Sequence record: PZ445446.1 | DNA from: a phage | Length of the DNA stretch: 64,000 bases | Strand: one strand, 5' to 3' | Made by a program: the position numbers and the translations under genes | The notes under the pieces: model-generated | What the model was told of the DNA's origin: nothing | Database searches by the model: none | The model's input: only the letters and a program-made list of their open reading frames with translations | In this document: piece by piece, positions 1 through 64,000 of the stretch | How the letters are laid out: every line of letters begins with the position of its first letter | How positions within the stretch are numbered: position 1 is the stretch's first letter

Positions 1-136
1 TGGGCAAAAAGTCAACAAACTTATCTTGATCCTTGGTGGATGATCGAAAATAGTCGTTGACAGGAAGTAAGATTAGATATAAGATGCTTCACACAAACAG
101 AGCGTTGATTGTTTAACACTTAAGGAGACCGCTAAG

Positions 137-391
137 ATGAAAATTACTCTGAAGCCAGAATGCGTTGAAAATGACCGAGCTTTTAAAGATTGCACAATCG
201 GTGCAATTTATGAAGCAGAGTTTTGTGAGAACCCTTTGGTAAAAGCCCTTCTGGAAGAAGGAGCTCCTCTATCACAGGAAGAGCTTGATGAGTTGGAAAA
301 CTCAGCACAGTGCCTTACCTTTAAAGATGATGAAGGAGACTCTGTCTGGTGCACTGTTAATGAAGTAGTTTTTGTAAAACCTGAACATTAA
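137..391 (+). CDS. hypothetical small protein (tandem paralogue family with next two ORFs)
   Basis: 84 aa ORF; TTGACA-like promoter upstream at ~57-90; shares KDC...CT motifs with ORFs 455-727 and 724-1116. Confidence 0.5.
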   Translation: MKITLKPECVENDRAFKDCTIGAIYEAEFCENPLVKALLEEGAPLSQEELDELENSAQCLTFKDDEGDSVWCTVNEVVFVKPEH

Positions 392-393
392 TG

Positions 394-427
394 CTTGACA
401 ACAGTCATAGGGCCTACTATAATGGCC
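394..427 (+). promoter_or_regulatory. sigma70-like promoter
   Basis: TTGACA, 17 bp spacer, TATAAT, directly upstream of ORF starting at 455. Confidence 0.55.
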
Positions 428-454
428 CTATCAAAACGGAAGGGGACCACAGCA

Positions 455-727
455 ATGACCAAACAATATCAACGAATTAAAGCCAAGGTTAAGCCAGACT
501 ATCTGGAGAAGGACTCTGCTTTTCGGGACTGCACAGCTGACAAAGTTTACACAGGGGCCGTCCTGTTGAACGATGAACTTGAAGTAGATATTCTGGGTAA
601 AGAGGCCACTATTAAGGACGACCAAGGCGATTATGTTTGCTGCACCACACGTGAGCTAGAAATCTTAGAATACTTCGGTGAAATCTTCACCTCTCTTGAT
701 GATTACTTAGATGATGAGGAAGCGTGA
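455..727 (+). CDS. hypothetical small protein (paralogue of 137-391)
   Basis: Internal ATG at 455 chosen over track start 395 because the consensus promoter lies at 394-427; motifs FRDC...CCTTRE resemble neighbouring ORFs. Confidence 0.5.
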   Translation: MTKQYQRIKAKVKPDYLEKDSAFRDCTADKVYTGAVLLNDELEVDILGKEATIKDDQGDYVCCTTRELEILEYFGEIFTSLDDYLDDEEA

Positions 728-1116
728 TGAAAAATATTTGGGATATCGATATCTTTGAAGCCTCTAAGCTTGATGGTGCTGATGGAGTGATTATGGTGTC
801 TGATGGCAAGGCAACACTAACTTCTGGGGATATCATCTATGCCTTGGACGAGCTGGCGCTTCTGAAATCTACCGGTAACACTTTAGAGGAGCGTCTTCAA
901 GGCTTCGCCTTCAAAGAAGGCACAAATACCGCCATGATGTGCACCACACGGACAGTTCAAGTTGGTAACGGTGTCTATATGATCATTGCTGTGTGTCCTA
1001 AATTCAGCAACGTCAACAAAGATGATGCTGACGCTGTCAACGATGTGGTTGTTCTCTTCGTGGGTGACGCTATGGCAGATCTGATGAATGCAGGAGAAGC
1101 AGCAAATGAAGACTGA
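724..1116 (+). CDS. hypothetical protein
   Basis: 130 aa ORF, ATGA overlap with upstream gene; contains MCTTRT motif resembling the two upstream paralogues. Confidence 0.45.
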   Translation: MMKNIWDIDIFEASKLDGADGVIMVSDGKATLTSGDIIYALDELALLKSTGNTLEERLQGFAFKEGTNTAMMCTTRTVQVGNGVYMIIAVCPKFSNVNKDDADAVNDVVVLFVGDAMADLMNAGEAANED

Positions 1117-1408
1117 AAACATCACCCCCGCAGGGTTCTTAAAAGTATACCGTGAACTGCTATATACTACAGAGGACAGTGTTCTAGAGTATCCAGAATA
1201 TCTTTTGCTGTATAAGTATCTGCAGGAGGCTGGTGAAAATCTGCCAGTTAGTGCAGAAGGTGGTCCGAACTGGATATACAGCGCATGGAGAAAGGTTGAC
1301 ATTCTCCCCGACCCAGGTAAAGATATGGTAGTTTGGCAGCTTATTAACAACATCGGGATTCCAATCTTTGATGAAGCTGTTAAAATCTATTTTGAACTTG
1401 ACGATTAA
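1106..1408 (+). CDS. hypothetical protein
   Basis: ORF from track (1088-1408); start moved to ATG at 1106, which has caggagaag SD 6 nt upstream. Confidence 0.4.
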   Translation: MKTENITPAGFLKVYRELLYTTEDSVLEYPEYLLLYKYLQEAGENLPVSAEGGPNWIYSAWRKVDILPDPGKDMVVWQLINNIGIPIFDEAVKIYFELDD

Positions 1409-1425
1409 TATCAGGAGACCTTAAG

Positions 1426-1671
1426 ATGACTGAAGTAGTTGCTCGCGCAGGACAGAAAGTACGTTGTGTTGAAGTAGGTTTTGGTGGCAAAGGGTGTCAA
1501 AACTTGACTCAAGGTAAGGAATACGCTGTTATTTCTGGTGGTGGCGACGAAAGTATTGTGTTCGAGGGCCACATCCTGGATGCTGAAAACTTTGAAATCT
1601 TTGACGACGATGGAGATCCGATCACCTGCCTGCTGGACGGGAATTGGGGAACTTTCGAAGTGATTGGCTAA
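1426..1671 (+). CDS. hypothetical protein
   Basis: 81 aa ORF with aggagacc SD; no recognisable motif. Confidence 0.45.
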   Translation: MTEVVARAGQKVRCVEVGFGGKGCQNLTQGKEYAVISGGGDESIVFEGHILDAENFEIFDDDGDPITCLLDGNWGTFEVIG

Positions 1672-1754
1672 CAAATACCTATTGTAATTTACAGAAGGGG
1701 ATGCTAAAATAGTGTCTCCTTCTATGTTGTTCAAATAAAATCGGAGATTCCATA

Positions 1755-2120
1755 ATGGAACAAATGAACGATCAAGCGTCGGTTGCGATGAACGAGCAAG
1801 AACAACCTCAAGAATTTTTCTTAGGGTTAAGTAAAGATCAAGTGTCTCTTCTGCTAGTGCTTTCTTCTTTCATGGGAAGACTTCAGGAGCTCACACAACA
1901 GCCAGAGGCTGAACAATTATTCCAAGCTTTGCGTGAAGAAGAAAAATATCGTCGTTTGGACTATGCCTTAGGTTGGGTAGCTCAACAACGAGATATGCTG
2001 ATGGCCCTCTCTGGGACCACAAGTTTTGCAATGGGCCTGCTGGCTCAAGTTCAGGACAAATTAATTCAAGCAGGGTTTGCACACACGGCAAACACTAACG
2101 AAGAACAAGGAGACAAATAA
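1755..2120 (+). CDS. hypothetical protein
   Basis: 121 aa ORF; stop overlaps start of downstream SSB-like gene (TAATG). Confidence 0.45.
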   Translation: MEQMNDQASVAMNEQEQPQEFFLGLSKDQVSLLLVLSSFMGRLQELTQQPEAEQLFQALREEEKYRRLDYALGWVAQQRDMLMALSGTTSFAMGLLAQVQDKLIQAGFAHTANTNEEQGDK

Positions 2121-3346
2121 TGAGCGTTATTCAACAATTTGCTAACCCGATGAATCCGCGTGAAACTGTTTTACTGGCTCACGGCATGATTAAACGTGTC
2201 AGCATCAAACCTATCAAAGGTGCTGATCCTACAACAGGTATTAAAACCACTGTGTGGCAAGGTAAGAAAATTGAGTCCAGCCACACCATCTCTTTACTGA
2301 TTTCTGAACTGGATTCCTCTGATAACCTGCTTCAAGGTGGTGAAGAAGTCTGGATCAGTATGGGTGATAAACTGCTTAAACCGGGTCATCAAGACTCTGT
2401 CTCTGTTAAAATTGATGACAAGTGGGAAACCGTAACACCGGGATGGATCGTAAATATCCCTTTGAAGGCAAACGAGCATAACGGTAAGACCTATTACAAA
2501 GGCTCACTGGCTAAGATGGTCAAGCTGGGGGCAGGAGAGGCTCCAGCAGCGACTCAGCAGCAAAAACAGCAACAAGGTGCACAATCACAAGGCCAGAAGC
2601 AGAAACCTCAGCAGAATGCCAATCAGGACGTTTTACGCATCTATGGTGATGTGACTCAGATTGTTGGCAACGTGGTTACTGTTAATGACCACAAGATTGG
2701 CGAAGGTGCTATGGTTGTCACTGATGAGCAGCTTAAAGACCTGGTGGTAGGTGGTCGTGTTGCAGCCATTGTTGACAAAGACACCGGAAACATTATCAGT
2801 GGTTTCAAAGCCTATCCACCTAAGTCAGAGAACGGCACCCAAGGCTCTGGTGGCAAGCGTAAATCCTCTTACGACCCTATTGGTGTGGAGACGGGACATA
2901 GCATCAATGCGTTGCAAATCATCCTAGATCGCGGGTTTAAGGTGGACGACCCACTAAGCGTGGCTAAAACACTGCACGTAGTCACCATTGAGCTTAAGAA
3001 AGAGTATGCTCAAGCCACCAACCGAACTGAGGATGAAGTAGGTGCCAGTGTCGGTAATGCGGTGTTGAACGCTTGTCGCCGTATTGACAAGAAAACGAAA
3101 GTTGATGATTTTGCAGCGGCAATTACTGCAGAAGCAAAAGATGTCTTGACTAATCTGGCTGAGCCGTTGTACGATTGGATCAAGAACGGTGCTGGGTCAA
3201 CTGACCATCAAGAACCTCAGGCTGCCAAACAGGAAGCAGCTCCACAGCAAAATACTGTAGACGCTCCTCCTGTAAATGATGAGGAAGATGACCCGATGGA
3301 TCAGAATCCAGCACAGTACGCCTTTGATGATGACATCCCATTCTAA
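2120..3346 (+). CDS. single-stranded DNA-binding protein-like (two-domain, acidic C-terminal tip)
   Basis: 408 aa; ends in DDDIPF, identical to the conserved C-terminal tip of bacterial SSB; Q-rich low-complexity linker; second acidic stretch before the tail. Confidence 0.5.
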   Translation: MSVIQQFANPMNPRETVLLAHGMIKRVSIKPIKGADPTTGIKTTVWQGKKIESSHTISLLISELDSSDNLLQGGEEVWISMGDKLLKPGHQDSVSVKIDDKWETVTPGWIVNIPLKANEHNGKTYYKGSLAKMVKLGAGEAPAATQQQKQQQGAQSQGQKQKPQQNANQDVLRIYGDVTQIVGNVVTVNDHKIGEGAMVVTDEQLKDLVVGGRVAAIVDKDTGNIISGFKAYPPKSENGTQGSGGKRKSSYDPIGVETGHSINALQIILDRGFKVDDPLSVAKTLHVVTIELKKEYAQATNRTEDEVGASVGNAVLNACRRIDKKTKVDDFAAAITAEAKDVLTNLAEPLYDWIKNGAGSTDHQEPQAAKQEAAPQQNTVDAPPVNDEEDDPMDQNPAQYAFDDDIPF

Positions 3347-3361
3347 CATATAGTTAACATA

Positions 3362-3390
3362 GCCCTGCCCGAAAGGGTGGGGCATTTTTG
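3362..3390 (+). terminator. rho-independent terminator candidate
   Basis: GC hairpin gccctgccc-gaaa-gggtggggc followed by attttt, immediately after the SSB-like stop. Confidence 0.45.
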
Positions 3391-3408
3391 TATAAGGAGA
3401 TCTGAAAA

Positions 3409-3825
3409 ATGACATTAGAAGATATCATTGTTAAGCCTGAGAACTATGACCAATACAACCTGTCAACTCAATCTGTAGACCTTGGATGCGCCACGGTCAG
3501 TGCGTGGCTGGTTAACGGAAAAGAGCTGGATAAATGCTTAGAAGCTCACATGTCTATTAACAAGTTTCTGGATGAAAATACTCACTGGCTTGAGGGTGCA
3601 GGCGTATATGCTTCATGGTTGGAGAGTATGGGATTCGACTACCAATCTGAAGAGGGGTGGTGGAGCTATTTAGCTATCTGCCCAGAGACGCTGCAATGCT
3701 TCATGAAATATTCTGAAGATTTAGAGTATCGCGCTGTGGTTGACAGTGCTATTGCCCGTTATAGCCGTAAACCTTTTTCCCACGACATTAAAACTGTGGA
3801 AGAATTTGTTGAAGTTTTCTGTTGA
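3409..3825 (+). CDS. hypothetical protein
   Basis: 138 aa ORF with aaggaga SD. Confidence 0.45.
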   Translation: MTLEDIIVKPENYDQYNLSTQSVDLGCATVSAWLVNGKELDKCLEAHMSINKFLDENTHWLEGAGVYASWLESMGFDYQSEEGWWSYLAICPETLQCFMKYSEDLEYRAVVDSAIARYSRKPFSHDIKTVEEFVEVFC

Positions 3826-3921
3826 CACAGGTTGAAAGGTGTGCAATTATAACTTCATAGAACGGGAGGACGTGATGAACGAAGAAAACTGGGATGTATA
3901 ACTAACAGGAGGCCACTGCCC

Positions 3922-4119
3922 ATGATTTATCGAATCCGTGTAAGAGAAGATGCACCAGGCTGTTACTTTGACTGGCGTGGGTGGTGGTTTCTCCACCCGA
4001 TGGATGGACTCACAGATAGAATGCTGGATGCTGCCCTTTATACAGATACCGACATAGAATATAATCTCTATCTGAAGGACGGTATAGATAACGGTCTATT
4101 TGAAGCAATTCCTGTGTAA
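3922..4119 (+). CDS. hypothetical small protein
   Basis: 65 aa ORF with aggagg SD. Confidence 0.4.
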   Translation: MIYRIRVREDAPGCYFDWRGWWFLHPMDGLTDRMLDAALYTDTDIEYNLYLKDGIDNGLFEAIPV

Positions 4120-4187
4120 GAGACTGTGATAGCCATGTTTTATGATCTTCCTGTAGCACCACCACCTGTTGAACCTGGAGAACTAAG

Positions 4188-4613
4188 ATGATCTATGAAA
4201 TGCCAAAACTGATTCGTGACGATGCCCAAAACGCTCACACCATTATTATGGGCAAACGCATGGATATTATTTGTCATAAAGATTTCTGGGAAGGAAGTTA
4301 CTTCACAGAGTATTTTGGTAAACTGGACAATGGTCTGCTGATCCAGTTCTACACCGATGCGGAAAACAACATTCACTGGGAGTTCGAAACTGAAGATATC
4401 CATAAACTTTTCACCTTCCTCGGTATTAAGGTTGAGGCCAAGTTTGAAGAAGGTGAGTGCGACGATTGTGGATTCTATGAGGTAACAGATTTCTACCTTC
4501 CAAGTGGTAAAAATCTCTACTACGAAAGCCACTTCGGCAACTCAAATATGCCACAGGGTTGGGATGAGTTTTTGGAAATTGCAGAAGAGGAGCTGAAATA
4601 CCGTGATTATTGA
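4188..4613 (+). CDS. hypothetical protein
   Basis: 141 aa ORF; overlaps downstream gene start. Confidence 0.45.
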   Translation: MIYEMPKLIRDDAQNAHTIIMGKRMDIICHKDFWEGSYFTEYFGKLDNGLLIQFYTDAENNIHWEFETEDIHKLFTFLGIKVEAKFEEGECDDCGFYEVTDFYLPSGKNLYYESHFGNSNMPQGWDEFLEIAEEELKYRDY

Positions 4614-5061
4614 TACTGTAAAGGGAGATCTAATCTCCATTTTCAAGAAAGGGTCAGGCCACATGATCCACGGTTGTAACTGCTTTCACACAATGGGTGC
4701 AGGTATAGCGAAAGATATTGCCCGTGAGTTCCCTCAAGCACTGGCAGCCGACAAAGAGACTGCTTATGGTAATCTAGACAAGCTGGGTATGTTTTCTTGT
4801 TGGGAGCATTTTGCCAAGACCAGGGTCGTATATGGAATCAACCTGTATACCCAGTTCTACCCAGGGCCCAATGCTGAATACTTCTCAATCATGAAAGGTT
4901 TTGAGCGAGTCAACGAGGTATTCAAAGGTATGTCATTGCCGTTCTACATTCCTAAAATCGGATGCGGTATTGGAGGTCTAAAGTGGGAACATGTAGAAGA
5001 TGTAATTAATCTTGCAACCACAGATATTGATGTGGTTGTAGTAGAGTACAAAAAGTGTTGA
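4603..5061 (+). CDS. macro-domain-like protein (putative ADP-ribose binding/processing)
   Basis: 152 aa; HGCNC...MGAGIAKDIA and IPKIGCGIGG resemble macro-domain glycine-rich ADP-ribose binding loops. Confidence 0.4.
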   Translation: MIIDTVKGDLISIFKKGSGHMIHGCNCFHTMGAGIAKDIAREFPQALAADKETAYGNLDKLGMFSCWEHFAKTRVVYGINLYTQFYPGPNAEYFSIMKGFERVNEVFKGMSLPFYIPKIGCGIGGLKWEHVEDVINLATTDIDVVVVEYKKC

Positions 5062-5115
5062 CGACCATCTTCTGAGGTGATATAGTTTCCACAACAACTA
5101 AAAGAGGAGAGCACT

Positions 5116-5286
5116 GTGGAGACTAAAATCTTAATTCTTGCTGTGGTAGATACAACCGAAGGAGCTATATTCGAATCTGCAGGAGGGTATTTCTACCTAC
5201 CATACGGAAAAAGAACTTCCGAGCCAAGTAAAGATTCAATCCTCAAAGTGTTCCCGTGTGCTTTCTGGCTGGAGATTTTGGTATAA
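5116..5286 (+). CDS. hypothetical small protein (GTG start)
   Basis: ~56 aa ORF not in track; GTG preceded by aaagaggag SD and TTGACG/TATAGT promoter-like sequence at ~5060-5092. Confidence 0.25.
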   Translation: METKILILAVVDTTEGAIFESAGGYFYLPYGKRTSEPSKDSILKVFPCAFWLEILV

Positions 5287-5312
5287 GATTGCAGATGATT
5301 TGGGAGAGAATT

Positions 5313-5507
5313 ATGAGAAACAAGAAAGAACTTTACTCTGGTGAGTGGATCAACGATCAACAGGTGGGAGAGGTAACCTGCTTCCGATGTTTTACCAGGT
5401 ACAATCTTAAAACTGCACCAAAAAGTGTTCCAAAGACTGATGGTTATTATATAAAAGAACCTCATTGCCCAAAATGTAAATGCCGATTGTACTGGAGCAA
5501 TCTGTAA
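5313..5507 (+). CDS. zinc-ribbon small protein
   Basis: 64 aa from internal ATG with ggagag SD; CFRC...CPKCKC four-cysteine motif. Confidence 0.4.
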   Translation: MRNKKELYSGEWINDQQVGEVTCFRCFTRYNLKTAPKSVPKTDGYYIKEPHCPKCKCRLYWSNL

Positions 5508-5511
5508 GAGG

Positions 5512-5539
5512 TTGACATCTGAAAACTGCAGTGTATAAT
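5512..5539 (+). promoter_or_regulatory. sigma70-like promoter
   Basis: TTGACA, 16 bp spacer, TATAAT upstream of ORF 5571. Confidence 0.5.
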
Positions 5540-5570
5540 ATACGCATAAACTAACAGAGAGCGATGTATT

Positions 5571-5762
5571 ATGGTAATTTTTAACCGGGATGGTATCATA
5601 GTTAGACAGCACCCGTTCCTTGAATACTATCAAATTGAGCAATGGTGCTACGGGGATTGCAGTCACTCCTATGGGCAAAGTTGGGGATACCGTACAGTTT
5701 TTGAATCCACAGACCTTGACAAAGTAAGACAGAAAGTTTTAGAACTTATTAACAACAAGTGA
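5571..5762 (+). CDS. hypothetical small protein
   Basis: 63 aa ORF downstream of consensus promoter. Confidence 0.45.
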   Translation: MVIFNRDGIIVRQHPFLEYYQIEQWCYGDCSHSYGQSWGYRTVFESTDLDKVRQKVLELINNK

Positions 5763-5769
5763 GTATGAT

Positions 5770-6102
5770 ATGGTAACATTAGAAAGACGTAAAGCTATTG
5801 CCGCCACACTGGCAGACATCTTTTGGGATTGTAATTTAAAATCTACCCGAAATTGTGGCGCATCTGTAGATGTATTATTCCCACGGCCTACTATTGTTGC
5901 AATGGGCAACCTTCTTGATGTGGTATATGGAGCATGGGACAAGGAAGGTGGATTCTATATCTGGCAACCTGACTACGGGACTTGGAAAGAGGTTAGTGGT
6001 TCTACGGACTTCACTCCTGCAGTGGCTAAAATGGATGGCTGGAAAATCTATGTCGGTAACGACATGGAACTGAAAGGCGAAATTGTTTACTGGTTACCTT
6101 AA
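5770..6102 (+). CDS. hypothetical protein
   Basis: 110 aa ORF, tight spacing to neighbours. Confidence 0.45.
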   Translation: MVTLERRKAIAATLADIFWDCNLKSTRNCGASVDVLFPRPTIVAMGNLLDVVYGAWDKEGGFYIWQPDYGTWKEVSGSTDFTPAVAKMDGWKIYVGNDMELKGEIVYWLP

Positions 6103-6122
6103 GAAAGTGCAGGAGATAAAGT

Positions 6123-6368
6123 ATGAACAAAGGGTGGACATTTGTAGACGGCGTTGAAAACATGCCTCTAGGAAAGTATATTGTAGCCATGGCAGATGAG
6201 AATGGCAAGGTTGATTTCGGAGCTTGCGAGATTGTTCTTGCAGGATCTGGTGACCATGTGCACAAAACTGGGATAATTAACGGTCATTTCTACTTTGATT
6301 ACAACCCTGTTGTGGCGTATATGGCTATGCCAGAGTTAGAGCTCCCAAAGGAGGGTGCAGATGTTTAA
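6123..6368 (+). CDS. hypothetical protein
   Basis: 81 aa ORF with aggagataaag SD. Confidence 0.45.
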   Translation: MNKGWTFVDGVENMPLGKYIVAMADENGKVDFGACEIVLAGSGDHVHKTGIINGHFYFDYNPVVAYMAMPELELPKEGADV

Positions 6369-6558
6369 GCTTAAATCTGCATGGAACATCGCTGTGGGGG
6401 ATGAGATCCGCATCCCAGGTGGAAAGACCATTATGAAGATATCACGTATCGAGTATGAAGGTGATCGTGTATTTCATATCTTTGCAGAAGATGGTCGAGA
6501 AATTTATATACAGGCAGGCTCTCACATCTATATCAGTAAGAAAGGGGACGACAAATGA
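6355..6558 (+). CDS. hypothetical small protein
   Basis: 67 aa ORF overlapping upstream gene end with aggag SD. Confidence 0.4.
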   Translation: MQMFKLKSAWNIAVGDEIRIPGGKTIMKISRIEYEGDRVFHIFAEDGREIYIQAGSHIYISKKGDDK

Positions 6559-6887
6559 CAGAGATCATCGTTTCAACTGCAGGGTATGTATTCCTGACAA
6601 TCATTGCGTTGGCTATTCTGGTGGCGGTGTATGGATTTGTTATCCTGCCTATTCTTGAGACATTTAGCTTGTGTCGGTGTTGGAGAAAAGCTTACGGACC
6701 ACAACCGTGGAAAGACTGGTTTCATTTGGTGCGTATAGCGTTCTCTTATGCCTATGATCACTCCAGCAGTGCATGCGTAACCGGGTACCATGCCTACAAC
6801 TGGAACTGGGAAGGGCTTGGGAGATGGACTGTTACAAAAACTATACCCTTACGGTTGTATAAAGGAAAGAACACACTGGGAGCCTGA
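6555..6887 (+). CDS. putative membrane protein
   Basis: 110 aa; ATGA overlap with upstream gene; N-terminal hydrophobic segments. Confidence 0.4.
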   Translation: MTEIIVSTAGYVFLTIIALAILVAVYGFVILPILETFSLCRCWRKAYGPQPWKDWFHLVRIAFSYAYDHSSSACVTGYHAYNWNWEGLGRWTVTKTIPLRLYKGKNTLGA

Positions 6888-6889
6888 TA

Positions 6890-7900
6890 TTTTAAGTTAT
6901 CAGATTGCCAGAGATCAGGAGGATTTCTAAAATGGATTTCCTCCTTTTGATATTTTACCTACCAGGATATTTTAAAATCCTTAGAAAATCAGAAAATGGA
7001 TCGAAAACTAAAATGGATTTTTCAGAGCAGGCACGACGAGATGAACCACTCATCCTATCGTCTGCACCATATTCCAGACCACCATTACAGATTTCCCGCA
7101 CATGCTCACACCCTTCTACTAGAACTTCCCCCACTTACCCTTGACCTTTTATAGTAATAATCCAACCACTACCTTGAAGTTGTGGCGCAGCTTTCCAAGT
7201 ACTCGATCTGTTTTTCGTTTCAAAGATTGAATTTTCTGAAAATTTTTCTCGATAAATTTCTCAGTACTCGATCTGTTTTTCGTTTTCTGAATCGGATTTT
7301 CTGGAAATCGTTCCGGCTCTCGACCTGAAATTTTTGGGGACGAAATCGATTTTTCGTTTTCAGAAATGGATTTTTAAAATTTCTATATGGGAATATTTTA
7401 GTGGATACTATTTTATAGGAAATTGTTACGGAGGATAATTAGCGTGCTAATTAAATTTATTAAATGCGAGGAGTTCTCATTTAGAATTTTGAATGATAAT
7501 CATTCTCGTTTGCAGAATAACGGGCAGGCCCGGTGATTGTCTCCCGGCCCCTACTGCCCCGGCTTGTTATTATAGTAACACACAGGACAAAGAAAGCAAG
7601 AAGTTTTTGCATAAATTTTTAGACGATAATGATAATCGTTCTCATTTCATGCAGCGCCCATCCCCGGTGGTTGTCTCCCCCGTCACCGGTGCCTGCCGTC
7701 CTTTCGATAGGTATATTTTGCCACCTGGCGGGGCCGCTGTCAACACTTTTCAAAAAAAAAAAAAATTCTAACCTGATGCGCTGACCGCTGCAACCTGGCG
7801 GGGCCAGCCTGGCAGGGCCTAACTGACCAGGTAGGAGAGAATGAAGGCTTGCAAACCTGGTGGGCCTATGCTATAGGATAGGTAACAATTGAAGAGGAGG
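6890..7900. repeat. non-coding repeat-rich region
   Basis: Two direct copies of gtactcgatctgtttttcgttt (~7200 and ~7264), several aaatggattt / gattttc units, paired gataatc(a/g)ttctc and gtg(a/g)ttgtctccc copies, and an A14 homopolymer at ~7752-7765. Confidence 0.6.
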
Positions 7901-7907
7901 TACAAAA

Positions 7908-8045
7908 ATGGAAGGTAATATGATCCCCCTGGTTGAAAAGGCTATGGCGGGAGCGTTGGAACATAAAGAAGAGTACGAAAAAATGATGGTTAACCTGGCA
8001 GGGGCGGCGGCTGGAGAATTCTACCCAAAAAATAATTTTAACTAA
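7908..8045 (+). CDS. hypothetical micro-protein
   Basis: 45 aa ORF not in track; strong SD agaggagg 6 nt upstream of ATG. Confidence 0.35.
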   Translation: MEGNMIPLVEKAMAGALEHKEEYEKMMVNLAGAAAGEFYPKNNFN

Positions 8046-8130
8046 TGGTTGACAGCTCGGACAGTTCTTGTTATTCTTATCCTCACAAGGTGAACAACAC
8101 CACACCAATTAACAGAGAGGATAAAAAATC

Positions 8131-8328
8131 ATGAACGCCTACGGAATTAAAGTACGTCGCAACACTCGCCAGGTGGTCACCAATCAAGTGATTTGCCGGG
8201 TGGATGTAACCATCAACAACGGGCAAGGCCTTTATAAATTTCGTCGCGGTCATAGCTATACCCTGCAACAGCTTAACCGTTGCGCCCTGACAAAAGGTCA
8301 GATCAACCACTGGTTTAATAAAAAATAA
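8131..8328 (+). CDS. hypothetical small protein
   Basis: 65 aa ORF; TTGACA promoter-like sequence at ~8048 and agagaggataaaaaatc SD. Confidence 0.45.
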   Translation: MNAYGIKVRRNTRQVVTNQVICRVDVTINNGQGLYKFRRGHSYTLQQLNRCALTKGQINHWFNKK

Positions 8329-8391
8329 TGTTGACATATGGTCTGACACAAAATACACTGAAATCACAAAAGACACTAAGAGGATAAAATC

Positions 8392-8790
8392 ATGAAAACC
8401 ACTACCTTTAATTTTGATAATGCGGACTTTTCTTTTTCTGATGTCAAGAACTGCCGCCGTGATCGTGGATTTTACAAGGCTTATAATCTGGTGGGCCTGG
8501 ACGATGACAATAATTTGCACGAAGTAGCTGAGATCCGGTATTATGCCGCCGCCAGTGGTAACACTCACTACTGCGTGTTTTGGATTCACGACAACAAGAA
8601 CAATAAGTACGGTTATACTGGCGGCAAGGCGAGCGGTCACGGTTACGATAAAGCTAACGCAGCACTTGAGAGCGCATTAAATGCTATGGGGATCACTGCC
8701 GACGGCTGGATCTACGAAGAAGAGTTTTTGTCGGCACTTGCTGACCACCTGGGCTATAAAAAGCACATTGTGACATGCGCCCACGAATAA
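8392..8790 (+). CDS. hypothetical protein
   Basis: 132 aa ORF; TTGACA promoter-like at ~8331 and aagaggataaaatc SD. Confidence 0.5.
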   Translation: MKTTTFNFDNADFSFSDVKNCRRDRGFYKAYNLVGLDDDNNLHEVAEIRYYAAASGNTHYCVFWIHDNKNNKYGYTGGKASGHGYDKANAALESALNAMGITADGWIYEEEFLSALADHLGYKKHIVTCAHE

Positions 8791-8873
8791 AAATCATTGA
8801 CACGCTGCAAAATTTAAGTAAACTAGACACAAAAGGCGGGAATGTTTCCCGCCAGCACAAAGGAAAAAAGATC

Positions 8874-9269
8874 ATGAATAAGAACGTACGCCGCATCATG
8901 AACGAACTGGCAAACGATGAAAAAATTATTGACATGCATTTAGTCAACATTTGCCGCCGTTGTGTAACATATAACAACCGCGCCGCAAAAGCGCGTGAGA
9001 TGAACGCAAAAGGCACCTTAAAGCCCTTTCAGGTGGTTGTAAAATCTATAACCAGTGCAGCAGGCCAGGCGCATGACCACAACAACGGGAGCACTAATAT
9101 TGATCCGTCTTACGTAATGAAACGGATCCGGACTTGCAAGAATAAAGAGCAGGTGTATAATGTCATAGACTGGTTGGATTCTATGGGCGATGTGGTTTAC
9201 AATAGGTTTTCTGCAGCTATCGAGATCCAGCTTGACAGGTTGGACGGTAAAGTACTGAAAACTTACTAA
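8874..9269 (+). CDS. hypothetical protein
   Basis: Internal ATG at 8874 chosen; upstream TTGACA, then 5'-UTR hairpin ggcggga-atgtt-tcccgcc, then aggaaaaaag SD. Confidence 0.45.
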   Translation: MNKNVRRIMNELANDEKIIDMHLVNICRRCVTYNNRAAKAREMNAKGTLKPFQVVVKSITSAAGQAHDHNNGSTNIDPSYVMKRIRTCKNKEQVYNVIDWLDSMGDVVYNRFSAAIEIQLDRLDGKVLKTY

Positions 9270-9271
9270 GA

Positions 9272-9318
9272 TTATTTTTAGATGGCCTTGACTTCAGGGC
9301 CATCAATAAAGTAAACTA
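9272..9318 (+). repeat. repeated intergenic promoter-hairpin element, copy 1
   Basis: attatttttagatggccttgacttcagggccatcaataaagtaaact; a 7-bp inverted repeat (gatggcc/ggccatc) encloses a TTGACT -35-like hexamer. Confidence 0.6.
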
Positions 9319-9349
9319 ATCCCAGTTAAGCGAAAAAGGAGGCTTGAAG

Positions 9350-9469
9350 ATGAGCACTACACGCCAACACACAAAGGTAACGATTATCGTTTGCATCATT
9401 GGTTACATCCTGGCGCAAATGTTGATGGGTAGCGCCAATGATTTCGCAAAATTTTTCTTAGACTTTTAA
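9350..9469 (+). CDS. hypothetical small membrane peptide
   Basis: 39 aa ORF not in track; aaaggagg SD; hydrophobic core IIVCIIGYILAQMLM. Confidence 0.35.
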   Translation: MSTTRQHTKVTIIVCIIGYILAQMLMGSANDFAKFFLDF

Positions 9470-9497
9470 TTGACAAGCTAACTTAAATCAGTATAAT
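9470..9497 (+). promoter_or_regulatory. sigma70-like promoter
   Basis: TTGACA, 16 bp spacer, TATAAT upstream of ORF 9550. Confidence 0.55.
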
Positions 9498-9549
9498 ACT
9501 AAGCACATAAACGGGAAAACTTCCCAGAACACCAAAAGGAGAAAACATT

Positions 9550-9900
9550 ATGAATACTTCCATCACTATGACCGCCGAAGAAAAAGCCCTGCAGATCGCC
9601 GCTCTGAAAAAACAGATTGCAGAACTTGAAGACAAGATCGACAATTTTGAAATCGACGAAGACAAGTACGACGATAAATATGATGAATGGTTAGACGAGA
9701 TCTACGGCGAAATTATGATCGGAAACATTTCTTTTCTTCCGTCGCGTATCCTCAAGGAGCTAGATCCTATCGCTTACCGCTGCGGATTTAGCGACTACAT
9801 CGACAGCCTGGATATTGAGGACGATGAAGAATACCAGGAATTACAGACAGAGTTAGAAGAAGCAAAAGAAGAGCTTGCAGAACTGGAAGAAAACGAGTAA
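9550..9900 (+). CDS. hypothetical acidic coiled-coil protein
   Basis: 116 aa ORF with aaaggagaaaac SD; highly acidic and heptad-like. Confidence 0.5.
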   Translation: MNTSITMTAEEKALQIAALKKQIAELEDKIDNFEIDEDKYDDKYDEWLDEIYGEIMIGNISFLPSRILKELDPIAYRCGFSDYIDSLDIEDDEEYQELQTELEEAKEELAELEENE

Positions 9901-9950
9901 GATTATTTTTAGATGGCCTTGACTCCAGGGCCATCAATAAAGTAAACTTT
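9901..9950 (+). repeat. repeated intergenic promoter-hairpin element, copy 2
   Basis: Near-identical to copy 1 (gatggccttgactccagggccatcaataaagtaaac), directly after the stop at 9900. Confidence 0.6.
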
Positions 9951-9989
9951 ATACTGTTAACACTGAACTAATGCATAGGAGTTAAAACC

Positions 9990-10235
9990 ATGGCAGCACT
10001 AATCACCAAATATTATGCCCCTACCAACACCAAAAGCGCCCGTATCATGGTAAAAGGCTTCGGACGTAAAAAGGTGTACACCTGGGATTATGCCTTAGAC
10101 ACGGAAGACAACTACACCAACGCGATGACCGATTTTATTAATGATCTGAACACGCGGATCTTGACAAATTATAAAATTACCGATATTGCCTATATAGGGG
10201 AAGGCGGGATCTGTTTTGTCGGTATCGTCAAATAA
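9990..10235 (+). CDS. hypothetical protein
   Basis: 81 aa ORF with aggag SD downstream of repeat element copy 2. Confidence 0.45.
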   Translation: MAALITKYYAPTNTKSARIMVKGFGRKKVYTWDYALDTEDNYTNAMTDFINDLNTRILTNYKITDIAYIGEGGICFVGIVK

Positions 10236-10310
10236 GCTGTTTTTTCGGTGGTCCTGGTAGCAGGGCCATCTATAAAGATAGTTTATCAATACAATGAAAG
10301 GAGAAAGTAC

Positions 10311-10664
10311 ATGATCAGCGGGGCAAGTTTTATTATTGGCGCTATTGCTACGGCTTTAATTGTAAACAAGATCCAATCTAAAAACGAAAAAGATAGCAAC
10401 GCCCTTACAGAATACCCGTTTTGGGTATTCAACGACAATGAAGACTATATTATCAAGTACAAGAATGAGAAGGGCGACCAGGTAACACCGCGACCGATCC
10501 CGGCTTACAAGATGCAAGAAACACTATACCGCCTAAAGGCTGGAGGCGCAAAAATCGTAGACTTTTGGGGATACGATCACACAGATCAGGAAGTTATAAA
10601 GCGCCGTATCCGGGCTATTCAGGCCAATATTGAAGTTAGCAAGGGGGGAATATATGAAGATTAA
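10311..10664 (+). CDS. putative membrane-anchored protein
   Basis: Internal ATG at 10311 with aaaggagaaag SD; N-terminal hydrophobic segment; degenerate copy of the repeat element upstream at ~10236-10290. Confidence 0.45.
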   Translation: MISGASFIIGAIATALIVNKIQSKNEKDSNALTEYPFWVFNDNEDYIIKYKNEKGDQVTPRPIPAYKMQETLYRLKAGGAKIVDFWGYDHTDQEVIKRRIRAIQANIEVSKGGIYED

Positions 10665-10851
10665 TTTTGAGAAGATTGTAAAGCGATCTCATGCTTCCGA
10701 AGAGCTGCCGGAACGCCGCCAGCGCAACAATAAACTGAATAAGCCAAAAAGATTTGGGAAGATCTGGCGGAATCATTATGATCGCAAATTACCGGGCCTG
10801 CTTTTGGAACGTGAACGACAGGCGGAACGATACCGCCACAAAGGCAAATAA
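10654..10851 (+). CDS. hypothetical basic small protein
   Basis: ~66 aa from ATG at 10654 with aaggggggaa SD; Arg/Lys rich. Confidence 0.4.
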   Translation: MKINFEKIVKRSHASEELPERRQRNNKLNKPKRFGKIWRNHYDRKLPGLLLERERQAERYRHKGK

Positions 10852-10858
10852 CAACCAA

Positions 10859-10887
10859 CGCCCCGCCATTGTGCGGGGCTTTTTATT
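10859..10887 (+). terminator. rho-independent terminator
   Basis: Hairpin ccccgc-cattgt-gcgggg followed by ctttttatttc. Confidence 0.6.
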
Positions 10888-11092
10888 TCTATCCTACAAA
10901 TAGCGCCCCTGGTTGGCCCTGTAAGCGCCAAAAAGGCCCCACCTATGCAATCGCCCCCCTTTAACCTGAAAACATCGCTTAGGGCCGTTTTATGGCGTTA
11001 AAAATATCATTGACAGTGATTTTATTTAAAGCTTGACATCTTAAACAGGTTAGCTATACTAACCACATCAAAGAGAGAAAGGAGTAAACGCC

Positions 11093-11341
11093 ATGCGTAA
11101 ATTAAAAAATTTTGATAAAGTTGATGTTGTCCTGAATAATTTTTACTACTGCAACAACAAGGCCATTTGGTGGCGTGATAGTTCCACCGATAAAGTCAAG
11201 GCGCGCTTTCTCCAGGGGCACTGGCAAGGCCGCCCAGTGATTAAAATCATGGGGCAATTGGTAGCGTTTAAAAATTGCCGCCGTGTTGATGACGTTGAAG
11301 AGATCTTGAATATTTTACGCCACAATAATTTAAAAAAATAG
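11093..11341 (+). CDS. hypothetical protein
   Basis: 82 aa ORF; TTGACA/TATACT promoter-like at ~11026-11055 and aaaggag SD. Confidence 0.5.
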   Translation: MRKLKNFDKVDVVLNNFYYCNNKAIWWRDSSTDKVKARFLQGHWQGRPVIKIMGQLVAFKNCRRVDDVEEILNILRHNNLKK

Positions 11342-11343
11342 TG

Positions 11344-11371
11344 TTGACAAGTAAATCTCAATAAGTATACT
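11344..11371 (+). promoter_or_regulatory. sigma70-like promoter
   Basis: TTGACA, 16 bp spacer, TATACT; followed by 5'-UTR hairpin ggcgggaa-gttt-tcccgcc and SD. Confidence 0.55.
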
Positions 11372-11428
11372 TAAGCACACAGGCGGGAAGTTTTCCCGCC
11401 ACTAACAAAGAAAATAGGAGAAAATATC

Positions 11429-12052
11429 ATGACCACCGTTAACATTACCACAGGTTGCAATTTATCTTTCGACGTGCTGACCGATGAACAAAAAGAAAAA
11501 GCTATTGAAATGGTCCGCGAAAGAGAAGAACACAGCGGAGAGGATTTTTTCGCAGAAAGTGTAATTGAATATTATAAAGAACAAGTTTTTCCAGAGTACG
11601 GCCTTGAAGATACCGATGTACATTGGTCCGGCTTTTGGTGTCAAGGCGATGGCGCGTCAATTAGTGCTGAAAATGTAGACTTAGAGAAATTCTTGCGTAA
11701 AGTCAAGGCCCTGACCAAGTTCCGATCAATTCGTCACTTGTTCGGAACAATGCACGATGGCGAACTATCAGCCAGTGTTGAACGCGACAAGTACAGCCAT
11801 TACAGCCATGAAAACACTGTAAGCGGATATATTGATACTACCTGGCTAGATCTGACCGCAAAACAAGAAAATAAAGTAGAAGATCTGGAAGAGCTGATCA
11901 CCGAGACGGTACGGGAGCTATCCCGCAAGGTTTATGTAGACCTGGAGGAGGCCTATCTTGAACAGTTTACTACCGAAAACCTGATCGGCCTTATTGAAGC
12001 CAATGATTGGCGGTTTGATGTGGATGAATATGGAGAAATGAGTTTTTCATAA
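11429..12052 (+). CDS. hypothetical protein
   Basis: 207 aa ORF with ataggagaaaatatc SD; no recognisable motif. Confidence 0.5.
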   Translation: MTTVNITTGCNLSFDVLTDEQKEKAIEMVREREEHSGEDFFAESVIEYYKEQVFPEYGLEDTDVHWSGFWCQGDGASISAENVDLEKFLRKVKALTKFRSIRHLFGTMHDGELSASVERDKYSHYSHENTVSGYIDTTWLDLTAKQENKVEDLEELITETVRELSRKVYVDLEEAYLEQFTTENLIGLIEANDWRFDVDEYGEMSFS

Positions 12053-12143
12053 ATAAAGTGTTGCAATAATCTAAAAACCTGCTATATTAAAACTTAAGGG
12101 GGAGAGATGACTTGCCCCCACACAAAACAAAGAGGAAAACATC

Positions 12144-12524
12144 ATGAAAAACACTACTAAAGCTATTGACACCGTTATGTTTAACCTGGTTACATTCCGT
12201 GAAGATATGAAAGATCTTCCACGTGAAACAGTGTGCGACCATATCGAAAACTATCGCAAACTAATCAAAGAGTTGCCTTTAAAACGTGACCAGTACGCGG
12301 CTAACGCTATGCTTAACGCCATGATCAAGAAAATGATTCAGTGCGATTTGACTTTAGCTTATGATTATGCAGGTGGTCGTTTTGCAGTATACAATCAGCC
12401 CGTGCCTGGTATGAGCACCACAGAAGAATTGCACGCGTTAAATCTAAAACAAGACGTATGGGATAACATGCCCCGCGTGGTGGTGTGGGCAGAAAGCGGA
12501 AAGATTTACGGCGATAATTTTTAA
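12144..12524 (+). CDS. hypothetical protein
   Basis: 126 aa ORF with aagaggaaaacatc SD; TTGCAA/TATATT promoter-like and GC hairpin upstream. Confidence 0.5.
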   Translation: MKNTTKAIDTVMFNLVTFREDMKDLPRETVCDHIENYRKLIKELPLKRDQYAANAMLNAMIKKMIQCDLTLAYDYAGGRFAVYNQPVPGMSTTEELHALNLKQDVWDNMPRVVVWAESGKIYGDNF

Positions 12525-12588
12525 TCAGGTAACAGGCGGCATATTTGCCGCCTTATTGTTAAACAGAACTGCAAAAGAGGTACATAGA

Positions 12589-12960
12589 ATGGAATTTATT
12601 ATTTTGGCTGTAGTAGTTGCCTTGTTCAACGCCTGGATCGCTGGCAAGATGGGTAGATCCGCTTTTCTATGGTTTGTTATATCTATTTTCCTGGGAGTGG
12701 TTGCAACTATTGTATTGGTTATCCTTGCAATTGTTGACAAGGGGAATAATAGAAAGGGTAAAGTATTTTCAGACCTGTACGACGCTCAAACGTTTGTCAA
12801 CGCCTATTATAGTGATCTTCCAGTCTCCCTACGCTGCAGCCTGGCACAACAGGTTTTTGATGAGGCTAAAACCAGAGACCAAGCCCATGAGATATGTTTA
12901 ACTGAGGCGGATCGCCTATTTGAGAGGAATAGAAAATATGTGGACCAGCCGTTTAAATAA
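12589..12960 (+). CDS. putative membrane protein
   Basis: Internal ATG at 12589 with aaaagagg SD; two predicted TM segments. Confidence 0.45.
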   Translation: MEFIILAVVVALFNAWIAGKMGRSAFLWFVISIFLGVVATIVLVILAIVDKGNNRKGKVFSDLYDAQTFVNAYYSDLPVSLRCSLAQQVFDEAKTRDQAHEICLTEADRLFERNRKYVDQPFK

Positions 12961-13179
12961 TGCCACGTTAATTAACCCCTTTAGTGAAGATTTGAAGCCA
13001 GCCGCCTGGCGGGATGGATTCAATAACGAAAGCTTTATTTTCAGGCCTGATCTTAAGGAATTTTATAACAATGGATCGAACAACGACAGAGATAATTTTT
13101 CTTGTAATGTGCGTGGTGATAATACTCCTGGGGGCCATTGCAAACCACGTCACTGCTAACAGGAGGAAAGGGGGAGACG

Positions 13180-13299
13180 ATGACACCCAAGGATAAGCCC
13201 CGCACCGATAAGGCGCGCCGTGTTATGGTATGGCTTGAGATCATCGCCCTTGAAATATTGTTAGGCGTAGGGATGTATTTTATCGCTGTAAGTAACTGA
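13180..13299 (+). CDS. hypothetical small membrane peptide
   Basis: 39 aa ORF not in track; strong SD aggaggaaaggggga; hydrophobic C-terminal half; terminator follows. Confidence 0.3.
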   Translation: MTPKDKPRTDKARRVMVWLEIIALEILLGVGMYFIAVSN

Positions 13300-13303
13300 T
13301 AAC

Positions 13304-13340
13304 GGCCCCGATCCCTGGGGCCTAACTTTTCAAATTTTTT
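13304..13340 (+). terminator. rho-independent terminator candidate
   Basis: Hairpin ggcccc-gatccct-ggggcc followed by T-rich tract. Confidence 0.5.
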
Positions 13341-13438
13341 CTCCCTGAGTGTTGCAATCCGATCCAGAATATGGATAATAACAATCAACGGGGAGACACT
13401 CCCCACCGCATAGACAAAGTTCCAAAAGGAGAAACAAA

Positions 13439-13639
13439 ATGAGCAACAATATCCGCGTTATTAACTTCAAAAAAGAAGAAAAAATTGCCGTGCTGATTGA
13501 CGGTCAAGAAATCTTTAAAGGTGATTATGAAGATCATCAAACGGCGATTAGTATCACTCGCGTGATTGGTTACCATAATTTTTACCCTCAAGGCGCTGAG
13601 GCAGCAGTAAAACGAATTAAAGAGATTGTAGGCCTGTAA
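13439..13639 (+). CDS. hypothetical small protein
   Basis: 66 aa ORF; TTGCAA/TAATAA promoter-like and aaaaggagaaac SD. Confidence 0.45.
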   Translation: MSNNIRVINFKKEEKIAVLIDGQEIFKGDYEDHQTAISITRVIGYHNFYPQGAEAAVKRIKEIVGL

Positions 13640-13640
13640 A

Positions 13641-13690
13641 ATTTATTTTTAGATGGCCTTGACTCCAGGGCCATCAATAAAGTAAATTTA
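13641..13690 (+). repeat. repeated intergenic promoter-hairpin element, copy 3
   Basis: atttatttttagatggccttgactccagggccatcaataaagtaaat, directly after the stop at 13639. Confidence 0.6.
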
Positions 13691-13730
13691 AACCCTGTTA
13701 AAATAATCAGTGCAAAAAGGAGTAATGATC

Positions 13731-14030
13731 ATGTTTATCCAGGCTAATAATCTTTATTTCTTTGATGGTCAGATCGTAGACGGCGTGGAGGTGGAAATCA
13801 CCGGGTGCCCTGGCGGTCAGGTTATGACTTTTCGGAATAATGCCTTTGATGATTCTCATATCGTTATGAGAATGGAAGTTAGTAAGCTGGATGACAAGAA
13901 AACACTTATCGACTATTCCGTCAAAGATCATCCAGACTACCACATGATCTATGGTGATTTGTGCATTGTTGACCGTGACAAGGTGGGCGGCATTGTGATC
14001 GCTATTGTGAACGATGTTTTCTCAAACTAA
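13731..14030 (+). CDS. hypothetical protein
   Basis: ATG at 13731 with aaaaaggagtaatgatc SD (track start 13710). Confidence 0.45.
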   Translation: MFIQANNLYFFDGQIVDGVEVEITGCPGGQVMTFRNNAFDDSHIVMRMEVSKLDDKKTLIDYSVKDHPDYHMIYGDLCIVDRDKVGGIVIAIVNDVFSN

Positions 14031-14047
14031 TTTCAGCAGGTGATTTT

Positions 14048-14398
14048 ATGAAAGTAAAACTATATTACCTTAATGAGCTTAACCCCCTTGCCCAGGTCCG
14101 CGCCCTGGCTAATACCTTGATTTGTGAGAAATCTGTATATTGTGTTGAGCTTAACGCCATGCGTGAACGTCTCAAAGGTGGTTACTTTGACATCCATGCT
14201 GCAATCAACGGCCTGAATATGGAATTTATCCGCTTACGTAACAGCCGCCAGAATCTGGCAAGAATGGAACAAGATCCGGCCCACCTTCGTAAGCTGGTTA
14301 TTGAAAATCATCTGATGTTTAATGCCGATGGTGATTATTACCATTTTCACCGCAAACGCTGGTACCGTGGCGGCAATACAGGCAAGAATGCAAAATAA
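14048..14398 (+). CDS. hypothetical protein
   Basis: 116 aa ORF; weak SD; hairpin plus T-tract after stop. Confidence 0.45.
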   Translation: MKVKLYYLNELNPLAQVRALANTLICEKSVYCVELNAMRERLKGGYFDIHAAINGLNMEFIRLRNSRQNLARMEQDPAHLRKLVIENHLMFNADGDYYHFHRKRWYRGGNTGKNAK

Positions 14399-14599
14399 GG
14401 CCCCAGGCAGGGCCTGCAGCGATATAATCACATAAAGGCTATGCGGTTGCATGGCCTTTATTATTTTAGCGTTACAGCGGCCCCAAGGCGCTTAAAAAAT
14501 TTTTAAAGAAGTACTTGCATCAAGTCCTACAATATGGATAATAGGACGTGTCAGGGGGGCGGCCCCCAATCATTAACCGGATAGATAGGAGTTAAAATC

Positions 14600-14884
14600 A
14601 TGGCTATTGTCACCGTTGGCGATGTAGTGGAAATGGAAGCAAAATACTTAAAAGCGGGTATGCATATCCTACGGAATGATCAAGAATTGTTATTAACGAT
14701 GGTAGACTATAATCCCGGCCAGGATTATCCAAGCATCGACTACTTTTTTGAGTATGTTGATGAAGAATTGAAAGAGGATGAGGCTTATCAGGGTGAATTC
14801 TGCAATTTCTTTTGCCCTGATGAGGTTGTAAAAGTTATCTATCAACCTGGAGTACCTTTCCCGCTGCACGCTATCAATAAATAA
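14600..14884 (+). CDS. hypothetical protein
   Basis: 94 aa ORF; TTGCAT/TAATAG promoter-like, GC hairpin ggggggcggccccc, ataggag SD. Confidence 0.45.
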   Translation: MAIVTVGDVVEMEAKYLKAGMHILRNDQELLLTMVDYNPGQDYPSIDYFFEYVDEELKEDEAYQGEFCNFFCPDEVVKVIYQPGVPFPLHAINK

Positions 14885-14938
14885 ACCTGGTGGGGCCGAA
14901 AAGGCCCCAATTATGAAAATAAAGAGAGGTAAATCATC

Positions 14939-15172
14939 ATGATGGAACAAATTAAACGCGCTGAGTCTATTAATGGCAATGTGATCTATTTTGTCAGCAA
15001 AAACGAAAAAGGCGTACCATATGCGGCGGTAATAGTACAACCTGACGGCGATTATTGGTTTACTGTGTACGGCGCTTATTCTTTTGGGCGTCCGGTGCAT
15101 GATAGAATTTTGAAAGTAGCGAACCCTACCGGGAAAAATATTACAGCAGAAAAATTTTTTGAAAATAGTTGA
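14939..15172 (+). CDS. hypothetical protein
   Basis: 77 aa ORF; 5' hairpin ggggcc-gaaa-aggcccc then aagagaggtaaatc SD. Confidence 0.45.
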   Translation: MMEQIKRAESINGNVIYFVSKNEKGVPYAAVIVQPDGDYWFTVYGAYSFGRPVHDRILKVANPTGKNITAEKFFENS

Positions 15173-15249
15173 CATGACCATATAAGACTGTAGAATATAA
15201 ATCAAAGGGGGCAACAAGCCCCACCAACCACAAAGAGGATAAAAAATCA

Positions 15250-15426
15250 TGGCTATTATTGCAAAGACTGAGATCGTAGGCTTAGATTCTATTCTCCTCG
15301 CATATGAGGAAGCTATAGAAATGTATGTGGTTTCCTATGGTGAATATATCCGTGAATATAAATCTATTGATCTGGCTTTTGAATGTTATATTCGCCAGGT
15401 TAATAAAGCGTACGATGATTATCGTT
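15250..15426 (+). CDS. hypothetical small protein
   Basis: 58 aa ORF not in track; TTGACA/TAGAAT promoter, hairpin ggggc-aacaa-gcccc, aaagaggataaaaaatc SD. Confidence 0.4.
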
Positions 15427-15518
15427 AAAATAGCTTGACAACAAACAACCATCTAACAAAGCATAATACATAAGGCGGTGGAATGGTCCGCCACCTGGAA
15501 CAAGAAGAGGAAAACAAG

Positions 15519-15623
15519 ATGAAACAGAAATTAATTGATGCGGTGATCCTGGTTATTGCCCTGGGTATTGGCCTGATTGCAACCATGTCTAATATGATCT
15601 TGTCTTCCAACGGTATCGGGTGA
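15519..15623 (+). CDS. hypothetical small membrane peptide
   Basis: 34 aa ORF not in track; TTGACA/TAATAC promoter, hairpin, aagaagaggaaaac SD; single hydrophobic helix. Confidence 0.3.
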   Translation: MKQKLIDAVILVIALGIGLIATMSNMILSSNGIG

Positions 15624-15632
15624 GGTTGGCAA

Positions 15633-15848
15633 ATGATCACTAACAAAACAGGCAAAACAGAATTTTTACGCAACTTACAGATCGGCAAGCCTGAGATCTG
15701 GTATTGCACTAAAACACCACGTGACGAAATGAAAGACTTCACCGCCACGCTGCAACGGGTAAAGATATCCATCACGCAGAAAAAGGCCTTATTAGTGGTG
15801 GAAGGTGAGATCCCCCAAACCGTTGTTATAGTTGGGCGTACAGCATAG
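15633..15848 (+). CDS. hypothetical protein
   Basis: 71 aa ORF directly downstream of micro-ORF; weak SD. Confidence 0.35.
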   Translation: MITNKTGKTEFLRNLQIGKPEIWYCTKTPRDEMKDFTATLQRVKISITQKKALLVVEGEIPQTVVIVGRTA

Positions 15849-15939
15849 TTTAATTTATACCGATACCCGAAAATTAACCAACAAAGCATAAACAGGCGGT
15901 TACCGCCGCCTTAAACGTAGCAGAAAGAGGATAGACACA

Positions 15940-16224
15940 ATGAAAAAGATGATCGCAGTGGTTGCCCTGGTTGTTGGACTTAATGCGCCTGTAATGGCTA
16001 AAGAGCTGGCAAAAGAGGTTAATCTAACGGATATTCATGCCGTCAATCAAATAGGGGTTACTTATCGCTTATGCCTTGCCGCTAAAACTTTTAAGGACGG
16101 CACGACAGAGTACTACGGATTCGAGGGTATCCGGTGCGGTGAGCTTGCTCGCGACCTTAAGGAAGATCCAGACCTGGAAGATCTGCCCATAACCGTGAAC
16201 GGGAAAACTTACGTAAACCGTTAA
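15940..16224 (+). CDS. putative secreted protein
   Basis: 94 aa; N-terminal signal-peptide-like MKKMIAVVALVVGLNAPVMA; hairpin and gaaagagg SD upstream. Confidence 0.45.
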   Translation: MKKMIAVVALVVGLNAPVMAKELAKEVNLTDIHAVNQIGVTYRLCLAAKTFKDGTTEYYGFEGIRCGELARDLKEDPDLEDLPITVNGKTYVNR

Positions 16225-16373
16225 CCATGAGAAAGATAATTATCACCTTGGGGATTGTGGCGGGATCGCTGGCGCTCTTTCCCCTTATGGTTAGATATGT
16301 GCTGATCAGTATTGTCCTGATAGTCAGTGATCTATTGGAAACGGTTGGCACCTTGTTTTAAAGAGCGGTAAAA

Positions 16374-16565
16374 ATGAATATCGAACAAGTTAGAAAGGTA
16401 TTAGCAGTACTGCGTTATCATAATCATAGAAAGGTTATAGACGATCCTGATTATGTTGATTCAAGTCTGGAAGGGGATACACTGCAAGCCATAAGCAACA
16501 TGCAAGAATTGCTAAAGCGCATGACAGAGAAAAACCGACCGGACTACATAGGCGAAAAAATATAA
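16374..16565 (+). CDS. hypothetical small protein
   Basis: 63 aa ORF; hairpin plus T-run terminator follows. Confidence 0.4.
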   Translation: MNIEQVRKVLAVLRYHNHRKVIDDPDYVDSSLEGDTLQAISNMQELLKRMTEKNRPDYIGEKI

Positions 16566-16582
16566 TCCTTATAAACTACAAA

Positions 16583-16610
16583 ACAGGGCTTGCAATGGTC
16601 CTGTTTTTTG
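16583..16610 (+). terminator. rho-independent terminator
   Basis: Hairpin acaggg-cttgcaatggt-cctgt followed by tttttg. Confidence 0.5.
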
Positions 16611-16777
16611 TTATACTTGTTTCACGGCAGGCACCTGGCGACGGGGGGAGACAATCACCGGGTGTGCCTGCTATATAAAAATTATAAAAACCGTTGACAT
16701 CTGCCAGGTGGTGGGGTAGCATTTATCTCGAAGGGGGCAAAAGCGCCCACACAACAACCGGAAGAGAGGAAAACGCC

Positions 16778-17050
16778 ATGTTAAGCTGGATTAACCAAGA
16801 AGTTGAATCACGTTTTAATGCTATTTGGGATCTCATCGAAAAAGAGGACGGAACATCAAGCCCTTATCTCAATAATCTTGAATTCCATTTCGTGGAAGCG
16901 ATGAACGCAGAACATGATCACGAAGGTGGTGCGGATGAATTCGCTAAAGGATATGGCTTCAACAATGCCAACGAAATGATCGAGGCGGTTGTACTCCAGG
17001 CTGAGGAAGATTATCAATTAAAAACGCTTGAATTCTGCCGCCGTAAGTAA
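16778..17050 (+). CDS. hypothetical protein
   Basis: Internal ATG at 16778 with gaagagaggaaaacgcc SD; TTGACA promoter-like and hairpin upstream. Confidence 0.45.
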   Translation: MLSWINQEVESRFNAIWDLIEKEDGTSSPYLNNLEFHFVEAMNAEHDHEGGADEFAKGYGFNNANEMIEAVVLQAEEDYQLKTLEFCRRK

Positions 17051-17110
17051 TAAGATAATGACACGGGCCAAAAGGCCCACTAATCAGAACCGCACAAAGA
17101 GGTAAACATC

Positions 17111-17374
17111 ATGAAACGTCTTGATCAGCTCAAATTAGTTCAATATATGGCTTATCGTGTTCTTGAAGTCCAGAAAGGTAGCAAAAAAGAGGTTTGCGAG
17201 AAAGCTTATAAGATCTTCACTCGCAAAAAAGATGACTGGATGCTGCGCCAGACTAAAAAGGCTGACATCTTGGGGTACCTGGAAGAAGAGATCCGCCTTG
17301 AAGAGCAAGAAGAGATCCGCCGTAGTGAGGCAGATTATCAGGCAGCTTGGGAAAACTGGATGAGCAACAAATAA
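17111..17374 (+). CDS. hypothetical protein
   Basis: 87 aa ORF; hairpin gggcc-aaaa-ggccc then aaagaggtaaacatc SD. Confidence 0.5.
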   Translation: MKRLDQLKLVQYMAYRVLEVQKGSKKEVCEKAYKIFTRKKDDWMLRQTKKADILGYLEEEIRLEEQEEIRRSEADYQAAWENWMSNK

Positions 17375-17440
17375 TACAACAAGTTACATGGTCAGGGGCA
17401 ATAAAGCCCCTTGATCACATAAAAATTATGCTATCCCTGG

Positions 17441-17469
17441 TTGACAGGGATCGGCAGTTTTGCTATATT
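17441..17469 (+). promoter_or_regulatory. sigma70-like promoter
   Basis: TTGACA, 17 bp spacer, TATATT upstream of ORF 17519. Confidence 0.55.
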
Positions 17470-17518
17470 CTTTTTTGAAGGGAAGTTGTAAGAAAATTAA
17501 CTAAGAGGTAAAAACACC

Positions 17519-17938
17519 ATGAACATTAAATCTAATAATCCGGCATATAGCTTTGATAACGCTTTTTGTCACGGTCCGGCGGCGAAAGGATTCGAAATCG
17601 ATGGTAAACTAATTATTGTCAATGTTGACGGGGAAGAGGTTGCAGTATATCCGGTGGCAGACGTAAAAAGCCGTTTACAATGCCGCATGGATGTTACCGC
17701 CTATCAGCTTGATCCGGTCCGCATAGTTGCCCTGGTCCTGGAAGAAGAAATTAAAGCCATGCACCATAGCAACAGATTTATTGGTGACGCGCAGGATAAT
17801 ATGAAAGTATGCCGCCATAAAGTTAATGAAGTGCTTAAAGAGTACGGCTATAAAGATCTTATGATCAAACGTGAGGAAAAATTCCGCTACCGTAACGACC
17901 TGGCAAATCGGATTTTTGAAATATACGAATCATTATAA
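17519..17938 (+). CDS. hypothetical protein
   Basis: 139 aa ORF with taagaggtaaaaacacc SD; last gene of the rightward block. Confidence 0.5.
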   Translation: MNIKSNNPAYSFDNAFCHGPAAKGFEIDGKLIIVNVDGEEVAVYPVADVKSRLQCRMDVTAYQLDPVRIVALVLEEEIKAMHHSNRFIGDAQDNMKVCRHKVNEVLKEYGYKDLMIKREEKFRYRNDLANRIFEIYESL

Positions 17939-17956
17939 TTTTTTAACTGAATTATC

Positions 17957-17981
17957 AAGGGGCTTAGGCCCCTTTCTTTTT
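17957..17981 (+). terminator. rho-independent terminator
   Basis: Hairpin aggggc-ttag-gcccct followed by ttcttttt. Confidence 0.6.
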
Positions 17982-18539
17982 GTCTGCTCTTCTCCTACCA
18001 TAAACGGCCCTACCTGGCAAGTGGAATAATTGACTAGCCATCAATCCCACATACTGTACAAATATACATGGAAAATAACTATTGCATAATTTTTCATTGT
18101 GTGGTAGCAAGTCCATTTTTACCCGTTTTCTCTCCCAAAAGTGCACGTAATGCCGCTATTGCACAAATTTTAACCTGATGCACATCTCCAATATCTTGTC
18201 AACAACTAAAAATCTTTATAAGTCATACACTTACACAGCATCGAAAGCGTGTTCTACGCGAAAAATCGAGTATAACTATAGCCGCCAGATCTCAGAATTC
18301 ACGTACGCACGCCATTCTATAGCCTGCAAAGTATTTATTCCAACCACAGAATAACGGAATAGTCAATACCTGCATAAAATAATTATTCGTGTAAACTGCA
18401 TAACATAAATCAGCTCAGGTGTCAACATTTTTCGTAAACAGTCCGAAATTATCACGATGAGCTATCATAAACAGAGAAATATTTAGTCGTCTAATGTTTA
18501 CTGTACATTACTATACTGACTGGAATCATTAGATGACTA

Positions 18540-19010
18540 AGAGAAAGATAAGAAATAATTAATAATGTAATTATTTTACCTGTAACAATAAGGCAACTAT
18601 GCAAACGAATGGCATGGCGCGACGGAGTCGCGACATAATATAAAAGCAGTAACCATCACCCCCGTGATAGTTTGTCTGCAAACTATTAATCAGATCATAG
18701 TTGCCTTGTATTTAGTTAATCATGACATAACAAGCAAGGCAACTATAGATCTTCTAATAGTTGCCCTGCTTTTATATTATGTCATAGGAACGCCCGAAGG
18801 GGTGACCTAGTCACCTGGTATAGCCAGCGAAAGATTATTAACTTGTCGATTGTTATCTTGTTAATTGTTTTCATGCAAACGAATGGCATGGCTTATCATC
18901 TATGCGTGAACAGTGAGGCATGCAATAGTAACAATTGTTATTGTATCCAGTGTGTTGAGTATGCCCAGTGTGTCACTATTATGTCATATTATGTCACAGT
19001 ATGTCAGACA
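18540..19010. repeat. iteron-like repeat cluster in non-coding convergence zone
   Basis: Direct and inverted copies of caaggcaactat / atagttgcc, two copies of atgcaaacgaatggcatggc (~18597 and ~18877), and a run of (t)atgtca(t/c/g) units at ~18975-19010. Confidence 0.5.
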
Positions 19011-20458
19011 AGTTTTCCTCCTCTTTGTCAAGTGCTGCATGAAAAATTTACAAGCTTGTATGGTAGCATTTTTGCGGCCCTGTTTACATTCAGTGTTGTA
19101 TGTATAATCCTTGTTGTGTGGGCGTTTAGACGTCTGGACGGTCAGAAGTTTGCAGGTCAATATCTAATCTATTGGCTGCTAACTATATCCCCCACAAATA
19201 ATAAGAAATATAATTGTTATGTGCGTAAACAGTAACCCATGTTATCAATCCCTGTATGTATCGCCAGTGGTGCGCATAATGGGTATTATGTTAAATTGCC
19301 CGTAATGATAACAGTTCTCACAATGATAGGTATTCTCATTCATCCACACAAAATAGGTTGCAAATGTTGTGCCACTGTGTGAACGGCCTGGCCTATTAAT
19401 TTCTCTCACTGCCTCGATATTTGAGAATTGTTATAAGAATGAGAAGTATTCCCATTCCGTCCGCCTGGCAGCACTCCAGTAGCTACCGGCTCCTGACAGG
19501 GCAGCACTCCTGTAGGTCAGGTCAAAATCGTGGTAGAATTGGGCCTGTTCAGATATTTCTGACTGACTCTTCAGATCTGTGTGGGAAAAGCCAACCTCTC
19601 CGGAGGGGCAGGGGAGGTCAATTAAAAAATTTACGTGGTGTATGAAGCGCTCTTCAGGTAAGGCATGTATTATGGGATGAAACCCTCTTCAGGCAATGAT
19701 ATTTGTGGGTGTGATATTTGCTGGAAAGCCAGATATGACGGGACTCCCGGCGGGGATGGGGTAGTACAGACAGGGAAAATATGGGGATGTAGTTGGGTAA
19801 ATTGATCAGACAGGTAGAGTATGGAATATGTTACAAGTATGTTAAATAGGGAGGATGAATATCTGCAGGATTTGTGTGTAAAATCAAAGACTTAAGTGGT
19901 GTTGTGGTATTTTCTATAAATAATTCAAGTTTAATAGGTAATATTTGTCTCTATCCACTTTGTGTGGTAAACAGATTCAGATGAAATTGGTTTACAAGTG
20001 TATACATAATATACAAATTAAAGATACAAGAAACCCCCCTCCCCCTTCGGCTACCATTCACCTTTTCCTCTGACTGGTACTTAAACACTTATTCAGACTC
20101 TTCAGGTTATCACCCATATATCATATGGCAGTGACTGGTGTCCTCCGGCCCCTCTTTCGTCACCCGTCCGCTTCGCCATGCTAATGCCATAGCCAATGGT
20201 TCGGTTGTTCACTCTGTTCACTCAGGTGTATCTCCATACCCCTTCAAACCGAAGAGAACAGAAAACCCGAATTACTCGGTAAAAGAAAAGAGAAGAACTT
20301 AATTTTATCAGGATAGGCAAGAATGTCAAGGCATGACTGCTCACTAAACAAGCAAACAGTCATGTGTGGAAGGTAAGTGATTGTGGTGGTGGGAAATTTA
20401 GTTGAAAGATGTGTTATAGGTGCGCTTCCAGCACTTTGGCCGGGCAGCTAATTGTGTG

Positions 20459-20674
20459 TCAGTCCAGCGGTTCATCCTCTACTTCACTGAAATCAATGTT
20501 CATGGTCTCCTCCCAACCATCGATCTCAGCACAAGAGTGGAGTTCTTTAGGGTTTACTCCCAAAGCCTCAGCAACAGAGTCTATATTTAACACCTCTGGC
20601 AGGTATGATTCATCGAATTCAAGGTAAATCAGGCCACGAGTGTTGTCAGCTCCACCAAATATCTCTATCTTCAT
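20459..20674 (-). CDS. hypothetical small acidic protein
   Basis: 71 aa ORF; distal gene of the leftward block. Confidence 0.4.
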   Translation of the reverse strand: MKIEIFGGADNTRGLIYLEFDESYLPEVLNIDSVAEALGVNPKELHSCAEIDGWEETMNIDFSEVEDEPLD

Positions 20675-20795
20675 GAAATCTCCTCTGGAAATGAGAGTGT
20701 GAACAGGGTTTTATACGTTCTAATGCACAGGAATTATACACGTTTGCCTCTTCAGGCCATGCTTTAGCATGAGGAACCTGTGTGGGCTCGGTGCT

Positions 20796-21008
20796 TCATA
20801 GTCTACCACCTCTGAACTCTTCGTGCTCAGGCATAATAGAGAACCAGATATCTACGATGTCCTCCCACGTCAGGTCATCAGCCTCAGGATCTGTCTGGGA
20901 CGAAGATGAAGAGTCCTCAGAATCTAAGTTTTCCTCTTTAACTGGCTCATCCAAGGGACATATGGTCACTCCTTCGGATGTCTCTTCAGATGCATGTGTG
21001 TTGATCAT
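20796..21008 (-). CDS. hypothetical small acidic protein
   Basis: 70 aa ORF, Ser/Asp/Glu rich. Confidence 0.35.
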   Translation of the reverse strand: MINTHASEETSEGVTICPLDEPVKEENLDSEDSSSSSQTDPEADDLTWEDIVDIWFSIMPEHEEFRGGRL

Positions 21009-21368
21009 GTTCCCCCCGTGAGTATTCCGGCAACAGCCGCTATGGAAGTAATGATCATCAGGATCACCACTAAAACTTCAGACAATGTTCTCATTGTATA
21101 TTCCATATTCTCCAAACTGTGTGTGGATACTATCACGGGAGCGGTAATGTGTCAACAGCAACGCCGCGAGGGTTTGGTTAAAATCCGAGCGTATGGTGAT
21201 TTGGGTCAAAACGGACGTGCGTTCTCGCTACGCTCGAAAGAGAGACTTGTTTGTAGAAAGCTCTTAAACGCTCTGTAACGAGATTATCTGTCCAAGGTAT
21301 GCAATCGTGCACCAGATAAAGAAAAGGACGCCACAGAGCGTCCTAGGTGTCTTAAATTTGATATTTTG

Positions 21369-21680
21369 CTATACCCATGAGGGCTTATCAAGGTTGGAGT
21401 AGCTGAAAGGTGTCAAAAGGTGACTGTCAAAATCCCTCAAACTATCCAAATCTTTTTCCTCGTCCTGACACCATCTGTGCCTACATTTATTGTTGTAGTG
21501 CATAGAATGCATAGCGTTCTGCAACTTAACAGGTACAAGTGATTCAGGAGTAGATAGTATTGTTGGGTATGCCAGAATCACCTCAAACAGTGGAAACACA
21601 TCGAAACTAAAGTCTATCTCTGCAGAGGTTGATGGCATATAGGAGTATTTAGCCGCCTTTGTAGACATAATCCACCTCAC
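21369..21680 (-). CDS. hypothetical protein
   Basis: 103 aa ORF; 4-nt overlap with upstream gene. Confidence 0.4.
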   Translation of the reverse strand: MRWIMSTKAAKYSYMPSTSAEIDFSFDVFPLFEVILAYPTILSTPESLVPVKLQNAMHSMHYNNKCRHRWCQDEEKDLDSLRDFDSHLLTPFSYSNLDKPSWV

Positions 21681-22003
21681 ACAGGTTTGATAATACCTTT
21701 ACCGAATAATTCTTCGTATCTAATCTTATCCGGATCCCACTCTTGGATAATTTCGAAGACAATATCCAACCCAGGGATAATCACTTCTCCAGTGTCAAGT
21801 TTGGCAAGAACAAAACCAGAAGGCTGAATGGTTTCCCAGTTGCGCCGATTGGAATAGAAGACCTCGAAAATATCGCCGACCTTTATCTGTTGATCAAGAT
21901 GTTCAAGATTCTCTTTCATATAGACGCAGCGGATTTTTCGTGCAGGCCAGAGACCACCTGCATCACGTTCATTTAGCTCTTTTACAGTAATCGGTATACC
22001 CAT
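21677..22003 (-). CDS. hypothetical protein
   Basis: 108 aa ORF; SD-like gaaggag upstream. Confidence 0.45.
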   Translation of the reverse strand: MGIPITVKELNERDAGGLWPARKIRCVYMKENLEHLDQQIKVGDIFEVFYSNRRNWETIQPSGFVLAKLDTGEVIIPGLDIVFEIIQEWDPDKIRYEELFGKGIIKPV

Positions 22004-22058
22004 CTCAAATCTCCTTCATAGATAGTAAAAAGAGGGGCCCAAGCCCCCCTCTTTGTCA

Positions 22059-22364
22059 TTATTCTACAGAGCGTTTGAACAGAATGTCTGCCTCAGACAT
22101 GTGCTCAACCTCTTCTTCGATTTTAGCGCGACGTTTTTCAGCCTCATAGCGAATATCGAACTCGGTAGCCACCAGAGATTTGATGAATTTAGGAGAATAC
22201 AGGTGATCCTGCTTCTCAACGAGAATGATATCCTTAATGGCATCTTTCAGATCTTTAATCTGAAGTTGGAGTTCTACCAGTTCTTCGATTGTTTTGCGAA
22301 GGCGATCACGCTCTGCAGTGTCAGAAGGAAGAGAGGTGAACAGTTCAACTTTAGATTTAGCCAT
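22059..22364 (-). CDS. hypothetical coiled-coil protein
   Basis: 101 aa ORF; charged heptad-like sequence. Confidence 0.45.
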   Translation of the reverse strand: MAKSKVELFTSLPSDTAERDRLRKTIEELVELQLQIKDLKDAIKDIILVEKQDHLYSPKFIKSLVATEFDIRYEAEKRRAKIEEEVEHMSEADILFKRSVE

Positions 22365-22392
22365 AGTAAGAGTCTCCTTATGTTGTTTTAAA

Positions 22393-22644
22393 TTAACGTT
22401 CTACAAAAATACCGTTCAGTTCAATAACCAGGAATTTCTGGTCTTCACTATCGTCTCGTGCCAGCACCTCACAGACGTATCGGTCATCCCCATCATCATC
22501 GCAGTCAAATACAAGACTGAGGACTTTATCATGGTAAACCTTCGCCACTACCGCCTCGTAAGTATTGCCGATTGTGAATCCAAGATAATCTCCGATGCAT
22601 TTGACAACAACATGGTCTCCAGCATTTAAGTCAATCTTCGTCAT
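22393..22644 (-). CDS. hypothetical protein
   Basis: Start moved to internal ATG at 22644, which has aaggagcgcagta SD; DDDGDD acidic stretch. Confidence 0.4.
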   Translation of the reverse strand: MTKIDLNAGDHVVVKCIGDYLGFTIGNTYEAVVAKVYHDKVLSLVFDCDDDGDDRYVCEVLARDDSEDQKFLVIELNGIFVER

Positions 22645-22799
22645 TACTGCGCTCCTTGGGTAATAATACTGTATGTAAAACTTTAACCAGAGATGTGAAT
22701 AACGCCCCAAAACACACCGATAGCGCTAAAACAGACAAGGCCATCATTAAAGCTTCAGTAAAATCAGTCATTCCTCACCTCTTGTTAGTCACTGTACTA

Positions 22800-23063
22800 T
22801 CATTTATCCTTGTCGTCAAGAACTTTTTTAAATCTTTCAGGGATATCTCCCGTTCTTAGATAGTTCATGACCTCGCAAGGTTCCCACTTGAATTTCTTAC
22901 AGAGCAGGGCGGCTGAGATTGTTTCATTGCGAAAAGAAAGGATATTAATATCCCACTCTGAGAACCCCAACTTCCGAAGGGTAGCTACAGAAATCCTCAC
23001 CGCAACCCAGCAGCAAAAACATGCAACAAACGCCACTGCTACAACCCACATCAGGATGTTCAT
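22800..23063 (-). CDS. putative membrane protein
   Basis: 87 aa; N-terminal hydrophobic helix. Confidence 0.4.
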   Translation of the reverse strand: MNILMWVVAVAFVACFCCWVAVRISVATLRKLGFSEWDINILSFRNETISAALLCKKFKWEPCEVMNYLRTGDIPERFKKVLDDKDK

Positions 23064-23152
23064 ATAAGCACCTTACTGAAATACAAGACACAGTGTTAAG
23101 GTTACTGACCAGCAAATAATTAACAGTGCCGTTGCAACCTTTGCAAGATTTA

Positions 23153-23440
23153 TCATAGTGCCTCTAAGATTTCATATCCTTCGGGTCGGAATACAAGCCA
23201 CTCCGTGGCTCCGTTTGGTCGATACGCTTTATACAGAACAACCTGGTCTCGGCACATGCACATGGCTACATAGTTTTCATCCACACCTGCAGCCTGCATT
23301 GCATCTTCTTCTCCGGCAACTGCTTTGCTTACAACTTCCTTGGTAGGCAGGTGTGCGATCAGCTCGTCACCATCATTAATTCCAAAATGGCTGAGTTCGC
23401 CGTTGGTATCTTTAATCTTAATCTTAACCAGATCTTTCAT
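23153..23440 (-). CDS. hypothetical protein
   Basis: 95 aa ORF; stop/start overlap with upstream gene. Confidence 0.45.
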   Translation of the reverse strand: MKDLVKIKIKDTNGELSHFGINDGDELIAHLPTKEVVSKAVAGEEDAMQAAGVDENYVAMCMCRDQVVLYKAYRPNGATEWLVFRPEGYEILEAL

Positions 23441-23769
23441 TAGTCTTCCCCCAGGTTCAAAGGTCCTAAGATTTCATATGCCAGATTAGAAGTTACAAGA
23501 GGGTCTTCTGCGTCTTTAGTATTATACCACCCGTGAATGACCAGAGTCCCACTTTGTTTCATGTCCAACTGGAACTCTTCTGCCGTTTCCTCATCCAGCT
23601 CCAAGATTTCCATAAGGTATTTGATGTTAGGGAGGTATGCAGCTGTTACAGTCCCCTCTACCAGACCTTCAGGCCAACCTACATCTGGATGACAAGTAGG
23701 AACCAGGTTGGTCAGCTTAATGGTGTACGCTTTTTCTGCACGAGCCTTCAGTAACGGGTCAATCTTCAT
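23440..23769 (-). CDS. hypothetical protein
   Basis: 109 aa ORF, translationally coupled. Confidence 0.45.
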   Translation of the reverse strand: MKIDPLLKARAEKAYTIKLTNLVPTCHPDVGWPEGLVEGTVTAAYLPNIKYLMEILELDEETAEEFQLDMKQSGTLVIHGWYNTKDAEDPLVTSNLAYEILGPLNLGED

Positions 23770-24119
23770 TATTCGTCCTCCTCTTCGGTACCTGCTTCCA
23801 GTAATAAGTTAAGAATATCTTCTGCACAAGGTTCATAGAACTCTTGGCCTTCATTATCGATGATTTTGTAGTCATCTCCACGAATAATCAGGGGATCACT
23901 ATCAAAATTATCGAGACCTTTAACAACGACAACACGATCGATTGCCATCATTGTAAGAACTTTATCGACATCTTCCTCTGCTACACCATACTGCAGCAGA
24001 ATGTCTTTGGTAGGAGGAACAGCATCCACCACAACGCCGTTACCAAAACCTTCTGGAAGTTTAGCTAAAATATCTTCCGGAACCACATTCACATCAAAAC
24101 CGGTAATTTCTACTTTCAT
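23769..24119 (-). CDS. hypothetical acidic protein
   Basis: 116 aa ORF beginning MKVEITG; acidic C-terminus. Confidence 0.45.
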   Translation of the reverse strand: MKVEITGFDVNVVPEDILAKLPEGFGNGVVVDAVPPTKDILLQYGVAEEDVDKVLTMMAIDRVVVVKGLDNFDSDPLIIRGDDYKIIDNEGQEFYEPCAEDILNLLLEAGTEEEDE

Positions 24120-24380
24120 TTACAGCACCTCTTCGTCAACTACTTCATAAAAATGGCCTGGGATTGCAATAGCGTTCTCACCTTCACCTACAAACACAGT
24201 TCCGTCAAGAATCAACATCATAAGAATTTCTGTAATATCCTCTTCCGGAACGTTGCCAAAACCTTTAATCAGCTCGTAGGTTGGAATATTTACCTCTAAG
24301 ATGTCACCATCTTTAGAACGGAAATCAACACCGTCCTGAATCTCTGCCGTTTCAAGGTTTTTCAATTTAATCTTCATCAA
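24120..24380 (-). CDS. hypothetical acidic protein
   Basis: 86 aa ORF beginning MMKIKLK; resembles 25544-25813 in start and C-terminal EVVDEE. Confidence 0.45.
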   Translation of the reverse strand: MMKIKLKNLETAEIQDGVDFRSKDGDILEVNIPTYELIKGFGNVPEEDITEILMMLILDGTVFVGEGENAIAIPGHFYEVVDEEVL

Positions 24381-24456
24381 TCGGTCCCCTGTCTTGTTAA
24401 GATGAAGGTATTATTTCACACAGGGTTGGCGTTGTCAACACCTGTGTGCAAGAAAA

Positions 24457-24852
24457 TTACTGAAACAGTGCGGATAAATTACCTTCTGGTGGGAACTTAT
24501 CTGCCAAAAACGGTGTTAGCACAGTAGCCTTCTGAAGATCTGGGGTCCACTCGTTGTTCAGAACATCCCAGTAGTACGCAATGTTGCTGTGTGGGTGCCG
24601 CATTACGAACTTTTTCCCTTCGTAGTCATCTGAAACCTCTACAGAAGAAATAACAACAGAATCTTCAAGGGTTTCTTCATAGAAAGATCCACCTTCAAAT
24701 TTCCAACGAGATGCAAGAGCCCCTGCCTTGAACGCTGCAGATAACGGACTGTCGGCAAGAACATACATTTCTTGCACTCTGTCGCTGCGATCTTTGCTTC
24801 TTACGTTGTATACAGTATCTGAGCTATACTCAACACGGTATAGGCTTACCAT
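24457..24852 (-). CDS. hypothetical protein (paralogue of 26659-27057)
   Basis: 131 aa; shares HP(H/D)S...YW...W(T)P motif with ORF 26659-27057. Confidence 0.45.
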   Translation of the reverse strand: MVSLYRVEYSSDTVYNVRSKDRSDRVQEMYVLADSPLSAAFKAGALASRWKFEGGSFYEETLEDSVVISSVEVSDDYEGKKFVMRHPHSNIAYYWDVLNNEWTPDLQKATVLTPFLADKFPPEGNLSALFQ

Positions 24853-25211
24853 TACCGCACCTCCTCAATAACTTCCACATCTGAACCTACCACAAATGCA
24901 AAAGGACAGGTTTCATGAAAGATATCCGGATCGCCGCCAAGCTTGCTAACAATTTCTCCACCACTAATAAACACAAGCTCACCGATATTCATCAGATTGC
25001 TGAAATAGTACCCATAATGATTAAAGAATGCAGCAGGGTCAGGTAGACTAGTAGCCTCAAGCACTACATCAGTTGAGGTTACTTTCTTATCATAACCTCT
25101 CGCCTTTTGAGATGCAAGATCTGCAGAATCCTCAGGCGACCGGAGATGCACAGGAATTGTTTCACCAATAAAGCGTACTTTCATATTATCACCCAACAAC
25201 CATAGCTTCAA
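24852..25211 (-). CDS. hypothetical protein
   Basis: 119 aa ORF; start may be the internal Met at MKVRF. Confidence 0.4.
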   Translation of the reverse strand: MKLWLLGDNMKVRFIGETIPVHLRSPEDSADLASQKARGYDKKVTSTDVVLEATSLPDPAAFFNHYGYYFSNLMNIGELVFISGGEIVSKLGGDPDIFHETCPFAFVVGSDVEVIEEVR

Positions 25212-25452
25212 AAGGGGTCATGAACGAATAAACGGCATCATCATCTGCTTCAGGGAATGCTCCCAAAGACTTCATGTCTGAGCCCTTGACAAATACAAGG
25301 TTTTGATCAAAAGCTTCTTGAGGATCAATCCGATACATATTTCGTAGAATATCGCCTACCTCCTCATCAAGAGGTGAGTATGCTGTGCACGTTTTTCCGA
25401 TCAAGCTTTGAGAATCAGGGTATCCACCTGAAGTTTTAAAATAAACAATCAT
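25189..25452 (-). CDS. hypothetical protein
   Basis: 87 aa ORF overlapping downstream gene. Confidence 0.4.
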   Translation of the reverse strand: MIVYFKTSGGYPDSQSLIGKTCTAYSPLDEEVGDILRNMYRIDPQEAFDQNLVFVKGSDMKSLGAFPEADDDAVYSFMTPFEAMVVG

Positions 25453-25543
25453 ATAGTATCACCTCTGGTAAGAGATTGGGATTCCTTTCCCACAAATAAT
25501 TACAAACCTTCCTTATCGAGGAAGTATGCTAATCCAAGCAAGA

Positions 25544-25813
25544 TTATTCCTCTACAATCTCATACACATCCGGAGTTACAATCAACTCTTCTCCGTTACC
25601 CGGTGCAACAAACACCACCATGCCTTCAGGTGTGTGCTTTTTAGCCATCTCGATAACATCTTCTCGCAGAGCTGGCTCCATCAGATCAAAACCTTCACCC
25701 AGGGCATCACGAACCACCTTCATATAGTCAACTGGTTGTGCTTCGACAATCATACCTTCAACCAGTCCACAGTTTTTGTCTGCCAGCTCAGTTTTGAATA
25801 ATTTAATTTTCAT
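25544..25813 (-). CDS. hypothetical acidic protein
   Basis: 89 aa ORF beginning MKIKLFK. Confidence 0.45.
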   Translation of the reverse strand: MKIKLFKTELADKNCGLVEGMIVEAQPVDYMKVVRDALGEGFDLMEPALREDVIEMAKKHTPEGMVVFVAPGNGEELIVTPDVYEIVEE

Positions 25814-25950
25814 TTAGAGGCCTCCTCAATTATTTGATATTAATAGCCGTAACCTAACACATTAACTACAACTGCGATTGCAAACATAATTTCAAAGCAT
25901 GCAATCTCTACATTTGGGACTAATTTCTTGATCACACCCATTGTAGCACC

Positions 25951-26268
25951 TCATTCTCTAAAGTCAATCTTTACTTTGCCTTTCCCCTTACCTTTCTTTC
26001 CACCGCATTTAGCCAGTTGACGTGCTGCAACATCTACCATACGGTCAGTTGCCTCGTAAGCATCACTGCCTTTAGCTTTGGCAATAACTTCTTTTCCAGA
26101 ATTGTCAAAAATGAACGCCATAACTTCCTGGTGATCATTTTCAACTTTTACACTCACACGTGCATAGTTGGCAGAGGGATGCAAACGCTCCAGCTTAGAC
26201 ATTTTGTGGGAAATGAAAGACACCATACCTTCAGTGATTTCTACGTTGCCAGTGATTTCAATTTGCAT
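25951..26268 (-). CDS. hpf: ribosome hibernation promoting factor / RaiA (YfiA) family homologue
   Basis: 105 aa; N-terminus MQIEITGNVEITEGM matches the HPF/YfiA start (MQLNITGNNVEITEAL in E. coli HPF); shared KLE, VKVE, G-D-Y-A-D and ARQL positions; lysine-rich tail; aagga SD. Confidence 0.65.
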   Translation of the reverse strand: MQIEITGNVEITEGMVSFISHKMSKLERLHPSANYARVSVKVENDHQEVMAFIFDNSGKEVIAKAKGSDAYEATDRMVDVAARQLAKCGGKKGKGKGKVKIDFRE

Positions 26269-26350
26269 AACGTGTTCCTTTTAAAGAAGAGGGAACCAAA
26301 CCCTCTTTGAAAACAATGATACTAAATCTGAAGCGTTGTGTCAACAGTTT

Positions 26351-26641
26351 TTACAGATTGTTGTCGATAGTTTTTAAAATATCCACAGCAAGATCTGCCA
26401 TTTTTCGAACATACTCTGCAAACTCAACAGGATCCTTGATCAAAGAATTCACAGGGTCGTACCCTAGAGCGTTCAAAATGGCTGCAGCATCTACAACCTT
26501 CTCATCATTTGCGAAGATCTCTCCATCAAACTTGTAGGTCCATTTTGAGTCAATCTTGGCAGGGAATGATTGGTCAACGCTTGTTACACCATCCTTTTTA
26601 AACGCTCCGGTGTTATCAGTGTCTAGAACTAAATCCATCAT
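26351..26641 (-). CDS. hypothetical protein
   Basis: 96 aa ORF. Confidence 0.45.
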   Translation of the reverse strand: MMDLVLDTDNTGAFKKDGVTSVDQSFPAKIDSKWTYKFDGEIFANDEKVVDAAAILNALGYDPVNSLIKDPVEFAEYVRKMADLAVDILKTIDNNL

Positions 26642-26658
26642 GTTAGTACCTCACCGTT

Positions 26659-27057
26659 TCAGTTTAGCTTTTCTTCAACAACCCCATAGCTCGGGACAGA
26701 GTCAAGAGCTTTCTGGTTTAAAAGTGGTGTAGCAGAATCTGCAAACGGTGTCCAAGTTTTTGTTCTGGCGTTCCAGTAATGCTTCACTCTGGAATCTGGA
26801 TGCACTATAACAAAAACTTTTTCACTTGTCAACACATTAATTTCTTCCACACCCCTGCTGATAATTTCTCCGTCATATCCCCCGGTCTGGTATCCTTCGT
26901 ACCAGGTTCTTGCATAGGCATAGCCAGCCTGCCAGCATGCAGCCTCCTCCGAGGTGGAGACTACGTAGAAGTCTTTCTCAAATTCTGGGATACGCCCTTG
27001 CTTTACGCTCCAAGCTCCGCGAATTTTCATTGTAACTTTGAATAGTTTATTTTTCAC
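26659..27057 (-). CDS. hypothetical protein (paralogue of 24457-24852)
   Basis: 132 aa; shared motif with ORF 24457-24852. Confidence 0.45.
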   Translation of the reverse strand: MKNKLFKVTMKIRGAWSVKQGRIPEFEKDFYVVSTSEEAACWQAGYAYARTWYEGYQTGGYDGEIISRGVEEINVLTSEKVFVIVHPDSRVKHYWNARTKTWTPFADSATPLLNQKALDSVPSYGVVEEKLN

Positions 27058-27069
27058 AACGGTTACCCA

Positions 27070-27324
27070 TCACAGTTCTACAATATCTGCATCTGACCCT
27101 GCCCCAAAGGCATAATAGGACTCTTCCCCGAAATAATATTCCGGTGCACCAGCAGCGATCAGGTCTGATCCCAAAATGAATACCACGTTGTGGCCTACAT
27201 AGCTGTGATTTTGCCGCACAGGATCATCCCACGGCAACCCTTCGAAGTATACCGCAGGGACGACCTTTCCTTTCAGGAAGGATTGCCCCAAGTAGACGTT
27301 AGAATCAAGAATTTTAACCTTCAT
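27070..27324 (-). CDS. hypothetical protein (DLIAAGA family)
   Basis: 84 aa beginning MKVKILDS; shares MKVK-LD and DLIAAGA motifs with 27314-27541 and 30955-31188. Confidence 0.45.
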   Translation of the reverse strand: MKVKILDSNVYLGQSFLKGKVVPAVYFEGLPWDDPVRQNHSYVGHNVVFILGSDLIAAGAPEYYFGEESYYAFGAGSDADIVEL

Positions 27325-27541
27325 GATCGTCCTCCACTATCTCTACATCCTCACCTAGGGCAAAGTTGTAGGTCCACTGACTGTCAAAGCATTCCTGAGA
27401 TGCACCAGCGGCAATAAGATCTGCCCCTTTTATTTTTAAAAGGTCAGGGTAATCTTCGTTAGGGACAGCAGTAAACACTTTCCCTACTAAAGGCTCCTGA
27501 CCAATATAGAAGCTTGAATCTAAAACTTTAACTTTCATCAA
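27314..27541 (-). CDS. hypothetical protein (DLIAAGA family)
   Basis: 75 aa paralogue of adjacent gene. Confidence 0.45.
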   Translation of the reverse strand: MMKVKVLDSSFYIGQEPLVGKVFTAVPNEDYPDLLKIKGADLIAAGASQECFDSQWTYNFALGEDVEIVEDDHEG

Positions 27542-27825
27542 CGGTCTCCATCAGGTGGTTGTGGGACGTAAACACTGTTACGAATATCGTCCGCAGTATA
27601 GTAATAAGTGTCTCCAACCCTATCTCTGGCTGCAATGTACTCTGCTATACCAATAAGTGCCATTGATTTGGTGGCGTATCTTCCCCACTCGTTAGCTCCC
27701 CAGTAGAATTTAGACCAGTAGGGAATAATACCGAACAAATATACCTTTTGACGAACTTCCCAGTAAGTGCCTTTTCCGACAAGTTTAAACTCTACTTCAC
27801 TACTGTTAATCTTTTTCATTATCAA
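27538..27825 (-). CDS. hypothetical protein
   Basis: 95 aa ORF, 4-nt overlaps on both sides. Confidence 0.45.
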   Translation of the reverse strand: MIMKKINSSEVEFKLVGKGTYWEVRQKVYLFGIIPYWSKFYWGANEWGRYATKSMALIGIAEYIAARDRVGDTYYYTADDIRNSVYVPQPPDGDR

Positions 27826-28118
27826 TCTCCCTCTACCGTGGTCGGATTGTCAGTAAGAAATTGAGCATTGGCTGGAGGCACGCCTGACATTTTCCACACA
27901 ACCATAAGTTTGTAACCAGGAACTCTATTAAGTGCAGATCGAGTAGAGTTTGTGCACGTATACTTTCGCTTTCCAAACCCGTTCTCCATCATAATCCAGT
28001 ACCCAGTATCTTTGTCACCAGGTATCGGTAGACCACCTTCATCAACCCACTGAATGGACCACGGCACGATGGCTACAGCTTTATATTTAAACTTTTTAAA
28101 CCACTCAAAAAGTTTCAT
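27822..28118 (-). CDS. hypothetical protein
   Basis: 98 aa ORF. Confidence 0.45.
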   Translation of the reverse strand: MKLFEWFKKFKYKAVAIVPWSIQWVDEGGLPIPGDKDTGYWIMMENGFGKRKYTCTNSTRSALNRVPGYKLMVVWKMSGVPPANAQFLTDNPTTVEGD

Positions 28119-28213
28119 AATTCAGCCTCGCATAGACATAATCACTATAAACAGGCAAACAATGAATCCGAATGCCACGCCACCCATAAACGTTAATATT
28201 GATGCAATCATAG

Positions 28214-28477
28214 TCAATCAGCCTCGCTTGGCAACTCTTCTACCTTAACATGCCGAAAAGTGTTACCGTAATGGTTGATCCATGACATCAGCTCGCTTTC
28301 TTGCTCTTCCTCTGGGATGAACTCTCGAATGCTGACAAGTTTTAAGAAAACCCAATCACAATCTGCACCCATTCTACCAGACAGGCAATAGTGCTTCATA
28401 AAAACCCCCCCACCTGGTTTAGAATATTGCTTCTTCCATTGCACCTGAGAGCAACAAAGAGGTGATCTGGCTAACAT
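28214..28477 (-). CDS. hypothetical protein
   Basis: 87 aa ORF. Confidence 0.4.
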   Translation of the reverse strand: MLARSPLCCSQVQWKKQYSKPGGGVFMKHYCLSGRMGADCDWVFLKLVSIREFIPEEEQESELMSWINHYGNTFRHVKVEELPSEAD

Positions 28478-28613
28478 TCATCTCAGACTCTACTTCCTCC
28501 CCTTTGAAAGGTTCGCGGCAGAATAGGACTGTTTCAGGACTTTTACTTCGAACAGTATAATACAAATCATTCAATGTGTTGTAGTAATAAGTGTTAAAAC
28601 GTAAGTTTTTCAT
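28419..28613 (-). CDS. hypothetical small protein
   Basis: 64 aa ORF overlapping neighbour by ~59 nt; weakest of this cluster. Confidence 0.3.
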   Translation of the reverse strand: MKNLRFNTYYYNTLNDLYYTVRSKSPETVLFCREPFKGEEVESEMNVSQITSLLLSGAMEEAIF

Positions 28614-28897
28614 TTTCTAGTCCCCTTCTTAGATTTTTGTGTAGAAACGCTTTCTGCAATACGAGACAAACGTTCTTCTGAAGCCTTGCCTATTCCAGGT
28701 TTTTTGAGTGGGTTATCTTTATGACCACAATCCAATTGGATATTGGATACCTCTCCAACCTTGTAAGTCAATTCTAGCAAAAGGTTGTCGTCCTTGTCAA
28801 ATGTTCTTACGATAAATTTTTTATCGTTCTCCTGAACTTCGTATCGGGTACCCGCAGTATACAGCATGGTGCCATCCGCATAGGATATCCAGATCAT
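28610..28897 (-). CDS. hypothetical protein
   Basis: 95 aa ORF, translationally coupled. Confidence 0.4.
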   Translation of the reverse strand: MIWISYADGTMLYTAGTRYEVQENDKKFIVRTFDKDDNLLLELTYKVGEVSNIQLDCGHKDNPLKKPGIGKASEERLSRIAESVSTQKSKKGTRK

Positions 28898-29241
28898 TGA
28901 ACCTCCTTCTGCTGCAACAGCATTAACTCTTTGTTGGAGATTTTTACTGCTGTTTTTATTGTTCCATCTTCACGAAACCACGACCAGAACTCTACAGTGT
29001 CCCCACTGTCAAGCAAAGCATACCCGTGGTAGAAGTCTTTGTCCTTAGACAGTTTCTCATCTATGTCTGCATCGACACATTCGTGATCCATAGCATTTTG
29101 CCTGAATGCATCGGTTATACCAATGCACGCCTTGCTCTCAAGACTGGTATATCCGATATCTTTTAATTCAGTTTCCCAAGTCCAGTACCCTATAAAAGCT
29201 AAAACAGCTACCCACATTAATAACGTTTTAATCTTTGGCAT
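28894..29241 (-). CDS. putative membrane-anchored or secreted protein
   Basis: 115 aa; N-terminal hydrophobic segment LLMWVAVLAFIGYWTW. Confidence 0.4.
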   Translation of the reverse strand: MPKIKTLLMWVAVLAFIGYWTWETELKDIGYTSLESKACIGITDAFRQNAMDHECVDADIDEKLSKDKDFYHGYALLDSGDTVEFWSWFREDGTIKTAVKISNKELMLLQQKEVQ

Positions 29242-29303
29242 TCTCTCTACCTCTTTCTTAGTTTATTTCACTATGGCACATCCTTTGTGCCATATCTCAA
29301 CCA

Positions 29304-29765
29304 CTACTTAAATAGTAGTCCAAAATAGTGCAAAATTAACAGAAGTTGAACTACACCTAGTGCAACGGCGAGTATGTTAATCTTAGAATCGAAAAACTTC
29401 TTAACTTTTACTCTAAAAGGTTCCTTAATGTCCTTTACGATCCTATTTATAGATGATTTCATATCCCTGATTACCATCCTAAACATTAGAGACGGATCTT
29501 CCTTCTCTGTAATAGAATCGAAAACATACTCTCTTCGGTCATAAGGACCTCCAGATCTGCGTATTAACCTCTCCACAGAGACCTCGTACGACACACCTGT
29601 AACGTAATCATCTATGATAAGTAGTGACGGGTCTTTATCGTCCAAGGGTATTAAAGTTATCTTTCCAGATTTTGTTAAAATTTCTCCTTTTTCAAGCAAG
29701 GTGTACCAATGCTCTCTACCAAGATTGTTGAGGCACGTTTTTACATATTTAACAAACATCGTCAC
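29304..29765 (-). CDS. hypothetical protein with C-terminal TM helix
   Basis: 153 aa; C-terminal ILAVALGVVQLLLILHYFGLLF. Confidence 0.45.
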   Translation of the reverse strand: MTMFVKYVKTCLNNLGREHWYTLLEKGEILTKSGKITLIPLDDKDPSLLIIDDYVTGVSYEVSVERLIRRSGGPYDRREYVFDSITEKEDPSLMFRMVIRDMKSSINRIVKDIKEPFRVKVKKFFDSKINILAVALGVVQLLLILHYFGLLFK

Positions 29766-29965
29766 CCCTCATCGCACGTCTGATATAACCACTCTATGAA
29801 ATCTTGATACCATTCGCCCTCTGAGCGCTCCGTAGGCCAATAATCTTCACCCTCTCGTGCATTAAAATCTGAGTATTCAACTTTCCACTCCTTTACCAGC
29901 TCGTGGAGAAGGTTTTCAGCCTGCTCTAAAGATTTATTTTTTGCCATTGCTGTCTCCTTTTTCAA
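29762..29965 (-). CDS. hypothetical small protein
   Basis: 67 aa ORF; start possibly the internal Met at MAKNK. Confidence 0.4.
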   Translation of the reverse strand: MKKETAMAKNKSLEQAENLLHELVKEWKVEYSDFNAREGEDYWPTERSEGEWYQDFIEWLYQTCDEG

Positions 29966-30166
29966 GATAGTTATACATCAGAACTGCACCACCTAAGATG
30001 GCTACCAGTAACAATATCCCAGATAGCATCTCAATAAACATGGCTTGAAACACTGGAAGGTCTCCCTAAATTAACGCACCATTTTAAATACATGCTCTTT
30101 TCCCATAAAGGTGCCTGGCTAAGATCTGCGTAGAACGCAATCTCTTTAAGAACAGTATAGATAGTT

Positions 30167-30394
30167 TTAGGTGCGGTCTCCATCCCTACTCTCCTTCCTG
30201 ATATTCTTGTAGTAATCAACTAGGCACATTATTACGATGAAGATAACAACAGGCCAAAAAGGTGCAGCAGTGATGATGGTGATAAAATCATCAAACTTCA
30301 CCCTTCGTCTGGACACGATGCATACACCTGTCAAGAATACCGCTGTTATAACGGACATTACCAGGTAACCTATTAGCACAACATTTATACTCAT
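30167..30394 (-). CDS. putative membrane protein
   Basis: 75 aa, two hydrophobic helices. Confidence 0.4.
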   Translation of the reverse strand: MSINVVLIGYLVMSVITAVFLTGVCIVSRRRVKFDDFITIITAAPFWPVVIFIVIMCLVDYYKNIRKESRDGDRT

Positions 30395-30424
30395 TGGTCC
30401 TCCCTTTGTAGGTTAAATTGTATA

Positions 30425-30958
30425 CTACAAATGGTCGCTGAGGGTGTCAAGAAAATTATCCCGTTCTTTCTCAGAGTTTTCATGTGTGTAGCTGAAAAAC
30501 ATATCGAGAATAACCTTATTGATATATTCCAGCTCCTCTGTGTTCAGATGCTTAGCAGGATCTACAATGACATCCCAAATATCATACAGACCACACTCAT
30601 GATACCCATAACGCCACTCAATTGTCAAGCTGAGCGGCAAATCTTTACCTTCACAAACAACCTTCCATCTACATATGTTGGTATCTGGTCGTACCTGTGC
30701 ACGGTAAACCTGCACAAAATCCAATTTGAATTTGAGGTACTCGTCATACAATTTAAGCACAAAGCTCTCGATTTGTGGAGACACTTTTGCAGCAAACTGT
30801 GCGTATTTGTACTTGCACTGGATGATCTTTCTACGTTTTGCAGTTAAATTTTTTGCCGCCAGTTGTTCTTCAGTGTATCTCCACCTACGATCAACAAACG
30901 CAACAGGGTCTTTGTCCCCATAGAGGTCTTCCCAGTTAATCAGAAGCATACCTGTCAC
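30425..30958 (-). CDS. hypothetical protein
   Basis: 177 aa ORF. Confidence 0.45.
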   Translation of the reverse strand: MTGMLLINWEDLYGDKDPVAFVDRRWRYTEEQLAAKNLTAKRRKIIQCKYKYAQFAAKVSPQIESFVLKLYDEYLKFKLDFVQVYRAQVRPDTNICRWKVVCEGKDLPLSLTIEWRYGYHECGLYDIWDVIVDPAKHLNTEELEYINKVILDMFFSYTHENSEKERDNFLDTLSDHL

Positions 30959-31188
30959 TCCTCCACAACTTCAAGGCCTTTACCGCCTCGCTCTGGCAGA
31001 TTACTTAAAGATAGGTAATACATATAATCAGGAGAGATCCTGCCAGACTCTGCACCTGCAGCTAGTAAATCCTTCCCTTTAACCAGGACAACATTCTCGT
31101 TTGCAGATAGCCGTTTTGCTTCCACAATTTTACCAACACAGTCAACCAAGGAAGGGTACCCTAAATCTGTAAGAAATTTAACTTTCAT
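30955..31188 (-). CDS. hypothetical protein (DLIAAGA family)
   Basis: 77 aa beginning MKVKFLTD with DLLAAGA motif. Confidence 0.45.
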   Translation of the reverse strand: MKVKFLTDLGYPSLVDCVGKIVEAKRLSANENVVLVKGKDLLAAGAESGRISPDYMYYLSLSNLPERGGKGLEVVEE

Positions 31189-31225
31189 GCTACCTCCTAC
31201 CTACCGTCCCTGGTAAGATAAATTA

Positions 31226-31624
31226 TTACTGAACAGAGCGCGGTGCTGGGAAGGATAACTCTTCTAAAGAGAAGATTTCATTTCCTACCACCCAAGTTGC
31301 TGGGTCATCTGGATCAACAGGTTGGATAATCATTACCTCATCCGCCTCGCACACACGTTTCCCACCCATAGTAGCGTCAGCCACTAACATACGCGGCTCT
31401 TCAGAAATGCACAGGTAGCCACCTCGGCCCACTGTTCCTTCCACGGGATCCTGCCCTTTGACCACAATGAATACCTTCTCTCCTGTGGCGATATTACTTT
31501 TCACACTAACAGTTTGACCAACTTTAGATGTACCGATCTTGGTGGCTTCAAACATTAAATCCCGAATTACTGTTGCATAGTTGCCGGACACTTTCTTACC
31601 TTCTTTAGTAATCTCAATCTTCAT
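31226..31624 (-). CDS. hypothetical protein
   Basis: 132 aa beginning MKIEITK. Confidence 0.45.
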   Translation of the reverse strand: MKIEITKEGKKVSGNYATVIRDLMFEATKIGTSKVGQTVSVKSNIATGEKVFIVVKGQDPVEGTVGRGGYLCISEEPRMLVADATMGGKRVCEADEVMIIQPVDPDDPATWVVGNEIFSLEELSFPAPRSVQ

Positions 31625-31893
31625 AATCTAGGCTCCTTAAATGAATCTATGTAATCAATTAAATCCCAAGCATCCCTATGACCTGTCAGAGGGTATACTT
31701 CTCCAAGAGGGATCATAGCAATAAGTCTATCAAAAACCCAATCTGGACGCAACATTTTATGGTGATACTCCCACTCACCTTCTACAGACTTTTTCTGAGT
31801 GATCAGGATCTCTGTGTAGTGTTTCGCCTGTCTTGAGTAGATTGAGAATGACTTGTACATAAATGGCCCCCTCTTGTTGAAAACAAAATACAC
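31621..31893 (-). CDS. hypothetical protein
   Basis: 90 aa ORF. Confidence 0.45.
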   Translation of the reverse strand: MYFVFNKRGPFMYKSFSIYSRQAKHYTEILITQKKSVEGEWEYHHKMLRPDWVFDRLIAMIPLGEVYPLTGHRDAWDLIDYIDSFKEPRL

Positions 31894-31895
31894 TA

Positions 31896-32249
31896 CTACC
31901 AGGTCACTGTCAAGTAGGCAACTGTGTTATTTTTCTCCGGAGAGATGCCAACAACATCCACCTGCAGACCTCCTGCCCTCAAATCCCCAACAATGTGTGG
32001 GAAGTAGTCTGAGAGGTGTGATGGGAGATTTATCGAAAATCCACATCCCAGAAAGCCTGCTAACGCTTTATTTTGTATCTCCCCAACAATCGCATCATAA
32101 ATAGAGTTAAGCTCGTCAGGAAGCGTTACAGGACGTTTTAGCGCTAACTGGTGCAACTTGTCCTTAGCACTCATTTTCATTTCAAGTCTGCCTCTGGTGG
32201 TGCCAACCACATAAATGGCGGCAAGTCTAGACGGTTTTTCTTGTCCCAT
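31896..32249 (-). CDS. hypothetical protein
   Basis: 117 aa ORF; true start probably the internal Met near 32180 to avoid overlap with the methyltransferase. Confidence 0.35.
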   Translation of the reverse strand: MGQEKPSRLAAIYVVGTTRGRLEMKMSAKDKLHQLALKRPVTLPDELNSIYDAIVGEIQNKALAGFLGCGFSINLPSHLSDYFPHIVGDLRAGGLQVDVVGISPEKNNTVAYLTVTW

Positions 32250-32710
32250 ACAAAATATGCATATGCCTGCCCATCCGTTCTACCATTAGATTGGAATGAC
32301 GGACGCTTAGATATTGTGATCACAGTGGTAGGTGCATTATCAAGCCACCATTCAAATCTGGCCTTGCTTTCCAGAAAATTAAGACGCAAAAGCATAATAA
32401 CTACGTCGGCATCTTTCAACGCCTTGTCCACAAACTCACGAGCCAGGCTGTACGGCGGGTTGGTGATAATACAGTCAACATGGTTGTATTCTGTATTCAG
32501 ATAGTCAACACCTTCTTGGATTTCTCCCCATGCAGATCCTAACGGCATACGGGAGTAGAACACACCTGAGGCACTATTCCTGCAAGGCTCTAAGTAGGTC
32601 CAGTCTTCTGGGAACGGAATAAGGTCATACAGCCCTTCTGCACACCACTCCGGTGTCACATACTCATCGTAGGCGTTACGTTGTTCATCAGGTTTTCTAG
32701 CACAAGTCAT
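32177..32710 (-). CDS. DNA methyltransferase (small, NPPY-type, N6-adenine or N4-cytosine)
   Basis: 177 aa; catalytic motif IV IITNPPY. Confidence 0.55.
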   Translation of the reverse strand: MTCARKPDEQRNAYDEYVTPEWCAEGLYDLIPFPEDWTYLEPCRNSASGVFYSRMPLGSAWGEIQEGVDYLNTEYNHVDCIITNPPYSLAREFVDKALKDADVVIMLLRLNFLESKARFEWWLDNAPTTVITISKRPSFQSNGRTDGQAYAYFVWDKKNRLDLPPFMWLAPPEADLK

Positions 32711-32761
32711 GCAAATCTCCAGATCATAAAAGCCCTCCGAAGAGGGCTTTAGAATTAATGT

Positions 32762-33811
32762 TTAAGCTTCTTCGACAATTCCTGCACCCAGGATTTTTTC
32801 ATTGAGCTCTTTTGCTGTTTTAATAATATTGTCCACAAGACGCTTGCGAGTCTTATCTTTCACCTTAACCTCTTCACCGCCGTTCAGAGTAGTCTTCAAT
32901 TGAGACAGAATATCCTGAAGTTCAACGACAGAGAATCTCTGCAGATCTTCTGAAGTAATCTCACCCAGGGCAATTCGGACGGTCTCGCCACTTTCCATCT
33001 GCAGATTCAGGAACACAGTGTGAACATCACCTTTCGAACCACCCGCTTTTGCAGATTCAACAGCATGAACTAACTCATCTAAAGATGTGCACTGATGAAT
33101 CTCCGGAAGACCTGCTTCACCTAACACGCCTTCTTCATCACCTTTTGCCAGAAGCTTTTTCGGTTTTTGTCCGTTCTGGATGCGTTGTATGTTGCCTTCA
33201 TCCAGAATAATAGCTCCAGTGCGTGCTGCCAACTCTTCTCCGTCCAACCACACTTCGCCACCAGCTGTGATGGATGCGATCTCATCTTCTGTCAGCACCC
33301 CACCGTAGTATTTTTCGATCAGGTGTTCAAAACGTTTTTTCCAGTAGCTGACCTGAGTATTCATGTTAACACCGTTACCATAAGTGCCACCTTGATAGTA
33401 GTGGAACATAAATTCTGTGTCCGGAGCCACAGTACGTTCTTTGCAACCAAGCCATAAGATTGTTCCAGCAGAGCAGCACATCCCTTCAGCATGTGCAACA
33501 ACGCTTGCCTGAGACTCGCGGAATGCCTGCAGATAGGCCATTGCAATGTGCACGCAACCACCAGGGCTATTGATGATCACACGAATGCTTTCTTCCGGCT
33601 GAGCCATACGGATCGTCTGCAGACGAGACATATGATCCTGCAGGTCCTCCAAATCGTCGATATAAAGAACGTGGTCAACAACAGGTGTTGGGTAGCTGTA
33701 TGTTTCCATGATACCGCCCGGCATACCAAACATTTTATTACTCATAGGTTCGAAACCGTTCTGTTTTTCTTTCATGCCGTGTACCATGGTGCTGCGAGGT
33801 GTTAAATTCAT
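32762..33811 (-). CDS. ClpP-like serine peptidase with C-terminal extension
   Basis: 349 aa; VIINSPGG and G-x-CCSAG resemble ClpP YINSPGG and GQAASMG; ~150 aa extra C-terminal region. Confidence 0.55.
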   Translation of the reverse strand: MNLTPRSTMVHGMKEKQNGFEPMSNKMFGMPGGIMETYSYPTPVVDHVLYIDDLEDLQDHMSRLQTIRMAQPEESIRVIINSPGGCVHIAMAYLQAFRESQASVVAHAEGMCCSAGTILWLGCKERTVAPDTEFMFHYYQGGTYGNGVNMNTQVSYWKKRFEHLIEKYYGGVLTEDEIASITAGGEVWLDGEELAARTGAIILDEGNIQRIQNGQKPKKLLAKGDEEGVLGEAGLPEIHQCTSLDELVHAVESAKAGGSKGDVHTVFLNLQMESGETVRIALGEITSEDLQRFSVVELQDILSQLKTTLNGGEEVKVKDKTRKRLVDNIIKTAKELNEKILGAGIVEEA

Positions 33812-33871
33812 GAGAAATCCTTAATATTGGAAGTTGAAAGCTATTTATTTAAACCTGATTCACATTTACCT

Positions 33872-34183
33872 TTATTTAGCAATCACTATGGAGTACTTAC
33901 GATTGTCAGAAGCATCACAACTCAATGATTGCCAATCTACCACATACCACGTATCATTGTCAACAATTACTTTATCGCCTGTTCTGTAGCAAGTGCTGCT
34001 TTCAATAATTCGAGACTCGATAAAGAATCTGTGTCGGCGCTCACGTAGCAACGCTAAGTTGATTATATTACCACCGCTGTCCTTGATCCACACATTCTTG
34101 GATCCCTTATTTGCCAAAATTGTCTCGCCGTTATAGACAAACAGGCAGTATATTTTATTCAGTTTCTCTTGTATTGTAGCCAT
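33872..34183 (-). CDS. hypothetical protein
   Basis: 103 aa ORF. Confidence 0.4.
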   Translation of the reverse strand: MATIQEKLNKIYCLFVYNGETILANKGSKNVWIKDSGGNIINLALLRERRHRFFIESRIIESSTCYRTGDKVIVDNDTWYVVDWQSLSCDASDNRKYSIVIAK

Positions 34184-34284
34184 ACTGTCCTTCTCTCTGT
34201 TTTGTCCGATAATAATATCTAAAGCTTACCTATTTGTCAACAACTGTTTTAGATATTTAAGGGTGGAATAACCACCCTTCTGTA

Positions 34285-35073
34285 TTACTCGGAAACAGGG
34301 GTCCAAATATGATTTGCACGATCCTCAATAAGATTGAGTGCGATCTGACGACCCAACCCAGAACGAACGACATCGTCTGGACTATCAAAGCTGATCATTC
34401 CAACCTCAGGATCTGGATGACGAGTAAAGAAATCCGTCACCCATGCAAGGCCAGATTTACCAGGGATGTCACGTTGGCTATTATCACCCATAATTACAAG
34501 GGTGGCTTGATCAGAGATCCTTGTGATAATTGACAACATTTCTTCAGGGTTAGTTTGCTGTGCCTCGTCAATCAGGACAAAGCATCGCTCATCGAAACTA
34601 CGACCACGAATGCTTTCAACTTCACAAATCTCGATACGGCTGTTCTGACCGTCTCCCAGCATTGCGGCAAAAGCACCTTTGCCAACACGACGACAAATCG
34701 TGTCCATCATGCTTCGAAGATAGGGCCACAGTTTCTGCATTGCATTTCCAGGTTTAAATCCTGAAGTCTTTCCTGTCTGAACGTAAGGACGTGCAACAAT
34801 AATCTTATCAATCTCGTTCTTACGCAGAAGATCACCTGCATATGCAGATGCCATGAATGTCTTACCGGATCCAAACACACCGTTTACAATAATAATCTTA
34901 CGTGACCCTAGATAATCAAGATACTTTTGCTGCTTCTTATTCATTGGTCGGAGAGCTGGAGCGGTGTGCTCTCTTTCGTCAGCAAATTTCTCAGCAGCCT
35001 TACGCAGGCGATCAGATTTGCGAGCCTCTCTAGCTTCATCACGCATGCGTTTTGTTTCTTTAGCTCGACCCAT
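34285..35073 (-). CDS. phoH: PhoH-like ATPase
   Basis: 262 aa; Walker A GVFGSGKT and overall PhoH-like layout. Confidence 0.75.
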   Translation of the reverse strand: MGRAKETKRMRDEAREARKSDRLRKAAEKFADEREHTAPALRPMNKKQQKYLDYLGSRKIIIVNGVFGSGKTFMASAYAGDLLRKNEIDKIIVARPYVQTGKTSGFKPGNAMQKLWPYLRSMMDTICRRVGKGAFAAMLGDGQNSRIEICEVESIRGRSFDERCFVLIDEAQQTNPEEMLSIITRISDQATLVIMGDNSQRDIPGKSGLAWVTDFFTRHPDPEVGMISFDSPDDVVRSGLGRQIALNLIEDRANHIWTPVSE

Positions 35074-35111
35074 GTTGGGACTCCTTTCAGATTGAGATGT
35101 GCCAAGTACTT

Positions 35112-35462
35112 TTACTGCAACAGTTTTTCAATAGCCGCTTCCATGCTGCTTGCAACAGCCTGAACTCGGATATTCATCTCTTCTTGGTGGATCAGCTCCT
35201 TAAGCTCTTTAATGGTAAATTCTTTAGAGAAACCTTCCACCATAATCTTGTGCAAGGCTTCTTGCGTGTCTACTTGCAAGAACTTTTCCAGTTTGTTGGC
35301 AGAGGCTTCTAAATCAGCCCGAATACGAGGGTCATCTGTGCGATTCAGCATTAGGCGTAAGCCATCAAGATTAGTAGAAATAGCATCTGCATGTTGAGTA
35401 ACTAACCGTGGCAAAATGAGATCTACAAACTTATTAGCCAAATCGATACGTTCTTGTGTCAC
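35112..35462 (-). CDS. hypothetical protein (GTG start)
   Basis: 116 aa ORF; first codon is GTG at 35462. Confidence 0.4.
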   Translation of the reverse strand: MTQERIDLANKFVDLILPRLVTQHADAISTNLDGLRLMLNRTDDPRIRADLEASANKLEKFLQVDTQEALHKIMVEGFSKEFTIKELKELIHQEEMNIRVQAVASSMEAAIEKLLQ

Positions 35463-35572
35463 TGTTGCACCCCCTCTTCATCTTCATGATGTTTCTTTTC
35501 ACGCTTGTGTTTTTTCTTAAGCTCAAGCGCAATCTCTTTCTTGTACGCCTTCTTCAAGGCTTTTTTAGCCAT
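35459..35572 (-). CDS. hypothetical lysine-rich micro-protein
   Basis: ~37 aa ORF not in track; SD ggagg 7 nt upstream; stop overlaps downstream GTG start. Confidence 0.3.
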   Translation of the reverse strand: MAKKALKKAYKKEIALELKKKHKREKKHHEDEEGVQQ

Positions 35573-35634
35573 TTGGCACCTCCTCTGCTTTCATTACGGC
35601 AATTATAACCAACTCAACAAAGCTTTGTCAACAA

Positions 35635-36108
35635 CTAGTCTACCTGAACCCAACCGCCTGATACTTTTTTAAACATTCTTTGGTTATCACTGCCTCGGAA
35701 CGGTTTCTTGGTTGGTAAATCTTTTACATACTTACCGTCAATGATGATATCAGCCAGTTTAAGAACATCACTAGAGATATGGTCAAATGTGAACCCAGTA
35801 TATACAAGAATAGTTTTCTTGTCACCAAATTTTTCCTTAATTTTCTCCATCAGGCTAATAATATCTGGCTCATTATAGTATGCTAAGGGTTCTCCACCCA
35901 GTAGAGAGATACCGCACACAGACGGGTTATCTAAATCTGACAAGATTTTTTGCAAGTCTTCTTCAGTGAACTTCCTCCCCTTATCTTTTGACCAAAATGC
36001 CTGATTAAAGCAACCAGGGCAAGCGTGTGGGCACCCAGATACCCACAAGGCAGTTCTAATACCTGGTCCTTCGGTGTAAGATATTTCTGTGTATCCAGCA
36101 ATGTTCAT
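35635..36108 (-). CDS. nrdG: anaerobic ribonucleotide reductase activating protein (radical SAM)
   Basis: 157 aa; CPHACPGC radical-SAM cysteine cluster; directly downstream of nrdD. Confidence 0.75.
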   Translation of the reverse strand: MNIAGYTEISYTEGPGIRTALWVSGCPHACPGCFNQAFWSKDKGRKFTEEDLQKILSDLDNPSVCGISLLGGEPLAYYNEPDIISLMEKIKEKFGDKKTILVYTGFTFDHISSDVLKLADIIIDGKYVKDLPTKKPFRGSDNQRMFKKVSGGWVQVD

Positions 36109-36221
36109 AGATACTCCGCATCACATTTAGGGCAATGCCAAATAAAATCGTCTAGTGCCTTGCACCAACGAAGATTACAACTACAGCCGCACTTGCAAAT
36201 TTTATAAATACCTGATGACAT
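36105..36221 (-). CDS. hypothetical Cys-rich micro-protein between nrdD and nrdG
   Basis: 38 aa ORF not in track (MSSGIYKICKCGCSCNLRWCKALDDFIWHCPKCDAEYL); ggagg SD 6 nt upstream; stop overlaps nrdG ATG. Confidence 0.35.
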   Translation of the reverse strand: MSSGIYKICKCGCSCNLRWCKALDDFIWHCPKCDAEYL

Positions 36222-36284
36222 ACTGCACCTCCTAGCTCACTGTGTGTCAATAATATGCCACATCCTTGTGGCTTTTGTCAAGAA

Positions 36285-38408
36285 TCAGCAACCACAACTT
36301 CCGTAGTGCTTAACTCGCTCGATAACTTCCGCTTGCTTACCTTTATTGTAAGGACGGGAGTTAGGACTGGAAAGGTATCCAGACACACGTCGAATTACAC
36401 TGATCGTTCCCTCTTCATGGTTTCCACACTCTGGGCATACAAAGCCTTTAGCTGTTGCACTGAACTCACCAGAGAAACCACACTTGAGACATTTATCCAC
36501 AGGCTGGTTAATACCAAAATACATAATGTGTTTATACCCGAAGTCAACAAGAGCCTCTAAAGCATCCAGGTTGTTTTTCAGGTTAGGTGTTTCTACGTAT
36601 CCGATGTTGCCACCAGAGGAGATCATAGCAAAACCTTCCTCATACTCCCACTTATCAAAAGGAGAGCTATTTATCCATACTGGCTGATGGAAACTGTTGG
36701 TGAGATATTCATGCTCGTGCTTCAACACTTCCGGATATTCACGATCCAGACAGGTTGCAGCTTTATAGCATAGACTCTCAGAAGGAGTGCCGTACAAGCT
36801 AAATGCTAGTCTACTTTCCTTCTTGTATCGCTCACAAGCATCTCTCATGTGCTGAAGGATTCCAAGAGCTAAAGCCTTGTCACCCTCTCTGCCCAAAATC
36901 TGACAGGTTTCATACACACCGATATACCCAATACTGATGGAAGCGTACCCGTCATAGAAGAGTTTATCAATACTCTCTTCAGGATCCAGGCGAGCAAGAG
37001 CGCCTTCACACCACATGATGGGGTTCTGCCCTGCCTTTGTTCCTTTTAGACGATTAACCCTTACAAGGTGAGCCTCGTATGCAAGATCCAAGTATTCGTC
37101 AAGAACTGCAAAGAAATCAACACCTTCCGTCTTGGCTTTTGCCGCAATCATTGGCAGGTTAAGGCTAACAACGCCTAAGTTAAATCTGCCAAGGTATTTC
37201 TCCTCGCCTGTTTCCAAGTCATTGTATTTGCTAAGAAAACTCCTGCAACCCATGCTAGTTACTTTGCCATCTGTCGAGCCTGTCACTTTTCTATTTAGTG
37301 GTACAGATACGAAGTCAGGATAGATACGTTCTGCACAGCATTCCAGAGCTAATCGTTTCAAATCATAGTTAGGATCCCCAGGGTTCATGTTGACACCCTC
37401 TTCCAGGAAGAACAGCACTTTAGGGAACACAGGTGTGATACGTTCTTCACCAAGACCCATTTTGTGGACTTTCAGGTAGTTTTTGGTAATCATTCTACCA
37501 AAGACCGAGGTATCCAGTCCTAAACTCAATGTGATGAATGGAGTTTGCCCGTTGACAGAAGTTAACGTGTTGATTTGATAGAGCAAAGTCTGCATGCTGT
37601 CAAATACGTCTTTATCTGTCATTTGCATTGCAACAGTTTCAGCATCCGGCAACCAATGTTCCTGGCAAAATTTAAGGTTCTTCTCATAGGTTGCTTCAGC
37701 ATACTGTGCCAGATAATGATCAATATGGCTCATAGTCTGACCACCATATTGAGCACTAGCTACCGCACTAGAGATTTGGCTAAGGATTGTTGTTGCAACC
37801 CCTATTGACTTCGGCTTGCTGACATGGGCGTTACCAATGTTGAATCCGTTTTCCAACATATCTGGATAATTTACCAAACAACAGTTTGTTAACGGACTGA
37901 TCAAGTAGTCAAGATCATGCACATGGATGAATCCTTTATTGTGCTCTTCGGAGACACGGTCTGGCAGGATCTGTGTTGATGCAAGGTGTTTGCTAAGAAT
38001 ACCTGCAAGCAGGTCGCGATGAGTGTGTACATGATTAGTAGGCTTATTTGCGTTTTCTTTTGTAAATTCATCACAAGTTCGATCCAAGAAGCCACTAATA
38101 TCTGCAAGCAGTTTTCCACCTGCCTCTCTGTTATTATCTCTTGTCTGTCTATACTGGATGTATTCTCTGGCTGCACATTTTAAACCCATATCCATAAGAG
38201 CATCTTCAACAAGGATATGGATATTTTTTACAGAGATCGTGCACTGGTCGGTTGGTAGATTGTTAGCAACAACTTCATTAACCGCGCAGGCGATCCGGTA
38301 AGCTTCTTCTTCAGTATGTCCAGACTCAAGTAAGGCGGACTCTGCCGCCTTGATCACCTTAATTCCGTTATAGAACTCTTCTCTACCGTCCCGTTTTACA
38401 ACTTTCAC
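36285..38408 (-). CDS. nrdD: anaerobic ribonucleoside-triphosphate reductase (class III)
   Basis: 707 aa; C-terminal glycyl-radical motif RRVSGY; Zn ribbon CLKCG...CPECG. Confidence 0.85.
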   Translation of the reverse strand: MKVVKRDGREEFYNGIKVIKAAESALLESGHTEEEAYRIACAVNEVVANNLPTDQCTISVKNIHILVEDALMDMGLKCAAREYIQYRQTRDNNREAGGKLLADISGFLDRTCDEFTKENANKPTNHVHTHRDLLAGILSKHLASTQILPDRVSEEHNKGFIHVHDLDYLISPLTNCCLVNYPDMLENGFNIGNAHVSKPKSIGVATTILSQISSAVASAQYGGQTMSHIDHYLAQYAEATYEKNLKFCQEHWLPDAETVAMQMTDKDVFDSMQTLLYQINTLTSVNGQTPFITLSLGLDTSVFGRMITKNYLKVHKMGLGEERITPVFPKVLFFLEEGVNMNPGDPNYDLKRLALECCAERIYPDFVSVPLNRKVTGSTDGKVTSMGCRSFLSKYNDLETGEEKYLGRFNLGVVSLNLPMIAAKAKTEGVDFFAVLDEYLDLAYEAHLVRVNRLKGTKAGQNPIMWCEGALARLDPEESIDKLFYDGYASISIGYIGVYETCQILGREGDKALALGILQHMRDACERYKKESRLAFSLYGTPSESLCYKAATCLDREYPEVLKHEHEYLTNSFHQPVWINSSPFDKWEYEEGFAMISSGGNIGYVETPNLKNNLDALEALVDFGYKHIMYFGINQPVDKCLKCGFSGEFSATAKGFVCPECGNHEEGTISVIRRVSGYLSSPNSRPYNKGKQAEVIERVKHYGSCGC

Positions 38409-38683
38409 TTTTTCTCTCCAAAACCATTCTTAACAAAAGAGATGAAATCGTCGGCACCGCCTATATGGACACTGTCAAGATCGCTTTCTAAGAAGATCTG
38501 CGGCAACGTTCTGGGGACAATTGGACTGCACTTCTCAATAAGCTCTTCTTTTGTGTAGCCCTCGCCAAGTGTCTTATATACAAAAGGCAGACCTTTGCTG
38601 ATTGCAAATTCTTTTGCTCTGACACAATGTGGGCAGTTATCCTTACCGTAAATGATGATGAAAAAAGATTTTTCGCAGCTCAT
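38405..38683 (-). CDS. glutaredoxin/NrdH-like redoxin
   Basis: 92 aa; CPHC active site; positioned between nrdB and nrdD. Confidence 0.7.
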   Translation of the reverse strand: MSCEKSFFIIIYGKDNCPHCVRAKEFAISKGLPFVYKTLGEGYTKEELIEKCSPIVPRTLPQIFLESDLDSVHIGGADDFISFVKNGFGEKK

Positions 38684-38686
38684 ATA

Positions 38687-39775
38687 TTAAAACTCCCAAA
38701 TTTCTTCTTCAGCGTCGTTAACAGTTGTGTTGACGCGGTAGTCAGTGTTCGACATTTCTTGGTTCGCCGTCTGTTGTAATGAAGGTTTCATCCACACCTG
38801 CATAAACGGTAGCGGGTCCTTTGTTGGCGGCACAAAGTCTTTGTCGATGTCGTAGTAATCATAAATCGGTGAGCAGTTATAGTCAACCCACTCTTTAAGC
38901 AACGGTGAGTTAAGACCTATAATCGCTCTTCCTTCGCTGAAAATATAGTCACTCCAACCGTACTCTTTGGTTCGTACTTCATCAAGAATCTCTTTTAACT
39001 CCCCCTTTATCTCAAGGAAGCTTTTCTCCCATGCGGGATCATTAAGCAAGATATCAATGATGGCAAAATCACCTTTCGAATGTAGCATTTCGTCAAGCAT
39101 GATTTTTTGAACAAGCTGCGCCACCTGAACAAAGATACCCTGTTCAGCTACTGCGAAAGTGCATGCAAAACTTGCAATAAACTCAATACTTTCCAGAGCT
39201 AAAAGCGCAAAAAGCGCTCTAAGAATGCATTTCCGCACAATATCTTCTTCAACACTAGAAGGATCCAGGCGGTATTTTGCACCAATAACCTCAAGCTCTT
39301 GCATGTATTTGACAATAACGCCGGATCTGCTCAGAACGTTTTGGTTTTCCTGAATCTCTTCTATAATCTCACGGGCATTGGGGAGGCATTGTCTAACAAT
39401 CTCTGAGTAAGTTAGTGCGTGAAGAACTTCAATCTCTGACTGTTTCATCAATAGAGTGAAAAGCTCACTATTAGTGATGAATGGTGAAAAGAGGCAGATG
39501 ATCGATCTTGCCGCAACGCTATCAGCCTCCCATTGCCACATCAAGGTCTGCACCATCACGTCATAAGTTGACTTTGAGCATGTTACAAAATCTGAAATAG
39601 ATTGCGACAAATCCACTTCATCCTCTGCCCAATCTTGCTCTTTTTGTTTTTTGTATAGTTCAAACAGTTGTGGATATTTTTTGTTGATAGAGTCGTACAT
39701 ACCCATTTGCTGTCCCAGAAACAGCGGATAGTCACCAGTTTTATGAGCGGTGTTCTCAGCATTAAATACAGCCAT
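38687..39775 (-). CDS. nrdB: ribonucleotide reductase small subunit (class Ia)
   Basis: Start set at ATG 39775 (gaggtag SD) rather than track start 39835, which overlaps nrdA; ferritin-like R2 length and position. Confidence 0.75.
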   Translation of the reverse strand: MAVFNAENTAHKTGDYPLFLGQQMGMYDSINKKYPQLFELYKKQKEQDWAEDEVDLSQSISDFVTCSKSTYDVMVQTLMWQWEADSVAARSIICLFSPFITNSELFTLLMKQSEIEVLHALTYSEIVRQCLPNAREIIEEIQENQNVLSRSGVIVKYMQELEVIGAKYRLDPSSVEEDIVRKCILRALFALLALESIEFIASFACTFAVAEQGIFVQVAQLVQKIMLDEMLHSKGDFAIIDILLNDPAWEKSFLEIKGELKEILDEVRTKEYGWSDYIFSEGRAIIGLNSPLLKEWVDYNCSPIYDYYDIDKDFVPPTKDPLPFMQVWMKPSLQQTANQEMSNTDYRVNTTVNDAEEEIWEF

Positions 39776-39813
39776 TATTCTACCTCTAAAATGGGGCCGA
39801 AGCCCCTTTAAAA

Positions 39814-42129
39814 TTATAGTGCACAGCTTTCGCAATACGGATCTTCAACTGAACTATCTGCAATCAAAGGATAGTTCTTTCTGGTTTCATCTTCAGCCTG
39901 TTTCTTGGCATGAAGTTCCTCTGCCAAGGAGTCACCAGCACCAACCCTAGAGTTTAAATAATACCATGTCTTCATCCCGAATTTAGTGGCACGGATAAGG
40001 TACCCTAACTGCTCCTTCATTGAAATTTTACCATCTTTCAACTTGGTGTAGTCTATGTATAAATCCGCGCTGATTGCCTGACCTGTGAATTTTTGAATCA
40101 CGGCATACATATCGATCATGTCGTTAGTATCAACGTCCCAAGCCGAGGTGTAATACTCTTTCAACTCATCATAGTCAGGAACGATAAACAGCACCTGCCC
40201 TTGTGGCGACTTTTTAAAGATAATGTGCTCACGGACAGGATAAACCCCGTTAGTGGTGTTTGTTGCCAGCGAAGAGCTTTCATTAGGCATATATGCTTCA
40301 AGAACGCTATTACGTAGCCCACCATTCTCAATGATTTCTTTACGTAACCCTTCCCAATCCTGTTTAAGAGAAGGATCTTTCACCACGCTATCGACCTCTT
40401 TGTTATAGGTGTCGATTGGTAACCAACCTTCTGGATATTTTGTTTTATGCATCCACTCGCAGACACCACGCTCTTTTGCCAACCGTAAACTTGCCTTATG
40501 CAAGCTGTAGCTGTGAAGTTCTGCAAGATCGTGAACGAGCTGTTTACTTTCAGGAGACCCGTAAGTAACCTTGTGGCTGGCAATAAAATGTGCAACATTG
40601 GTAAGGCCAACCCCGATGGATCTGCGTTTTTTAACTGTGCTTTCCATATTTTCATACGGATATGTCATGATTTCTATAACATTGTCAATCATAAGCACCG
40701 TATAGTATGCAACATCCTCATACTCCTCTGGAGTAACCCTCCCAGCTACAAGAGATGACAGGAAGCACAATGCAACCTCTCCATCATCAGCATCGTGCTT
40801 GAAGATATTACGCATATCTGAATAGCCTTTTGTCGGGAGGGCTATTTCTGCACACAGGTTGCTTGAATAGATCACATCTTTAAAAGGTGTATGTCTATTC
40901 ATCTCATCTGTCCAGTATACGTACAGCCTTCCCACCTCAGTGCGCTGCGTGATCAGTTCAACAGCAAGATCTCTAGCTCGGATCCATGTTTTAGGAATAC
41001 TGTCATCTTTAGCAATACGATCAACCTCTGCATCAAACTCCTCCATAGACATGGTGAAGATACCCTCATGCAGTTGAGGCGCGTGCTTATAAGAAACAAG
41101 CATCCAATCTAAATTCTTAGCCACACGGTTGATAAACGACCTATTAATACCGATGGAGTAGTCCATGGTGTTGATTCTTTTTGAAGCAACAGTCATAGGG
41201 TTTCTCAAACGGATTAGCTCATCAATCTGCGGGTCCAGTGCAAGGAATGATACTGTTGCAGAACCACCACGTGATTGTTGTCTGTTCTCCTTAACCCCAG
41301 CATCAATACCTCGATAATATGGAATCTTACCCATATGTTTAATAGTGTTACCACGAACACCATCGCCTGCAGATCTTGAGGATAAGTAGTAGCCGATACC
41401 TGCTTGATTAACCGTCATTGTGTACGCAACTTCACGTGCCACACCAATAGATTTTGCTGTATCGTCAGCTTTTATTACACAACAAGATGCATACCCTGTC
41501 TTACCTGTGCGCAGCCCGTTTAAGTACGGTGTCGGGGCATTGATCTTTAAGTCGGACAGATAAGTGTATAATTTTACAACATCGTTGATACGACGTTCTT
41601 TCGGCATATTCTTCATGACAGCCATTGCTATCCCCATAAACATCATCTGGGGAGATTCAAACAAGGTGTCTTTAAGAGTATCCTTGATCCCATATTTGTC
41701 GCGAAACTGTTTAAGGACTGCATAGCCATAACCGAGATCTTTACTGTGGTCAATAACAGCGTCTAAAGTGTTTAGCTCGGTAAAGCTATAGCCCATATCC
41801 TCCCAATACCCTTTCTCAACCATGGTATTGTAAAATGATGGTAAGGAAGGGATCTTTGTAAACCCTCCAAAAGCCTCTTTATAGATCTGACCAATAAGAA
41901 CACGACCAGCCATACGGGAATGTGCTTCGTCTTTACGGCTAACACAAGAGTCTATAATAGCTTGGTTAACTTCTTTGGTTGTACATCCATCATACAACCG
42001 CTTGTAGGCATCCAGTGCAATATGTGACCAATTGCCGTTACCGTCGTCACCGAAAATAGCTGCCTTATTTAAACGTTCTGGATCGAATGCCACTTCACAT
42101 CCGTTGCTTTTAATTACCTTGGTGATCAA
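39814..42129 (-). CDS. nrdA: ribonucleotide reductase large subunit (class Ia)
   Basis: 771 aa; N-terminal ATP-cone-like ITKVIKSNGCEVAFDPERL; C-terminal CESCAL; first codon is TTG with GGAGGA SD, overlapping upstream stop. Confidence 0.85.
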   Translation of the reverse strand: MITKVIKSNGCEVAFDPERLNKAAIFGDDGNGNWSHIALDAYKRLYDGCTTKEVNQAIIDSCVSRKDEAHSRMAGRVLIGQIYKEAFGGFTKIPSLPSFYNTMVEKGYWEDMGYSFTELNTLDAVIDHSKDLGYGYAVLKQFRDKYGIKDTLKDTLFESPQMMFMGIAMAVMKNMPKERRINDVVKLYTYLSDLKINAPTPYLNGLRTGKTGYASCCVIKADDTAKSIGVAREVAYTMTVNQAGIGYYLSSRSAGDGVRGNTIKHMGKIPYYRGIDAGVKENRQQSRGGSATVSFLALDPQIDELIRLRNPMTVASKRINTMDYSIGINRSFINRVAKNLDWMLVSYKHAPQLHEGIFTMSMEEFDAEVDRIAKDDSIPKTWIRARDLAVELITQRTEVGRLYVYWTDEMNRHTPFKDVIYSSNLCAEIALPTKGYSDMRNIFKHDADDGEVALCFLSSLVAGRVTPEEYEDVAYYTVLMIDNVIEIMTYPYENMESTVKKRRSIGVGLTNVAHFIASHKVTYGSPESKQLVHDLAELHSYSLHKASLRLAKERGVCEWMHKTKYPEGWLPIDTYNKEVDSVVKDPSLKQDWEGLRKEIIENGGLRNSVLEAYMPNESSSLATNTTNGVYPVREHIIFKKSPQGQVLFIVPDYDELKEYYTSAWDVDTNDMIDMYAVIQKFTGQAISADLYIDYTKLKDGKISMKEQLGYLIRATKFGMKTWYYLNSRVGAGDSLAEELHAKKQAEDETRKNYPLIADSSVEDPYCESCAL

Positions 42130-42434
42130 TTTGCTTCCTCCACTTCATTAACGTATTTATCAAGGCAGGTATCAGTATCTTGCTGGATAAAGGTATCCTC
42201 TTCTACAGAGATATTTATAATTTTACCTGTATACTCGTCATAATAAACATCATCATACATTTTAATATCGTTTGTCAGGCCGTTGAACCAAAGCCAACCA
42301 ACATACTCTGCCCGACTTGCAAAACCAAGATCCTTCCACTTGGAGTTATGACTCATCTTCACCACCTTAGCTTTCAATACCGAATAATTTTTCCAGGCGA
42401 TGCAGATCTTCAAAATTGAAAGGTTCATCAACAA
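42126..42434 (-). CDS. hypothetical protein
   Basis: 102 aa ORF; stop overlaps nrdA start. Confidence 0.4.
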   Translation of the reverse strand: MLMNLSILKICIAWKNYSVLKAKVVKMSHNSKWKDLGFASRAEYVGWLWFNGLTNDIKMYDDVYYDEYTGKIINISVEEDTFIQQDTDTCLDKYVNEVEEAN

Positions 42435-42867
42435 TATGAATATCTTCAGCCTTTTCAGATTGTTTTGTATACTTTCTTACATTAACACGATCCTCTACAG
42501 GGATATCATACGGAAGATCTTGAACAAGCATTGCCTCACCGGGTGCTTTATCTACATCTAAAATATCTACACCGTTATACATTTGCGGGTATCTAAAGTC
42601 TGCACGCATGACACCAGCAAATACATCTGCCTTTCGATAATGTGTTGGCTTATTTTTGCATCGAACGTTTTTTCCACGAAGAACATCAATACTTTTTAAA
42701 TCAAACCCTACGGCAAAGAGTGCAGCTCGGAGACCGTTTCGTGTGCGAACGTTAAACCCGGGAACGGTAGATAGGAAATCCAAAGTAACTGAAATAAATG
42801 TCTTTTTAGGAATCATAACATTACTCATATCTGTCTCCATTTCTGGCTCACTAACAAAGTGAGCCAT
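42367..42867 (-). CDS. hypothetical protein
   Basis: 166 aa ORF between thyX and nrdA. Confidence 0.45.
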   Translation of the reverse strand: MAHFVSEPEMETDMSNVMIPKKTFISVTLDFLSTVPGFNVRTRNGLRAALFAVGFDLKSIDVLRGKNVRCKNKPTHYRKADVFAGVMRADFRYPQMYNGVDILDVDKAPGEAMLVQDLPYDIPVEDRVNVRKYTKQSEKAEDIHIVDEPFNFEDLHRLEKLFGIES

Positions 42868-42926
42868 TATTATAGATTATCTGATACTATTAGTCAACAC
42901 AAAAGTTACCTATCGCTGTGATAGGA

Positions 42927-43910
42927 TTAACCTTTCACGAAGTGGTTATTAAGCAGTTGTCTGTGCTGAACCCACCCACAAAAGTTGGCAGACCAGAATT
43001 TACCATCACGGTCTTGATGGGTTACACCTTCCTGCCAAGTACTGATGTCTTGTGTGATTTCACATGAAGACAGGTAGTAGTTTAAACGTTCCATTGCGTT
43101 ATCGTGATCCATAGGTGTTGCCTGGTGCTCGTAAGGGCTTGCATGAATACGATCCCCACCAATCAATTTTTTAGCCACACTGTCTGCCTTTTCAAACGTG
43201 CTGTCAATATTTCGATAAGATACTTGTGCACAGCAACTAGCACTGATAGACAGAGCTTCTTTAGTATCGAGAATGCAGAGCTTTCCTTCTGTGTCACGCA
43301 CAGCGTAGTTAAACTCTCCGTCCAAATAAACGTGCTCTACATATGGGGTGTGCCATTGACCCGGTTTAAGGATTTCAGGAGTGCTATTCCCAAGAGCCTC
43401 CCACATACAATTAGCCAACATCTGAATCGTAGGATCCGCATCGTGCCAGCAACGGAGGTGGAAAAAATTGTTCCACTCGGTGCTTGTTACAACTGTTTTC
43501 ATGCGCTGAAAAGGCTCCACTAAGCGGTTACATACTTGCTTATGGTAACCAGCAAGTGCGAACTTCTCTGCATGCCAAGCGGCGTTTTTTGCAGCCTCTT
43601 TCCAAAACTCTTCAGGAGTTAGCTCCATGTCAGTGTACTCTACACGGATCTTTTGATCGTGTTCCCCACCATCCTCCATTCCTCGCTTATTTACACCGAA
43701 GCGAACTGGCATTGCCGGATTCTCCACAATCTGCTGCAGCATCTTGCCGACAGGCACTGCACGGGAAGACATGGCGTTTCGGCTGAATACTCGATGCGTC
43801 ATAAGCTCTGAGTGAATAATTCGAGGATACTCTAGCTCAAAAGTGGTGATGCGCTTACCTTTCTCGGAAATGCTGTCAGCAATGATCTTTGCAGTGCACA
43901 GTTTTAGCAT
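42927..43910 (-). CDS. thyX: flavin-dependent thymidylate synthase (ThyX-like)
   Basis: 327 aa; YPRIIHSELMTHRVFSRNAMSSR fits the ThyX signature; TAATG overlap with upstream gene. Confidence 0.6.
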   Translation of the reverse strand: MLKLCTAKIIADSISEKGKRITTFELEYPRIIHSELMTHRVFSRNAMSSRAVPVGKMLQQIVENPAMPVRFGVNKRGMEDGGEHDQKIRVEYTDMELTPEEFWKEAAKNAAWHAEKFALAGYHKQVCNRLVEPFQRMKTVVTSTEWNNFFHLRCWHDADPTIQMLANCMWEALGNSTPEILKPGQWHTPYVEHVYLDGEFNYAVRDTEGKLCILDTKEALSISASCCAQVSYRNIDSTFEKADSVAKKLIGGDRIHASPYEHQATPMDHDNAMERLNYYLSSCEITQDISTWQEGVTHQDRDGKFWSANFCGWVQHRQLLNNHFVKG

Positions 43911-44110
43911 TATTTAGCTCTCCTTGTTTTAATTTTGGAAATTTCGTCTGGGTTTATATTGGCCTTAAATGCAAGGTATCTGTTAAACATATCAGAGCAC
44001 ATATCTTGGGTGATCCTGGAGGCATACACTAGCTTACCTCCTAGATCATACACCTCTAGCCAGTCACCATATCTGACTACAGGATCGCCACCTTTAGAAC
44101 ATCTGACCAT
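43910..44110 (-). CDS. hypothetical small protein
   Basis: 66 aa ORF, translationally coupled to thyX. Confidence 0.4.
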   Translation of the reverse strand: MVRCSKGGDPVVRYGDWLEVYDLGGKLVYASRITQDMCSDMFNRYLAFKANINPDEISKIKTRRAK

Positions 44111-44111
44111 T

Positions 44112-44705
44112 TCAAATACCTTCTAAAAATTTTCCTATTTTATACCAGCTATTAGCGGTATAGTCAACACTGACCTTTAACTCCTCGAATTGCTCATAAG
44201 GCGTATCTTTTAGGATTTTAATAACTTCAGGTCGTGAAGCGAATTGGTTCAGGTATTCATGCCTGTCGTCAATTATAACATCTACAGCCACATTCCCTTT
44301 GAAATGTGTGGCGTAGAAGCCGTGGCCCTGGGTGTGGTCGTCCAGATCCATAAAATCACTGGTCCAACGCTTTAAGAACCTTGATTTAGATGCAAGGTGA
44401 CCTTTCTTGCATACCGAGATAAATGCAAGCTTGTGACCACGAGCCACCAAATCTTTCATAACCTCAACAGCCCCATCTTCAGGCTTAAGAAAGTCGTAGA
44501 GGAATGGGTCACTCCAGAAATCAAAAGGCCCTATGATGTTTTCTTTGGGGCGATCAGGCCAATACTTTGACAGATCGTAATACATCAGTCCATTAGAAGG
44601 TTTAGCGACTGTCTTACTGGCTGGACCATACAAACGCTCCAACCACTCCCACCATGCTGTTCCTGAATCTACCAGTGTCAAATCTACATCAATTCCGATT
44701 AACAT
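44112..44705 (-). CDS. HAD-family phosphatase (putative 5'-nucleotidase)
   Basis: 197 aa; N-terminal IGIDVDLTLVD matches HAD motif I (DxDxT). Confidence 0.5.
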   Translation of the reverse strand: MLIGIDVDLTLVDSGTAWWEWLERLYGPASKTVAKPSNGLMYYDLSKYWPDRPKENIIGPFDFWSDPFLYDFLKPEDGAVEVMKDLVARGHKLAFISVCKKGHLASKSRFLKRWTSDFMDLDDHTQGHGFYATHFKGNVAVDVIIDDRHEYLNQFASRPEVIKILKDTPYEQFEELKVSVDYTANSWYKIGKFLEGI

Positions 44706-45316
44706 TCTTCTTGGGCCTCTTTAGCATCAATATACTTGCACACAATCTCCGATGCACACTCCCAAGGTGCACCTTCAGGGTTTACAACATCAAACTCAAC
44801 CCCTTTTATTCCGTTCTTTTCCAGACTTAGATAGGTTCTGGAATCATTTCCCCAGTCATATCCTACACGGTGAATACGGAACAACAACAGATCTCCACCT
44901 GTGCTGTATGCGTACTCGCTAAGGCATGCCAGCTCCTCTTTGAATCCCCCATCGGAGTAAACAATAACCCCTTTACCTTCAGGGAAATCTTTCTTCAAAG
45001 ATGCGACTGCGGCTTTACCGAAAGCATCTTCACCAAAGATAGGTTTAATCAGATTTTCACTACAATGGATCATCCATTCTCGCGGAGAAACATGCTTGCC
45101 GTCTATCATTAAGAAAGGGCAAGGCTCTTCTTTGTAGTGGCGGTCATAAAGTGCATTCCAGAGTTGAGGAGTTACACCAGCTGCCTTAATTGCCACACTG
45201 AAGAGCATCTCCTTAACCTCACGGTGGTGTGAGTTAGGAATAGCTTCCAACAAGAGATCTGCAATGTGATCCTTACCACTGCTGGGTGGGGCGTTAAGAA
45301 CAATAATATCCATCAA
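44699..45316 (-). CDS. deoxynucleoside monophosphate kinase-like (T4 gene 1-like)
   Basis: 205 aa; N-terminal P-loop IVLNAPPSSGKDHIADLL parallels T4 gp1 IFLSGVKRSGKDTTADFI. Confidence 0.55.
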   Translation of the reverse strand: MMDIIVLNAPPSSGKDHIADLLLEAIPNSHHREVKEMLFSVAIKAAGVTPQLWNALYDRHYKEEPCPFLMIDGKHVSPREWMIHCSENLIKPIFGEDAFGKAAVASLKKDFPEGKGVIVYSDGGFKEELACLSEYAYSTGGDLLLFRIHRVGYDWGNDSRTYLSLEKNGIKGVEFDVVNPEGAPWECASEIVCKYIDAKEAQEEC

Positions 45317-45516
45317 AAACCTCCATGGTATTCTTCAACTGCATCAATAATACTTTTACACTTATCTACCAGCTCGTTAGCCACTACAGCGTCGTCTTCC
45401 CAAACAGCCTCCTCAATCTGATCAAGCAATGATCGCATCTTACTCATCATTTCTGGGATAAAGTTTTCTGAAAAGCTGTCTGGAATTGTTAACTCTAGTG
45501 TCATTTCGGTCTCCAA
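45313..45516 (-). CDS. hypothetical small acidic protein
   Basis: 67 aa ORF. Confidence 0.4.
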   Translation of the reverse strand: METEMTLELTIPDSFSENFIPEMMSKMRSLLDQIEEAVWEDDAVVANELVDKCKSIIDAVEEYHGGF

Positions 45517-45531
45517 TCATACTATGCGTTA

Positions 45532-45990
45532 TTAGAAGTTTGTTTTTACACGTCCCTTTTCATCAACCTCGTTGTTAGCTAAAAGCGTTACAAAGTCTGT
45601 GAAACGGACATGAAGAACTCTTTTCTTATCAAGGTATCCTAAAGCCACCCCTGAGAAATTTAGCATCAAAGGGGCTAAAGAAGCTCTGGCACTGAAATGC
45701 TGTTGTTCTACCCTTCCAACACCCTTAGTGTAGGATGGGTTAAGATTGTAAGTTCTGAATCCCAGTTTTGTTGGAGCTTTAGAATTAAAAACGACTTTAT
45801 AGCGTTTCTTACTCAACTTATGCTCCAGGATAAGCATTCCCTTATCACCTTTGATAAGTTGAAAATCTGTAAAGTGCTCTTTTAAGACGAAAGGTAGTGC
45901 CAGTCCCATCGCCTGTCCTCTTTGTACCGCTGTCTCACCAAAAGCTTTTGCATCAGTAAGTTCTTTGGTCAAGTCTATGCTTTTGATCAT
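45532..45990 (-). CDS. hypothetical protein
   Basis: 152 aa ORF. Confidence 0.45.
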   Translation of the reverse strand: MIKSIDLTKELTDAKAFGETAVQRGQAMGLALPFVLKEHFTDFQLIKGDKGMLILEHKLSKKRYKVVFNSKAPTKLGFRTYNLNPSYTKGVGRVEQQHFSARASLAPLMLNFSGVALGYLDKKRVLHVRFTDFVTLLANNEVDEKGRVKTNF

Positions 45991-46801
45991 ACCTGGTCTC
46001 CAAAATGTATTGTAGTTCTTTCTTACCTATACTCTTCATTCCAGCAGTCTTACCTGCTTCTTCTTGAAAAGAAGAATAGCATTCAGCAAACACTCTGTCA
46101 ACACCGTTAACTAAAGATTTTATGAAATATGTTGATTCTTCAGATTTTGGGTCATCATCCCCCAATACTTTTCCAGCATTATACCCAACACGTCTTACAC
46201 AGAAGTCGTAGTCATCTGGTGTGCTAAAAGAAAATAACTTATTCTCTCCAATCTCTACAGGATCCCTATTGCACGCCTTTTTCTCCCAAATTTGGAAAAC
46301 ACATGGCACGTCATAAGGTTTGCCATTAAGTAAAAACGAATTCTTAGGGCACCTTTCGCTGTAGACAAGGTGCATCGACATGTCCAGTTTGTTTGCAAAA
46401 AATATTTTTTCAAATGTCCGTGGCAAGATGAAGGCTATAGCCCCTCCAAGCTCTAGCAATGATGCACAATGGTTAAAGAATTTGCAAGCTAAGGATGAAT
46501 TCTTGCCAAATGGTGGGTTACCTATGAAGACATCTGCCTTGGGATGCACCTCCAAGAAGTTTGCCTGAATGCACGGTGTTGGTCCTTCAAATTCAGGATC
46601 TGGTACTAAATCGTACGACAGTATCTCTGAAAATAGTTTTGAAAAAGAACCCCTTCCAGCAGAAGGCTCAACGTATGCACAATTCCCATACTTATCTTTT
46701 ACTTTACCAACAAGATATTCTGCATACTCAGGGTTTGTGTAGTATTTGTCGTTGGACTCTTTCTTGCTCAAAGTGCCTCCAAAAGGAAAAGGGAGGCGCA
46801 A
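45953..46801 (-). CDS. DNA methyltransferase (SAM-dependent, NPPF motif)
   Basis: 282 aa; motif I-like YVEPSAGRGSF and motif IV FIGNPPFG. Confidence 0.6.
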   Translation of the reverse strand: MRLPFPFGGTLSKKESNDKYYTNPEYAEYLVGKVKDKYGNCAYVEPSAGRGSFSKLFSEILSYDLVPDPEFEGPTPCIQANFLEVHPKADVFIGNPPFGKNSSLACKFFNHCASLLELGGAIAFILPRTFEKIFFANKLDMSMHLVYSERCPKNSFLLNGKPYDVPCVFQIWEKKACNRDPVEIGENKLFSFSTPDDYDFCVRRVGYNAGKVLGDDDPKSEESTYFIKSLVNGVDRVFAECYSSFQEEAGKTAGMKSIGKKELQYILETRYDQKHRLDQRTY

Positions 46802-46816
46802 GCCTCCCTATAATTG

Positions 46817-47800
46817 TTAGATTATCTGAATCAGGGTATTTTTCATTTCTTCTCTGGTGCGGATGTTGTTACGGTCACGAACAACAGATCCACAACCTTC
46901 GCAGCGGTATGTTTTAAATGCACTCAGTTGAGTATACGCCAAAGCTTCTTCCTCGTGAAGGTGTTCTCCACCACAGCGTGGGCAACGAACTTTTGGCTCC
47001 TCATCCTGGTAGTACAATGACATGTTGGGGTGCTGCTTAGCAAACGGGCGAGCCAGCAAATACAGGCCTTCCAGAGATAGGATATCGCCAACATTGTACT
47101 CCCGCATCTGTTTAAACGCCTCAAGATCACCGTGAACACACTTGATCCACATTTCAAATGTGTGGTCAATCAGTTTCTGTCGGGCAAGTTGGAAGTATTT
47201 GCATGCATACTCCAAAGTGTTTGCATTCAAACGGAATGCCTTCTTGATCATTTTAAGGGTGTCAACCTCTTTGTAGGGGCTTGTTGGAGGCAATCCGTGA
47301 AATGCAAATCGTTGGTTGGCCCACCCACAGTCAAAACCTGAATTGTGGGCTACTGCGACATCACATTTATCCAGATAATACCACAAATCCTGAATCAATT
47401 CGAGATCATTGTGAATATCCTCATCCCACATTTTGTAATCAGGAAGAGCGCAGTCAACCACACTAGGACTGTCTAACCACTTACCTGCGAAAGTTAGCAT
47501 GTAGGGCATAATTTCAATACCGCAGGTTTGAATGTTGGTCTTATAGTGCCCAAAGAACCAGCCGTTTGTTGGAGATGTCTCTGTATCATACACCCAAACT
47601 TTAGCACCTTTGTGCTCTTCAAGGAAGCGCTCCGTTGCTTCTCCTACAATCTCTGACATATTCTCTTGTGCACGTTTAAGCTGTAGTCGGATCCAGCTCT
47701 CACGTGACTCACGGCCTAAAAATTCACGAGCAATTTGTCTATTAGTGTATCCCTGTTGCTTTAGTGTTAAAATTTGCTCAAGAGTTAACTTTGTCATCAT
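46817..47800 (-). CDS. DEDDh 3'-5' exonuclease with N-terminal HTH and C-terminal zinc ribbon
   Basis: 327 aa; Exo I VYDTETSP, Exo II AHNSGFD; HTH-like YTNRQIAREFLG; C-terminal CPRCGG...CEGCGS. Confidence 0.6.
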   Translation of the reverse strand: MMTKLTLEQILTLKQQGYTNRQIAREFLGRESRESWIRLQLKRAQENMSEIVGEATERFLEEHKGAKVWVYDTETSPTNGWFFGHYKTNIQTCGIEIMPYMLTFAGKWLDSPSVVDCALPDYKMWDEDIHNDLELIQDLWYYLDKCDVAVAHNSGFDCGWANQRFAFHGLPPTSPYKEVDTLKMIKKAFRLNANTLEYACKYFQLARQKLIDHTFEMWIKCVHGDLEAFKQMREYNVGDILSLEGLYLLARPFAKQHPNMSLYYQDEEPKVRCPRCGGEHLHEEEALAYTQLSAFKTYRCEGCGSVVRDRNNIRTREEMKNTLIQII

Positions 47801-47812
47801 CGTTAAGATTCC

Positions 47813-48034
47813 TTAGTAAAACTGAAGAATGTCTTTTAAAGCGAAGTCACGATATTCGCCCTTGTCTACATCGAAGGCACGCATCAACCACTGCTCTTCT
47901 TTATGATACTCTGTAGAGCCAAACCATAAATTAGGCTCAGTAACGCAGCGATCTGCAACAACACCTTTCCAGTTACGGTATTTCATCCTGATCAGGACTG
48001 AGTCGCAAGGATTGAATACCTTTTTCATCCCCAT
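47813..48034 (-). CDS. hypothetical small protein
   Basis: 73 aa ORF; overlaps end of endonuclease VII-like gene. Confidence 0.35.
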   Translation of the reverse strand: MGMKKVFNPCDSVLIRMKYRNWKGVVADRCVTEPNLWFGSTEYHKEEQWLMRAFDVDKGEYRDFALKDILQFY

Positions 48035-48578
48035 AGAAATCTCTCTCCTCAGTTTTCTTTATAAACTCCTGCATGTAGGACTCAATAGCCTCATGCTTGG
48101 TGCACTCTGGATTAATGACAAGATTGAGATCTGATTCTGCTCGTGCAATGATCGTAGCTTTAGAGCATCTCCTCAAGAACTTTGTCATATCATCTCTGTA
48201 GTTTTTGTGGAGCGGGAAGTCGCTGTAGTCTTTCTCCAAATAGTCAGCCATCCGGCGCAACGCCTCTGATAAACTGCAATCTGTATACTCGTTACAGTAT
48301 TTCATCCAGTATTTAAGCACATACCCCTCAAAGGTATTAGTGCATTGTGACAAAACACCCCTGCAACGACCAGTCAGATGGTCATGATCCAAACAAGGCT
48401 TACGAAGTGGCTCGCACAAGATCGGATCAAGACCATCCTGCTCCTCTGACAATTCTTTTCGAAAGTTGGCTATGTCCTTAGAATCTTTTAACCACCCGTT
48501 ATGAACGGGGGCTTTGACAGCTTTCTTTCTTATTTTACGCTTTGCGATAATCCCTCCAGATGCGCCCTGCCTATCCAA
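47973..48578 (-). CDS. recombination endonuclease VII-like (T4 gp49-like)
   Basis: 201 aa; CLDHDHLTGRCRGVLSQCTN parallels T4 endo VII LDHDHELNGPKAGKVRGLLCNLCN. Confidence 0.6.
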   Translation of the reverse strand: MDRQGASGGIIAKRKIRKKAVKAPVHNGWLKDSKDIANFRKELSEEQDGLDPILCEPLRKPCLDHDHLTGRCRGVLSQCTNTFEGYVLKYWMKYCNEYTDCSLSEALRRMADYLEKDYSDFPLHKNYRDDMTKFLRRCSKATIIARAESDLNLVINPECTKHEAIESYMQEFIKKTEERDFYGDEKGIQSLRLSPDQDEIP

Positions 48579-49159
48579 TAAGCATCTGCGAGATCGGCCT
48601 TACCTTGTACCAAATTGATCCCATCTAGGAACCCAGGTTCAGATACTTCGCAGGCCTTAACCATCAACTTTTTATCCATCGTAACAGGTTTCTTCACAGT
48701 ATGCTCTTTACCTGTCTTTTTGTCAAGCTTTTTCTTCTCCTCGAAAGCAAGTTCCTCAGGAAGATGACTACGAGCAAACTTTTTGGCAGTTGTTGGTGTC
48801 ACTGTGTGGACCTTAAACAGGCCGTCATTTTCACAATCAGCTAAGGCATCCCAAAGCATAACTTCAAGACCGTAAAACAACCCAGCCAGTTCACGTGTGG
48901 CATCCCCGCGTGATCCAAAGGAAAGCCCTTCCATAACTACAGTGTCAACGCCGTGCGTGTGGATATAATATCTGACCTGTTTGCAGATCCAGTCAATACG
49001 CTCAGCAGCTGTTGCAAAAGAAACCGTCCCTGGTTTCTTCTCTTTTGCAGATGAGCTTTGAGTTCGTAACACAACCTTATGAACAGGCTTTCCATCGTCC
49101 CATACAACGCAAGCTGTGTGTGTCAACGACTGGTCTATGGATAATAGACGCTCTCTCAT
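48530..49159 (-). CDS. RuvC-like Holliday junction resolvase
   Basis: 209 aa; N-terminal LSIDQSLTHTACVV (RuvC GIDPG-like) and C-terminal ADLADAYWIGRA (RuvC DAADAxAIA-like). Confidence 0.45.
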   Translation of the reverse strand: MRERLLSIDQSLTHTACVVWDDGKPVHKVVLRTQSSSAKEKKPGTVSFATAAERIDWICKQVRYYIHTHGVDTVVMEGLSFGSRGDATRELAGLFYGLEVMLWDALADCENDGLFKVHTVTPTTAKKFARSHLPEELAFEEKKKLDKKTGKEHTVKKPVTMDKKLMVKACEVSEPGFLDGINLVQGKADLADAYWIGRAHLEGLSQSVK

Positions 49160-49491
49160 GCTTCCTCATCCTCCTCTCCTTCATCAGGAGCATAAGCCTT
49201 ATCTTTGAACAATACGAGAGAGCAAAGCTTAACATCTGTTTCCACACTGGTGAACATGCATAACCGCTCGCCCTCAATCAGCTCACAATCCTCTTTTAAA
49301 ACAGCAGACCATACACGGTCATCTGCGTAATCATCCGTGTACAGGATGTATGAAATGGTGTCATCTTCATACAACCGCCACATACCTGTGGCAACAACGA
49401 ATGTATTTTTTGTTTTAAGTGTCCCTGTTGTGTGATCATCCTCAAAAACAGCTTCCATAATTGCGTTATCTACAGAATTTTTAGTCATCAA
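49156..49491 (-). CDS. hypothetical acidic protein
   Basis: 111 aa ORF. Confidence 0.4.
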   Translation of the reverse strand: MMTKNSVDNAIMEAVFEDDHTTGTLKTKNTFVVATGMWRLYEDDTISYILYTDDYADDRVWSAVLKEDCELIEGERLCMFTSVETDVKLCSLVLFKDKAYAPDEGEEDEEA

Positions 49492-50627
49492 ATTGCTCCA
49501 ACATTTCTAAGAACGTTAACAAGTTTTGTTTGATCATTGAATGTTCGCTTCATATACAAACAGTCAAAAATTATACTCATCCATTGACCTACGGAAATTC
49601 TACGATCAATACCATTGAAGTCAGTATACTTAACAACACCTTTCGGGAACCACTTCTTGTACTGATCAATAATAGCCACCCACATCTCCTTTGGAGTGCT
49701 GCACTGAGACAGTAGGTAGAATGCTGAGGCATCTCCGAACTTACCCTTACCGATAAGTCCTTGATACGGCTTGATGTTGTCAGCAGAGTCACCACACAGC
49801 ATTTGGTATCCGAAGAACAGCATTCCGTAACCACCAACCTCTCCATTAGGCTTCATGAAGATGTCCCCCATACCGTTATCGATCAGCATAGGGGTTTCCC
49901 TTACAAAATCTCCCTTATCGTTTCGCATGGGATCGAACACAAGCCCCGGTAGTGTTCTTTGGTCCTTATCAATAGAGATAATAAACTTGTTGAACTTACC
50001 TGTTTTTTGGTAGTGGTTCCAACCTTCAAATTGCTGGATAGCTAACCAGTCATCAGCCTCGATACCGTTGATCACTTGAGCATTATACTGCTTTTGGAGA
50101 TACTGTCTTGCATCTCCAAGCAGCAGTGGTCGAAGAGTATTGTTACGGTTGGCTTTGTATCTTTCCGGCATTGGAAGATCTAGTCTGAAGTTACCTGTGC
50201 CTCCCAACACCCCGACACATCGCTCTTCCGGAATACCAAGATAGTTAAGAACTGCATTTGCCTTACATTTTATTGTGTGCAAGCAGTTCTCTACAGGGTC
50301 AGGTGTTTGGATATCCAAGACATCAAAATCTTCACGTGTCCACGGAATAAACTCCTTACCAGACTTTTTACATGCGGCTTCACGGTTGGTATTCTCAGCT
50401 TTTAGCCAACCACCAACGGTGTTCTTCTGCCGCCCCCAGAACTCTGTTCGTGTTTTAAACATCTTCTTACGTCCGGAGGCTTTGTGTGTTACCTCAATTG
50501 TCCTTTTTTCACAACTTGCTGCAGCTTGATATGCAACCTGATCGAAGTCATAATAAACTATAGCGTCAGGTTCAAGAAGATCAGCCAGACAATCTATGGA
50601 CTCAATAAGTGGATATTCTCTACTCAA
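49488..50627 (-). CDS. RNase H / 5'-3' exonuclease (T4 rnh-like, FEN family)
   Basis: 379 aa; VYYDFDQVA, IEADDWLA, ISIDKD and GDSADNI align with T4 RNase H CLIDFSQIA, YEADDHIA, ISSDGD and GDKKDNV. Confidence 0.65.
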   Translation of the reverse strand: MSREYPLIESIDCLADLLEPDAIVYYDFDQVAYQAAASCEKRTIEVTHKASGRKKMFKTRTEFWGRQKNTVGGWLKAENTNREAACKKSGKEFIPWTREDFDVLDIQTPDPVENCLHTIKCKANAVLNYLGIPEERCVGVLGGTGNFRLDLPMPERYKANRNNTLRPLLLGDARQYLQKQYNAQVINGIEADDWLAIQQFEGWNHYQKTGKFNKFIISIDKDQRTLPGLVFDPMRNDKGDFVRETPMLIDNGMGDIFMKPNGEVGGYGMLFFGYQMLCGDSADNIKPYQGLIGKGKFGDASAFYLLSQCSTPKEMWVAIIDQYKKWFPKGVVKYTDFNGIDRRISVGQWMSIIFDCLYMKRTFNDQTKLVNVLRNVGAI

Positions 50628-50928
50628 AGACCCTCCTGTTAGTTATTCTGCAAGATGGTTGGATGCTGTAATGGAATGCATCATCACTCTCTGCAATAAG
50701 TGACTCAACATCCCAATACTTTTCAAAAAGGAACGGATTAGACCCCCAGTGGTGGGTTATTTTCATCAAGGAGTCTGGTATCATATAACCACAGATCTTA
50801 ATTACATCGCCAGGTTGAATTGTGTTTTCATGAAGGTTGCTTGCCTTCTTCAGAATCATACCTTTATGATTCTCGTTTGCATACAACTGGACAATATCTT
50901 TATCTTCAACAATAAAAATTTTAAGCAT
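50620..50928 (-). CDS. hypothetical protein
   Basis: 102 aa ORF. Confidence 0.4.
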   Translation of the reverse strand: MLKIFIVEDKDIVQLYANENHKGMILKKASNLHENTIQPGDVIKICGYMIPDSLMKITHHWGSNPFLFEKYWDVESLIAESDDAFHYSIQPSCRITNRRVFE

Positions 50929-50987
50929 ACCTAGTTCTCCTAGTTTATAGATATCTGACCGATAATATCAGATTAATAACACTTTTG

Positions 50988-51281
50988 TCAAGACTTTTTA
51001 GTCTTTCTTGGAGAGCTTTTTGTTGATCTTTTCCTTTTGTGGTAGATTCCAAGTGCAGCGTTTTCTTGGGCGCACGTTTTAACAGTTCTCAGACAAGAGC
51101 TTTCAGCTTTAGGCAGGTTTAACTCCCACCAACCAAGCCAGTAAAGTTCTGATTCAGACAACTGCTCAGATTCAGCCTTCCGATACAAGGCTTGCATACC
51201 TCTGATGATATCGTCCAGAGGTGTATCGAATACAAAAGCTGTCTTATCGAATTTCTCTTTTACAGATCTCTTAGCCATCAA
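50988..51281 (-). CDS. hypothetical basic protein
   Basis: 97 aa ORF with basic C-terminus. Confidence 0.4.
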   Translation of the reverse strand: MMAKRSVKEKFDKTAFVFDTPLDDIIRGMQALYRKAESEQLSESELYWLGWWELNLPKAESSCLRTVKTCAQENAALGIYHKRKRSTKSSPRKTKKS

Positions 51282-51735
51282 GGTAACCCTCTATCCACGA
51301 AAAGTCAGTCTTCCACTCTGGAACTTTACTAAGCTCACGCCACTCTGCAAAGCAGTCTCGGTAATACGCCTCTGCCATACCTTTGGTGATCTTATTCACC
51401 TTAGCCAACTGATTAACTGCCTGAGCATACTTTCCACGAATATTTGCTAACCCAGGATGCACCGATGTGTGACAATCTGGGCACAACGCTATCAGTCCGA
51501 CAAGCCGGATCACTCCCTCTTCGAAAGTGTAAAGTTCATGACACTCCACTGGGTGTTTGCTGCCTTTACCGCCACACACCTCACAAGTGTAGTTGGCTTC
51601 TCTATAGCACTTCTTGCGGATCTTATCCCACTCACTCTTCTTCACAGCGTTTCGGAGGTTATTATACCAAGCTGTTTCTGGGATCAGTTGCACAATAAGC
51701 CTGCGTTCAGACTTCATTAAACGTCCGTCTTCCAC
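51271..51735 (-). CDS. HNH endonuclease
   Basis: 154 aa; CEVCGG...HPVECHELY...CPDCH HNH/zinc motif. Confidence 0.6.
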   Translation of the reverse strand: MEDGRLMKSERRLIVQLIPETAWYNNLRNAVKKSEWDKIRKKCYREANYTCEVCGGKGSKHPVECHELYTFEEGVIRLVGLIALCPDCHTSVHPGLANIRGKYAQAVNQLAKVNKITKGMAEAYYRDCFAEWRELSKVPEWKTDFSWIEGYLDG

Positions 51736-51744
51736 GTATCCCCC

Positions 51745-51951
51745 TTATTCAAAGAAATGGGTGCGAGGGCAGGAACCTGCCTCGCCTTGTTTCACAAGCT
51801 CGTAGAGCTCACCTTGGCTTGTCTCATAAAGGCAAATACGTTTACCATTGTCCCGATACACATCGACAAGATACGCTGTTTCACCTGCAAACACGACACC
51901 ACAGGCCAGACATGCTGCCATGAACAAAATTGCCAACAGAAAATCTTTCAT
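51745..51951 (-). CDS. putative secreted protein or lipoprotein
   Basis: 68 aa; signal-like N-terminus with cysteines (LAILFMAACLACGVV); immediately downstream of lysozyme. Confidence 0.4.
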   Translation of the reverse strand: MKDFLLAILFMAACLACGVVFAGETAYLVDVYRDNGKRICLYETSQGELYELVKQGEAGSCPRTHFFE

Positions 51952-52014
51952 GGTTAAACCCTCCTGAACATCTTATGAGGTAACAATACCACGTCCGTGT
52001 GGTCATGTCAATGA

Positions 52015-52485
52015 TCAATCCAGGACAACGCCGCCTGCCTTTTTAAACACCTCGATCAACTTCTCGATCTTCTGTTCATGCTGACCATATCCAGCACCAG
52101 GTAACGAAGCCCAGCGGCTGCGGCATTTATAGATGGCCTGATGAATACGCCCTTCATCAATGTCGGCGAGAGCCTTGCACTCACGGATCAGTTGCAACGC
52201 AATCTTGTCCTGACTGGCAGGGCCAAAATCTGGTAATCCTAACTGTTTCATGTAGTGTTTAGCAAACTTCTCCAAAACCTGGTAACGACCAGCAGCGGAG
52301 GAGGTAAGTTTAGCATTTAGCTTAACGTAAACACCAGGATGCTTGCTATAATCGCTGAACAGCTTGCCGCCGACTATGACATCGTACCCCCGATCCTTAG
52401 TAGGTTGTCTACCATTATCTGTGCCTTCCGAATATGCGATCATATCCAAGAAAGCTTTTCGTTGAACATTTTTATCAAGTTTCAT
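52015..52485 (-). CDS. endolysin, lambda R-type lytic transglycosylase
   Basis: 156 aa; QRKAFLDMIAYSEGTDNGRQ...GYDVIVGG...WASLPGAGYGQ closely matches phage lambda R. Confidence 0.8.
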   Translation of the reverse strand: MKLDKNVQRKAFLDMIAYSEGTDNGRQPTKDRGYDVIVGGKLFSDYSKHPGVYVKLNAKLTSSAAGRYQVLEKFAKHYMKQLGLPDFGPASQDKIALQLIRECKALADIDEGRIHQAIYKCRSRWASLPGAGYGQHEQKIEKLIEVFKKAGGVVLD

Positions 52486-52609
52486 TTTTCATACTCTCCA
52501 GTTTACTCATAACTAACCAGATCAACAACACTGCATAGTGTGGTTATGTAGGTGCCAATTGAAAAACCATCATTCAATTGGCTACCGTTACCTACTAGAC
52601 CCTCCTACA

Positions 52610-53893
52610 TCATTCCAGAACCTCCCAAGTATCTGGGTTAACATTTCGGACGCAGATACCGACAGGGAATTGGTAGTTGTTGTCTTCTGTCCTTGCTTGA
52701 TATTTGAAGGTGACAAACTTGCCGATCATTTCCTGCATCCTGTCATAGCTACGCTCCTCGTGCGTGCCTTTCATCTTCATTTTAACAACAACACCCTCCT
52801 TGTCAACACAGATAAGAACACCTTCATCATTCTTATCTTTCTCAACGTCAATAACTTTCACCTCTGCGTCGTTGAACTTTTTCCATTTCAATGCTTCAGA
52901 TGTTCGCTGACCATACTCATACTTACCACAGAAGTTACGCATAATGGTACCTTCATATCCTTCAGACATAAATATACCAACAGACTCTTCGCACCGATCA
53001 ACTGTATATGCAAGCTCTGCATCAACAACCTTAATATGATCAAGCATCAAAGAAGAAATAGCACCATTTGCCTCCATAAGATCCTTACAGCGCCCAGACT
53101 CTGTTTCAGGATCCCACCACACCTTATCGCTAGGGATATCGAAAATATGATACTCTAAGTCGTAGCTGCAGTACCCTCCGTAACGCAAATCATCACGAAC
53201 AGGCTCAACATCAACAGGAATGTCCATCTTGTTGAAGTTTTTGTATGTTGCTAAACCTGCCTTAATCGCAGCCTGACGTCGTTTTTTATCTGCCTTGTAG
53301 TCTTTATCGATCTCGGCCTGAATTTCTTCCTGTGTGCGCCATCGTTTAGCAAGAGAAACTATTTTCTGCAGAGGCAGACCATGAATATAGAGCTCTCCGT
53401 CGAGCTGTTTAATCCCAGTGGTGAGGTGGAAAGAGCGAAGTTGCTCCAGAAGCTTTCCTTGAATAGGGTAGGACTTATTACCACGGGAAATAAATTTGGG
53501 CTCACCATTCTGGAAAACAACAAGTAGACGAAGGCCATCTAACTTACGCAAGATCCAGCAAGGTAATTTAAGAGCCTTGCCACGCTTCAGGTAGTCATGC
53601 ACCAGCATGGGTAAAAGGTCAACACCCTGCTCGCAATCTTCCATATTCTCAACATACCCCAGACGGACTTGTTTTTCCCACTTGCTAATAGCCTCAAGCT
53701 CGGCCTGTTGCTCAGCGGTAGTCTCGTTGGTACGACCTACGTTCTTAGGCGTGCATACCGTCTCTTTGTATTGCAGTTTACCATCAAGCTTGCCAAACTC
53801 TACGATAACCTTATCACCATCCGTGAATACTTTCCACTGTTGGTAGCTGCCATCTTTGTTCAGTGCGTACAGTGTTGTTTTGATCTGATGCAT
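52610..53893 (-). CDS. ATP-dependent DNA ligase
   Basis: 427 aa; adenylation motif I KLDGLR (KxDGxR). Confidence 0.65.
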   Translation of the reverse strand: MHQIKTTLYALNKDGSYQQWKVFTDGDKVIVEFGKLDGKLQYKETVCTPKNVGRTNETTAEQQAELEAISKWEKQVRLGYVENMEDCEQGVDLLPMLVHDYLKRGKALKLPCWILRKLDGLRLLVVFQNGEPKFISRGNKSYPIQGKLLEQLRSFHLTTGIKQLDGELYIHGLPLQKIVSLAKRWRTQEEIQAEIDKDYKADKKRRQAAIKAGLATYKNFNKMDIPVDVEPVRDDLRYGGYCSYDLEYHIFDIPSDKVWWDPETESGRCKDLMEANGAISSLMLDHIKVVDAELAYTVDRCEESVGIFMSEGYEGTIMRNFCGKYEYGQRTSEALKWKKFNDAEVKVIDVEKDKNDEGVLICVDKEGVVVKMKMKGTHEERSYDRMQEMIGKFVTFKYQARTEDNNYQFPVGICVRNVNPDTWEVLE

Positions 53894-54162
53894 TACTCGG
53901 CCTCTTCCTTAAAAATGTTAAACATCTCTTCTTTACTCATTACCAACCAGTCTCCCATAAAGTCAACTAACCAATCTCCCTGGTACAAGACCAGGTTACC
54001 AAACGGCTCGACAAGCTCACACATGCGACGAAGATCTCTGGTACGAACAGGTGACGATGTAAACACACCTGTATCAATCCACCGTTGCAGATCAGATACT
54101 GATGAAGAGCTTCCGTCAAACTGGTGTGCTTCTACAGGTTTAGCAAGATTAAATAACGGCAC
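53893..54162 (-). CDS. hypothetical protein
   Basis: 89 aa ORF; start/stop overlap with ligase. Confidence 0.4.
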   Translation of the reverse strand: MPLFNLAKPVEAHQFDGSSSSVSDLQRWIDTGVFTSSPVRTRDLRRMCELVEPFGNLVLYQGDWLVDFMGDWLVMSKEEMFNIFKEEAE

Positions 54163-54487
54163 TGCAGTCCTCCTTATCTAATAGGTCTTTTATCGGGTAA
54201 ACAAGCAGGTGTGGATCGTAATAATTTATAGTTTTATTCTGCCACACTATGAACTTAATTACAACTAAATTTACCACATCTTTATCTCCATGTAGTCCAA
54301 CACACAGATTTGTCCATATTTTGTGGTTGAATACTTTGCTGTCGATGTAGATCTTAGTGTCAAACTTATCCTCTATCCTGCCTATGAGTTTAACCAACTC
54401 TTTCATCTGATCCCCAAACACAGCATCGTTTTCAAGATCTCTAGAGTGCTTGTACATAACTATCTTCCTCACTTGCATACTTTCCAC
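54149..54487 (-). CDS. hypothetical protein
   Basis: 112 aa ORF. Confidence 0.4.
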   Translation of the reverse strand: MESMQVRKIVMYKHSRDLENDAVFGDQMKELVKLIGRIEDKFDTKIYIDSKVFNHKIWTNLCVGLHGDKDVVNLVVIKFIVWQNKTINYYDPHLLVYPIKDLLDKEDCSAVI

Positions 54488-54520
54488 AACAAGTAAAGCC
54501 GGGTAATCCCGGCTATGTTG

Positions 54521-55234
54521 TTAAATATACTCTGTTACATCCTTGAAGCTCGAAGGCTTCATGATCTTACCTTTGCTGTCAAGGAATATGATAACTTTAT
54601 TACCGTTGTAGAATTCTTCCTTAGCAACAAAACCTTCATATCGACCATCAAAGCGTCGCTCAAGATCTTTAATCTCCAACTCGATGAGTTGTTCAGCAGG
54701 CATATCTGCACTGGCACCGTGTGAATACTGTAGATGGTTGACCCGTGCAAACTTGCTGTCATTCGATTTGAGAACCTTACGCATCATCCCGCACACATCG
54801 CCGCGAAGCTGGAACAGCAAAGCTGTTGACAACTCTGCTAAGCGGTAAGCGGACGCTTTTTGCTTAGAGGTGTTTTTCGCAGCGATCAGTGTATCATAGA
54901 ACTCACCGATCTTGAACTTAAGACCCTGTGGATTATCAAACAGGTTTGACCACTTTTCGTGATTATCATTAACAAGATAAGCGGCATAACTTGTGACAAC
55001 GTGAAGATCGCAGGCCTCTTTTAGCAGGTGATCTCCGCCATCACCTTTCTCCAGCTCTTCCAAAACTTCATTGAACTCTTCCTCAATGAAGCTAAGCTGT
55101 AATTCGAATGGTGTGTATGATTTTTTCACTTTAGCTGCCACACGGTTCCAGTTTTCCACCCAGTTGGCAGACCAAAGGTAGTTTTCAGGTTGGGACAGTT
55201 TTTCCAGGTTGTCAATTAATTTGGTATTCAGCAT
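54521..55234 (-). CDS. hypothetical protein (possible MazG-like nucleotide pyrophosphohydrolase)
   Basis: 237 aa; FIEEEFNEVLEELEKGD...ACDLHVV is reminiscent of the MazG/HisE EExxE...E...D motif; assignment weak. Confidence 0.3.
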   Translation of the reverse strand: MLNTKLIDNLEKLSQPENYLWSANWVENWNRVAAKVKKSYTPFELQLSFIEEEFNEVLEELEKGDGGDHLLKEACDLHVVTSYAAYLVNDNHEKWSNLFDNPQGLKFKIGEFYDTLIAAKNTSKQKASAYRLAELSTALLFQLRGDVCGMMRKVLKSNDSKFARVNHLQYSHGASADMPAEQLIELEIKDLERRFDGRYEGFVAKEEFYNGNKVIIFLDSKGKIMKPSSFKDVTEYI

Positions 55235-55247
55235 TAAAGGTCTCCTT

Positions 55248-56009
55248 TTAAAGTTCCATAAAGTTTTCTACGGTCTCAATGAATGTTTTATCAGAGAAAG
55301 CATCAACCGCCCCGTTAAACCAAACTGGGATGCCGCGATCCTCATATTGGTAAATATCACTACGTGAAATACCATTCTCCCCTAGCTGCTGTGAGTCGTA
55401 TTTGTTAACGATCAGCAGTTTGGTTCCCTTATTGCAGGCAGGGAATAGCTCCCAGTTAAAATTGATAACTGTGTTGGAACACCCTACAAGGATAACCATA
55501 TCATTACTCGTAAGAGAAGTCAACAGGTCATACATGTCTGTATACTTCGGAGCTACTTCTCCGAAGAACACCACATTAGGTTTAACCCAGGTATACTTTC
55601 CTGCATCTACCTCAGAGTATCCAATGTCCTTAATGACGTCACTTCCTTCATCGTCCTCATAGACTATTTCTGGCAAATACCCGTGAACATGTAAAATATC
55701 TTCATGTTTTACACCAGCACGCTCCAGCAAATCATCTACATTGGTGGTAAGGTTGATCACACGACCAGACCAGCGGGAATACCACTCAGCGATCCGAAGA
55801 TGTGCAAGGTTAGGCTCAACACCGCCTAGAGCTACACGACGTGCATTGTAAAAGTCATGCACCTTGTAGTAGTTCTTGGCAAAGGTGTGGATGTTGCACA
55901 CCTCATCGATGCTGAAATTCTCCCACATTGCAGTGCTACCAGATCGGAAAGTGGGAATACCAGATTCAGCGCTCAAACCAGCACCGGAGATAATAATCAG
56001 TCGTCGCAT
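55248..56009 (-). CDS. Sir2-family NAD-dependent protein (sirtuin-like, no Zn module)
   Basis: 253 aa; GAGLSAESGIPTFR matches the sirtuin NAD-binding motif; HG catalytic dyad; no CxxC...CxxC zinc ribbon. Confidence 0.7.
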   Translation of the reverse strand: MRRLIIISGAGLSAESGIPTFRSGSTAMWENFSIDEVCNIHTFAKNYYKVHDFYNARRVALGGVEPNLAHLRIAEWYSRWSGRVINLTTNVDDLLERAGVKHEDILHVHGYLPEIVYEDDEGSDVIKDIGYSEVDAGKYTWVKPNVVFFGEVAPKYTDMYDLLTSLTSNDMVILVGCSNTVINFNWELFPACNKGTKLLIVNKYDSQQLGENGISRSDIYQYEDRGIPVWFNGAVDAFSDKTFIETVENFMEL

Positions 56010-56017
56010 AAGTGTCC

Positions 56018-56368
56018 TCAGTAGATGTTTTGTTTAATCTCTATTCCAAACTTTTTAAACGAGTCAGCTGCAAGCATGAATTTACGAGCCGCTGATGGGT
56101 TAGAAGTATGCACGAAAATCTTCACGTTGTCAACTACAGGGGGCTTACCAAATACAAATTTTTCCTCCAACATAGATAGGCAATCGTACCCTTCGAACAC
56201 CTCTCCAAGGTCGTTGTCCATGTGCCACTCAGAAACGCGTCTGTAGAGCTTTCCCCTATCGTTAATAAAATCTATAAACTCGGAGGAATTCTTTAGCCAA
56301 ATAGCGTCTGGGAGCCCATAATTTGACGGATCTCTCAAGTCATCCAGCCACACAATCAACTTCTTCAT
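56018..56368 (-). CDS. hypothetical protein
   Basis: 116 aa ORF between Sir2 and RNA ligase. Confidence 0.4.
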   Translation of the reverse strand: MKKLIVWLDDLRDPSNYGLPDAIWLKNSSEFIDFINDRGKLYRRVSEWHMDNDLGEVFEGYDCLSMLEEKFVFGKPPVVDNVKIFVHTSNPSAARKFMLAADSFKKFGIEIKQNIY

Positions 56369-57300
56369 TGCATATAGTTCTCGTTGTGGAAATAGTAATC
56401 AAGTATCTCACGGCGTTCCTGCTCCAGGAGGCAGTTCCACACATCTTCTGTGTAATTGTTACGAATGAAGTTTACCATGCCGTAAAACTCTTCGTCAACA
56501 CGTTTAAAGATATCATCATCCCAAATCCTCCAAGCTTTACCCCTCATTACGGCCTTCCGTGCCAGGTAGTATGGAGACTTGATCTTCAGCTGCAGGTCAT
56601 AAGGGTAGTAAGGCTTACGGATCATATACCCTTCGCCCCTTGTTTCTGCGGCTAATTCTTTTGCATAGCTGAACGGGATTTCACGCACAGTGTGAGGACG
56701 TTTTGCACCAAGGTATTTGGCAATCCCATCTAAAGCTGCTTCTGGTAGCATTATTCCAGAATCATTATATCTGCAACCTATCAAATATGCGCCATGGTCT
56801 TCTTGAACAATATGCGGATCTGAAGGGTGACAAATTTCAAACATGAATGTCATGTTTTCATTGCCCATAACCTTCTTGATAAGATCTAAATTACCACATT
56901 GCTCTTGGATGGTTTCCTTTGCAAGGTTACAATATGGAGAATCAAGAGACCCGGTTGTTGAGAACAATAGGTCACCTTTATGAGATGATACCACACCAAG
57001 GAATCCGTTCTTTTTCTCTACCGCAGTCACAAGCTTATTGTCAGGCAGGTTGGTGGAGTTTTCTCCCAAGTTAAACACTTTTGTGAAGGGCCATGCCACA
57101 ACATTTCCTTCATTACCTACAACAATGCCTCGGCACTCCAGTAAACGAGGGGACAAATGCCATAAATTGTTGTAAAATACTTTTCTAGCATATTTATAGA
57201 TCTTTAACCCGAGATCTGGGTAATACCTACTGGTTACAAGACCTTTGTCAACTAGGTCGTCTGCATTAAAATACTTCATCATACGTTCCTCATTTGTCAT
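56365..57300 (-). CDS. RNA ligase 1 (T4 RnlA-like)
   Basis: 311 aa; LECRGIVVGNEG, KVFNLGEN, AVEKKNGFL, FSTTGS align with T4 Rnl1 LECRGIMFEMDG, KFFNLNEN, LTKEDGSL, FKSKGS. Confidence 0.7.
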   Translation of the reverse strand: MTNEERMMKYFNADDLVDKGLVTSRYYPDLGLKIYKYARKVFYNNLWHLSPRLLECRGIVVGNEGNVVAWPFTKVFNLGENSTNLPDNKLVTAVEKKNGFLGVVSSHKGDLLFSTTGSLDSPYCNLAKETIQEQCGNLDLIKKVMGNENMTFMFEICHPSDPHIVQEDHGAYLIGCRYNDSGIMLPEAALDGIAKYLGAKRPHTVREIPFSYAKELAAETRGEGYMIRKPYYPYDLQLKIKSPYYLARKAVMRGKAWRIWDDDIFKRVDEEFYGMVNFIRNNYTEDVWNCLLEQERREILDYYFHNENYMQ

Positions 57301-57343
57301 TTTGTCAGTCTATCCTGCCACACAAATAACCTAGTGTCAACAC

Positions 57344-57808
57344 TTGAAATTAACAAAACAGTTAGGTATACTATCGTTGAAATTAAAACGGAGGGTCACT
57401 ATGTCTAAAATGCTATATATCGTGCGTGGTCTACCAGGGTCTGGCAAATCAACACTGGCAAATGCGCTATCTTTAGAGGGTCTGTATCCACATTTTGAGA
57501 ACGACATGTTCTGGTACGACGATGATGGAAATTACAACTGGGATGCAAGTAAAGTCACACTTGCAGCAAAATGGTGCAAAGATAACGTAGAAGATATGAT
57601 GCGTATGGGATACGACCGTATCGTGGTAAGTAATACGTTTACAAAAGAAAAATATGTGCAAAAATATATTGACATGGCAATCAGTTATGGGTATAGTTAT
57701 ACCGTAATCGTGGTTGAAAACCGCCACGGTAATAAAAGCATTCATGCTTCAGACGAGGTTGTGGATCGTATGGAACGCCAACTTAAAAACTGCATTAAAC
57801 TTAAATGA
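57344..57808 (+). CDS. P-loop polynucleotide kinase-like protein
   Basis: 154 aa; Walker A GLPGSGKST in a context like T4 Pnk N-terminus (GCPGSGKST); TTGAAA/TATACT promoter-like and ggaggg SD. Confidence 0.55.
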   Translation: MKLTKQLGILSLKLKRRVTMSKMLYIVRGLPGSGKSTLANALSLEGLYPHFENDMFWYDDDGNYNWDASKVTLAAKWCKDNVEDMMRMGYDRIVVSNTFTKEKYVQKYIDMAISYGYSYTVIVVENRHGNKSIHASDEVVDRMERQLKNCIKLK

Positions 57809-57815
57809 GGAATGT

Positions 57816-58370
57816 ATGAAATACTTTGTAACAAGCGACACACACTTTCTCCACCAGCGGGTCATGGAGTTCGATTCATGTCAAAAACACAGATCTCAGT
57901 ATGATCACAATCTTGACAGTATGAATGCGGGAATCATCGCCGAGTGGAACTCTGTTGTGTCACCTGCAGACACTGTGTTCCACTTGGGAGATATTGCGTG
58001 CACTAATGATAAGAATATCAACAACTTACTTCCAGATATTCTAAATATGTTGAACGGACATATTATTCTTGTTCGTGGCAACCATGACACAAGGACGACT
58101 GTCAGAATTATGAAAGAGTTCGGTCATGAGGTTGTAGATTATTACGAGCTTCGCCACAACAAGAATTTGATCTGTATGAGCCATTACCAATTTGCAAAGT
58201 GGAACAGAAAGCCTCACGGATCAGTCCAACTGTTCGGTCATGCTCACGGAACCACACAACAGTTGTTTGGCAGGCAGCTTGATGTCGGTTGGGATGTGTG
58301 GGGGAGACTCTTACCATTAGAAGAGGCATACCGTATTGCAATGAGTTTTGCTATTGACAGCGGGGAGTAA
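57816..58370 (+). CDS. metallophosphoesterase (calcineurin-like)
   Basis: Start at ATG 57816 (gagga SD) rather than track 57714; motifs SDTHF, GD, VRGNHD. Confidence 0.65.
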   Translation: MKYFVTSDTHFLHQRVMEFDSCQKHRSQYDHNLDSMNAGIIAEWNSVVSPADTVFHLGDIACTNDKNINNLLPDILNMLNGHIILVRGNHDTRTTVRIMKEFGHEVVDYYELRHNKNLICMSHYQFAKWNRKPHGSVQLFGHAHGTTQQLFGRQLDVGWDVWGRLLPLEEAYRIAMSFAIDSGE

Positions 58371-58417
58371 TCCCTGCTATTTTAAAGAAAATTGCCACAC
58401 AAGGAGAATCAGGAGAT

Positions 58418-58768
58418 ATGAAAGATGGGGATAAGCTGCTATATCTTAAAGTCCCCCTTGAAATACTGTCTATGTCAAAAGTTTTGAATGACACAACTGG
58501 AGAGGTTGTTGTTCTTGACTTGTATGACAAGATCGTATACTGCTACCTGCACAACTGGTATAAGCTTGGAGGAAATTCACGCTTCACACCCAGCACAAGG
58601 AAAATTGCAGCAGATGTTGGGATAAAGAAAACAAAAGCAGCAGCGTGCGTTAAAACTTTAGAGTGTGCAGGGGTGGTTGAAACATCCACACAAGGGAGAG
58701 GTAAAAGATGCACATTTTCCAAAGTTTTGCCACCAGAAGAAGTTATTCGGATGTCAACAACTGGTTAG
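58418..58768 (+). CDS. putative HTH DNA-binding protein
   Basis: 116 aa; HTH-like STRKIAADVGIKKTKAAACVKTLECAGVV; immediately upstream of palindromic iterons. Confidence 0.45.
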   Translation: MKDGDKLLYLKVPLEILSMSKVLNDTTGEVVVLDLYDKIVYCYLHNWYKLGGNSRFTPSTRKIAADVGIKKTKAAACVKTLECAGVVETSTQGRGKRCTFSKVLPPEEVIRMSTTG

Positions 58769-58840
58769 ACCAGTAAAAACTTAAATATCTGTACTATAAG
58801 GATTCGTATGTTTTATGTTCGCCATGGAACGGATACTATT

Positions 58841-58926
58841 AACTGTCCGTGATACGGACACTACTGTCCGTCACGCGGACACATCTGCCCGTAATACGGA
58901 CACTAACTGTCCGTGATACGGACACA
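58841..58926. repeat. four tandem palindromic ~21-bp operator/iteron-like sites
   Basis: aactgtccgtgatacggacac x2 (identical, first and fourth) plus two variants; each unit is an inverted repeat gtccg-N5-cggac; followed by ~120 bp AT-rich DNA. Confidence 0.65.
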
Positions 58927-59045
58927 TAAAGAATATAACTAAAATAACTAAATAATAAAAAATAAAAGATCTAGTACTTATGGTACTAAGTACATATACT
59001 TAACTTATGTAGAATATACTAGATCCTAAGTACCATGTTTTAAAT

Positions 59046-59330
59046 TTATTACTTACTATGGGCAGTGTCGGCCCTTCATTGGCACTCGCCTACGAGGGGC
59101 GAGATGCCGGGCCTCCTTGGTGGACACAATAACAGAAGTGCATACATGCAGGTCTGTTAACATGTGTGGGAGCGAAGCGATAGCGCAGGCCAAAGGCCGA
59201 GCACTGATGTGGACCACCGACGAAAGCTTGCCAGCGCCGTAAGGAGTCGGTTGAGAGTCTCCCGCGCGAGCTTGGATGAAGTTTATGTGTGGAAACTGAC
59301 AAGAAGGTCCCTAAATCGCTCCACAGCCAT
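59046..59330. other. GC-rich structured non-coding segment (candidate ncRNA or long structured leader)
   Basis: ~285 bp with local hairpins (e.g. ctcgcc-tacgagg-ggcgag), no credible ORF on either strand; the minus-strand 70 aa ORF looks like non-coding translation. Confidence 0.3.
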
Positions 59331-59428
59331 ATAAACTATACCAAGTAAGGCAATCGCACCAGTTTGATAGAAAAGCTCGTTACAAAGCGATACAGTGAGT
59401 TTTTCTATAACTTGAAGAGGAGGCAGCT

Positions 59429-60007
59429 ATGAGTCCACGCAAAGATGACCGTGAAAAGATTGCAAAACGTTATCAGAATGAAGAACAGATGGAGAAAACT
59501 TTCGAGTGGAAGCCAGGTTTCCAGCGTAATCATTCTAACGCTCGTGATCGTAAGCATCCGGATAAGTGGTTAACACCGCCAAATGATGGCATGCAGGTTG
59601 GGGATGAGAAGGAGCTGTCACCTGGAAAAGATGGCAACTACATTCGCACTAAGGAAGCAGGTCCAAAGGATGACAGCTATCTTGTAGATAAGGTTCTTGA
59701 TGGTATTGATGTAGATGTTGACACTGCACGAAACCTTTTTCTTGGTTGGTATCGTACAGGGTTTTTCGACATCAAGGCTATTCGTCGTGTTTGTGATATT
59801 AAAAAGTCTGCATATGATGATGACTCTCTACATCGCACTCTGAGACAATACTCAGAGAGATACGGTCATCCAGTTATCACTCTTGACGATATTAACGAAG
59901 TGATGTATCATGCAGAGGTTGTTGCAGGTAGATTCGGTGATGCATATCTCGGTATTCTTTCTGCAAAAGATGAGGTAATGTTAAATAAAATTTACTATGA
60001 ACGCTGA
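59429..60007 (+). CDS. hypothetical protein
   Basis: 192 aa ORF with gaggagg SD. Confidence 0.5.
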   Translation: MSPRKDDREKIAKRYQNEEQMEKTFEWKPGFQRNHSNARDRKHPDKWLTPPNDGMQVGDEKELSPGKDGNYIRTKEAGPKDDSYLVDKVLDGIDVDVDTARNLFLGWYRTGFFDIKAIRRVCDIKKSAYDDDSLHRTLRQYSERYGHPVITLDDINEVMYHAEVVAGRFGDAYLGILSAKDEVMLNKIYYER

Positions 60008-60206
60008 GGAGCGCTTAATGAACAACCCGGTAGCAAAGAACTGTAATAAGTTCAACAAGTCTGCAATTCACACTGACAGGAAAAAGAGCTGGTCTCCTGA
60101 CATTGACGAGGAGCTTGAGAGTTACTTTGAAGACCTGGTCACTAATGCAGATGAGGTTGCGATTAAAGAATACGCAGACAGGAAGGATAAGGCCGGAATC
60201 TGTTGA
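59997..60206 (+). CDS. hypothetical small protein
   Basis: 69 aa ORF overlapping upstream gene end. Confidence 0.35.
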   Translation: MNAEERLMNNPVAKNCNKFNKSAIHTDRKKSWSPDIDEELESYFEDLVTNADEVAIKEYADRKDKAGIC

Positions 60207-60282
60207 CAAAAATAGTGTTACCTGATAAGATCTGCAATATGATGTGATGCAATTTTAACTTACGAGGTCTACAGGTAATGCT

Positions 60283-60525
60283 ATGTTTAAGGTTAAGCTC
60301 GTTTTTCGTTCCATGAATGAGGATTATTTAGAAGATGAAGGTGAATTTCGTGCACTGGATGATGCAATAGATTTTGCCAACGACTTAGCTTGTATGAATA
60401 CAGGTTATGGGCTATGTTGTTGGGATGGTGGTGTTCAGATCGGTGATAGCAAGATCTTCTACTTCTACCCTGAGCCTGATAACAAACAAATTAAGTATGT
60501 TTTATTTATTTGTGCTTTACAATGA
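60283..60525 (+). CDS. hypothetical protein
   Basis: 80 aa ORF. Confidence 0.4.
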   Translation: MFKVKLVFRSMNEDYLEDEGEFRALDDAIDFANDLACMNTGYGLCCWDGGVQIGDSKIFYFYPEPDNKQIKYVLFICALQ

Positions 60526-60529
60526 GGTT

Positions 60530-60860
60530 GTTTTCGTGTATCATGATGAATATCCAATTTAAAGATGAATTTGATGGCTTTATCTCTGGATGCTTTGAAA
60601 CAGGGTTCGGAGAAGACTGAGTTCCCCTTAGAGGGCTTGATAGTGCACCACACTTAAAATGGTAGGGGCAGCCAGCACATGACGATGTGACCCCAGCCAA
60701 CCTGTAACAAGGTCGAGCCGAAGCGCGGGTAATAGGCCTCTGGTAACCCACTTGTTGGGTCTTGCTGGCCCAGGACGCTGGACAAGTCGCAGGGAATACC
60801 ACCCTGCGGCGAACTTGACAATCAGTATTTGCTATGATAAAATCCACCTATCACGTGATA
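60530..60860. other. GC-rich structured non-coding segment (candidate ncRNA)
   Basis: ~330 bp lacking plausible ORFs; hairpins such as cgcaggg-aatacca-ccctgcg; overlapping minus-strand ORF has Ser/Pro/Arg-rich composition. Confidence 0.3.
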
Positions 60861-60871
60861 ATGGAGGAAAC

Positions 60872-61210
60872 ATGGCGGATACAACTAAAAAGCGTCGCCG
60901 TAGAGGCAGACCTCTGAAAGAGGAGTCCAACGCCATTCAGCTAGAGAAGAACATCCTTGATATGAAGGAATCTTTTATAGCGATGGTTCCAGAAGCTCAC
61001 AAAGTTTTAAGAGAGCTGATGTTGGACCCGAAAACCAAACAAAATATTCGTCAAAGCATTGCAGAGTATGTTCTTGATAAGGCAGACCGAATGCAGGAAG
61101 AATATGATGAGATGTTTGGTGAAGAGGAAGAGGTGGTAGTGGAAGAGGCTGAAAAACCAGCACCTTTTATGCCATTTACTACAGAAATACAGCCTGTTAG
61201 CAATAGCTAA
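60872..61210 (+). CDS. small basic DNA-binding protein (possible terminase small subunit)
   Basis: Start at ATG 60872 with ggagga SD; N-terminal KKRRRRGRPLKE basic/AT-hook-like segment, acidic C-terminus; function inferred only from position and charge. Confidence 0.35.
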   Translation: MADTTKKRRRRGRPLKEESNAIQLEKNILDMKESFIAMVPEAHKVLRELMLDPKTKQNIRQSIAEYVLDKADRMQEEYDEMFGEEEEVVVEEAEKPAPFMPFTTEIQPVSNS

Positions 61211-61219
61211 AATATTTTC

Positions 61220-61248
61220 TTGACAAACTTTGCTTAACAGTGTAATAT
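61220..61248 (+). promoter_or_regulatory. sigma70-like promoter upstream of tRNA cluster
   Basis: TTGACA, 17 bp spacer, TAATAT. Confidence 0.5.
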
Positions 61249-61306
61249 TGTAAACATGGTCTCCCACCTTTTCTGGCGGCTAAGGTGTAAAAGAAAGCCA
61301 CCCAGT

Positions 61307-61381
61307 GCCCTGTTAGCTTAGTGGATAAAGCAGCGGCCTTCTAAGCCGTTGACACTGGTTCGAGTCCAGTACGGGGTGCCA
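61307..61381 (+). tRNA. tRNA-Arg (anticodon UCU)
   Basis: Hand-folded cloverleaf: acceptor gccctgt/acggggt (two G-U), D-arm gctt/aagc, anticodon loop cttctaa, T-loop ttcgagt, encoded CCA. Confidence 0.7.
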
Positions 61382-61385
61382 AATT

Positions 61386-61472
61386 GGGGAGTTATCCCGT
61401 AGAGGTAGCGGTGTAGACTGTAAATCTATTGTCATTGCGACTCGGGTGGTTCGACTCCACCACTCCCCACCA
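61386..61472 (+). tRNA. tRNA-Tyr (anticodon GUA), type II
   Basis: Acceptor ggggagt/actcccc, anticodon loop ctgtaaa, long variable arm, T-arm ggtgg-ttcgact-ccacc, CCA encoded; close to E. coli tRNA-Tyr. Confidence 0.75.
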
Positions 61473-61586
61473 AATTTATATTTTTAGATGCATAAATAAT
61501 ACAGATAATGGCATTGATATTTATCGTCGTTTATACTAGTCACTAACTGCTCGAAAATCAGTGTCATTATCAGTATAATTTATAAA

Positions 61587-61677
61587 GGAGGGTAGGGAGC
61601 AATGGTGCTCAAGCGGTCTTGAAAACCGTCCCGTTGAGGATGACTCGATGATGGTTCGATTCCATTACTCTCCGCCA
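61587..61677 (+). tRNA. tRNA-Ser (anticodon UGA), type II
   Basis: Acceptor ggagggt/actctcc, D-stem gagc/gctc, anticodon stem gcggt/accgt with loop cttgaaa, long variable arm, T-loop ttcgatt, CCA encoded. Confidence 0.7.
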
Positions 61678-61766
61678 CATTGTTGACCTTGTAATTAAGC
61701 GAAAGCCGGAAGCAGAACCGGATTATCAAATGTTACAGTCGTCATCGCCGACTAGCAACATGGTCA

Positions 61767-61863
61767 ACATACTGAGCTAGGTAAGCCCTTTGGCAAGGGC
61801 GAGGATTTTTAATCCTGAAAATAGACGAGGTAGTCGTTGAATACATAGGTGGTTCGATTCCAT
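61767..61863 (+). tRNA. atypical tRNA-like gene (UUU-like anticodon loop, ~30-nt extra region, no encoded CCA)
   Basis: Perfect 7-bp acceptor gctaggt/acctagc, normal D-arm (gccc-tttggcaa-gggc) and T-arm (ggtgg-ttcgatt-ccatc), anticodon-like loop tttttaa; ~30 nt between anticodon and T arms; 3' end is CCT. Confidence 0.4.
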
Positions 61864-61870
61864 CACCTAG

Positions 61871-61946
61871 CACCTTTTTGCTGATGTAGCACAATCGGTA
61901 GTGCAATTGATTTGTAATCAATAGGTTGTAGGTTCAAGTCCTGCCA
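61871..61946 (+). tRNA. tRNA-Thr (anticodon UGU)
   Basis: Acceptor gctgatg/catcagc, D-stem gcac/gtgc, anticodon stem attga/tcaat with loop tttgtaa, T-loop ttcaagt, CCA encoded. Confidence 0.75.
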
Positions 61947-61947
61947 T

Positions 61948-62022
61948 CAGCACCAAGGCCCTGTAGCTGGAAGGTTCAAGCAAGCGACTCATAATCGCCA
62001 GACGGTGGTTCAATTCCACCCA
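61948..62022 (+). tRNA. tRNA-Met (anticodon CAU; initiator/elongator/Ile-lysidine not resolved)
   Basis: Acceptor ggccctg/cagggcc, anticodon loop ctcataa, T-arm ggtgg-ttcaatt-ccacc, CCA encoded. Confidence 0.65.
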
Positions 62023-62033
62023 GGGCCACCAAA

Positions 62034-62110
62034 TAGTAAATACTCCGCGTAGCTCAGCTTGGTAGAGCGCCTGATTTGGGATCAGGAGGTCGAGTGTTCG
62101 AATCACTCCG
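62034..62110 (+). tRNA. tRNA-Pro (anticodon UGG)
   Basis: Acceptor ctccgcg/cgtggag, D-arm gctc-agcttggta-gagc, anticodon stem cctga/tcagg with loop tttggga, T-loop ttcgaat, CCA encoded. Confidence 0.75.
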
Positions 62111-62165
62111 TGGAGACCACTTTCAGTTATACTTTAAACATATATAAACAAAAGGAACCTTTAAA

Positions 62166-62435
62166 ATGTATACACTTAAAATTGTAGAGCGTGTAAATCC
62201 AACTCATACCGTAGATTTTCGTGACGATTTCAATCCTCTGGCTGTAAATCTTCGAGAGTCATATCATGAACTCAGCTGCGATGCAGTGGTGGTCTTTTTT
62301 GAAGACAACTCTGAAGGGGCGGTAGCTTGTGTTGTTGATAGTGAGCAGAAGTTTTATATTTACAGAGATGTAGATGCATACTTGATGAATGAAAACGCAG
62401 TTACTGTTAGAATCATCCACCGAGTGCCTCGATAA
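62166..62435 (+). CDS. hypothetical protein
   Basis: 89 aa ORF with aaaggaacc SD; terminator-like hairpin downstream. Confidence 0.45.
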   Translation: MYTLKIVERVNPTHTVDFRDDFNPLAVNLRESYHELSCDAVVVFFEDNSEGAVACVVDSEQKFYIYRDVDAYLMNENAVTVRIIHRVPR

Positions 62436-62486
62436 GTATTAGTCTCCTTTTAGTTAGTTTCGATCTATTTAGGTTACTCAATTTTA

Positions 62487-62528
62487 ACCCGCCCCGTTAG
62501 CTGTATAGCTGCGGGGTTTTTTCGTTTC
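62487..62528 (+). terminator. rho-independent terminator candidate
   Basis: Hairpin ccccg...cgggg (loop ttagctgtatagctg) followed by ttttttcg. Confidence 0.45.
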
Positions 62529-62540
62529 TGGAGCCTTAAA

Positions 62541-62939
62541 ATGATTTCAGGTTTAACATGGCTGAGTAGGTATAGAGGGATCATAAAAGGTTTAGTTTTT
62601 GCAGCGGCTATAGGTACAGCTTATCTTGGGGCCGTGTATTGGTTTAACTCTAAGCTTAATGAAGCATACCAAGAAGGTGTGTCAGCAACAGAGTTGAAGT
62701 GGGAACGGATCCTTGATCAGCAACAAAAGCAGGCCGACAAAATTAAAATGGGCCACGCAGAGGAGGTTAAAAACCTTGAAAAATCCCTTTCTGATCTACA
62801 GGATAAATTAAATATAGCTGAGAGGGCAGGTAGAGAAAAGCAGATTATCTACCTCCAATCACCTGAAGGTAAGAAGTCAACACTTCCTGATCAGCTTATA
62901 GATATTTATAATGAGAGTATCAATCAGGAGGATCGATGA
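62541..62939 (+). CDS. i-spanin (Rz-like)
   Basis: 132 aa; N-terminal TM helix then charged coiled-coil-like region; overlaps downstream lipoprotein gene. Confidence 0.5.
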   Translation: MISGLTWLSRYRGIIKGLVFAAAIGTAYLGAVYWFNSKLNEAYQEGVSATELKWERILDQQQKQADKIKMGHAEEVKNLEKSLSDLQDKLNIAERAGREKQIIYLQSPEGKKSTLPDQLIDIYNESINQEDR

Positions 62940-63223
62940 GAGTTGCCACACTGTTTATTGCGTGCTTGTTATTATGTGGGTGTGCAACCAGCGTTGAGAG
63001 AGAATACAAGATTGACCCTCCGGATGTAGGAAGGTTGATTGTTAAACCCCCAGAAGGTGCCATGAAACCACCTGCTAAAGCTATGCCTTTGAAGAAAGGT
63101 GCGCCAGATGCAGTGAATTCTGGCATTATGAGGGATAATAATCTGTCTTGTAGCAATGATAGAGCTAAATTGATCATTTTGCAAGACTATATTAGAACAC
63201 TGTTTCCAAAGGAGAGAGGTTAA
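62936..63223 (+). CDS. o-spanin (Rz1-like outer-membrane lipoprotein)
   Basis: 95 aa; signal plus lipobox-like LLLCGCAT, proline-rich mature region; ATGA overlap with upstream gene. Confidence 0.5.
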   Translation: MRVATLFIACLLLCGCATSVEREYKIDPPDVGRLIVKPPEGAMKPPAKAMPLKKGAPDAVNSGIMRDNNLSCSNDRAKLIILQDYIRTLFPKERG

Positions 63224-63648
63224 TGTCTAAGATTTACGGACCGTGTTCTGAAAAGCAGAAGATGATCCTCGAAAACGATGCAGATATTTTGGTAATCGGC
63301 GGTGCCGCAGGGTCTGGCAAGTCGTTCCTCTTGCAATTGATGCCACTTAAAATTATTGATGACCCCCACAGCTCTGTGGTTATGTTCCGAAGAACAACCC
63401 CGCAGTTGGAAGGTGAGGGTGGACTATGGCCTAAAGCGGTAGCTATTTATAGTGATCTGCCTGAAAACATTAAGCCAAAGTTCAGAGAGAAGGATCATAA
63501 GTTCATTTTTCCACGGTTTGATCCGAACACTGGCAAGTGGGATAGAAGCAAAAAGGGAGCTGTTGTAAAATACTGCCACATGGAGTATGTACAAGATAAG
63601 CTTAACCATCAAGGGCTTGAGTACACCATGGTTTGCTTCGATGAGGGT
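63223..63648 (+). CDS. terL: terminase large subunit, exon 1 (ATPase N-terminus, interrupted by intron)
   Basis: Walker A GGAAGSGKS and Walker B-like MVCFDEG; ORF stops after only 142 aa exactly where group I intron elements begin. Confidence 0.6.
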
Positions 63649-64000
63649 TAATTTGTAGCTCTCGTAAAACCTCCCTAATTGCGGGGAAATCTTTACTATT
63701 AATACCACCAACCTGTCATGGTAACATGATAGAGGCTTCGAAGAGAGATCGAAGGTATGGTAACAGTGTGTTAATTTAGATAATCCGCAGCGAAGCATCC
63801 GAGAGGATGAACGTTCAACGACTAGTCGAAAGACGTAGAATCAAGCGATTCGAAACGGGAGGATAAGCGGTTGTTGTCGCTTATAAGATATAGTCTGGTC
63901 TGCATGGAGACATGCAGCTGCCTGAAAATGGCGGGGCAAGACTAGCGACCTTGCCCGAACATAAACGACACAATTCGAATGGGAGCAGATAGACTATCTG
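63649..64000 (+). ncRNA. group I self-splicing intron (5' portion; continues beyond window)
   Basis: Core elements in canonical order: P-like aattgcggggaaa (~63677), Q-like aatccgcagcg (~63782), R-like gttcaacgactag (~63813), S-like aagatatagtc (~63885); exon ends in U; candidate IGS gctctc can pair with exon gagggu. Confidence 0.65.

Follow-up and report, generated by a model that had tools for sequence, protein, structure and literature searches.

A conserved non-coding control region with strong Fur-box matches in rV5-like phages and their relatives

The largest gene-free interval of the phage in record PZ445446.1, a zone of ~1 kb at positions 6888-7907 of the analyzed 64-kb stretch (hereafter the window), is a conserved control region that combines repeats and promoter-like sites with two sequences closely matching the operator of Fur, the iron sensor of the host, suggesting that these phages read the iron status of their host, possibly at their replication origin. 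The source phage is an rV5-like Vequintavirus of E. coli to which phage MaxBurger is 99.6% identical. The non-coding status of the zone, its conservation, its geometry, and the quality of its Fur-box matches are established (Table 1). Our best explanation, to which we give a probability of about 0.5, is a conserved control region, acting in cis in rV5-like and related phages, that would serve as a Fur-gated transcriptional hub and probably as a transcription-activated origin. It rests on the tests of coding status, the constraint on the individual elements, the Fur-box matches, their fixed geometry, the rarity of minus-strand promoters as strong as PL2, and low duplex stability.

Table 1. Sequence features in and around the gene-free zone (positions in the window).
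Feature	Position	Strand	Evidence
GATATTT repeats	6886..6972	+	exact positions 6886, 6949, 6966
Hairpin AGGAGGA..TCCTCCT, then TTT tail	6917..6949	+	fold energy -14.7 kcal/mol, z = -2.8
AAATGGATTT units	6930, 7011 (span 6930..7020), third at 7364	+	exact match
Variable spacer	7025..7190	.	pairwise identity 0.74; least constrained part; 1-2 nt indels among relatives
Three iteron-like direct repeats, 65-74 bp	7189-7253, 7254-7327, 7328-7385	+	repeat search
Inverted repeat TAATTAGC-gt-GCTAATTA	7436..7453	.	read from sequence; weak fold, z = -0.6
Box 0, degenerate Fur-box-like site, AATGCGAGGAGTTCTCATT	7463..7481	.	read from sequence; 14/19 to AATGAGAATCATTCTCATT
Fur box 1 (predicted), TTGAATGATAATCATTCTCGTT	7489..7510	.	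matrix score 18.2 bits
Rightward promoter P1 (candidate), TTGAAT-N18-CAGAAT	7489..7518	+	8/12; Fur box 1 in spacer
X element copy 1, GGGCAGGCCCGGTGATTGTCTCCCGG	7522..7547	.	
Leftward promoter PL1 (candidate), TTGCTT-N16-TACTAT with TG	7572..7599	-	read from sequence; 8/12, under scan thresholds
Rightward promoter PR2 (candidate), TTGCAT-N18-GATAAT	7607..7636	+	read from sequence; 8/12; -10 within Fur box 2
Fur box 2 (predicted), GATAATGATAATCGTTCTCATT	7625..7646	.	17/19 to E. coli consensus GATAATGATAATCATTATC at 7625-7643
X element copy 2, CCCCGGTGGTTGTCTCCCCCG	7662..7682	.	repeat search; exact 15-mer match; identity 0.96
Leftward promoter PL2 (predicted), TTGACA-N17-CAAAAT with TG	7715..7743	-	10/12; identity 0.99
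A14 homopolymer (T14 on minus strand)	7752..7765	+	exact coordinates
Tandem (A)CCTGG(C/T)(G/A)GGGCC repeats	7792..7870 (7792, 7806, 7854)	+	repeat search
Rightward promoter (predicted), TTGCAA-N17-TATAGG	7849..7877	+	read from sequence; precedes RBS GAGGAGG, ATG at 7908

Coding status and left part of the zone

The rV5 paper shows a box marked "non-coding" that has no ORFs and for which no function is given. Both open reading frames of the zone (6905-7144 and 7493-7771) indeed fail coding tests, in agreement with an earlier note on this DNA that had seen no convincing ORF between 6890 and 7900. What would have spoken against that note is a protein gene conserved across the interval in related phages; the annotated records of relatives that we compared instead contradict each other. 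Genuine small protein genes in the zone, as many relatives have them annotated (ORF 7493-7771, a match to phrog_14993 at E = 8e-63, and ORF 6932-7144), are very improbable. The frame from 6932, an ATG nested inside ORF 6905-7144, has an AGGAGG 9 nt upstream but terminates after 7-99 aa in differing frames across 13 relatives. ORF 7493-7771 is open in 13/13 aligned genomes (91-132 aa), but because the DNA is nearly invariant: its start codon lies inside a Fur-box palindrome and has no RBS, 1-nt indels are tolerated in two relatives (Ph206 and ev147) with the last 30 aa rewritten, and changes between the window and I29 are mostly non-synonymous (6 versus 2 in a manual count from the alignment). 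Its variable sites by codon position (7/6/11) give no significant third-position excess, compared with 6/8/20 in the real upstream gene, and the ORF is missing from other genera although the DNA elements persist there. Annotations in dozens of genomes contain several "hypothetical proteins", one PHROG family among them, that are probably not genes. Since the small ORF 7908-8045 is frameshifted in 6/13 relatives and lacks codon periodicity, the non-coding zone may reach to ~8048. Homology to E. coli chromosomes or plasmids was sought by blastn and not found.

At the left end, the first GATATTT copy shares bases with the stop codon of the gene before it (6555-6887), and in all genera examined the GATATT cluster lies at -606 to -525 relative to the last Fur box. 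The adjacent hairpin, which shows a compensatory change in slur16 (GGAGAA/TTCTCC), is probably an intrinsic terminator ending the upstream early transcription unit; a simple terminator scan did not flag it because its loop exceeds 8 nt. The block 6888-7024 is nearly invariant (mean pairwise identity 0.87, 70% invariant columns). In the spacer that follows, variable sites are spread over the codon positions as 22/23/25, so that no coding signal is apparent. Of the aaatggattt/gattttc units described earlier, the AAATGGATTT part stands, with three copies in 64 kb that all fall inside the zone, and gattttc proved weak (one copy each at 7295 on the plus strand and 6990 on the minus strand).

Conservation across genera

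The Fur boxes, three repeats, GATATT cluster, and leftward sigma70-like promoters occupy fixed relative positions in Vequintavirus, Seunavirus, Certrevirus, and Mydovirus; boxes, GATATT cluster, and promoters are kept in Henunavirus and Phapecoctavirus. Pairwise identity of the zone elements within Vequintavirus is 94-99% versus 81-86% for the flanking genes, indicating that the elements are under stronger constraint than neighboring genes. A pattern scan of IMG/VR with a box-plus-promoter motif returned 22 loci, three of them relevant (Hena1, PVP-SE1, and one Vequintavirus); the others were discarded as chance matches. A ~275-aa upstream gene and a small minus-strand gene of other genera have no homolog in the window.

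Fur boxes

The paired gataatc(a/g)ttctc copies listed in the earlier note are real, as GATAATC(A/G)TTCTC occurs exactly twice and both times in the zone (7495 and 7631), though it was overlooked that they are Fur-box matches in a layout kept across genera. Fur box 2 (23.3 bits) and Fur box 1 are the best and second-best Fur-matrix matches in 64 kb, compared with a maximum of 16.2 bits in 20 shuffles, and a 17/19 match to the Fur consensus has 0.00 expected occurrences in shuffles. Both boxes show two mismatches each to the 7-1-7 form TGATAATNATTATCA, which for box 1 means 12/14 specified positions. Box 1 is retained in 18/19 Vequintavirus genomes (the 3' end reads CATT, not CGTT, in HMD6), its distance to box 2 is exactly 136 bp in 19/19 genomes, and box 0 sits 29 bp upstream of it with an equal 29-bp phasing of boxes in other genera.

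The core 16-mer of box 1 (ATAATCATTCTCGTTT) is identical to sequence upstream of the Fur-repressed genes fhuA and mntH in Enterobacterales. In E. whittamii and Pantoea dispersa it precedes fhuA (NF007465, 1469 and 1250 bits) by 50-55 nt; in Enterobacter hormaechei it precedes mntH (NF001923) by 61 nt. A 735-aa ORF (unscanned) downstream of the same 16-mer in Ca. Pantoea alvi looks like fhuA, too. Among the phages, 4MG has a perfect TGATAATCATTATCA, and AATGAGAATCATT(C/c)TCAT, which has been published as the Fur-box consensus of Fur-regulated receptor genes, is present in PVP-SE1, Hena1, and PBES02. The 29-bp phased boxes are kept across six genera infecting six host genera while the surrounding spacers diverge, which fits a conserved host factor. 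We found no papers linking Fur with these phages, nor any earlier report that strictly lytic phages have Fur sites in their core control region; boxes at prophage cargo genes are known.

Phased palindromic operators beside convergent promoters are typical of phage repressor switches, and the palindromes might instead be operators for a dimeric regulator encoded by the phage or for some other host factor. The zone would then act on transcription alone, as a switch or insulator between early blocks, and have no part in replication. The promoter-dense setting and the lack of a recognizable initiator gene or DnaA box would agree with this. However, the phage sites outscore most training sites of the Fur matrix and equal bona fide host operators, the Fur consensus is retained across genera with otherwise diverged non-coding sequence, and no gene for a DNA-binding protein is conserved beside the region in all genera; we regard this alternative as unlikely.

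Slightly less likely still is a role of the boxes as a decoy that, amplified on hundreds of replicating genomes, titrates Fur and de-represses host iron uptake while phage transcription goes unregulated. The phage could benefit through, for example, iron-dependent ribonucleotide reductases, every genus has 2-4 strong Fur boxes per genome, and box 1 contains a host operator core. In the Fur titration assay, a single Fur box carried on a multicopy plasmid can relieve the repression of a Fur-controlled reporter, but Fur is abundant in the cell. A decoy would also need neither the fixed 29-bp phasing nor a fixed place among promoters, X element, and repeats, and its effect would come late in a short lytic cycle.

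Promoters, X elements, and the right end

The Fur-gated hub that we favor draws on the arrangement of candidate promoters around the boxes. PL2 is one of only three minus-strand sites of at least 10/12 in the first 20 kb, and the ACCTGGCGGGGCC motif forms its spacer in reverse complement. Both PL2 and PL1 are predicted to fire leftward, toward the boxes and repeats, and their equivalents hold position in all genera, at +251 to +275 for PL2 (+262 to +275 in other genera) and at +107 to +110 for PL1, whose equivalents in other genera reach 9-10/12 (TTGCAA-17-TATATT, TTGATC-16-TATTAT). A further leftward promoter directly left of the boxes (PL0) was dropped from consideration, being found only in Seunavirus and Mydovirus and not in Vequintavirus. 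Rightward, box 1 fills the spacer of P1 and box 2 covers the -10 of PR2, both of them weak promoter candidates; PR2 was not flagged by the promoter scan. P1 was found in 10/13 scanned genomes, and the loss of its critical -11 A in Mydo, KpS11, and CB7 makes for weak evidence. The -35 of the promoter at 7849-7877 is gone in deletion variants. Motifs of the AACCTGGCGGGGCC type have 9 matches versus 2.2 expected, 5/9 of them at 7722-8005. The CB7 and rV5 papers describe only sigma70-like early promoters. Fur boxes located downstream of a promoter are an unusual arrangement. The earlier view of the zone as a regulatory hub is supported: it is densely repeated, has no real gene, and lies within the promoter-rich plus-strand early block.

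A core shared by the X elements, GGCA-N5-CGGTGwTTGTCTC, adjoins the last Fur box in all genera. We considered the X element as an RNA structure and rejected this, finding no consensus across genera and no better folding of X1 and X2 than of shuffles; RNA fold z-scores were -0.3 to -1.4. More generally, it is improbable that the functional product of the zone is a small regulatory or structured RNA such as a RyhB-like Fur-controlled sRNA or a leftward antisense RNA. Promoter-like sites on both strands with no ORF downstream would suit such an RNA, as would an 85-nt highly conserved GC-rich block between PL2 and PL1 of other genera that has one pair with GC/AU covariation. However, alifold structures of this block show little covariation and nhmmer did not find it in the 64-kb window, no intrinsic terminators follow the candidate starts, and Rfam searches gave only chance-level results for the zone of the window (E = 0.44, 22 bits compared with a gathering score of 126) and nothing above chance for that of PVP-SE1.

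The run of 14 A that the earlier note had placed at ~7752-7765 is located exactly there and is the only A/T homopolymer of at least 9 or G/C homopolymer of at least 8 in the window. Its length ranges from A5 to A14 among 19 genomes, with A6T5 as a frequent form, and is 14, 13, 11, 9, 9, and 9 among genomes at least 99% identical. This variation marks it as the slippage-prone tract that had been suspected, and a pure assembly artifact, the other suggestion, is unlikely, as A9-A13 stands at this position in independent assemblies, and A13 in the closest relative. Lying 9-22 nt upstream of the PL2 -35 hexamer (-44 to -57 of PL2), the run would by its geometry be in the position of an UP element for this strongest leftward promoter. 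Further right, the tandem repeats flank an indel-polymorphic segment (7815-7862; identity 0.35) that is entirely missing in 5/13 relatives (PMBT16, I29, slur16, FV3, and JEP1) and partly in HMD6, with deletion breakpoints in the repeats. In phage phiWec189, positions 7736-7930 are missing, among them the PL2 -35 hexamer and the A-run, and this part is hence dispensable.

Long direct repeats and a possible origin

Each long repeat consists of a core (A/T)CTCGA(T/C)C, TTTTTCGTTTT, a short inverted repeat, and an A/T tract (AAAATTTTT, AAATTTTT); the family segments are 7189-7235, 7254-7300, and 7328-7374, spaced 65 and 74 bp from start to start. The two direct copies reported earlier, a 22-mer found exactly twice in 64 kb (GTACTCGATCTGTTTTTCGTTT at 7199 and 7264), are both members of this three-copy family. 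Within the genus, the repeats are 0.90-0.96 identical, and three CTCGATC repeats are found at ~-290, -215, and -150 from the Fur box in Vequintavirus, Seunavirus, Certrevirus, and Mydovirus. The genus comparison did not find them in Henunavirus or Phapecoctavirus; in Phapecoctavirus anhysbys, other repeats take their place (by eye). The motif AATGATAATCATTCTC with up to 3 mismatches has 7 matches versus 1.3 expected.

Three long direct repeats, A/T tracts, and low duplex stability bear out the origin-like features that the earlier note had proposed, and the zone is probably a transcription-activated replication origin, though neither an initiator gene nor a DnaA box was found. The repeats form an array of at least three copies with regular spacing, as in iteron arrays, with an atypically long unit. 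Adjacent to them, 7206-7505 is an easily unwound A/T-rich segment that ranks 4th among all 300-bp segments of the 64 kb for low duplex stability (top 0.08%; the repeat zone ranks 3rd-4th, in the top 0.1-0.3%), but it is not unique, as other segments of the window are equally AT-rich. The search for a cognate initiator gene beside the repeats yielded flanking proteins that match only PHROGs of unknown function and no Pfam family. DnaA boxes (TTWTNCACA) are absent from 6890-7900 and number 7 in the 64-kb window, equal to chance expectation, and GATC (Dam/SeqA) sites are not clearly enriched in the window and only 2-4 fold in other genera. The GC skew climbs monotonically with the direction of transcription, as likewise noted in the rV5 paper, and is uninformative.

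That the zone is instead a packaging (pac) site or genome terminus seems a very faint prospect: repeats and bent DNA are typical of pac sites and the phiWec189 record begins inside the zone, but pac sites are usually located within or next to the small terminase gene, this zone sits among early genes, other records open elsewhere, and the ends of the phiWec189 record overlap by ~148 nt and thus reflect an untrimmed assembly join, which rules out a terminus at its start. The rV5 genome is, moreover, reported to be circularly permuted (rV5 paper).

Proposed mechanism and significance

For the Fur-gated hub and putative origin, we propose a layout that runs, on the plus strand from left to right, through a terminator-like hairpin, the GATATT cluster, three iteron-like repeats, phased Fur-type operators, and promoters. 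The predicted sigma70-type promoters aim leftward into Fur boxes and repeats, opposite to all neighboring genes, and would face weaker rightward candidates that have a Fur box over their spacer or -10; the A/T tract formed by the A-run is prone to slippage and sits as far from the strongest leftward promoter as an UP element would. Fur-Fe2+ on the boxes may then set rightward versus leftward non-coding transcription over the repeat and A/T region, and this transcription would most likely activate or prime the origin, comparable to origins built from a promoter and an unwinding element, with the outcome that early control or replication initiation would become iron-responsive. Fur binding, the choice of promoters that fire, and origin function are what we infer here from the DNA sequence. 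Several observations count against parts of this explanation: no recognizable initiator gene lies alongside, DnaA boxes and clear GATC enrichment are missing, the repeats far exceed classical iterons in length and their CTCGATC form is missing in Phapecoctavirus and Henunavirus, P1 and the Vequintavirus PL1 match at only 8/12 with the -11 A of P1 lost in three genomes, other segments are as AT-rich, Fur boxes downstream of a promoter are unusual, and phiWec189 does without 7736-7930.

In a wider sense, a virulent enterobacterial myovirus lineage (Vequintavirinae plus Phapecoctavirus) may have Fur operators in its central control region by a probable origin, either for iron-gated early transcription or replication or as amplified boxes that titrate Fur and reprogram host iron uptake; we hold this broader proposal to be possible but somewhat more doubtful than our main reading. 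The zone is a precise candidate for the replication origin of the subfamily. Biocontrol and therapy make wide use of rV5-like phages and their relatives against E. coli O157, Salmonella, Klebsiella, Cronobacter, and Pectobacterium, and an iron-gated early or replication switch, if true, would bear on their efficacy in vivo versus in rich medium because infection sites in animals are iron-limited.

Comparison with known systems

Compared with the Fur operators of Enterobacterales (fhuA, mntH, and iucA promoters), the zone shares the palindromic consensus GATAATGATAATCATTATC, matched at 17/19, as well as the 16-nt core of fhuA and mntH, multiple adjacent boxes, and boxes over a candidate -10 or spacer. 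Unlike these operators, its predicted sites lie in a virulent phage beside repeats and with no iron gene downstream, are phased by 29 bp, and are in part downstream of better leftward promoters. Among temperate phages, the stx1 promoter is iron-regulated. The sit operon on lambdoid prophages carries Fur boxes (PMC6969025). In these cases phage DNA is tied into the host's Fur regulon, as predicted here, but their boxes serve cargo or virulence genes of prophages, whereas those of the zone are part of the core control region of strictly lytic phages and occur subfamily-wide.

With iteron origins (lambda ori, P1 oriR, and iteron plasmids) the zone has in common at least three regularly spaced direct repeats beside an easily melted A/T-rich segment, though their repeats measure ~19-22 bp compared with 65-74 bp and the zone has neither an identified cognate initiator nor DnaA boxes. 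Promoters reading into an A/T-rich, easily unwound region that is followed by no gene, as predicted here, are also found at the T7 primary origin, T4 oriF/oriG, and ColE1. The rV5-like phages are reported to have a replisome resembling that of T7, including a family A polymerase and a primase-helicase of the gp4 type (rV5 paper). In contrast to these origins, the promoters of the zone are predicted to be of the host sigma70 type, and Fur boxes lie between promoter and repeats. Finally, coliphage 186 pR/pL and P2 Pe/Pc resemble the zone in its predicted convergent promoters, which are separated by a few tens of bp and one of which carries an operator, but the regulator of the zone would be a host metal sensor and not a phage repressor, the rightward partners are weak matches, and rV5-like phages are virulent and hence make no lysis-lysogeny decision.

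A conserved kilobase without genes

The phage is a virulent, rV5-like E. coli myovirus (genus Vequintavirus), and its stretch from 6500 to 8300 is 99.6% identical to phage MaxBurger and covered to at least 80% by 112 phage records. Across the gene-free kilobase at ca. 6888-7907 (the zone), 16 to 17 GenBank "Campylobacter phage" records of the MG0656xx series (C12, C7, C9, D1, A140, and others) are 93% to 98% identical to the window; at least one is flagged UNVERIFIED, C12 as the only one examined is classed by NCBI as Vequintavirus, and the host labels of these records are probably wrong.

We consider it about 95% probable that the zone is a cis-acting non-coding control region. An earlier note had seen no convincing ORF here, which is borne out by frame comparison, codon-position counts, and the other genera. 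Gene calls are inconsistent among relatives, and the rV5 genome paper draws a "non-coding" box without ORFs or any assigned function. In an alignment of 13 Vequintavirus genomes, the frame from 6932 stops after 7 to 99 amino acids, with differing frames, and the frame from 7493 is open throughout only because the DNA is almost invariant. The start codon of this latter frame sits within a palindrome, 1-nt indels in two genomes alter its last 30 residues, and by our own count it differs between the window and I29 by six non-synonymous and two synonymous changes. Its variable sites are distributed 7/6/11 over the codon positions versus 6/8/20 in the genuine upstream gene. The match of this frame to phrog_14993 is repeated annotation and no independent evidence for a gene, and the other genera keep the DNA elements while missing the ORF. 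Real small genes in the zone are rejected on these failed coding tests (codon positions and frame breaks).

Members of the genus differ less in the repeated elements than in the adjoining genes (see the table). The low identity of 7814-7862 is due to its absence from five relatives and, in part, from HMD6, with deletion breakpoints in CCTGG repeats. All features described in the earlier note were recovered in place; both GTACTCGATCTGTTTTTCGTTT 22-mers belong to a family of three 65-74 bp repeats, and the (A)CCTGGCGGGGCC motif occurs five times within 7722-8008. The ACCTGGTGGGGCC motif has only one other good copy (14884-14912), the 5' arm of a hairpin at a gene end (TGGGGCC-gaaaa-GGCCCCA), so that it is also used in terminator-like stems.

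At the borders of the zone, a hairpin with T-rich tail (AGGAGGA..TCCTCCT, 6917-6949) directly follows the stop codon of gene 6555-6887 and probably terminates the early unit upstream. The hairpin shows a compensatory double change in slur16, and its 5' arm is what looks like a Shine-Dalgarno sequence for the spurious ORF 6932. On the other side, ORF 7908-8045 of the window carries a 39-nt in-frame deletion between CCCCTGG repeats that none of the 12 relatives shares. The ORF has a frameshift after 10-13 codons in six of the 13 genomes, no codon periodicity (6/8/7), and a lost start in phage phiWec189. It may be non-functional as a gene, and the zone would then reach ca. 8048.

Features of the zone and its surroundings (window positions, or distances from the last Fur box for the architecture common to the compared genera; identities are mean pairwise values within the genus)
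Feature	Position	Strand	Remarks
Upstream gene, 3' end			identity 0.81
AAATGGATTT	6930, 7011, 7364		sole three copies
Spacer	7025-7190		identity 0.74
22-mer GTACTCGATCTGTTTTTCGTTT	7199, 7264		sole two copies in 64 kb
Conserved segment	7321-7746		identity 0.94-0.99
Degenerate Fur box	7463-7481		29 bp upstream of box 1
Fur box 1	7489-7510
Rightward candidate promoter	7489-7518	plus	TTGAAT-18-CAGAAT; weaker; Fur box in spacer
GATAATC(A/G)TTCTC	7495, 7631
X element copy X1	7522-7547
PL1, leftward candidate promoter	7599 to 7572	minus	TTGCTT-16-TACTAT; weak candidate in window
Rightward candidate promoter	7607-7636	plus	TTGCAT-18-GATAAT; weaker; Fur box over -10
Fur box 2	7625-7646
X element copy X2	7662-7682
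PL2, leftward candidate promoter	7743 to 7715	minus	TTGACA-17-CAAAAT with TG; 10/12; identity 0.99; strongest predicted site in zone
A14	7752-7765		sole long homopolymer of window
A/T tract			identity 0.71
Deletion-prone segment	7814-7862		identity 0.35
Downstream ORF			identity 0.86
GATATT cluster	-606 to -525 from last box
Three CTCGATC-type long repeats	ca. -290, -215, -150 from last box		each closes with AAAAAATTTTT-type tract
Fur-box palindromes			one to four; 29 bp phasing
X element			conserved core GGCA-N5-CGGTGwTTGTCTC
Sigma70-like promoter	+107 to +110 from last box	minus
Second promoter	+251 to +275 from last box	minus

Fur-box matches in a fixed architecture

The GATAATC(A/G)TTCTC pair matches the operator of the host's ferric uptake regulator and iron sensor Fur. 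GATAATGATAATCGTTCTC at 7625-7643 agrees with the E. coli Fur consensus at 17 of 19 positions (shuffles expect 0.00), and a matrix built from eleven published Gram-negative iron boxes (PMC10665472) ranks the two phage sites top on both strands of the 64 kb with 23.3 and 18.2 bits, compared to a best score of 16.2 in 20 shuffles. Searched in one genome per bacterial species, the 16-mer core of box 1, ATAATCATTCTCGTTT, precedes FhuA-scoring ORFs by 50-55 nt in Escherichia whittamii as well as Pantoea dispersa, and MntH by 61 nt in Enterobacter hormaechei. The genes of MntH and the ferrichrome porin FhuA are classical Fur targets. Judged by sequence, the phage boxes are excellent matches, equal to host operators, and it is likely that Fur binds them. 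The box 1 region also shares 20 nt with ATAATCATTCTCGTTTGCA(A/G)G, which is conserved and intergenic in several Pseudomonas genomes (loci L055, L056, L066, L068, and L089) and presumably the Fur box of an iron-regulated locus.

Of the zone, only ca. 7447-7600 is still alignable in distant relatives by sensitive blastn, mostly unannotated. Seunavirus (PVP-SE1, GAP31, 4MG), Certrevirus (CB7, F4M1E, PBES02), Mydovirus (Mydo, KpS11), Henunavirus (Hena1), and Phapecoctavirus (anhysbys) share a common architecture of fixed geometry, with the CTCGATC-type repeats missing in the latter two genera and, by eye, other repeats at this place in Phapecoctavirus. Phage 4MG has a perfect TGATAATCATTATCA, while PVP-SE1 and Hena1 carry AATGAGAATCATTCTCATT, the exact Fur-box consensus of Fur-regulated receptor genes in Xanthomonas. 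In Vequintavirus, two tandem modules of box, X, and promoter lie exactly 136 bp apart in 19/19 genomes, whereas the other genera have one module and a conserved GC-rich block of 85 nt that the window lacks.

This block (ACCGGCGATCCACCTTCCGACC..GTTAGCCCCGCCTTTTCGCCGTGGGGTGGCG; 2154-2243 of PVP-SE1 locus L005, with equivalents in L004, L006, L007, and L029-L034) is almost invariant in Seuna-, Certre-, Mydo-, Henuna-, and Phapecoctavirus and absent from Vequintavirus. It is located between two leftward promoters, shows GC/AU covariation in one pair only, and may be a leftward non-coding RNA. Outside the zone, a third X copy without Fur box (exact 15-mer CCGGTGATTGTCTCC; 16624-16676, minus strand) is flanked by a plus-strand terminator (16580-16607) and a plus-strand promoter (16694-16722) and forms a strong hairpin (CAGGCAC..GTGCCTG, z = -4.1 and -3.1), a fold that X1 and X2 do not have.

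Predicted leftward promoters and the A-run

In the first 20 kb, 20 of 23 promoter-like sites scoring at least 10/12 are on the plus strand and form a plus-strand block. The leftward candidates have no downstream gene; transcripts from them would cross X and the Fur boxes before entering the repeats and A/T tracts. The two rightward candidates face them. Positional equivalents of PL1 in other genera score 9-10/12, and the -11 A of the rightward TTGAAT-18-CAGAAT candidate is lost in three genomes.

Read on the minus strand, the A-run is T14. It precedes the PL2 -35 hexamer by 9-22 nt, at about -44 to -57, and by this geometry would take the place of an UP element. Its forms among 19 genomes extend from A5T6 to A14T2, with the window longest; the common form, A6T5, resembles the A6T5-6 tracts closing each repeat in other genera. 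The earlier note had proposed a slippage site or an artefact. Lengths of 14, 13, 11, 9, 9, and 9 among genomes at least 99% identical indicate that the run is genuinely hypervariable, most likely through slippage, and unlikely to be a mere artefact, though the exact count may carry read-level error. Phage phiWec189 (LC739538.1; L043/L044) has a deletion of ca. 195 bp, corresponding to window 7736-7930, so that a phage can dispense with the A-run, the CCTGG repeats, and the PL2 -35 hexamer. Both ends of this record share the same ca. 148 nt, spanning Fur box 1 through Fur box 2, so that the circular assembly was left untrimmed.

Possible functions of the zone

The zone is a constrained non-coding region with phased boxes, in which repeats, boxes, and leftward promoter-like sites keep a conserved arrangement. 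We propose that Fur-Fe2+ on the boxes would set the balance of rightward versus leftward non-coding transcription and that leftward transcription, once in the repeat and A/T region, would activate or prime a replication origin. That the zone is such an origin is a tentative reading with the odds slightly against it. It is suggested by the three regularly spaced repeats with A/T tracts, the low duplex stability of the repeat zone (third to fourth least stable segment of the window), the status of the zone as largest conserved gene-free interval, and the T7-like replisome reported for rV5 (rV5 paper). It is weakened by the lack of any identifiable initiator gene beside the zone and of DnaA boxes within it, by atypically long repeat units, and by equally AT-rich segments elsewhere in the window. 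Segments of equally low stability at ca. 18.2-20.0 kb, 29.2 kb, 50.8 kb, and 58.9 kb are alternative candidate places for an origin; the 18-20 kb stretch has a cluster of minus-strand promoter-like sites, and transcription may change direction there.

By analogy with the Fur titration assay, it is also plausible that the boxes act as decoy, with amplifying genomes titrating the repressor, but this would leave the fixed geometry unexplained. Alternatively, a regulator encoded by the phage could use the boxes as operators of a switch that is transcriptional only; however, phages of Escherichia, Salmonella, Cronobacter, Klebsiella/Proteus, Pectobacterium, and Erwinia all keep the Fur consensus even as adjacent spacers diverge, which speaks for a conserved host factor rather than a phage protein that co-evolves. 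A functional small RNA from the zone finds neither an Rfam match nor structure support, and the sole hint at a pac site or terminus is the untrimmed assembly overlap of phiWec189.

Comparison with known systems

The rV5 and CB7 genome papers describe sigma70-like early promoters only, and in the full-text literature we found no paper that connects Fur to any of Vequintavirinae, Phapecoctavirus, PVP-SE1, and phi92 and none on Fur boxes in the control region of a lytic phage. Documented cases of phage-borne Fur boxes belong to prophage cargo, for example the sit operon of lambdoid prophages (PMC6969025). What appears new here is thus the predicted combination of a Fur operator with a phage origin or control region, each kind of element being known separately.

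Follow-up and report, generated by a model that had tools for sequence, protein, structure and literature searches.

PeSL (promoter-early stem-loop) cassettes, the closest known analogue of the element analysed here and one left unnamed in an earlier note on this DNA, have been described in the T4-type phages RB49/phi1, T4/PST and KVP40/nt-1 (Arbiol et al., 2010, PMC2839356; Comeau et al., 2014, PMC4122927). They start at the upstream stop codon, carry a sigma-70 promoter together with an AT-rich tract, and form a stem-loop that contains G-T pairs and may overlap the -35 hexamer; they also mediate insertions and deletions (PMC2839356, PMC4122927). We found no paper in the literature linking PeSLs with rV5-like or phi92-like phages. 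A second comparison is with substrates of RNase III, which needs about 22 bp and cuts only once where internal loops are present, so that a hairpin remains to protect the 3' end (PMC1540722, PMC6212723). The fold of an RNA does not allow its RNase III specificity to be predicted. The RNase III sites of phage T7 (R0.3, R0.5, R1, R1.1 and R1.3), which the T7 RefSeq record leaves unannotated, are cleaved in the internal loop; when the T7 early intergenic regions were folded at these sites, the GC-rich upper stems of 9-13 bp were recovered and most of the lower stems were not.

The genome examined is that of a Vequintavirus, an rV5-like coliphage, and the window is the whole stretch analysed, 64 kb in length. 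Three near-identical copies of an intergenic element, a degenerate fourth copy near 10236-10290 and the placement of each copy after a stop codon and before the next gene had been claimed earlier, and all three claims were borne out. The exact core GATGGCCTTGACNNCAGGGCCATC occurs on the + strand at 9281-9304, 9912-9935 and 13652-13675 (0 expected, from 100 shuffles), and a repeat search delimited a 51-nt family at 9267-9317, 9898-9948 (98% identity), 13638-13688 (90%) and 10233-10283 (69%). All four copies are intergenic and on the + strand, and each begins at or beside the TAA stop of a + strand gene, with the next gene downstream; TAA is followed in every copy by TTATTTTT, and a Shine-Dalgarno (SD) sequence and ATG lie 32-55 nt further on. 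The features referred to below are as follows.

9267..9317, + strand: copy 1; TAA at 9267-9269, next gene from 9350
9269-9278 and 9308-9317: copy 1, 5' and 3' arms of the lower stem; upper stem 9281-9290/9295-9304, loop ACTT 9291-9294
9288-9293 and 9312-9317, + strand: copy 1, putative promoter, -35 TTGACT and -10 TAAACT
9318..9948, + strand: 631-bp module delimited by copies 1 and 2, which some Vequintavirus genomes have and others lack
9350-9469, 9470-9497 and 9550-9900: contents of this module, namely a 40-aa gene, P192 and a 116-aa gene, followed by copy 2
9469..9952, + strand: 484-bp block common to Justusliebigvirus KKE7M, 89% identity
9470..9497, + strand: P192, canonical sigma-70 promoter TTGACA-16-TATAAT, named in the rV5 paper
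9898..9948, + strand: copy 2; TAA at 9898-9900, next gene from 9990
9912-9921/9926-9935: copy 2, upper stem, loop ACTC; putative -35 9919-9924 and -10 9943-9948
10232..10286, + strand: copy 4, diverged, hairpin without a -35; TAA at 10233-10235, next gene from 10311
10232-10244/10274-10286: copy 4, lower stem, 13 bp, with the TAA inside
10247-10256/10261-10270: copy 4, upper stem, GGUGGUCCUG/CAGGGCCAUC, loop GUAG
13637..13688, + strand: copy 3; TAA at 13637-13639, next gene from 13731
13652-13661/13666-13675: copy 3, upper stem; putative -35 13659-13664 and -10 TAAATT 13683-13688

Both searches that the earlier note had proposed, for copy number and in other phages, were run. A covariance model of the family identified four sites only in the 64-kb window, none away from gene boundaries, with the next match at E about 1; scores on the + strand were 77-86 bits versus 26-40 bits on the - strand, and 77-92 versus 26-42 bits over the model's scans as a whole. 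The element was also found in KKE7M and in all of the about 120 sequenced Vequintavirus relatives, which have about three copies each at unchanged positions. Exact-core and protein-anchored scans of IMG/VR returned two contigs only, both Vequintavirus, and hence little added diversity. No blastn match to the element was found in 5,426 E. coli genomes, so that it is not a host-derived repeat (REP/BIME/ERIC), and an Rfam scan of 7000-19000 (E<=10) returned nothing but sub-threshold noise at the elements, with no hit near a gathering score. A hairpin scan of the whole window yielded no further family members; ranked by raw energy, copy 4 was about 15th and copy 3 about 41st, so that the elements are not the most stable structures present.

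The suggestion that the element is a recombination-prone module was supported by other genomes. The stretch missing from at least five of them (ECP32, phiWec189, magaca, ECP26 and IMG/VR contig 2051223002_000007) corresponds precisely to the 631-bp module, and these module-less genomes carry a single hybrid element inside which the alignments overlap by 49-61 bp; the four hybrid elements read in sequence have different haplotype backgrounds. A given loop or flank variant may occupy one paralogous site in one genome and another in the next, which suggests gene conversion. In KKE7M, which belongs to a different subfamily from Vequintavirus, the shared block contains P192, the gene at 9550-9900 and the element, and homology begins at the -35 of P192 and stops at the TAAAYT of the element. 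The element's TAAATT there occupies the position of the -10 (TAAACT) in the canonical TTGACA-16-TAAACT promoter of the sister phage muut, with the distance to the leader hairpin and gene identical in the two phages. KKE7M appears to have acquired a promoter-gene-element block with its junctions in promoter hexamers, and the KKE7M/muut pair provides an example, at base-pair resolution, of a cassette moving between two subfamilies via crossovers inside these hexamers. Like PeSLs, the Vequintavirus cassettes contain indel junctions, at the 631-bp module loss and at the KKE7M block. Exact module loss and inter-subfamily transfer show the element to be a recombination-prone module boundary: its near-identical copies of about 50 bp, together with their promoter hexamers, act as crossover points at which modules are deleted, converted and exchanged, also between subfamilies. 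A 4.4-kb deletion in rV5_ev146 was considered as a further element-mediated event and rejected, as two unrelated microhomology deletions were found instead; copies 1 and 3 are deletable in this phage, and hence no copy is essential in the laboratory.

We then turn to the RNA. A 7-bp inverted repeat enclosing TTGACT had been described, and the repeat is present, but the stem is really 10 bp long (GAUGGCCUUG/CAGGGCCAUC, GC-rich, with one U.G pair and a tetraloop), so that the TTG of TTGACT falls within the stem and the loop is ACUY. Beneath it lie a 2x3 internal loop and a 7-13-bp A/U lower stem, formed by pairing of the upstream U-run with the downstream AAAGUAAAY, the '-10' region. The hairpin proposed earlier hence exists, but as an interrupted structure of 20-23 bp, about twice the length described, and it is kept without a -35 in copy 4. 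Folds on the + strand had energies of -20.7 to -28.2 kcal/mol (z -5 to -8.6) and those on the - strand were much worse; copy 4 folded at -28.2 kcal/mol (z -8.55) on the + strand and gave no fold on the other. In the 33 distinct copies compared, taken from 17 loci, pairing in the upper stem was complete (100% of cells), and all variable positions there were G.U-compatible on the + strand only. Double changes were present at five lower-stem pairs (e.g. G-C/A-U, U-A/C-G, A-U/U-A), the outermost of which is unpaired in most copies, and represent few independent events, mostly copy 4 versus copies 1-3 and two copy 4 haplotypes. Overall pairing was 92.5%, versus 35-55% for slid partners, and none of 500 shuffles reached the observed value. 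Across genomes the loop of copy 4 drifts (GTAG, GTTG, GCTG, GTGG, GTAA) while both stems are kept and no -35 is present. On this comparative evidence, pairing of the hairpin is under selection independently of the promoter. Since the conserved pairing is strand-specific via G.U wobbles, it points to a structure formed in read-through RNA rather than to a DNA cruciform. This strand asymmetry was also the ground for rejecting a palindromic operator and the occlusion of the -35 by structure that had been proposed earlier, as the pairing is specific to + strand RNA and the promoter's own transcript would exclude the hairpin.

mRNA read through from upstream would fold into the hairpin directly after the stop codon. 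The hairpin most likely marks a site of 3'-end processing or stabilisation, where it would be cut by an enzyme of the RNase III type or block exonucleases, or else acts as a weak attenuator. With 10 bp in the upper and 7-13 bp in the lower stem, separated by the 2x3 internal loop, it matches the length of RNase III substrates (~22 bp dsRNA, internal loop allowed). In T7, too, a polycistronic early mRNA has similar hairpins repeated immediately behind stop codons, the R-sites, also with a GC-rich upper stem containing wobble pairs (9-13 bp in T7, 10 bp in Vequintavirus), and some adjoin promoters; in both, internal loop and lower stem bring the structure to about two helical turns (PMC1540722). 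There is no sequence homology between them. The role of the hairpin is probably in mRNA processing or stabilisation rather than termination.

Copies 1-3 contain TTGACN, an 18-nt spacer and TAAAYT, preceded by a T-rich upstream tract. A -10-like hexamer at about the right spacing had been noted, and TAAAYT is indeed there, but the spacer is 18 nt and the match to consensus is 9/12 (10/12 in genomes with TTGACA, the -35 being a perfect TTGACA in several), a level common by chance in this region (46 matches found versus 29 expected). The spacer is 19 nt at site 1 in one genome, and the geometry is altered further in the most diverged contig. TTGAC is completed by the loop bases AC, which stay unchanged in 23 of 24 distinct copies from sites 1-3 whereas loop positions 3-4 vary freely, and no other promoter matches were found for the genes after copies 1-3. 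The element is absent from the rV5 authors' list of 33 promoters, and the EdH4 and rV5 annotations list neighbouring promoters and terminators without it; no Vequintavirus transcriptome or TSS study was found in the literature. Since the '-10' lies inside the lower stem, its conservation is inseparable from the RNA constraint. The promoter suggested earlier stands in part: its score is at chance level, but from the conservation of TTGAC in copies 1-3 and the in-register TAAAYT in KKE7M we infer promoter activity for these copies, each of which would be a sigma-70 promoter of moderate strength that drives the small early gene behind it.

These data bear directly on a reading in which the element is purely RNA: four hairpins for mRNA processing or stability (e.g. 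RNase III sites), with downstream genes expressed by read-through and the likeness to a promoter incidental. It would account for copy 4, whose hairpin persists although it has no -35, for the chance-level promoter score, the tolerance of spacer changes in Phage 203 and the IMG/VR contig, and the omission of the element from the rV5 promoter list. It leaves unexplained why AC in the loop is invariant when positions 3-4 are free, as RNase III is not known to have any loop requirement. Moreover, in KKE7M the element's TAAAYT stands, in register, in place of a canonical -10, and the distance to the start codon, 32-42 nt, is within the range of local canonical promoters. We hence regard a purely RNA function as rather unlikely.

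A classical PeSL, with the stem-loop as terminator or insulator of the upstream cassette and the promoter restarting transcription, appears doubtful. A PeSL stem-loop matched the rrnB T1 terminator in lowering lacZ expression (PMC2839356), and here too a GC-rich upper stem lies right behind the stop codon, as in Rho-independent terminators; unlike these, however, the element has, on both strands alike, its U-run upstream and an A-rich run downstream, and no U-tract follows the stem. Two annotation teams ran ARNold-type searches and made no terminator call here, our terminator scan called the element on neither strand, and the strongest hairpin, that of copy 4, is without a promoter. The two conserved genes at 10311-10851 have no promoter of their own and must hence be read through copy 4. 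A canonical Rho-independent terminator was rejected, since AAUAAAGUAAA rather than a U-tract follows the hairpin and the genes after copy 4 need read-through.

The 90-98% identity of the copies, the polymorphisms common to paralogous sites and the dispensability of copies 1 and 3 in rV5_ev146 would also suit a function-less repeat, a recently duplicated or selfish linker kept only by recombination or gene conversion; this is very improbable given that about 120 genomes retain the element, its four positions unchanged, and that copy 4, at 69% identity, has every stem change compensated. Least probable of all is a DNA operator, in which a dimeric phage or host regulator bound to the 7-10-bp inverted repeat overlapping the -35 would shut off the promoters: a palindrome is centred on the -35 in three near-identical copies, but substitutions pair only as G.U on the + strand and break it, copy 4 has two mismatches in the 7-bp half-sites while keeping the RNA pairing, half-site centres 17 bp apart are atypical, and the lower-stem covariation is left unaccounted for.

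On balance, we favour the element as a composite, PeSL-like promoter/stem-loop cassette of the Vequintavirus early-gene region and a recombination linker, with RNA, DNA and evolutionary layers. Like PeSLs, it is intergenic and runs from the upstream stop codon through an AT-rich tract and, in copies 1-3, putative sigma-70-like -35 and -10 hexamers, with a stable G-T-paired stem-loop, here a 10-bp stem with a U.G pair enclosing the -35, which is also overlapped in one PeSL subclass. Next come an SD sequence and the start codon that belong to a small ORFan, in a plastic early region where crossovers delete or insert single-gene modules. It differs in belonging to the unrelated Vequintavirinae lineage, in having no sequence similarity to PeSLs and in numbering 3+1 copies versus about 50. 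Its promoter is weaker (TTGACN-18-TAAAYT versus near-perfect hexamers at N17), its hairpin of about 23 bp covers the promoter from end to end, -10 included, and is retained in a paralogue that has no promoter, and a terminator tail is absent. Further marks of the PeSL type are an experimentally strong promoter, an effective terminator and the formation of mini-circles. In the same genome, the canonical early promoter plus leader-hairpin cassettes (rV5 P185, P192, P194, P195 and others) drive the same small-gene class with the same order of stop codon, promoter, SD and ATG, and are interchangeable with the element in register (KKE7M versus muut). They differ from it in that their hairpin follows the -10, in the 5' leader, their hexamers are near-consensus with 16-17-nt spacers, and they are not repeated as near-identical 50-mers; P192 is an example of these neighbouring promoter plus leader-hairpin cassettes.

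A more specific version of this PeSL-like reading, which we offer tentatively, is a dual-coded signal in which a sigma-70 promoter lies wholly inside an RNase III-type hairpin: RNA read through from upstream would be cut and 3'-stabilised at the point of the new start, and the resulting portable units would move between unrelated subfamilies via crossovers in the -35 and -10 hexamers. If true, each small early gene would be an autonomous, portable expression unit. Promoter-less copy 4 separates the RNA from the promoter constraint and makes the RNA role directly testable. In Vequintavirus genomes used in phage therapy and engineering, the 50-bp repeats are predictable points of deletion and insertion. 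Cassettes of a similar kind have been described from T4-like phages; if the PeSL-like reading holds, linkers of this type would not be peculiar to them, and would represent a convergent solution in large virulent coliphages by which small accessory genes are kept self-contained and exchangeable.

The window is a Vequintavirus sequence (rV5-like coliphage, 99% identical to phage MaxBurger), and the element lies in a series of small hypothetical early genes on its + strand. The core GATGGCCTTGACNNCAGGGCCATC is found exactly at 9281-9304, 9912-9935 and 13652-13675, all on the + strand (chance expectation, 0 matches), and a covariance model of the element family detects four sites, all intergenic, and no more within the 64 kb. 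The three near-identical copies and one degenerate copy described in the earlier note could be recovered, with a repeat unit of 51 nt:

Copy 1: 9267-9317, + strand, 51-nt repeat unit
Copy 2: 9898-9948, + strand, 51-nt repeat unit, 98% identity
Copy 3: 13638-13688, + strand, 51-nt repeat unit, 90% identity
Copy 4: 10233-10283, + strand, diverged, 69% identity

Their placement is also as that note had it, between a stop codon and the next gene: every copy starts at or beside a TAA that ends a small + strand gene, with the next gene 32-55 nt further on. In blastn searches the element appeared in 120 phage records, all Vequintavirus, at ~3 places per genome; other genera gave none at this sensitivity except KKE7M, a Justusliebigvirus with one copy. 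We found no Rfam family for it and no homologue in the host. The element is a real, conserved feature. Among the 120 records, 17 GenBank entries are titled 'Campylobacter phage' (MG0656xx), with C. jejuni as host; across this region they match Vequintavirus genomes of E. coli at 93-100% identity, and the naming or the host assignment seems doubtful.

Other repeats occur in the window. Four tandem 21-22-nt repeats at 58840-58925, each with the palindrome GTCCGT..ACGGAC, jointly form its most stable fold (-34.8 kcal/mol); they resemble iterons and may be an origin or a regulator array. Three ~47-nt direct repeats (AGTACTCGATCTGTTTTTCGTTT...) at 7189-7374, spaced 65-74 nt, surround a long gap (6888-7181) with no convincing ORF; in MaxBurger, GTG/TTG-start mini-ORFs are annotated over them. 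Near-perfect, very long inverted repeats (18680-18790, 25-27 bp stems, both strands) lie inside the ~2.5-kb non-coding stretch that separates the + strand early block from the - strand genes after it, drawn as a 'non-coding' box on the rV5 map. A second small family, CCTG..GGCC(A/G)AAAAGGCCCCA..TATG with a GGCC/GGCCCC hairpin, occupies two intergenic regions (10918-10950 and 14886-14918).

The hairpin seen in the earlier note stands but not its 7-bp size, since the predicted + strand fold has a 10-bp upper stem (GAUGGCCUUG/CAGGGCCAUC, one U.G pair) capped by the tetraloop ACUY, a 2x3 internal loop, and a 7-13-bp lower stem, where the putative -10 (AAAGUAAAY) is base-paired to a U-run further upstream. 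Fold energies of the copies are -20.7 to -28.2 kcal/mol (z -5 to -8.6) for the + strand; - strand folds are much weaker, and copy 4 has none. When pairs were counted over all element copies of 17 loci (33 distinct sequences), the upper stem was paired in 330/330 cells, and changes at its four variable pairs were wobble-type and valid on the + strand only (A-U to G.U, C-G to U.G, U.G to C-G, G-C to G.U). Two-sided changes affect five lower-stem pairs: 14-62 (G-C, A-U, G.U), 15-61 (U-A, C-G), 17-59 (U-A, G.U, A-U), 18-58 (A-U, U-A) and 10-67 (A-U, U-A; unpaired in most copies). Taking both stems together, pairing holds in 92.5% of cells, compared to 35-55% with slid partners, and 0/500 shuffles attain 92.5%. 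The covariation support for the hairpin is good but not overwhelming, because independent events are few: most separate copy 4 from copies 1-3, one copy 4 haplotype from the other (15-61 is C-G or U-A), or copies 1-3 among themselves (14-62 is G-C or A-U). The hairpin is conserved and + strand-specific, an asymmetry that points to RNA structure in the mRNA, with structure in + strand ssDNA less likely, and away from the regulator binding site (palindromic operator) proposed earlier. A DNA cruciform is likewise disfavoured by it.

Copies 1-3 would be moderate putative sigma-70 promoters. TTGAC is conserved in all three, in keeping with the -35 of the earlier note: the loop bases AC that complete it are invariant in 23/24 distinct sequences of these copies, the two that follow vary freely (T/A/G/C, then C/T), and the hexamer is a perfect TTGACA in several genomes. 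Such a pattern is what a -35 hexamer would predict, and nothing known on hairpin loops predicts it. Against this, the two hexamers together match at 9/12 positions with an 18-nt spacer, which lies within scan noise (46 found versus 29 expected). The spacer is 19 nt at site 1 of Phage 203, and in the contig that has diverged most the geometry is altered further with the hairpin kept. Copy 4 lacks a -35 (CTGGTA there; loop variants GTAG, GTTG, GCTG, GTGG and GTAA). No other promoter match was found for the genes downstream of the four copies. Both the putative promoter and the hairpin are absent from the list in the rV5 genome paper (PMC3606486, Table S4), and the EdH4 record annotates terminators in this region but not the element.

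That the element can replace a promoter is best supported, indirectly, by the register of KKE7M (Stephanstirmvirinae) and its sister phage muut. The KKE7M copy (78.8 bits, covariance model) makes up the 3' end of a block with 89% identity to window 9469-9952, homology running from the -35 of P192, the canonical sigma-70 promoter at 9470-9497, to the element's TAAAYT. The block is missing from muut, which has there a canonical promoter, TTGACAAGATAACTAAAATCAG-TAAACT, and then ATATTCATTAAGGCGGTGG…. The left junction falls within the spacer of the muut-type promoter and the right within AGTAAA(Y)T, so the element's TAAATT takes exactly the place that the -10 has in muut, counted from the leader hairpin and the gene. 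The comparison shows promoter hexamers serving as crossover points. A second small KKE7M block (5524-5711 versus window 15243-15430, 94% identical) includes a 59-aa gene, and single-gene exchange between the two subfamilies therefore extends beyond the element-bearing module.

Module loss and exchange occur at the element, bearing out the earlier suggestion of a recombination-prone module. In ECP32 two successive alignments, to window 3304-9317 and 9889-14939, share the 61-bp element; exactly the 631 bp that separate copies 1 and 2 are therefore missing, and one hybrid element is present. An IMG/VR contig has the same structure (overlap 49 bp), and phiWec189, magaca and ECP26 likewise lack the module and have a single hybrid. 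The flank and loop haplotypes of the hybrids read in four genomes (all but ECP26) differ, suggesting repeated events, or one event then recombination, and polymorphisms shared by paralogous sites point to gene conversion. Copies 1 and 3 are dispensable, since rV5_ev146 lost both through microhomology deletions unrelated to the element. Two early-region segments of 0.5 kb and 5.85 kb are missing from this rV5-derived genome (window 8860-9361 and 10802-16652; 10-15-bp junction microhomology), and the ~20 small early genes missing from it are therefore dispensable.

The hairpin would act on read-through transcripts, most probably in processing or stabilisation: its length (~two helical turns), internal loop and post-stop position appear compatible with published E. 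coli RNase III requirements, a single cut at the internal loop leaving a protective 3' hairpin (PMC1540722, PMC6212723). Attenuation ranks below this. Strong termination is unlikely because neither strand has a U-tract 3' of the hairpin, unlike an intrinsic terminator, and because copy 4, with the strongest hairpin and no promoter, lies upstream of two conserved promoter-less genes (10311-10851). The arrangement resembles the likewise repeated intergenic hairpins of T7 early genes. In T7, the R1.1 RNase III site directly precedes gene 1.1; the 65-aa gene at 10654-10851 has a homologue annotated 'phage T7 gp1.1 domain protein' in the I29 record.

Most neighbouring intergenic spacers of at least 50 nt have a stop codon, a near-consensus TTGACA-16/17-TAnnnT, ~10 nt, a GC-rich leader hairpin, SD and ATG; their canonical promoters are P185, P186, P192, P194, P195 and P195A of the rV5 paper (PMC3606486, Table S4). 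At least eight spacers in window 7800-17500 share this layout, with an ACA-rich tract before the SD (for example 8797-8853, 9470-9526, 11344-11401, 12061-12115, 13352-13408, 15169-15222 and 16694-16745), the hairpin often being GGCGGGAA..TTCCCGCC or GGGGG..CCCCC.

The closest known kind of element is the promoter-early stem-loop (PeSL) cassette of T4-type phages, which begins at the upstream stop codon, with an AT-rich tract, a sigma-70 promoter and a stem-loop that contains G-T pairs and whose position defines five subclasses, including one that overlaps the -35; PeSLs adjoin ORFans in plastic regions, where modules are removed or added by crossovers and mini-circles arise (PMC2839356, PMC4122927). 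The element has the structural features and, in its module loss and exchange, the evolutionary ones, but its promoter is putative and the terminator reading is disfavoured. From the shared spacer layout, the whole early region looks PeSL-like (its subclass would be the one whose stem-loop follows the -10), a likeness undescribed for rV5-like phages; we found no paper connecting PeSLs to rV5-like or phi92-like phages. The element would thus be a regulatory linker resembling the PeSLs but from another phage lineage, of added interest in that copy 4 is a promoter-less paralogue isolating the RNA constraint, and KKE7M and muut present cassette transfer between subfamilies at base-pair resolution.

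Follow-up and report, generated by a model that had tools for sequence, protein, structure and literature searches.

What is the purpose of a stretch of more than two kilobases without genes, lying between two gene blocks that are transcribed towards each other? The question is raised by the interval 17990-20458 (2469 bp) of the window, as we call the whole stretch of 64,000 nucleotides analysed here (record PZ445446.1), which belongs to an rV5-like E. coli phage (Vequintavirus). The rightward block closes with the + strand gene 17519-17938, followed by an intrinsic terminator (17957-17981, + strand) composed of the stem AAGGGGCTTAGGCCCCTT (17957-17974) and a T-run, and the leftward block begins with the - strand gene 20459-20674. 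In relatives that lack the 139-aa gene, homology to the window begins at this terminator. A previous reading of the letters alone (the sequence-only reading) had described a non-coding convergence zone with iteron-like short repeats and a terminator at its left border, and this description proved accurate. Its remark that so long a gene-free stretch is unusual is fair, yet the stretch is a conserved trait of the subfamily, present at the same place in PVP-SE1 (2.27 kb) and KPP-1 (about 1.8 kb). The rV5 genome paper (Kropinski et al. 2013, PMC3606486) had shown a box labelled "non-coding" at this locus, with gene 163 on one side and gene 164 on the other, devoid of ORFs and with a change of skew at 104425-105475; positions 104014-106564 of rV5 (NC_011041) align to the whole interval at about 90% identity. 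No similarity to the interval was found in E. coli chromosomes, and of the two plasmid hits one was a mislabelled phage genome, matched completely, and the other a fragment of 40 nt.

The interval contains 16 ORFs of 36-130 aa, every one of which was rejected as a gene by coding tests (reading frame intactness and substitution pattern); the majority are truncated or frameshifted among the 13 relatives compared. It has been annotated otherwise: several GenBank records place small protein genes here (e.g. 'putative membrane protein', 'structural protein'), and four ORFs, 19239-19382 (47 aa), 20102-20221, 20138-20302 and 20244-20363, are indeed intact in at least 13 of 14 sequences. However, the few intact ORFs sit in near-invariant DNA and show no third-position excess, with 30 non-synonymous versus 8 synonymous changes, 7 versus 3, 8 versus 3 and 7 versus 1, whereas the flanking genes show 47 synonymous versus 16 non-synonymous and 20 versus 12. 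Variable sites counted by codon position give the same contrast (11/15/12, 5/2/3 and 4/3/4 in intact ORFs of the interval; 7/6/50 and 7/4/23 in flanking genes). By eye, no Shine-Dalgarno sequence precedes the starts at 19239 or 20363, all remaining ORFs are broken in relatives, and the CDSs called by some depositors vary among records, several of them lying inside duplicated or assembly-artefact DNA. Unannotated small protein genes are thus extremely improbable. The left spacer arm (17990-18480), A+C-rich on the + strand and with ORFs broken in relatives, evolves at a near-neutral rate, its pi of 0.08-0.10 being comparable to the 0.055-0.123 of third codon positions in the flanking genes.

Records of close relatives place a direct terminal repeat (DTR) at 19007-19465, inside this gene-free interval. 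Gotham, EdH4 and ECP2309 are independent deposits (EdH4 from Germany, ECP2309 from China, Gotham of unstated origin) that are 94-96% identical in the region; all three bear exact 459-bp repeats at both record ends, which map to window 19007-19465, and the bov10K2 record starts at 19465. Consistent with this, Korf et al. (2019) gave the terminal redundancy of EdH4 and HdK5 as 458 bp. The CM1 record contains a perfect 523-bp tandem duplication, the product of naive end-joining, that corresponds to window 18943-19465 and ends at 19465. By this record the left edge would lie 64 bp further to the left; the left patch of the window is of the CM1 type, and the DTR might instead begin at 18943 (523 bp). 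The window holds a single collapsed copy, with no second match within the 64 kb and no long direct repeat in the region, and the ends of its own phage would lie where homology with these relatives puts them. We consider it likely that the interval is the concatemer junction, or genome-end region, and that the phage packages its DNA as a linear, non-permuted chromosome bearing a short direct repeat at both termini. A terminal-repeat boundary had been among the candidates of the sequence-only reading, with related genomes proposed as a check, and it is this candidate that the comparison upholds, with both edges conserved in three genera; the repeat itself accounts for just 459 of the 2469 bp.

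Two published descriptions count against fixed ends. The rV5 paper described the genome as circularly permuted and assigned no function to the non-coding box (PMC3606486), and in a 2026 paper on the vequintavirus BpE1AUH the PhageTerm call was headful packaging with partial permutation. Other records say little: the ends of 241Ecol014PP share only a 99-bp assembly overlap, and the record of Proteus phage Mydo is opened elsewhere. The I29 record shows a 546-bp duplication with an inverted piece at the locus, which carries no information on ends.

Beyond the genus, the Klebsiella phage KPP-1 (Mydovirus; PMC9862379) has a terminal repeat of 514 bp, which was placed with sequencing reads (twofold coverage and a PhageTerm call). 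It sits in the same kind of gene-poor convergence zone, and the KP12 record opens exactly at its start. We compared the window with KPP-1 and three Seunavirus phages (PVP-SE1, 4MG and GAP31) after flipping their orientation, which is justified by the match of PVP-SE1 gp183 to the window ORF 15633-15848 (E 6e-17). A 101-aa neighbour (22059-22364) was rejected as a synteny anchor, its KPP-1 homologue lying 36 kb from the KPP-1 terminal repeat. In all five phages, a palindrome, the left edge, TGTCAAG, AAATTTACAA, the core TTATGTTAAAT and a right-edge motif, GTCCGYC^TRRCA (the caret marks the repeat edge), are collinear. This last motif reads GTCCGCC^TGGCA in the window (19459-19470, + strand), where the putative cut would fall between 19465 and 19466; it stands at the collinear position in the four other phages and matches both the read-mapped repeat end of KPP-1 and the start of the KP12 record. 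The left edge (19006^19007) reads GTC^TGACA on the - strand, which is the inverted counterpart of the right-edge motif, and when the window, KPP-1, PVP-SE1, 4MG and GAP31 are aligned, this edge, with the pattern ..TG(T/C)(C/T)A^(G/A)AC.., and the right-edge motif each line up in all five. The pentamer just outside the repeat, inverted at the two edges, is TGACA/TGGCA in the window and TAGCA/TAGCA in KPP-1, and is short enough for chance recurrence. This conservation suggests that both repeat edges are sequence-specific sites at which the DNA would be cut.

Within the repeat, the core (19267-19301, containing TTATGTTAAAT) is similar to KPP-1, PVP-SE1, 4MG and GAP31 in inverted orientation (83-93% identity over 30-35 nt, E 2e-3 to 1.5e-6) and is the best-conserved 50-nt bin (98.8%). 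Next to it lies a tandem 18-mer in two copies (TAATGATAACAGTTCTCA / CAATGATAGGTATTCTCA, 19303-19338, + strand); its equivalent is annotated as a repeat_region in phage navn and maps to the window with 3 mismatches. A C-rich motif at 20030, CCCCCCTCCCCC, resembles one in KPP-1, a likeness dismissed as coincidence because the motif is on the opposite strand after flipping.

The diversity profile of the interval follows the DTR, with hypervariable patches exactly outside each edge and constrained blocks further out. On the left, an indel-rich repeat array (18786-19006, + strand; pi 0.20) abuts the DTR; it opens with degenerate GTRAAYAGT-type units that recur about every 15 bp and continues with a 10-bp TRTGTCA tandem repeat (18971-19006, about 3.5 copies by TRF); the rV5 array adjoining the terminal repeat has about 10 degenerate GTRAAYAGT units with a 15-16 bp period. 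On the right, the patch 19466-19550 (+ strand; pi 0.185) contains GGCAGCACTCC twice, 33 bp apart, and lineage-specific alternative insertions flanked by CTCCTGTAGGTC. It is followed by a G-rich right arm (19551-19999, + strand; pi 0.06, GC skew +0.45 at 19600-19999) with three copies of CTCTTCAG and two pairs of 18-20 nt direct repeats (families D6 and D7), and with no structure signal in folding z-scores. Several of these units are clustered here: six of the nine GTRAACAG sites of the 64-kb window fall in the 2.5-kb interval (about 2.5e-7 by a hand-worked binomial estimate), four of six exact ATAGTTGCC sites lie within 18592-18765, and CTCTTCAG occurs 11 times in the window versus 2.6 expected, six times at 19567-20989, four of these inside the interval. 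Finally, an exact 20-mer, ATGCAAACGAATGGCATGGC (family D5, + strand; 18599-18618 and 18873-18892), brackets the palindrome, and both copies are kept in all aligned relatives; an IMG/VR scan with this exact 20-mer returned two contigs only. The repeats had been called iteron-like; they are real and clustered, but the label fits only the 18786-19006 array, many of the others being inverted and not direct. We regard the arrays of short repeats at both edges as candidates for the binding of packaging proteins.

The palindrome, which we call Element A (18632-18783), is a 152-nt multibranched element with a perfect outer stem of 18 bp, inside which lie a 9-bp hairpin and a long hairpin with ATAGTTGCC half-sites. 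In sliding-window folding of both strands, only 18480-18840 stands out, and it does so symmetrically (z-scores of the element: -7.7 for DNA, + strand; -7.3 for RNA, - strand). Its pi is 0.013, a constraint comparable to that of codon positions 1 and 2, and it is at least 99% identical in 60 of 117 records. Variable columns are 8 of the 122 paired versus 11 of the 30 unpaired positions (Fisher 8e-5), and a positional counterpart in KPP-1, PVP-SE1, 4MG and GAP31 yields 57 consensus pairs, 6 of them with compensatory double changes. Pairing in this palindrome is under selection. The element stands 224 bp before the DTR and, with the conserved gene block as reference, it is found on that side in three genera without exception. 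Beyond the outer stem, no alignable sequence is shared with the KPP-1 element; an internal order inverted relative to KPP-1 ('flip/flop', with a shared ATCAC/GTGAT hairpin) was considered and dropped as too weak.

A non-coding RNA locus had been proposed. Element A or a second block, Element B, would then be transcribed into a structured or regulatory RNA, and as RNA the palindrome does fold far better than shuffled sequence. However, it folds equally on both strands and its G·T-type changes are split evenly between strands, which is the behaviour of a DNA palindrome and not of a stranded RNA; it has no conserved promoter beside it and its flanks are hypervariable. Element B (20000-20335) is a strongly constrained non-coding block (pi 0.016-0.02, again comparable to codon positions 1 and 2; all 118 matching records at least 95% identical, 55 at least 99%), and its ORFs are without a coding substitution pattern. 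It includes, on the - strand, a near-consensus sigma-70 promoter-like site (20302-20329: TTGACA, 16-nt spacer, TAAAAT, extended -10 TG), which is the best of the region with 11 of 12 matches and is 98.6% conserved, and about 25 nt later an intrinsic terminator (20257-20279; CCGAGTAATTCGG and a T-run) that is 99.7% conserved. Coding-like constraint without coding, together with this pair of signals, is what an RNA gene might look like, e.g. a transcript of about 40 nt that starts at the 20329 promoter and stops at the 20267 terminator. Yet the terminator may merely end the leftward gene block, and the folding z-scores of Element B are unremarkable apart from the promoter and terminator surroundings. 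Over 17000-21500, neither strand gave an Rfam 15 match at E<=1, and ARAGORN found no tRNA or tmRNA in the region. An RNA locus was therefore not borne out, and we judge it very unlikely.

A replication origin had been the remaining candidate. The AT-rich segment 18200-18600, the palindrome and the arrays would then form an unwinding element with initiator sites or, alternatively, an R-loop origin would depend on priming from the 20329 promoter. The ingredients are present: GC content drops to 33-35% at 18200-18800, adjoining the strongly structured element, a direct-repeat array lies close by, the near-consensus promoter stands in a constrained block without coding, and the rV5 authors reported a change of skew here (PMC3606486). 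The same authors, though, explain each skew change by genes being transcribed from the other strand (PMC3606486), and the cumulative GC skew has a local maximum here, where an origin would be expected to show a minimum; this is a polarity of terminus or convergent transcription, albeit confounded by convergent transcription itself. Moreover, the region contains a single 8/9 DnaA-box match (19340) and no cluster, no initiator-type gene is annotated in the flanks, and nowhere in the region is conservation lower than in the repeat array (pi 0.20), whose copy number ranges from about 2 to about 10. We found no transcriptomic or origin-mapping study of vequintaviruses in the literature. An origin, perhaps in one of the sub-elements, could coexist with a terminal-repeat function, but on these grounds the candidate found no support and is unlikely.

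Returning to the genome-end region, we propose the following layout. In the replicating concatemer, as in the collapsed assembly of the window, one DTR copy (19007-19465, possibly from 18943) would stand between the unique DNA of the right end, which runs up to 19006, and that of the left end, which starts at 19466. The packaging enzyme would recognise sequences in the flanking arms, and one enzyme might nick opposite strands at the two edges, in a staggered way, at the same pentamer placed in inverted orientation just outside the repeat. Strand-displacement synthesis would then duplicate the repeat, so that every virion DNA would have it at both ends. The most likely form in which Element A would act is that of an extruded DNA hairpin or cruciform, and it could be either a recognition site or a hairpin primer for this duplication. 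That Element A and its Mydovirus and Seunavirus counterparts form a subfamily-wide cis hairpin or cruciform, priming DTR duplication or serving packaging recognition, with the inverted TRRCA edge pentamers as nicking sites, is a more tentative proposal, which we hold as possible and not as probable. If true, it would provide a clear comparative case, beyond the T7 group, of terminal repeats being duplicated with the help of a hairpin, and this in a phage without its own RNA polymerase.

The terminal repeat and the gene-free box have each been reported before for this phage group, and most of the biology described here is known, the cis-element adding something modestly new; we found no paper that links the two or describes the hairpin element. 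It has practical consequences nonetheless. Of the approximately 120 rV5-like genomes on deposit, the majority start at an arbitrary point, some are affected by assembly artefacts here (the CM1 tandem duplication, the I29 rearrangement) and several have spurious genes annotated. The DTR 19007-19465, with its edge motifs ..TGTCA^GAC.. and GTCCGYC^TRRCA as placed by relatives, would allow consistent orientation and annotation, and would also guide genome engineering of these phages, which are therapeutic candidates. Since the recognition and duplication of short terminal repeats are poorly understood outside T7, a locus that combines a conserved covarying hairpin with symmetric edge motifs, testable by mutation, is of wider use.

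Compared with what is known, the rV5 "non-coding" box (PMC3606486) is the same locus, and the evidence presented here puts fixed ends and a terminal repeat inside it. The 458-bp repeats of EdH4 and HdK5 (Korf et al. 2019) and the 514-bp repeat of KPP-1 (PMC9862379) are the same element as the DTR of the window; these two papers give the repeat length, without edge motifs, flanking arrays, palindrome or a link to the gene-free zone. Iteron-type origins (plasmid, lambdoid phage ori) resemble the locus in having arrays of short direct repeats by an AT-rich stretch and inverted repeats. In contrast to them, the repeats here are 9-10 nt long and degenerate, their copy number varies between close relatives, no annotated initiator gene adjoins them, the skew polarity is wrong and the array ends exactly at the mapped genome terminus.

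T7-type phages (T7, T3, SP6, phiKMV, N4) have a non-permuted linear genome with a non-coding repeat of a few hundred bp shared by both ends, and a single copy likewise stands between genomes at their concatemer junction. The present phage differs in being a 137-kb myovirus for which the rV5 paper reports no phage RNA polymerase (the window covers 64 kb, and the large terminase gene probably lies outside it), so that a T7-like pausing of the polymerase at the junction cannot apply. Furthermore, transcription on both sides runs toward the ends and not away from the left one, the non-coding zone is about ten times the size of that of T7, the palindrome is a multibranched element of 150-200 nt instead of a simple inverted repeat, and T7 has no sequence similarity to the locus. 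The architecture is nevertheless alike, with short-repeat arrays on both flanks of the repeat, those of T7 reportedly being SRL and SRR. In T7-type phages, too, an inverted repeat precedes the right-end copy by a couple of hundred bp, and inverted repeats at the genome ends have been described in N4. The T7 'hairpin end' is the subject of Chung, Nardone and Hinkle (1990). A hairpin primer for terminal-repeat duplication has been proposed for T7, and in the present locus an inverted repeat able to form a hairpin, Element A, is found in the right-end unique DNA shortly before the DTR, much as in T7.

The 2.5-kb interval at 17990-20458 matches 121 phage records with 87-96% identity, nearly all of them from Vequintavirus (rV5-like coliphages), and a search of E. 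coli chromosomes with it returned no similarity. According to the gene calls, the rightward block ends with a gene at 17519-17938 (+ strand) and the leftward block begins with one at 20459-20674 (- strand). The sequence carries an intrinsic terminator with a T-run (17957-17974, + strand) which closes the rightward block, confirming the convergent arrangement described in the sequence-only reading. The absence of credible ORFs, claimed there too, also held when the window was aligned with 13 relatives to assess ORF integrity and codon-position variation. In relatives, most of the ORFs of 36-130 aa are cut short or frameshifted; the four that stay intact all lie in near-invariant DNA, have variable sites per codon position of 11/15/12, 5/2/3, 4/3/4 and 6/1/4 (7/6/50 and 7/4/23 in the flanking genes) and show more non-synonymous than synonymous changes. 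Since its ORFs are either broken in relatives or devoid of a coding signature, the interval is non-coding, and small protein genes were ruled out.

The 139-aa gene at 17519-17938 is an accessory gene at the junction edge, missing from roughly half the relatives in the alignment (Gotham, EdH4, SYGMH1, ev146, APCEc02 and one IMG/VR contig), in which homology picks up again at the terminator. Among the matches to the interval, 19 GenBank records are named 'Campylobacter phage' (MG0656xx), with Campylobacter jejuni or Campylobacter given as host; the individually listed ones have 90.5-96% identity (e.g. MG065646.1, 24916-27520), and these records are probably mislabelled or cross-contaminated vequintavirus genomes. 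CP057073.1 (4496-6930), a 137,565-bp PLSDB 'plasmid' of an E. coli isolate obtained from pooled faeces of cattle, covers the whole interval with 91.6% identity; judging by size, it is the genome of an rV5-like phage that was assembled together with the host. Elsewhere in the window, seven tRNA genes cluster at 61307-62119, and ARAGORN reports the one at 61776-61874 as 'tRNA-???' with a four-base anticodon (atcc).

The reading that best accounts for the interval is a genome-end region carrying a short direct terminal repeat. Several GenBank records start or stop inside it, at two shared positions. Gotham has a 459-bp repeat_region annotated at both ends, whose identical copies map to window 19007-19465; EdH4 (Germany) and ECP2309 (China) have exact 459-bp terminal repeats with the same coordinates, and the bov10K2 record (Hungary) opens at the equivalent of 19465. 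The left edge is 19006|19007 (TATGTCA|GACAAG) and the right edge 19465|19466 (CCGTCCGCC|TGGCAGC). CM1 contains a perfect 523-bp tandem duplication of window 18943-19465, as naive end-joining of a terminally repeated genome yields; its right edge is again 19465, but on the left it extends outward by another 64 bp, and the window's lineage may likewise have its left edge at 18943. The record annotates two CDSs spanning this duplication (CM1 sequence L002, 4044-5089), and in I29 (sequence L018, 1784-2923) a stretch of 546 bp is duplicated, with an inverted piece of 60-120 bp; both duplications appear to be artefacts of assembly due to the terminal repeat. By homology, the ends of the window phage itself would be those of its relatives.

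A 458-bp terminal redundancy was published earlier in the genus, for EdH4 and HdK5 (Korf et al. 2019). The rV5 genome paper (Kropinski et al. 2013, PMC3606486), one of two papers that call vequintavirus genomes permuted or headful-packaged, describes a circularly permuted genome and draws the locus between genes 163 and 164 as a grey "non-coding" box without ORFs, to which no function is assigned; it also reports that the GC/AT skew changes at 104425-105475. For the genus, box and redundancy are thus known, each published separately, and we found no paper in the literature joining them.

Other genera lend support. In the Klebsiella phage KPP-1 (Mydovirus), twofold coverage and PhageTerm placed a terminal repeat of 514 bp at 116,316-116,829 (PMC9862379); convergent blocks enclose it in about 1.8 kb of gene-poor DNA, and the KP12 record opens exactly where this repeat starts. 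In PVP-SE1 (Seunavirus), the homologous place is taken by a convergence zone of 2.27 kb that is free of genes. The gp183 of this phage is homologous to the window ORF 15633-15848 (47% identity, E 6e-17), which shows that those loci run in the opposite orientation to the window. Once oriented alike, all five phages (window, KPP-1, PVP-SE1, 4MG and GAP31) share one order of eight landmarks: gene block, large palindrome, left edge (window ATGTCA|GAC against KPP-1 TTGCTA|AAC, aligned column for column), pyrimidine tract, TGTCAAG, (A/G)ATTTACAA, a core of about 30 bp with TTATGTTAAAT (window 19267-19301; 83-93% identical, E down to 1.5e-6) and right edge GTCCGYC|TRRCA. The suggestion of a terminal-repeat boundary is therefore upheld, by the mapped 459-bp repeats and by edges collinear across genera. 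Just outside the repeat, both edges carry the same pentamer, inverted at one relative to the other (window: TGACA and TGGCA; KPP-1 and PVP-SE1: TAGCA at both), which we read as a single nicking specificity. Acting on opposite strands at the two edges, it would duplicate the repeat by staggered nicking, a classical route to such duplication.

Evolutionary rates follow the same borders. Against flanking-gene pi values of 0.055-0.123 at third codon positions and about 0.01-0.02 at positions 1 and 2, pi is near neutral at 17990-18480 (0.08-0.10), strongly constrained at 18600-18785 (0.013; Element A), hypervariable at 18786-19006 (0.20), mildly constrained in the terminal repeat (0.064), hypervariable at 19466-19550 (0.185), mildly constrained at 19551-19999 (0.06) and strongly constrained at 20000-20335 (0.016-0.02; Element B). 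Each repeat edge is therefore bordered, immediately on its outer side, by one of the two hypervariable patches, both rich in indels. Across about 118 records, Element A reaches at least 99% identity in 60 and Element B in 55, the whole region being mostly at 90-95%.

The left patch is a degenerate direct-repeat array, shortened in the window, where a tandem TRTGTCA array with a 10-bp unit occupies 18971-19006; in rV5 it holds about 10 GTRAAYAGT-type units with a 15-16 bp period, followed by TGTCA units. Six of the nine window sites of GTRAACAG fall within the interval, as do two copies each of an exact 20-mer and of GGCAGCACTCC, and four of the six exact ATAGTTGCC sites lie within 174 bp. The short repeats noticed initially are thus real and clustered, but "iteron-like" fits the left patch only, and copy number is unconserved. 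Window-wide, TGTGTGG has 29 sites (8.7 expected) and CTCTTCAG 11 (2.6 expected), six of them at 19567-20989; examples are 20748-20785, 19567-19584 and a cluster at 56-59 kb. Read on the - strand, CTGAAGAG stands 9-10 nt upstream of -10-like hexamers, e.g. before gene 20459-20674, which hints at a phage-specific promoter element.

The AT-rich stretch with the palindrome, or the promoter block, may have an origin function, but a replication origin in the interval, also proposed initially, is disfavoured: the skew has the wrong polarity, with its maximum at the interval, the direct-repeat array is unstable, and there is no annotated initiator gene. A DnaA-box scan of the region found no cluster, the single 8/9 match (TCATCCACA, 19340-19348) being isolated inside the terminal repeat, directly after tandem 18-mers.

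Element B, though constrained, showed no significant folding in the z-score scan. It contains the best candidate sigma-70 site of the region (20329 to 20302, - strand; 11/12 matches, extended -10) and, about 25 nt further, an intrinsic terminator (20279-20267, - strand), which may simply end the leftward operon; alternatively, the sigma-70 site would give a transcript of about 40 nt. On the same strand, a 101-aa protein (22059-22364) is encoded 2.6 kb from the terminal repeat (36 kb in KPP-1). It is found subfamily-wide (42-60% identity in Seunavirus, Mydovirus and Certrevirus) and is annotated in some records as a transcriptional regulator or double-stranded DNA-binding protein.

Element A proper (18632-18783) is a 152-nt multibranched palindrome whose perfect outer stem of 18 bp encloses a 9-bp hairpin and a long one with ATAGTTGCC half-sites; no other stretch of the interval folds so far beyond its shuffled versions on the two strands (z -7.7 and -7.3). 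Among 19 phylogenetically non-independent vequintavirus sequences, variation touches 8 of the 122 paired columns and 11 of the 30 unpaired ones (Fisher 8e-5), and the 33-nt insertion of rV5 and LL12 falls in the apical loop. The 206-nt KPP-1 counterpart (z -8.8 and -9.9) is kept at 73-100% identity throughout Mydovirus and Seunavirus; in a four-genome alignment, six of its 57 consensus pairs show compensatory double changes, and breaks occur at gaps only. A non-coding RNA gene, the remaining initial candidate, was not borne out, as Rfam gave no match at E<=1 and the structure is strand-symmetric. This symmetry, an even split of G·T-type changes between strands and the lack of a conserved promoter adjoining Element A all favour a DNA hairpin or cruciform over an RNA. 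In KPP-1 (sequence L017, 4741-5201), the palindrome ATGATAAnnnTTATCAT occurs four times within and beyond the hairpin element, paralleling the four ATAGTTGCC half-sites around Element A, which suggests that both lineages have a dimeric protein binding DNA there.

Element A and the repeat arrays are candidate cis-elements of the genome end. The palindrome, conserved and covarying, and the symmetric motifs at the edges are a modest novelty and are amenable to experiment. Lying shortly before the right-end repeat copy, Element A parallels the inverted repeat that Chung, Nardone and Hinkle reportedly implicated in 1990 in the "hairpin end" intermediate of T7, and likewise the inverted repeats near the ends of N4.
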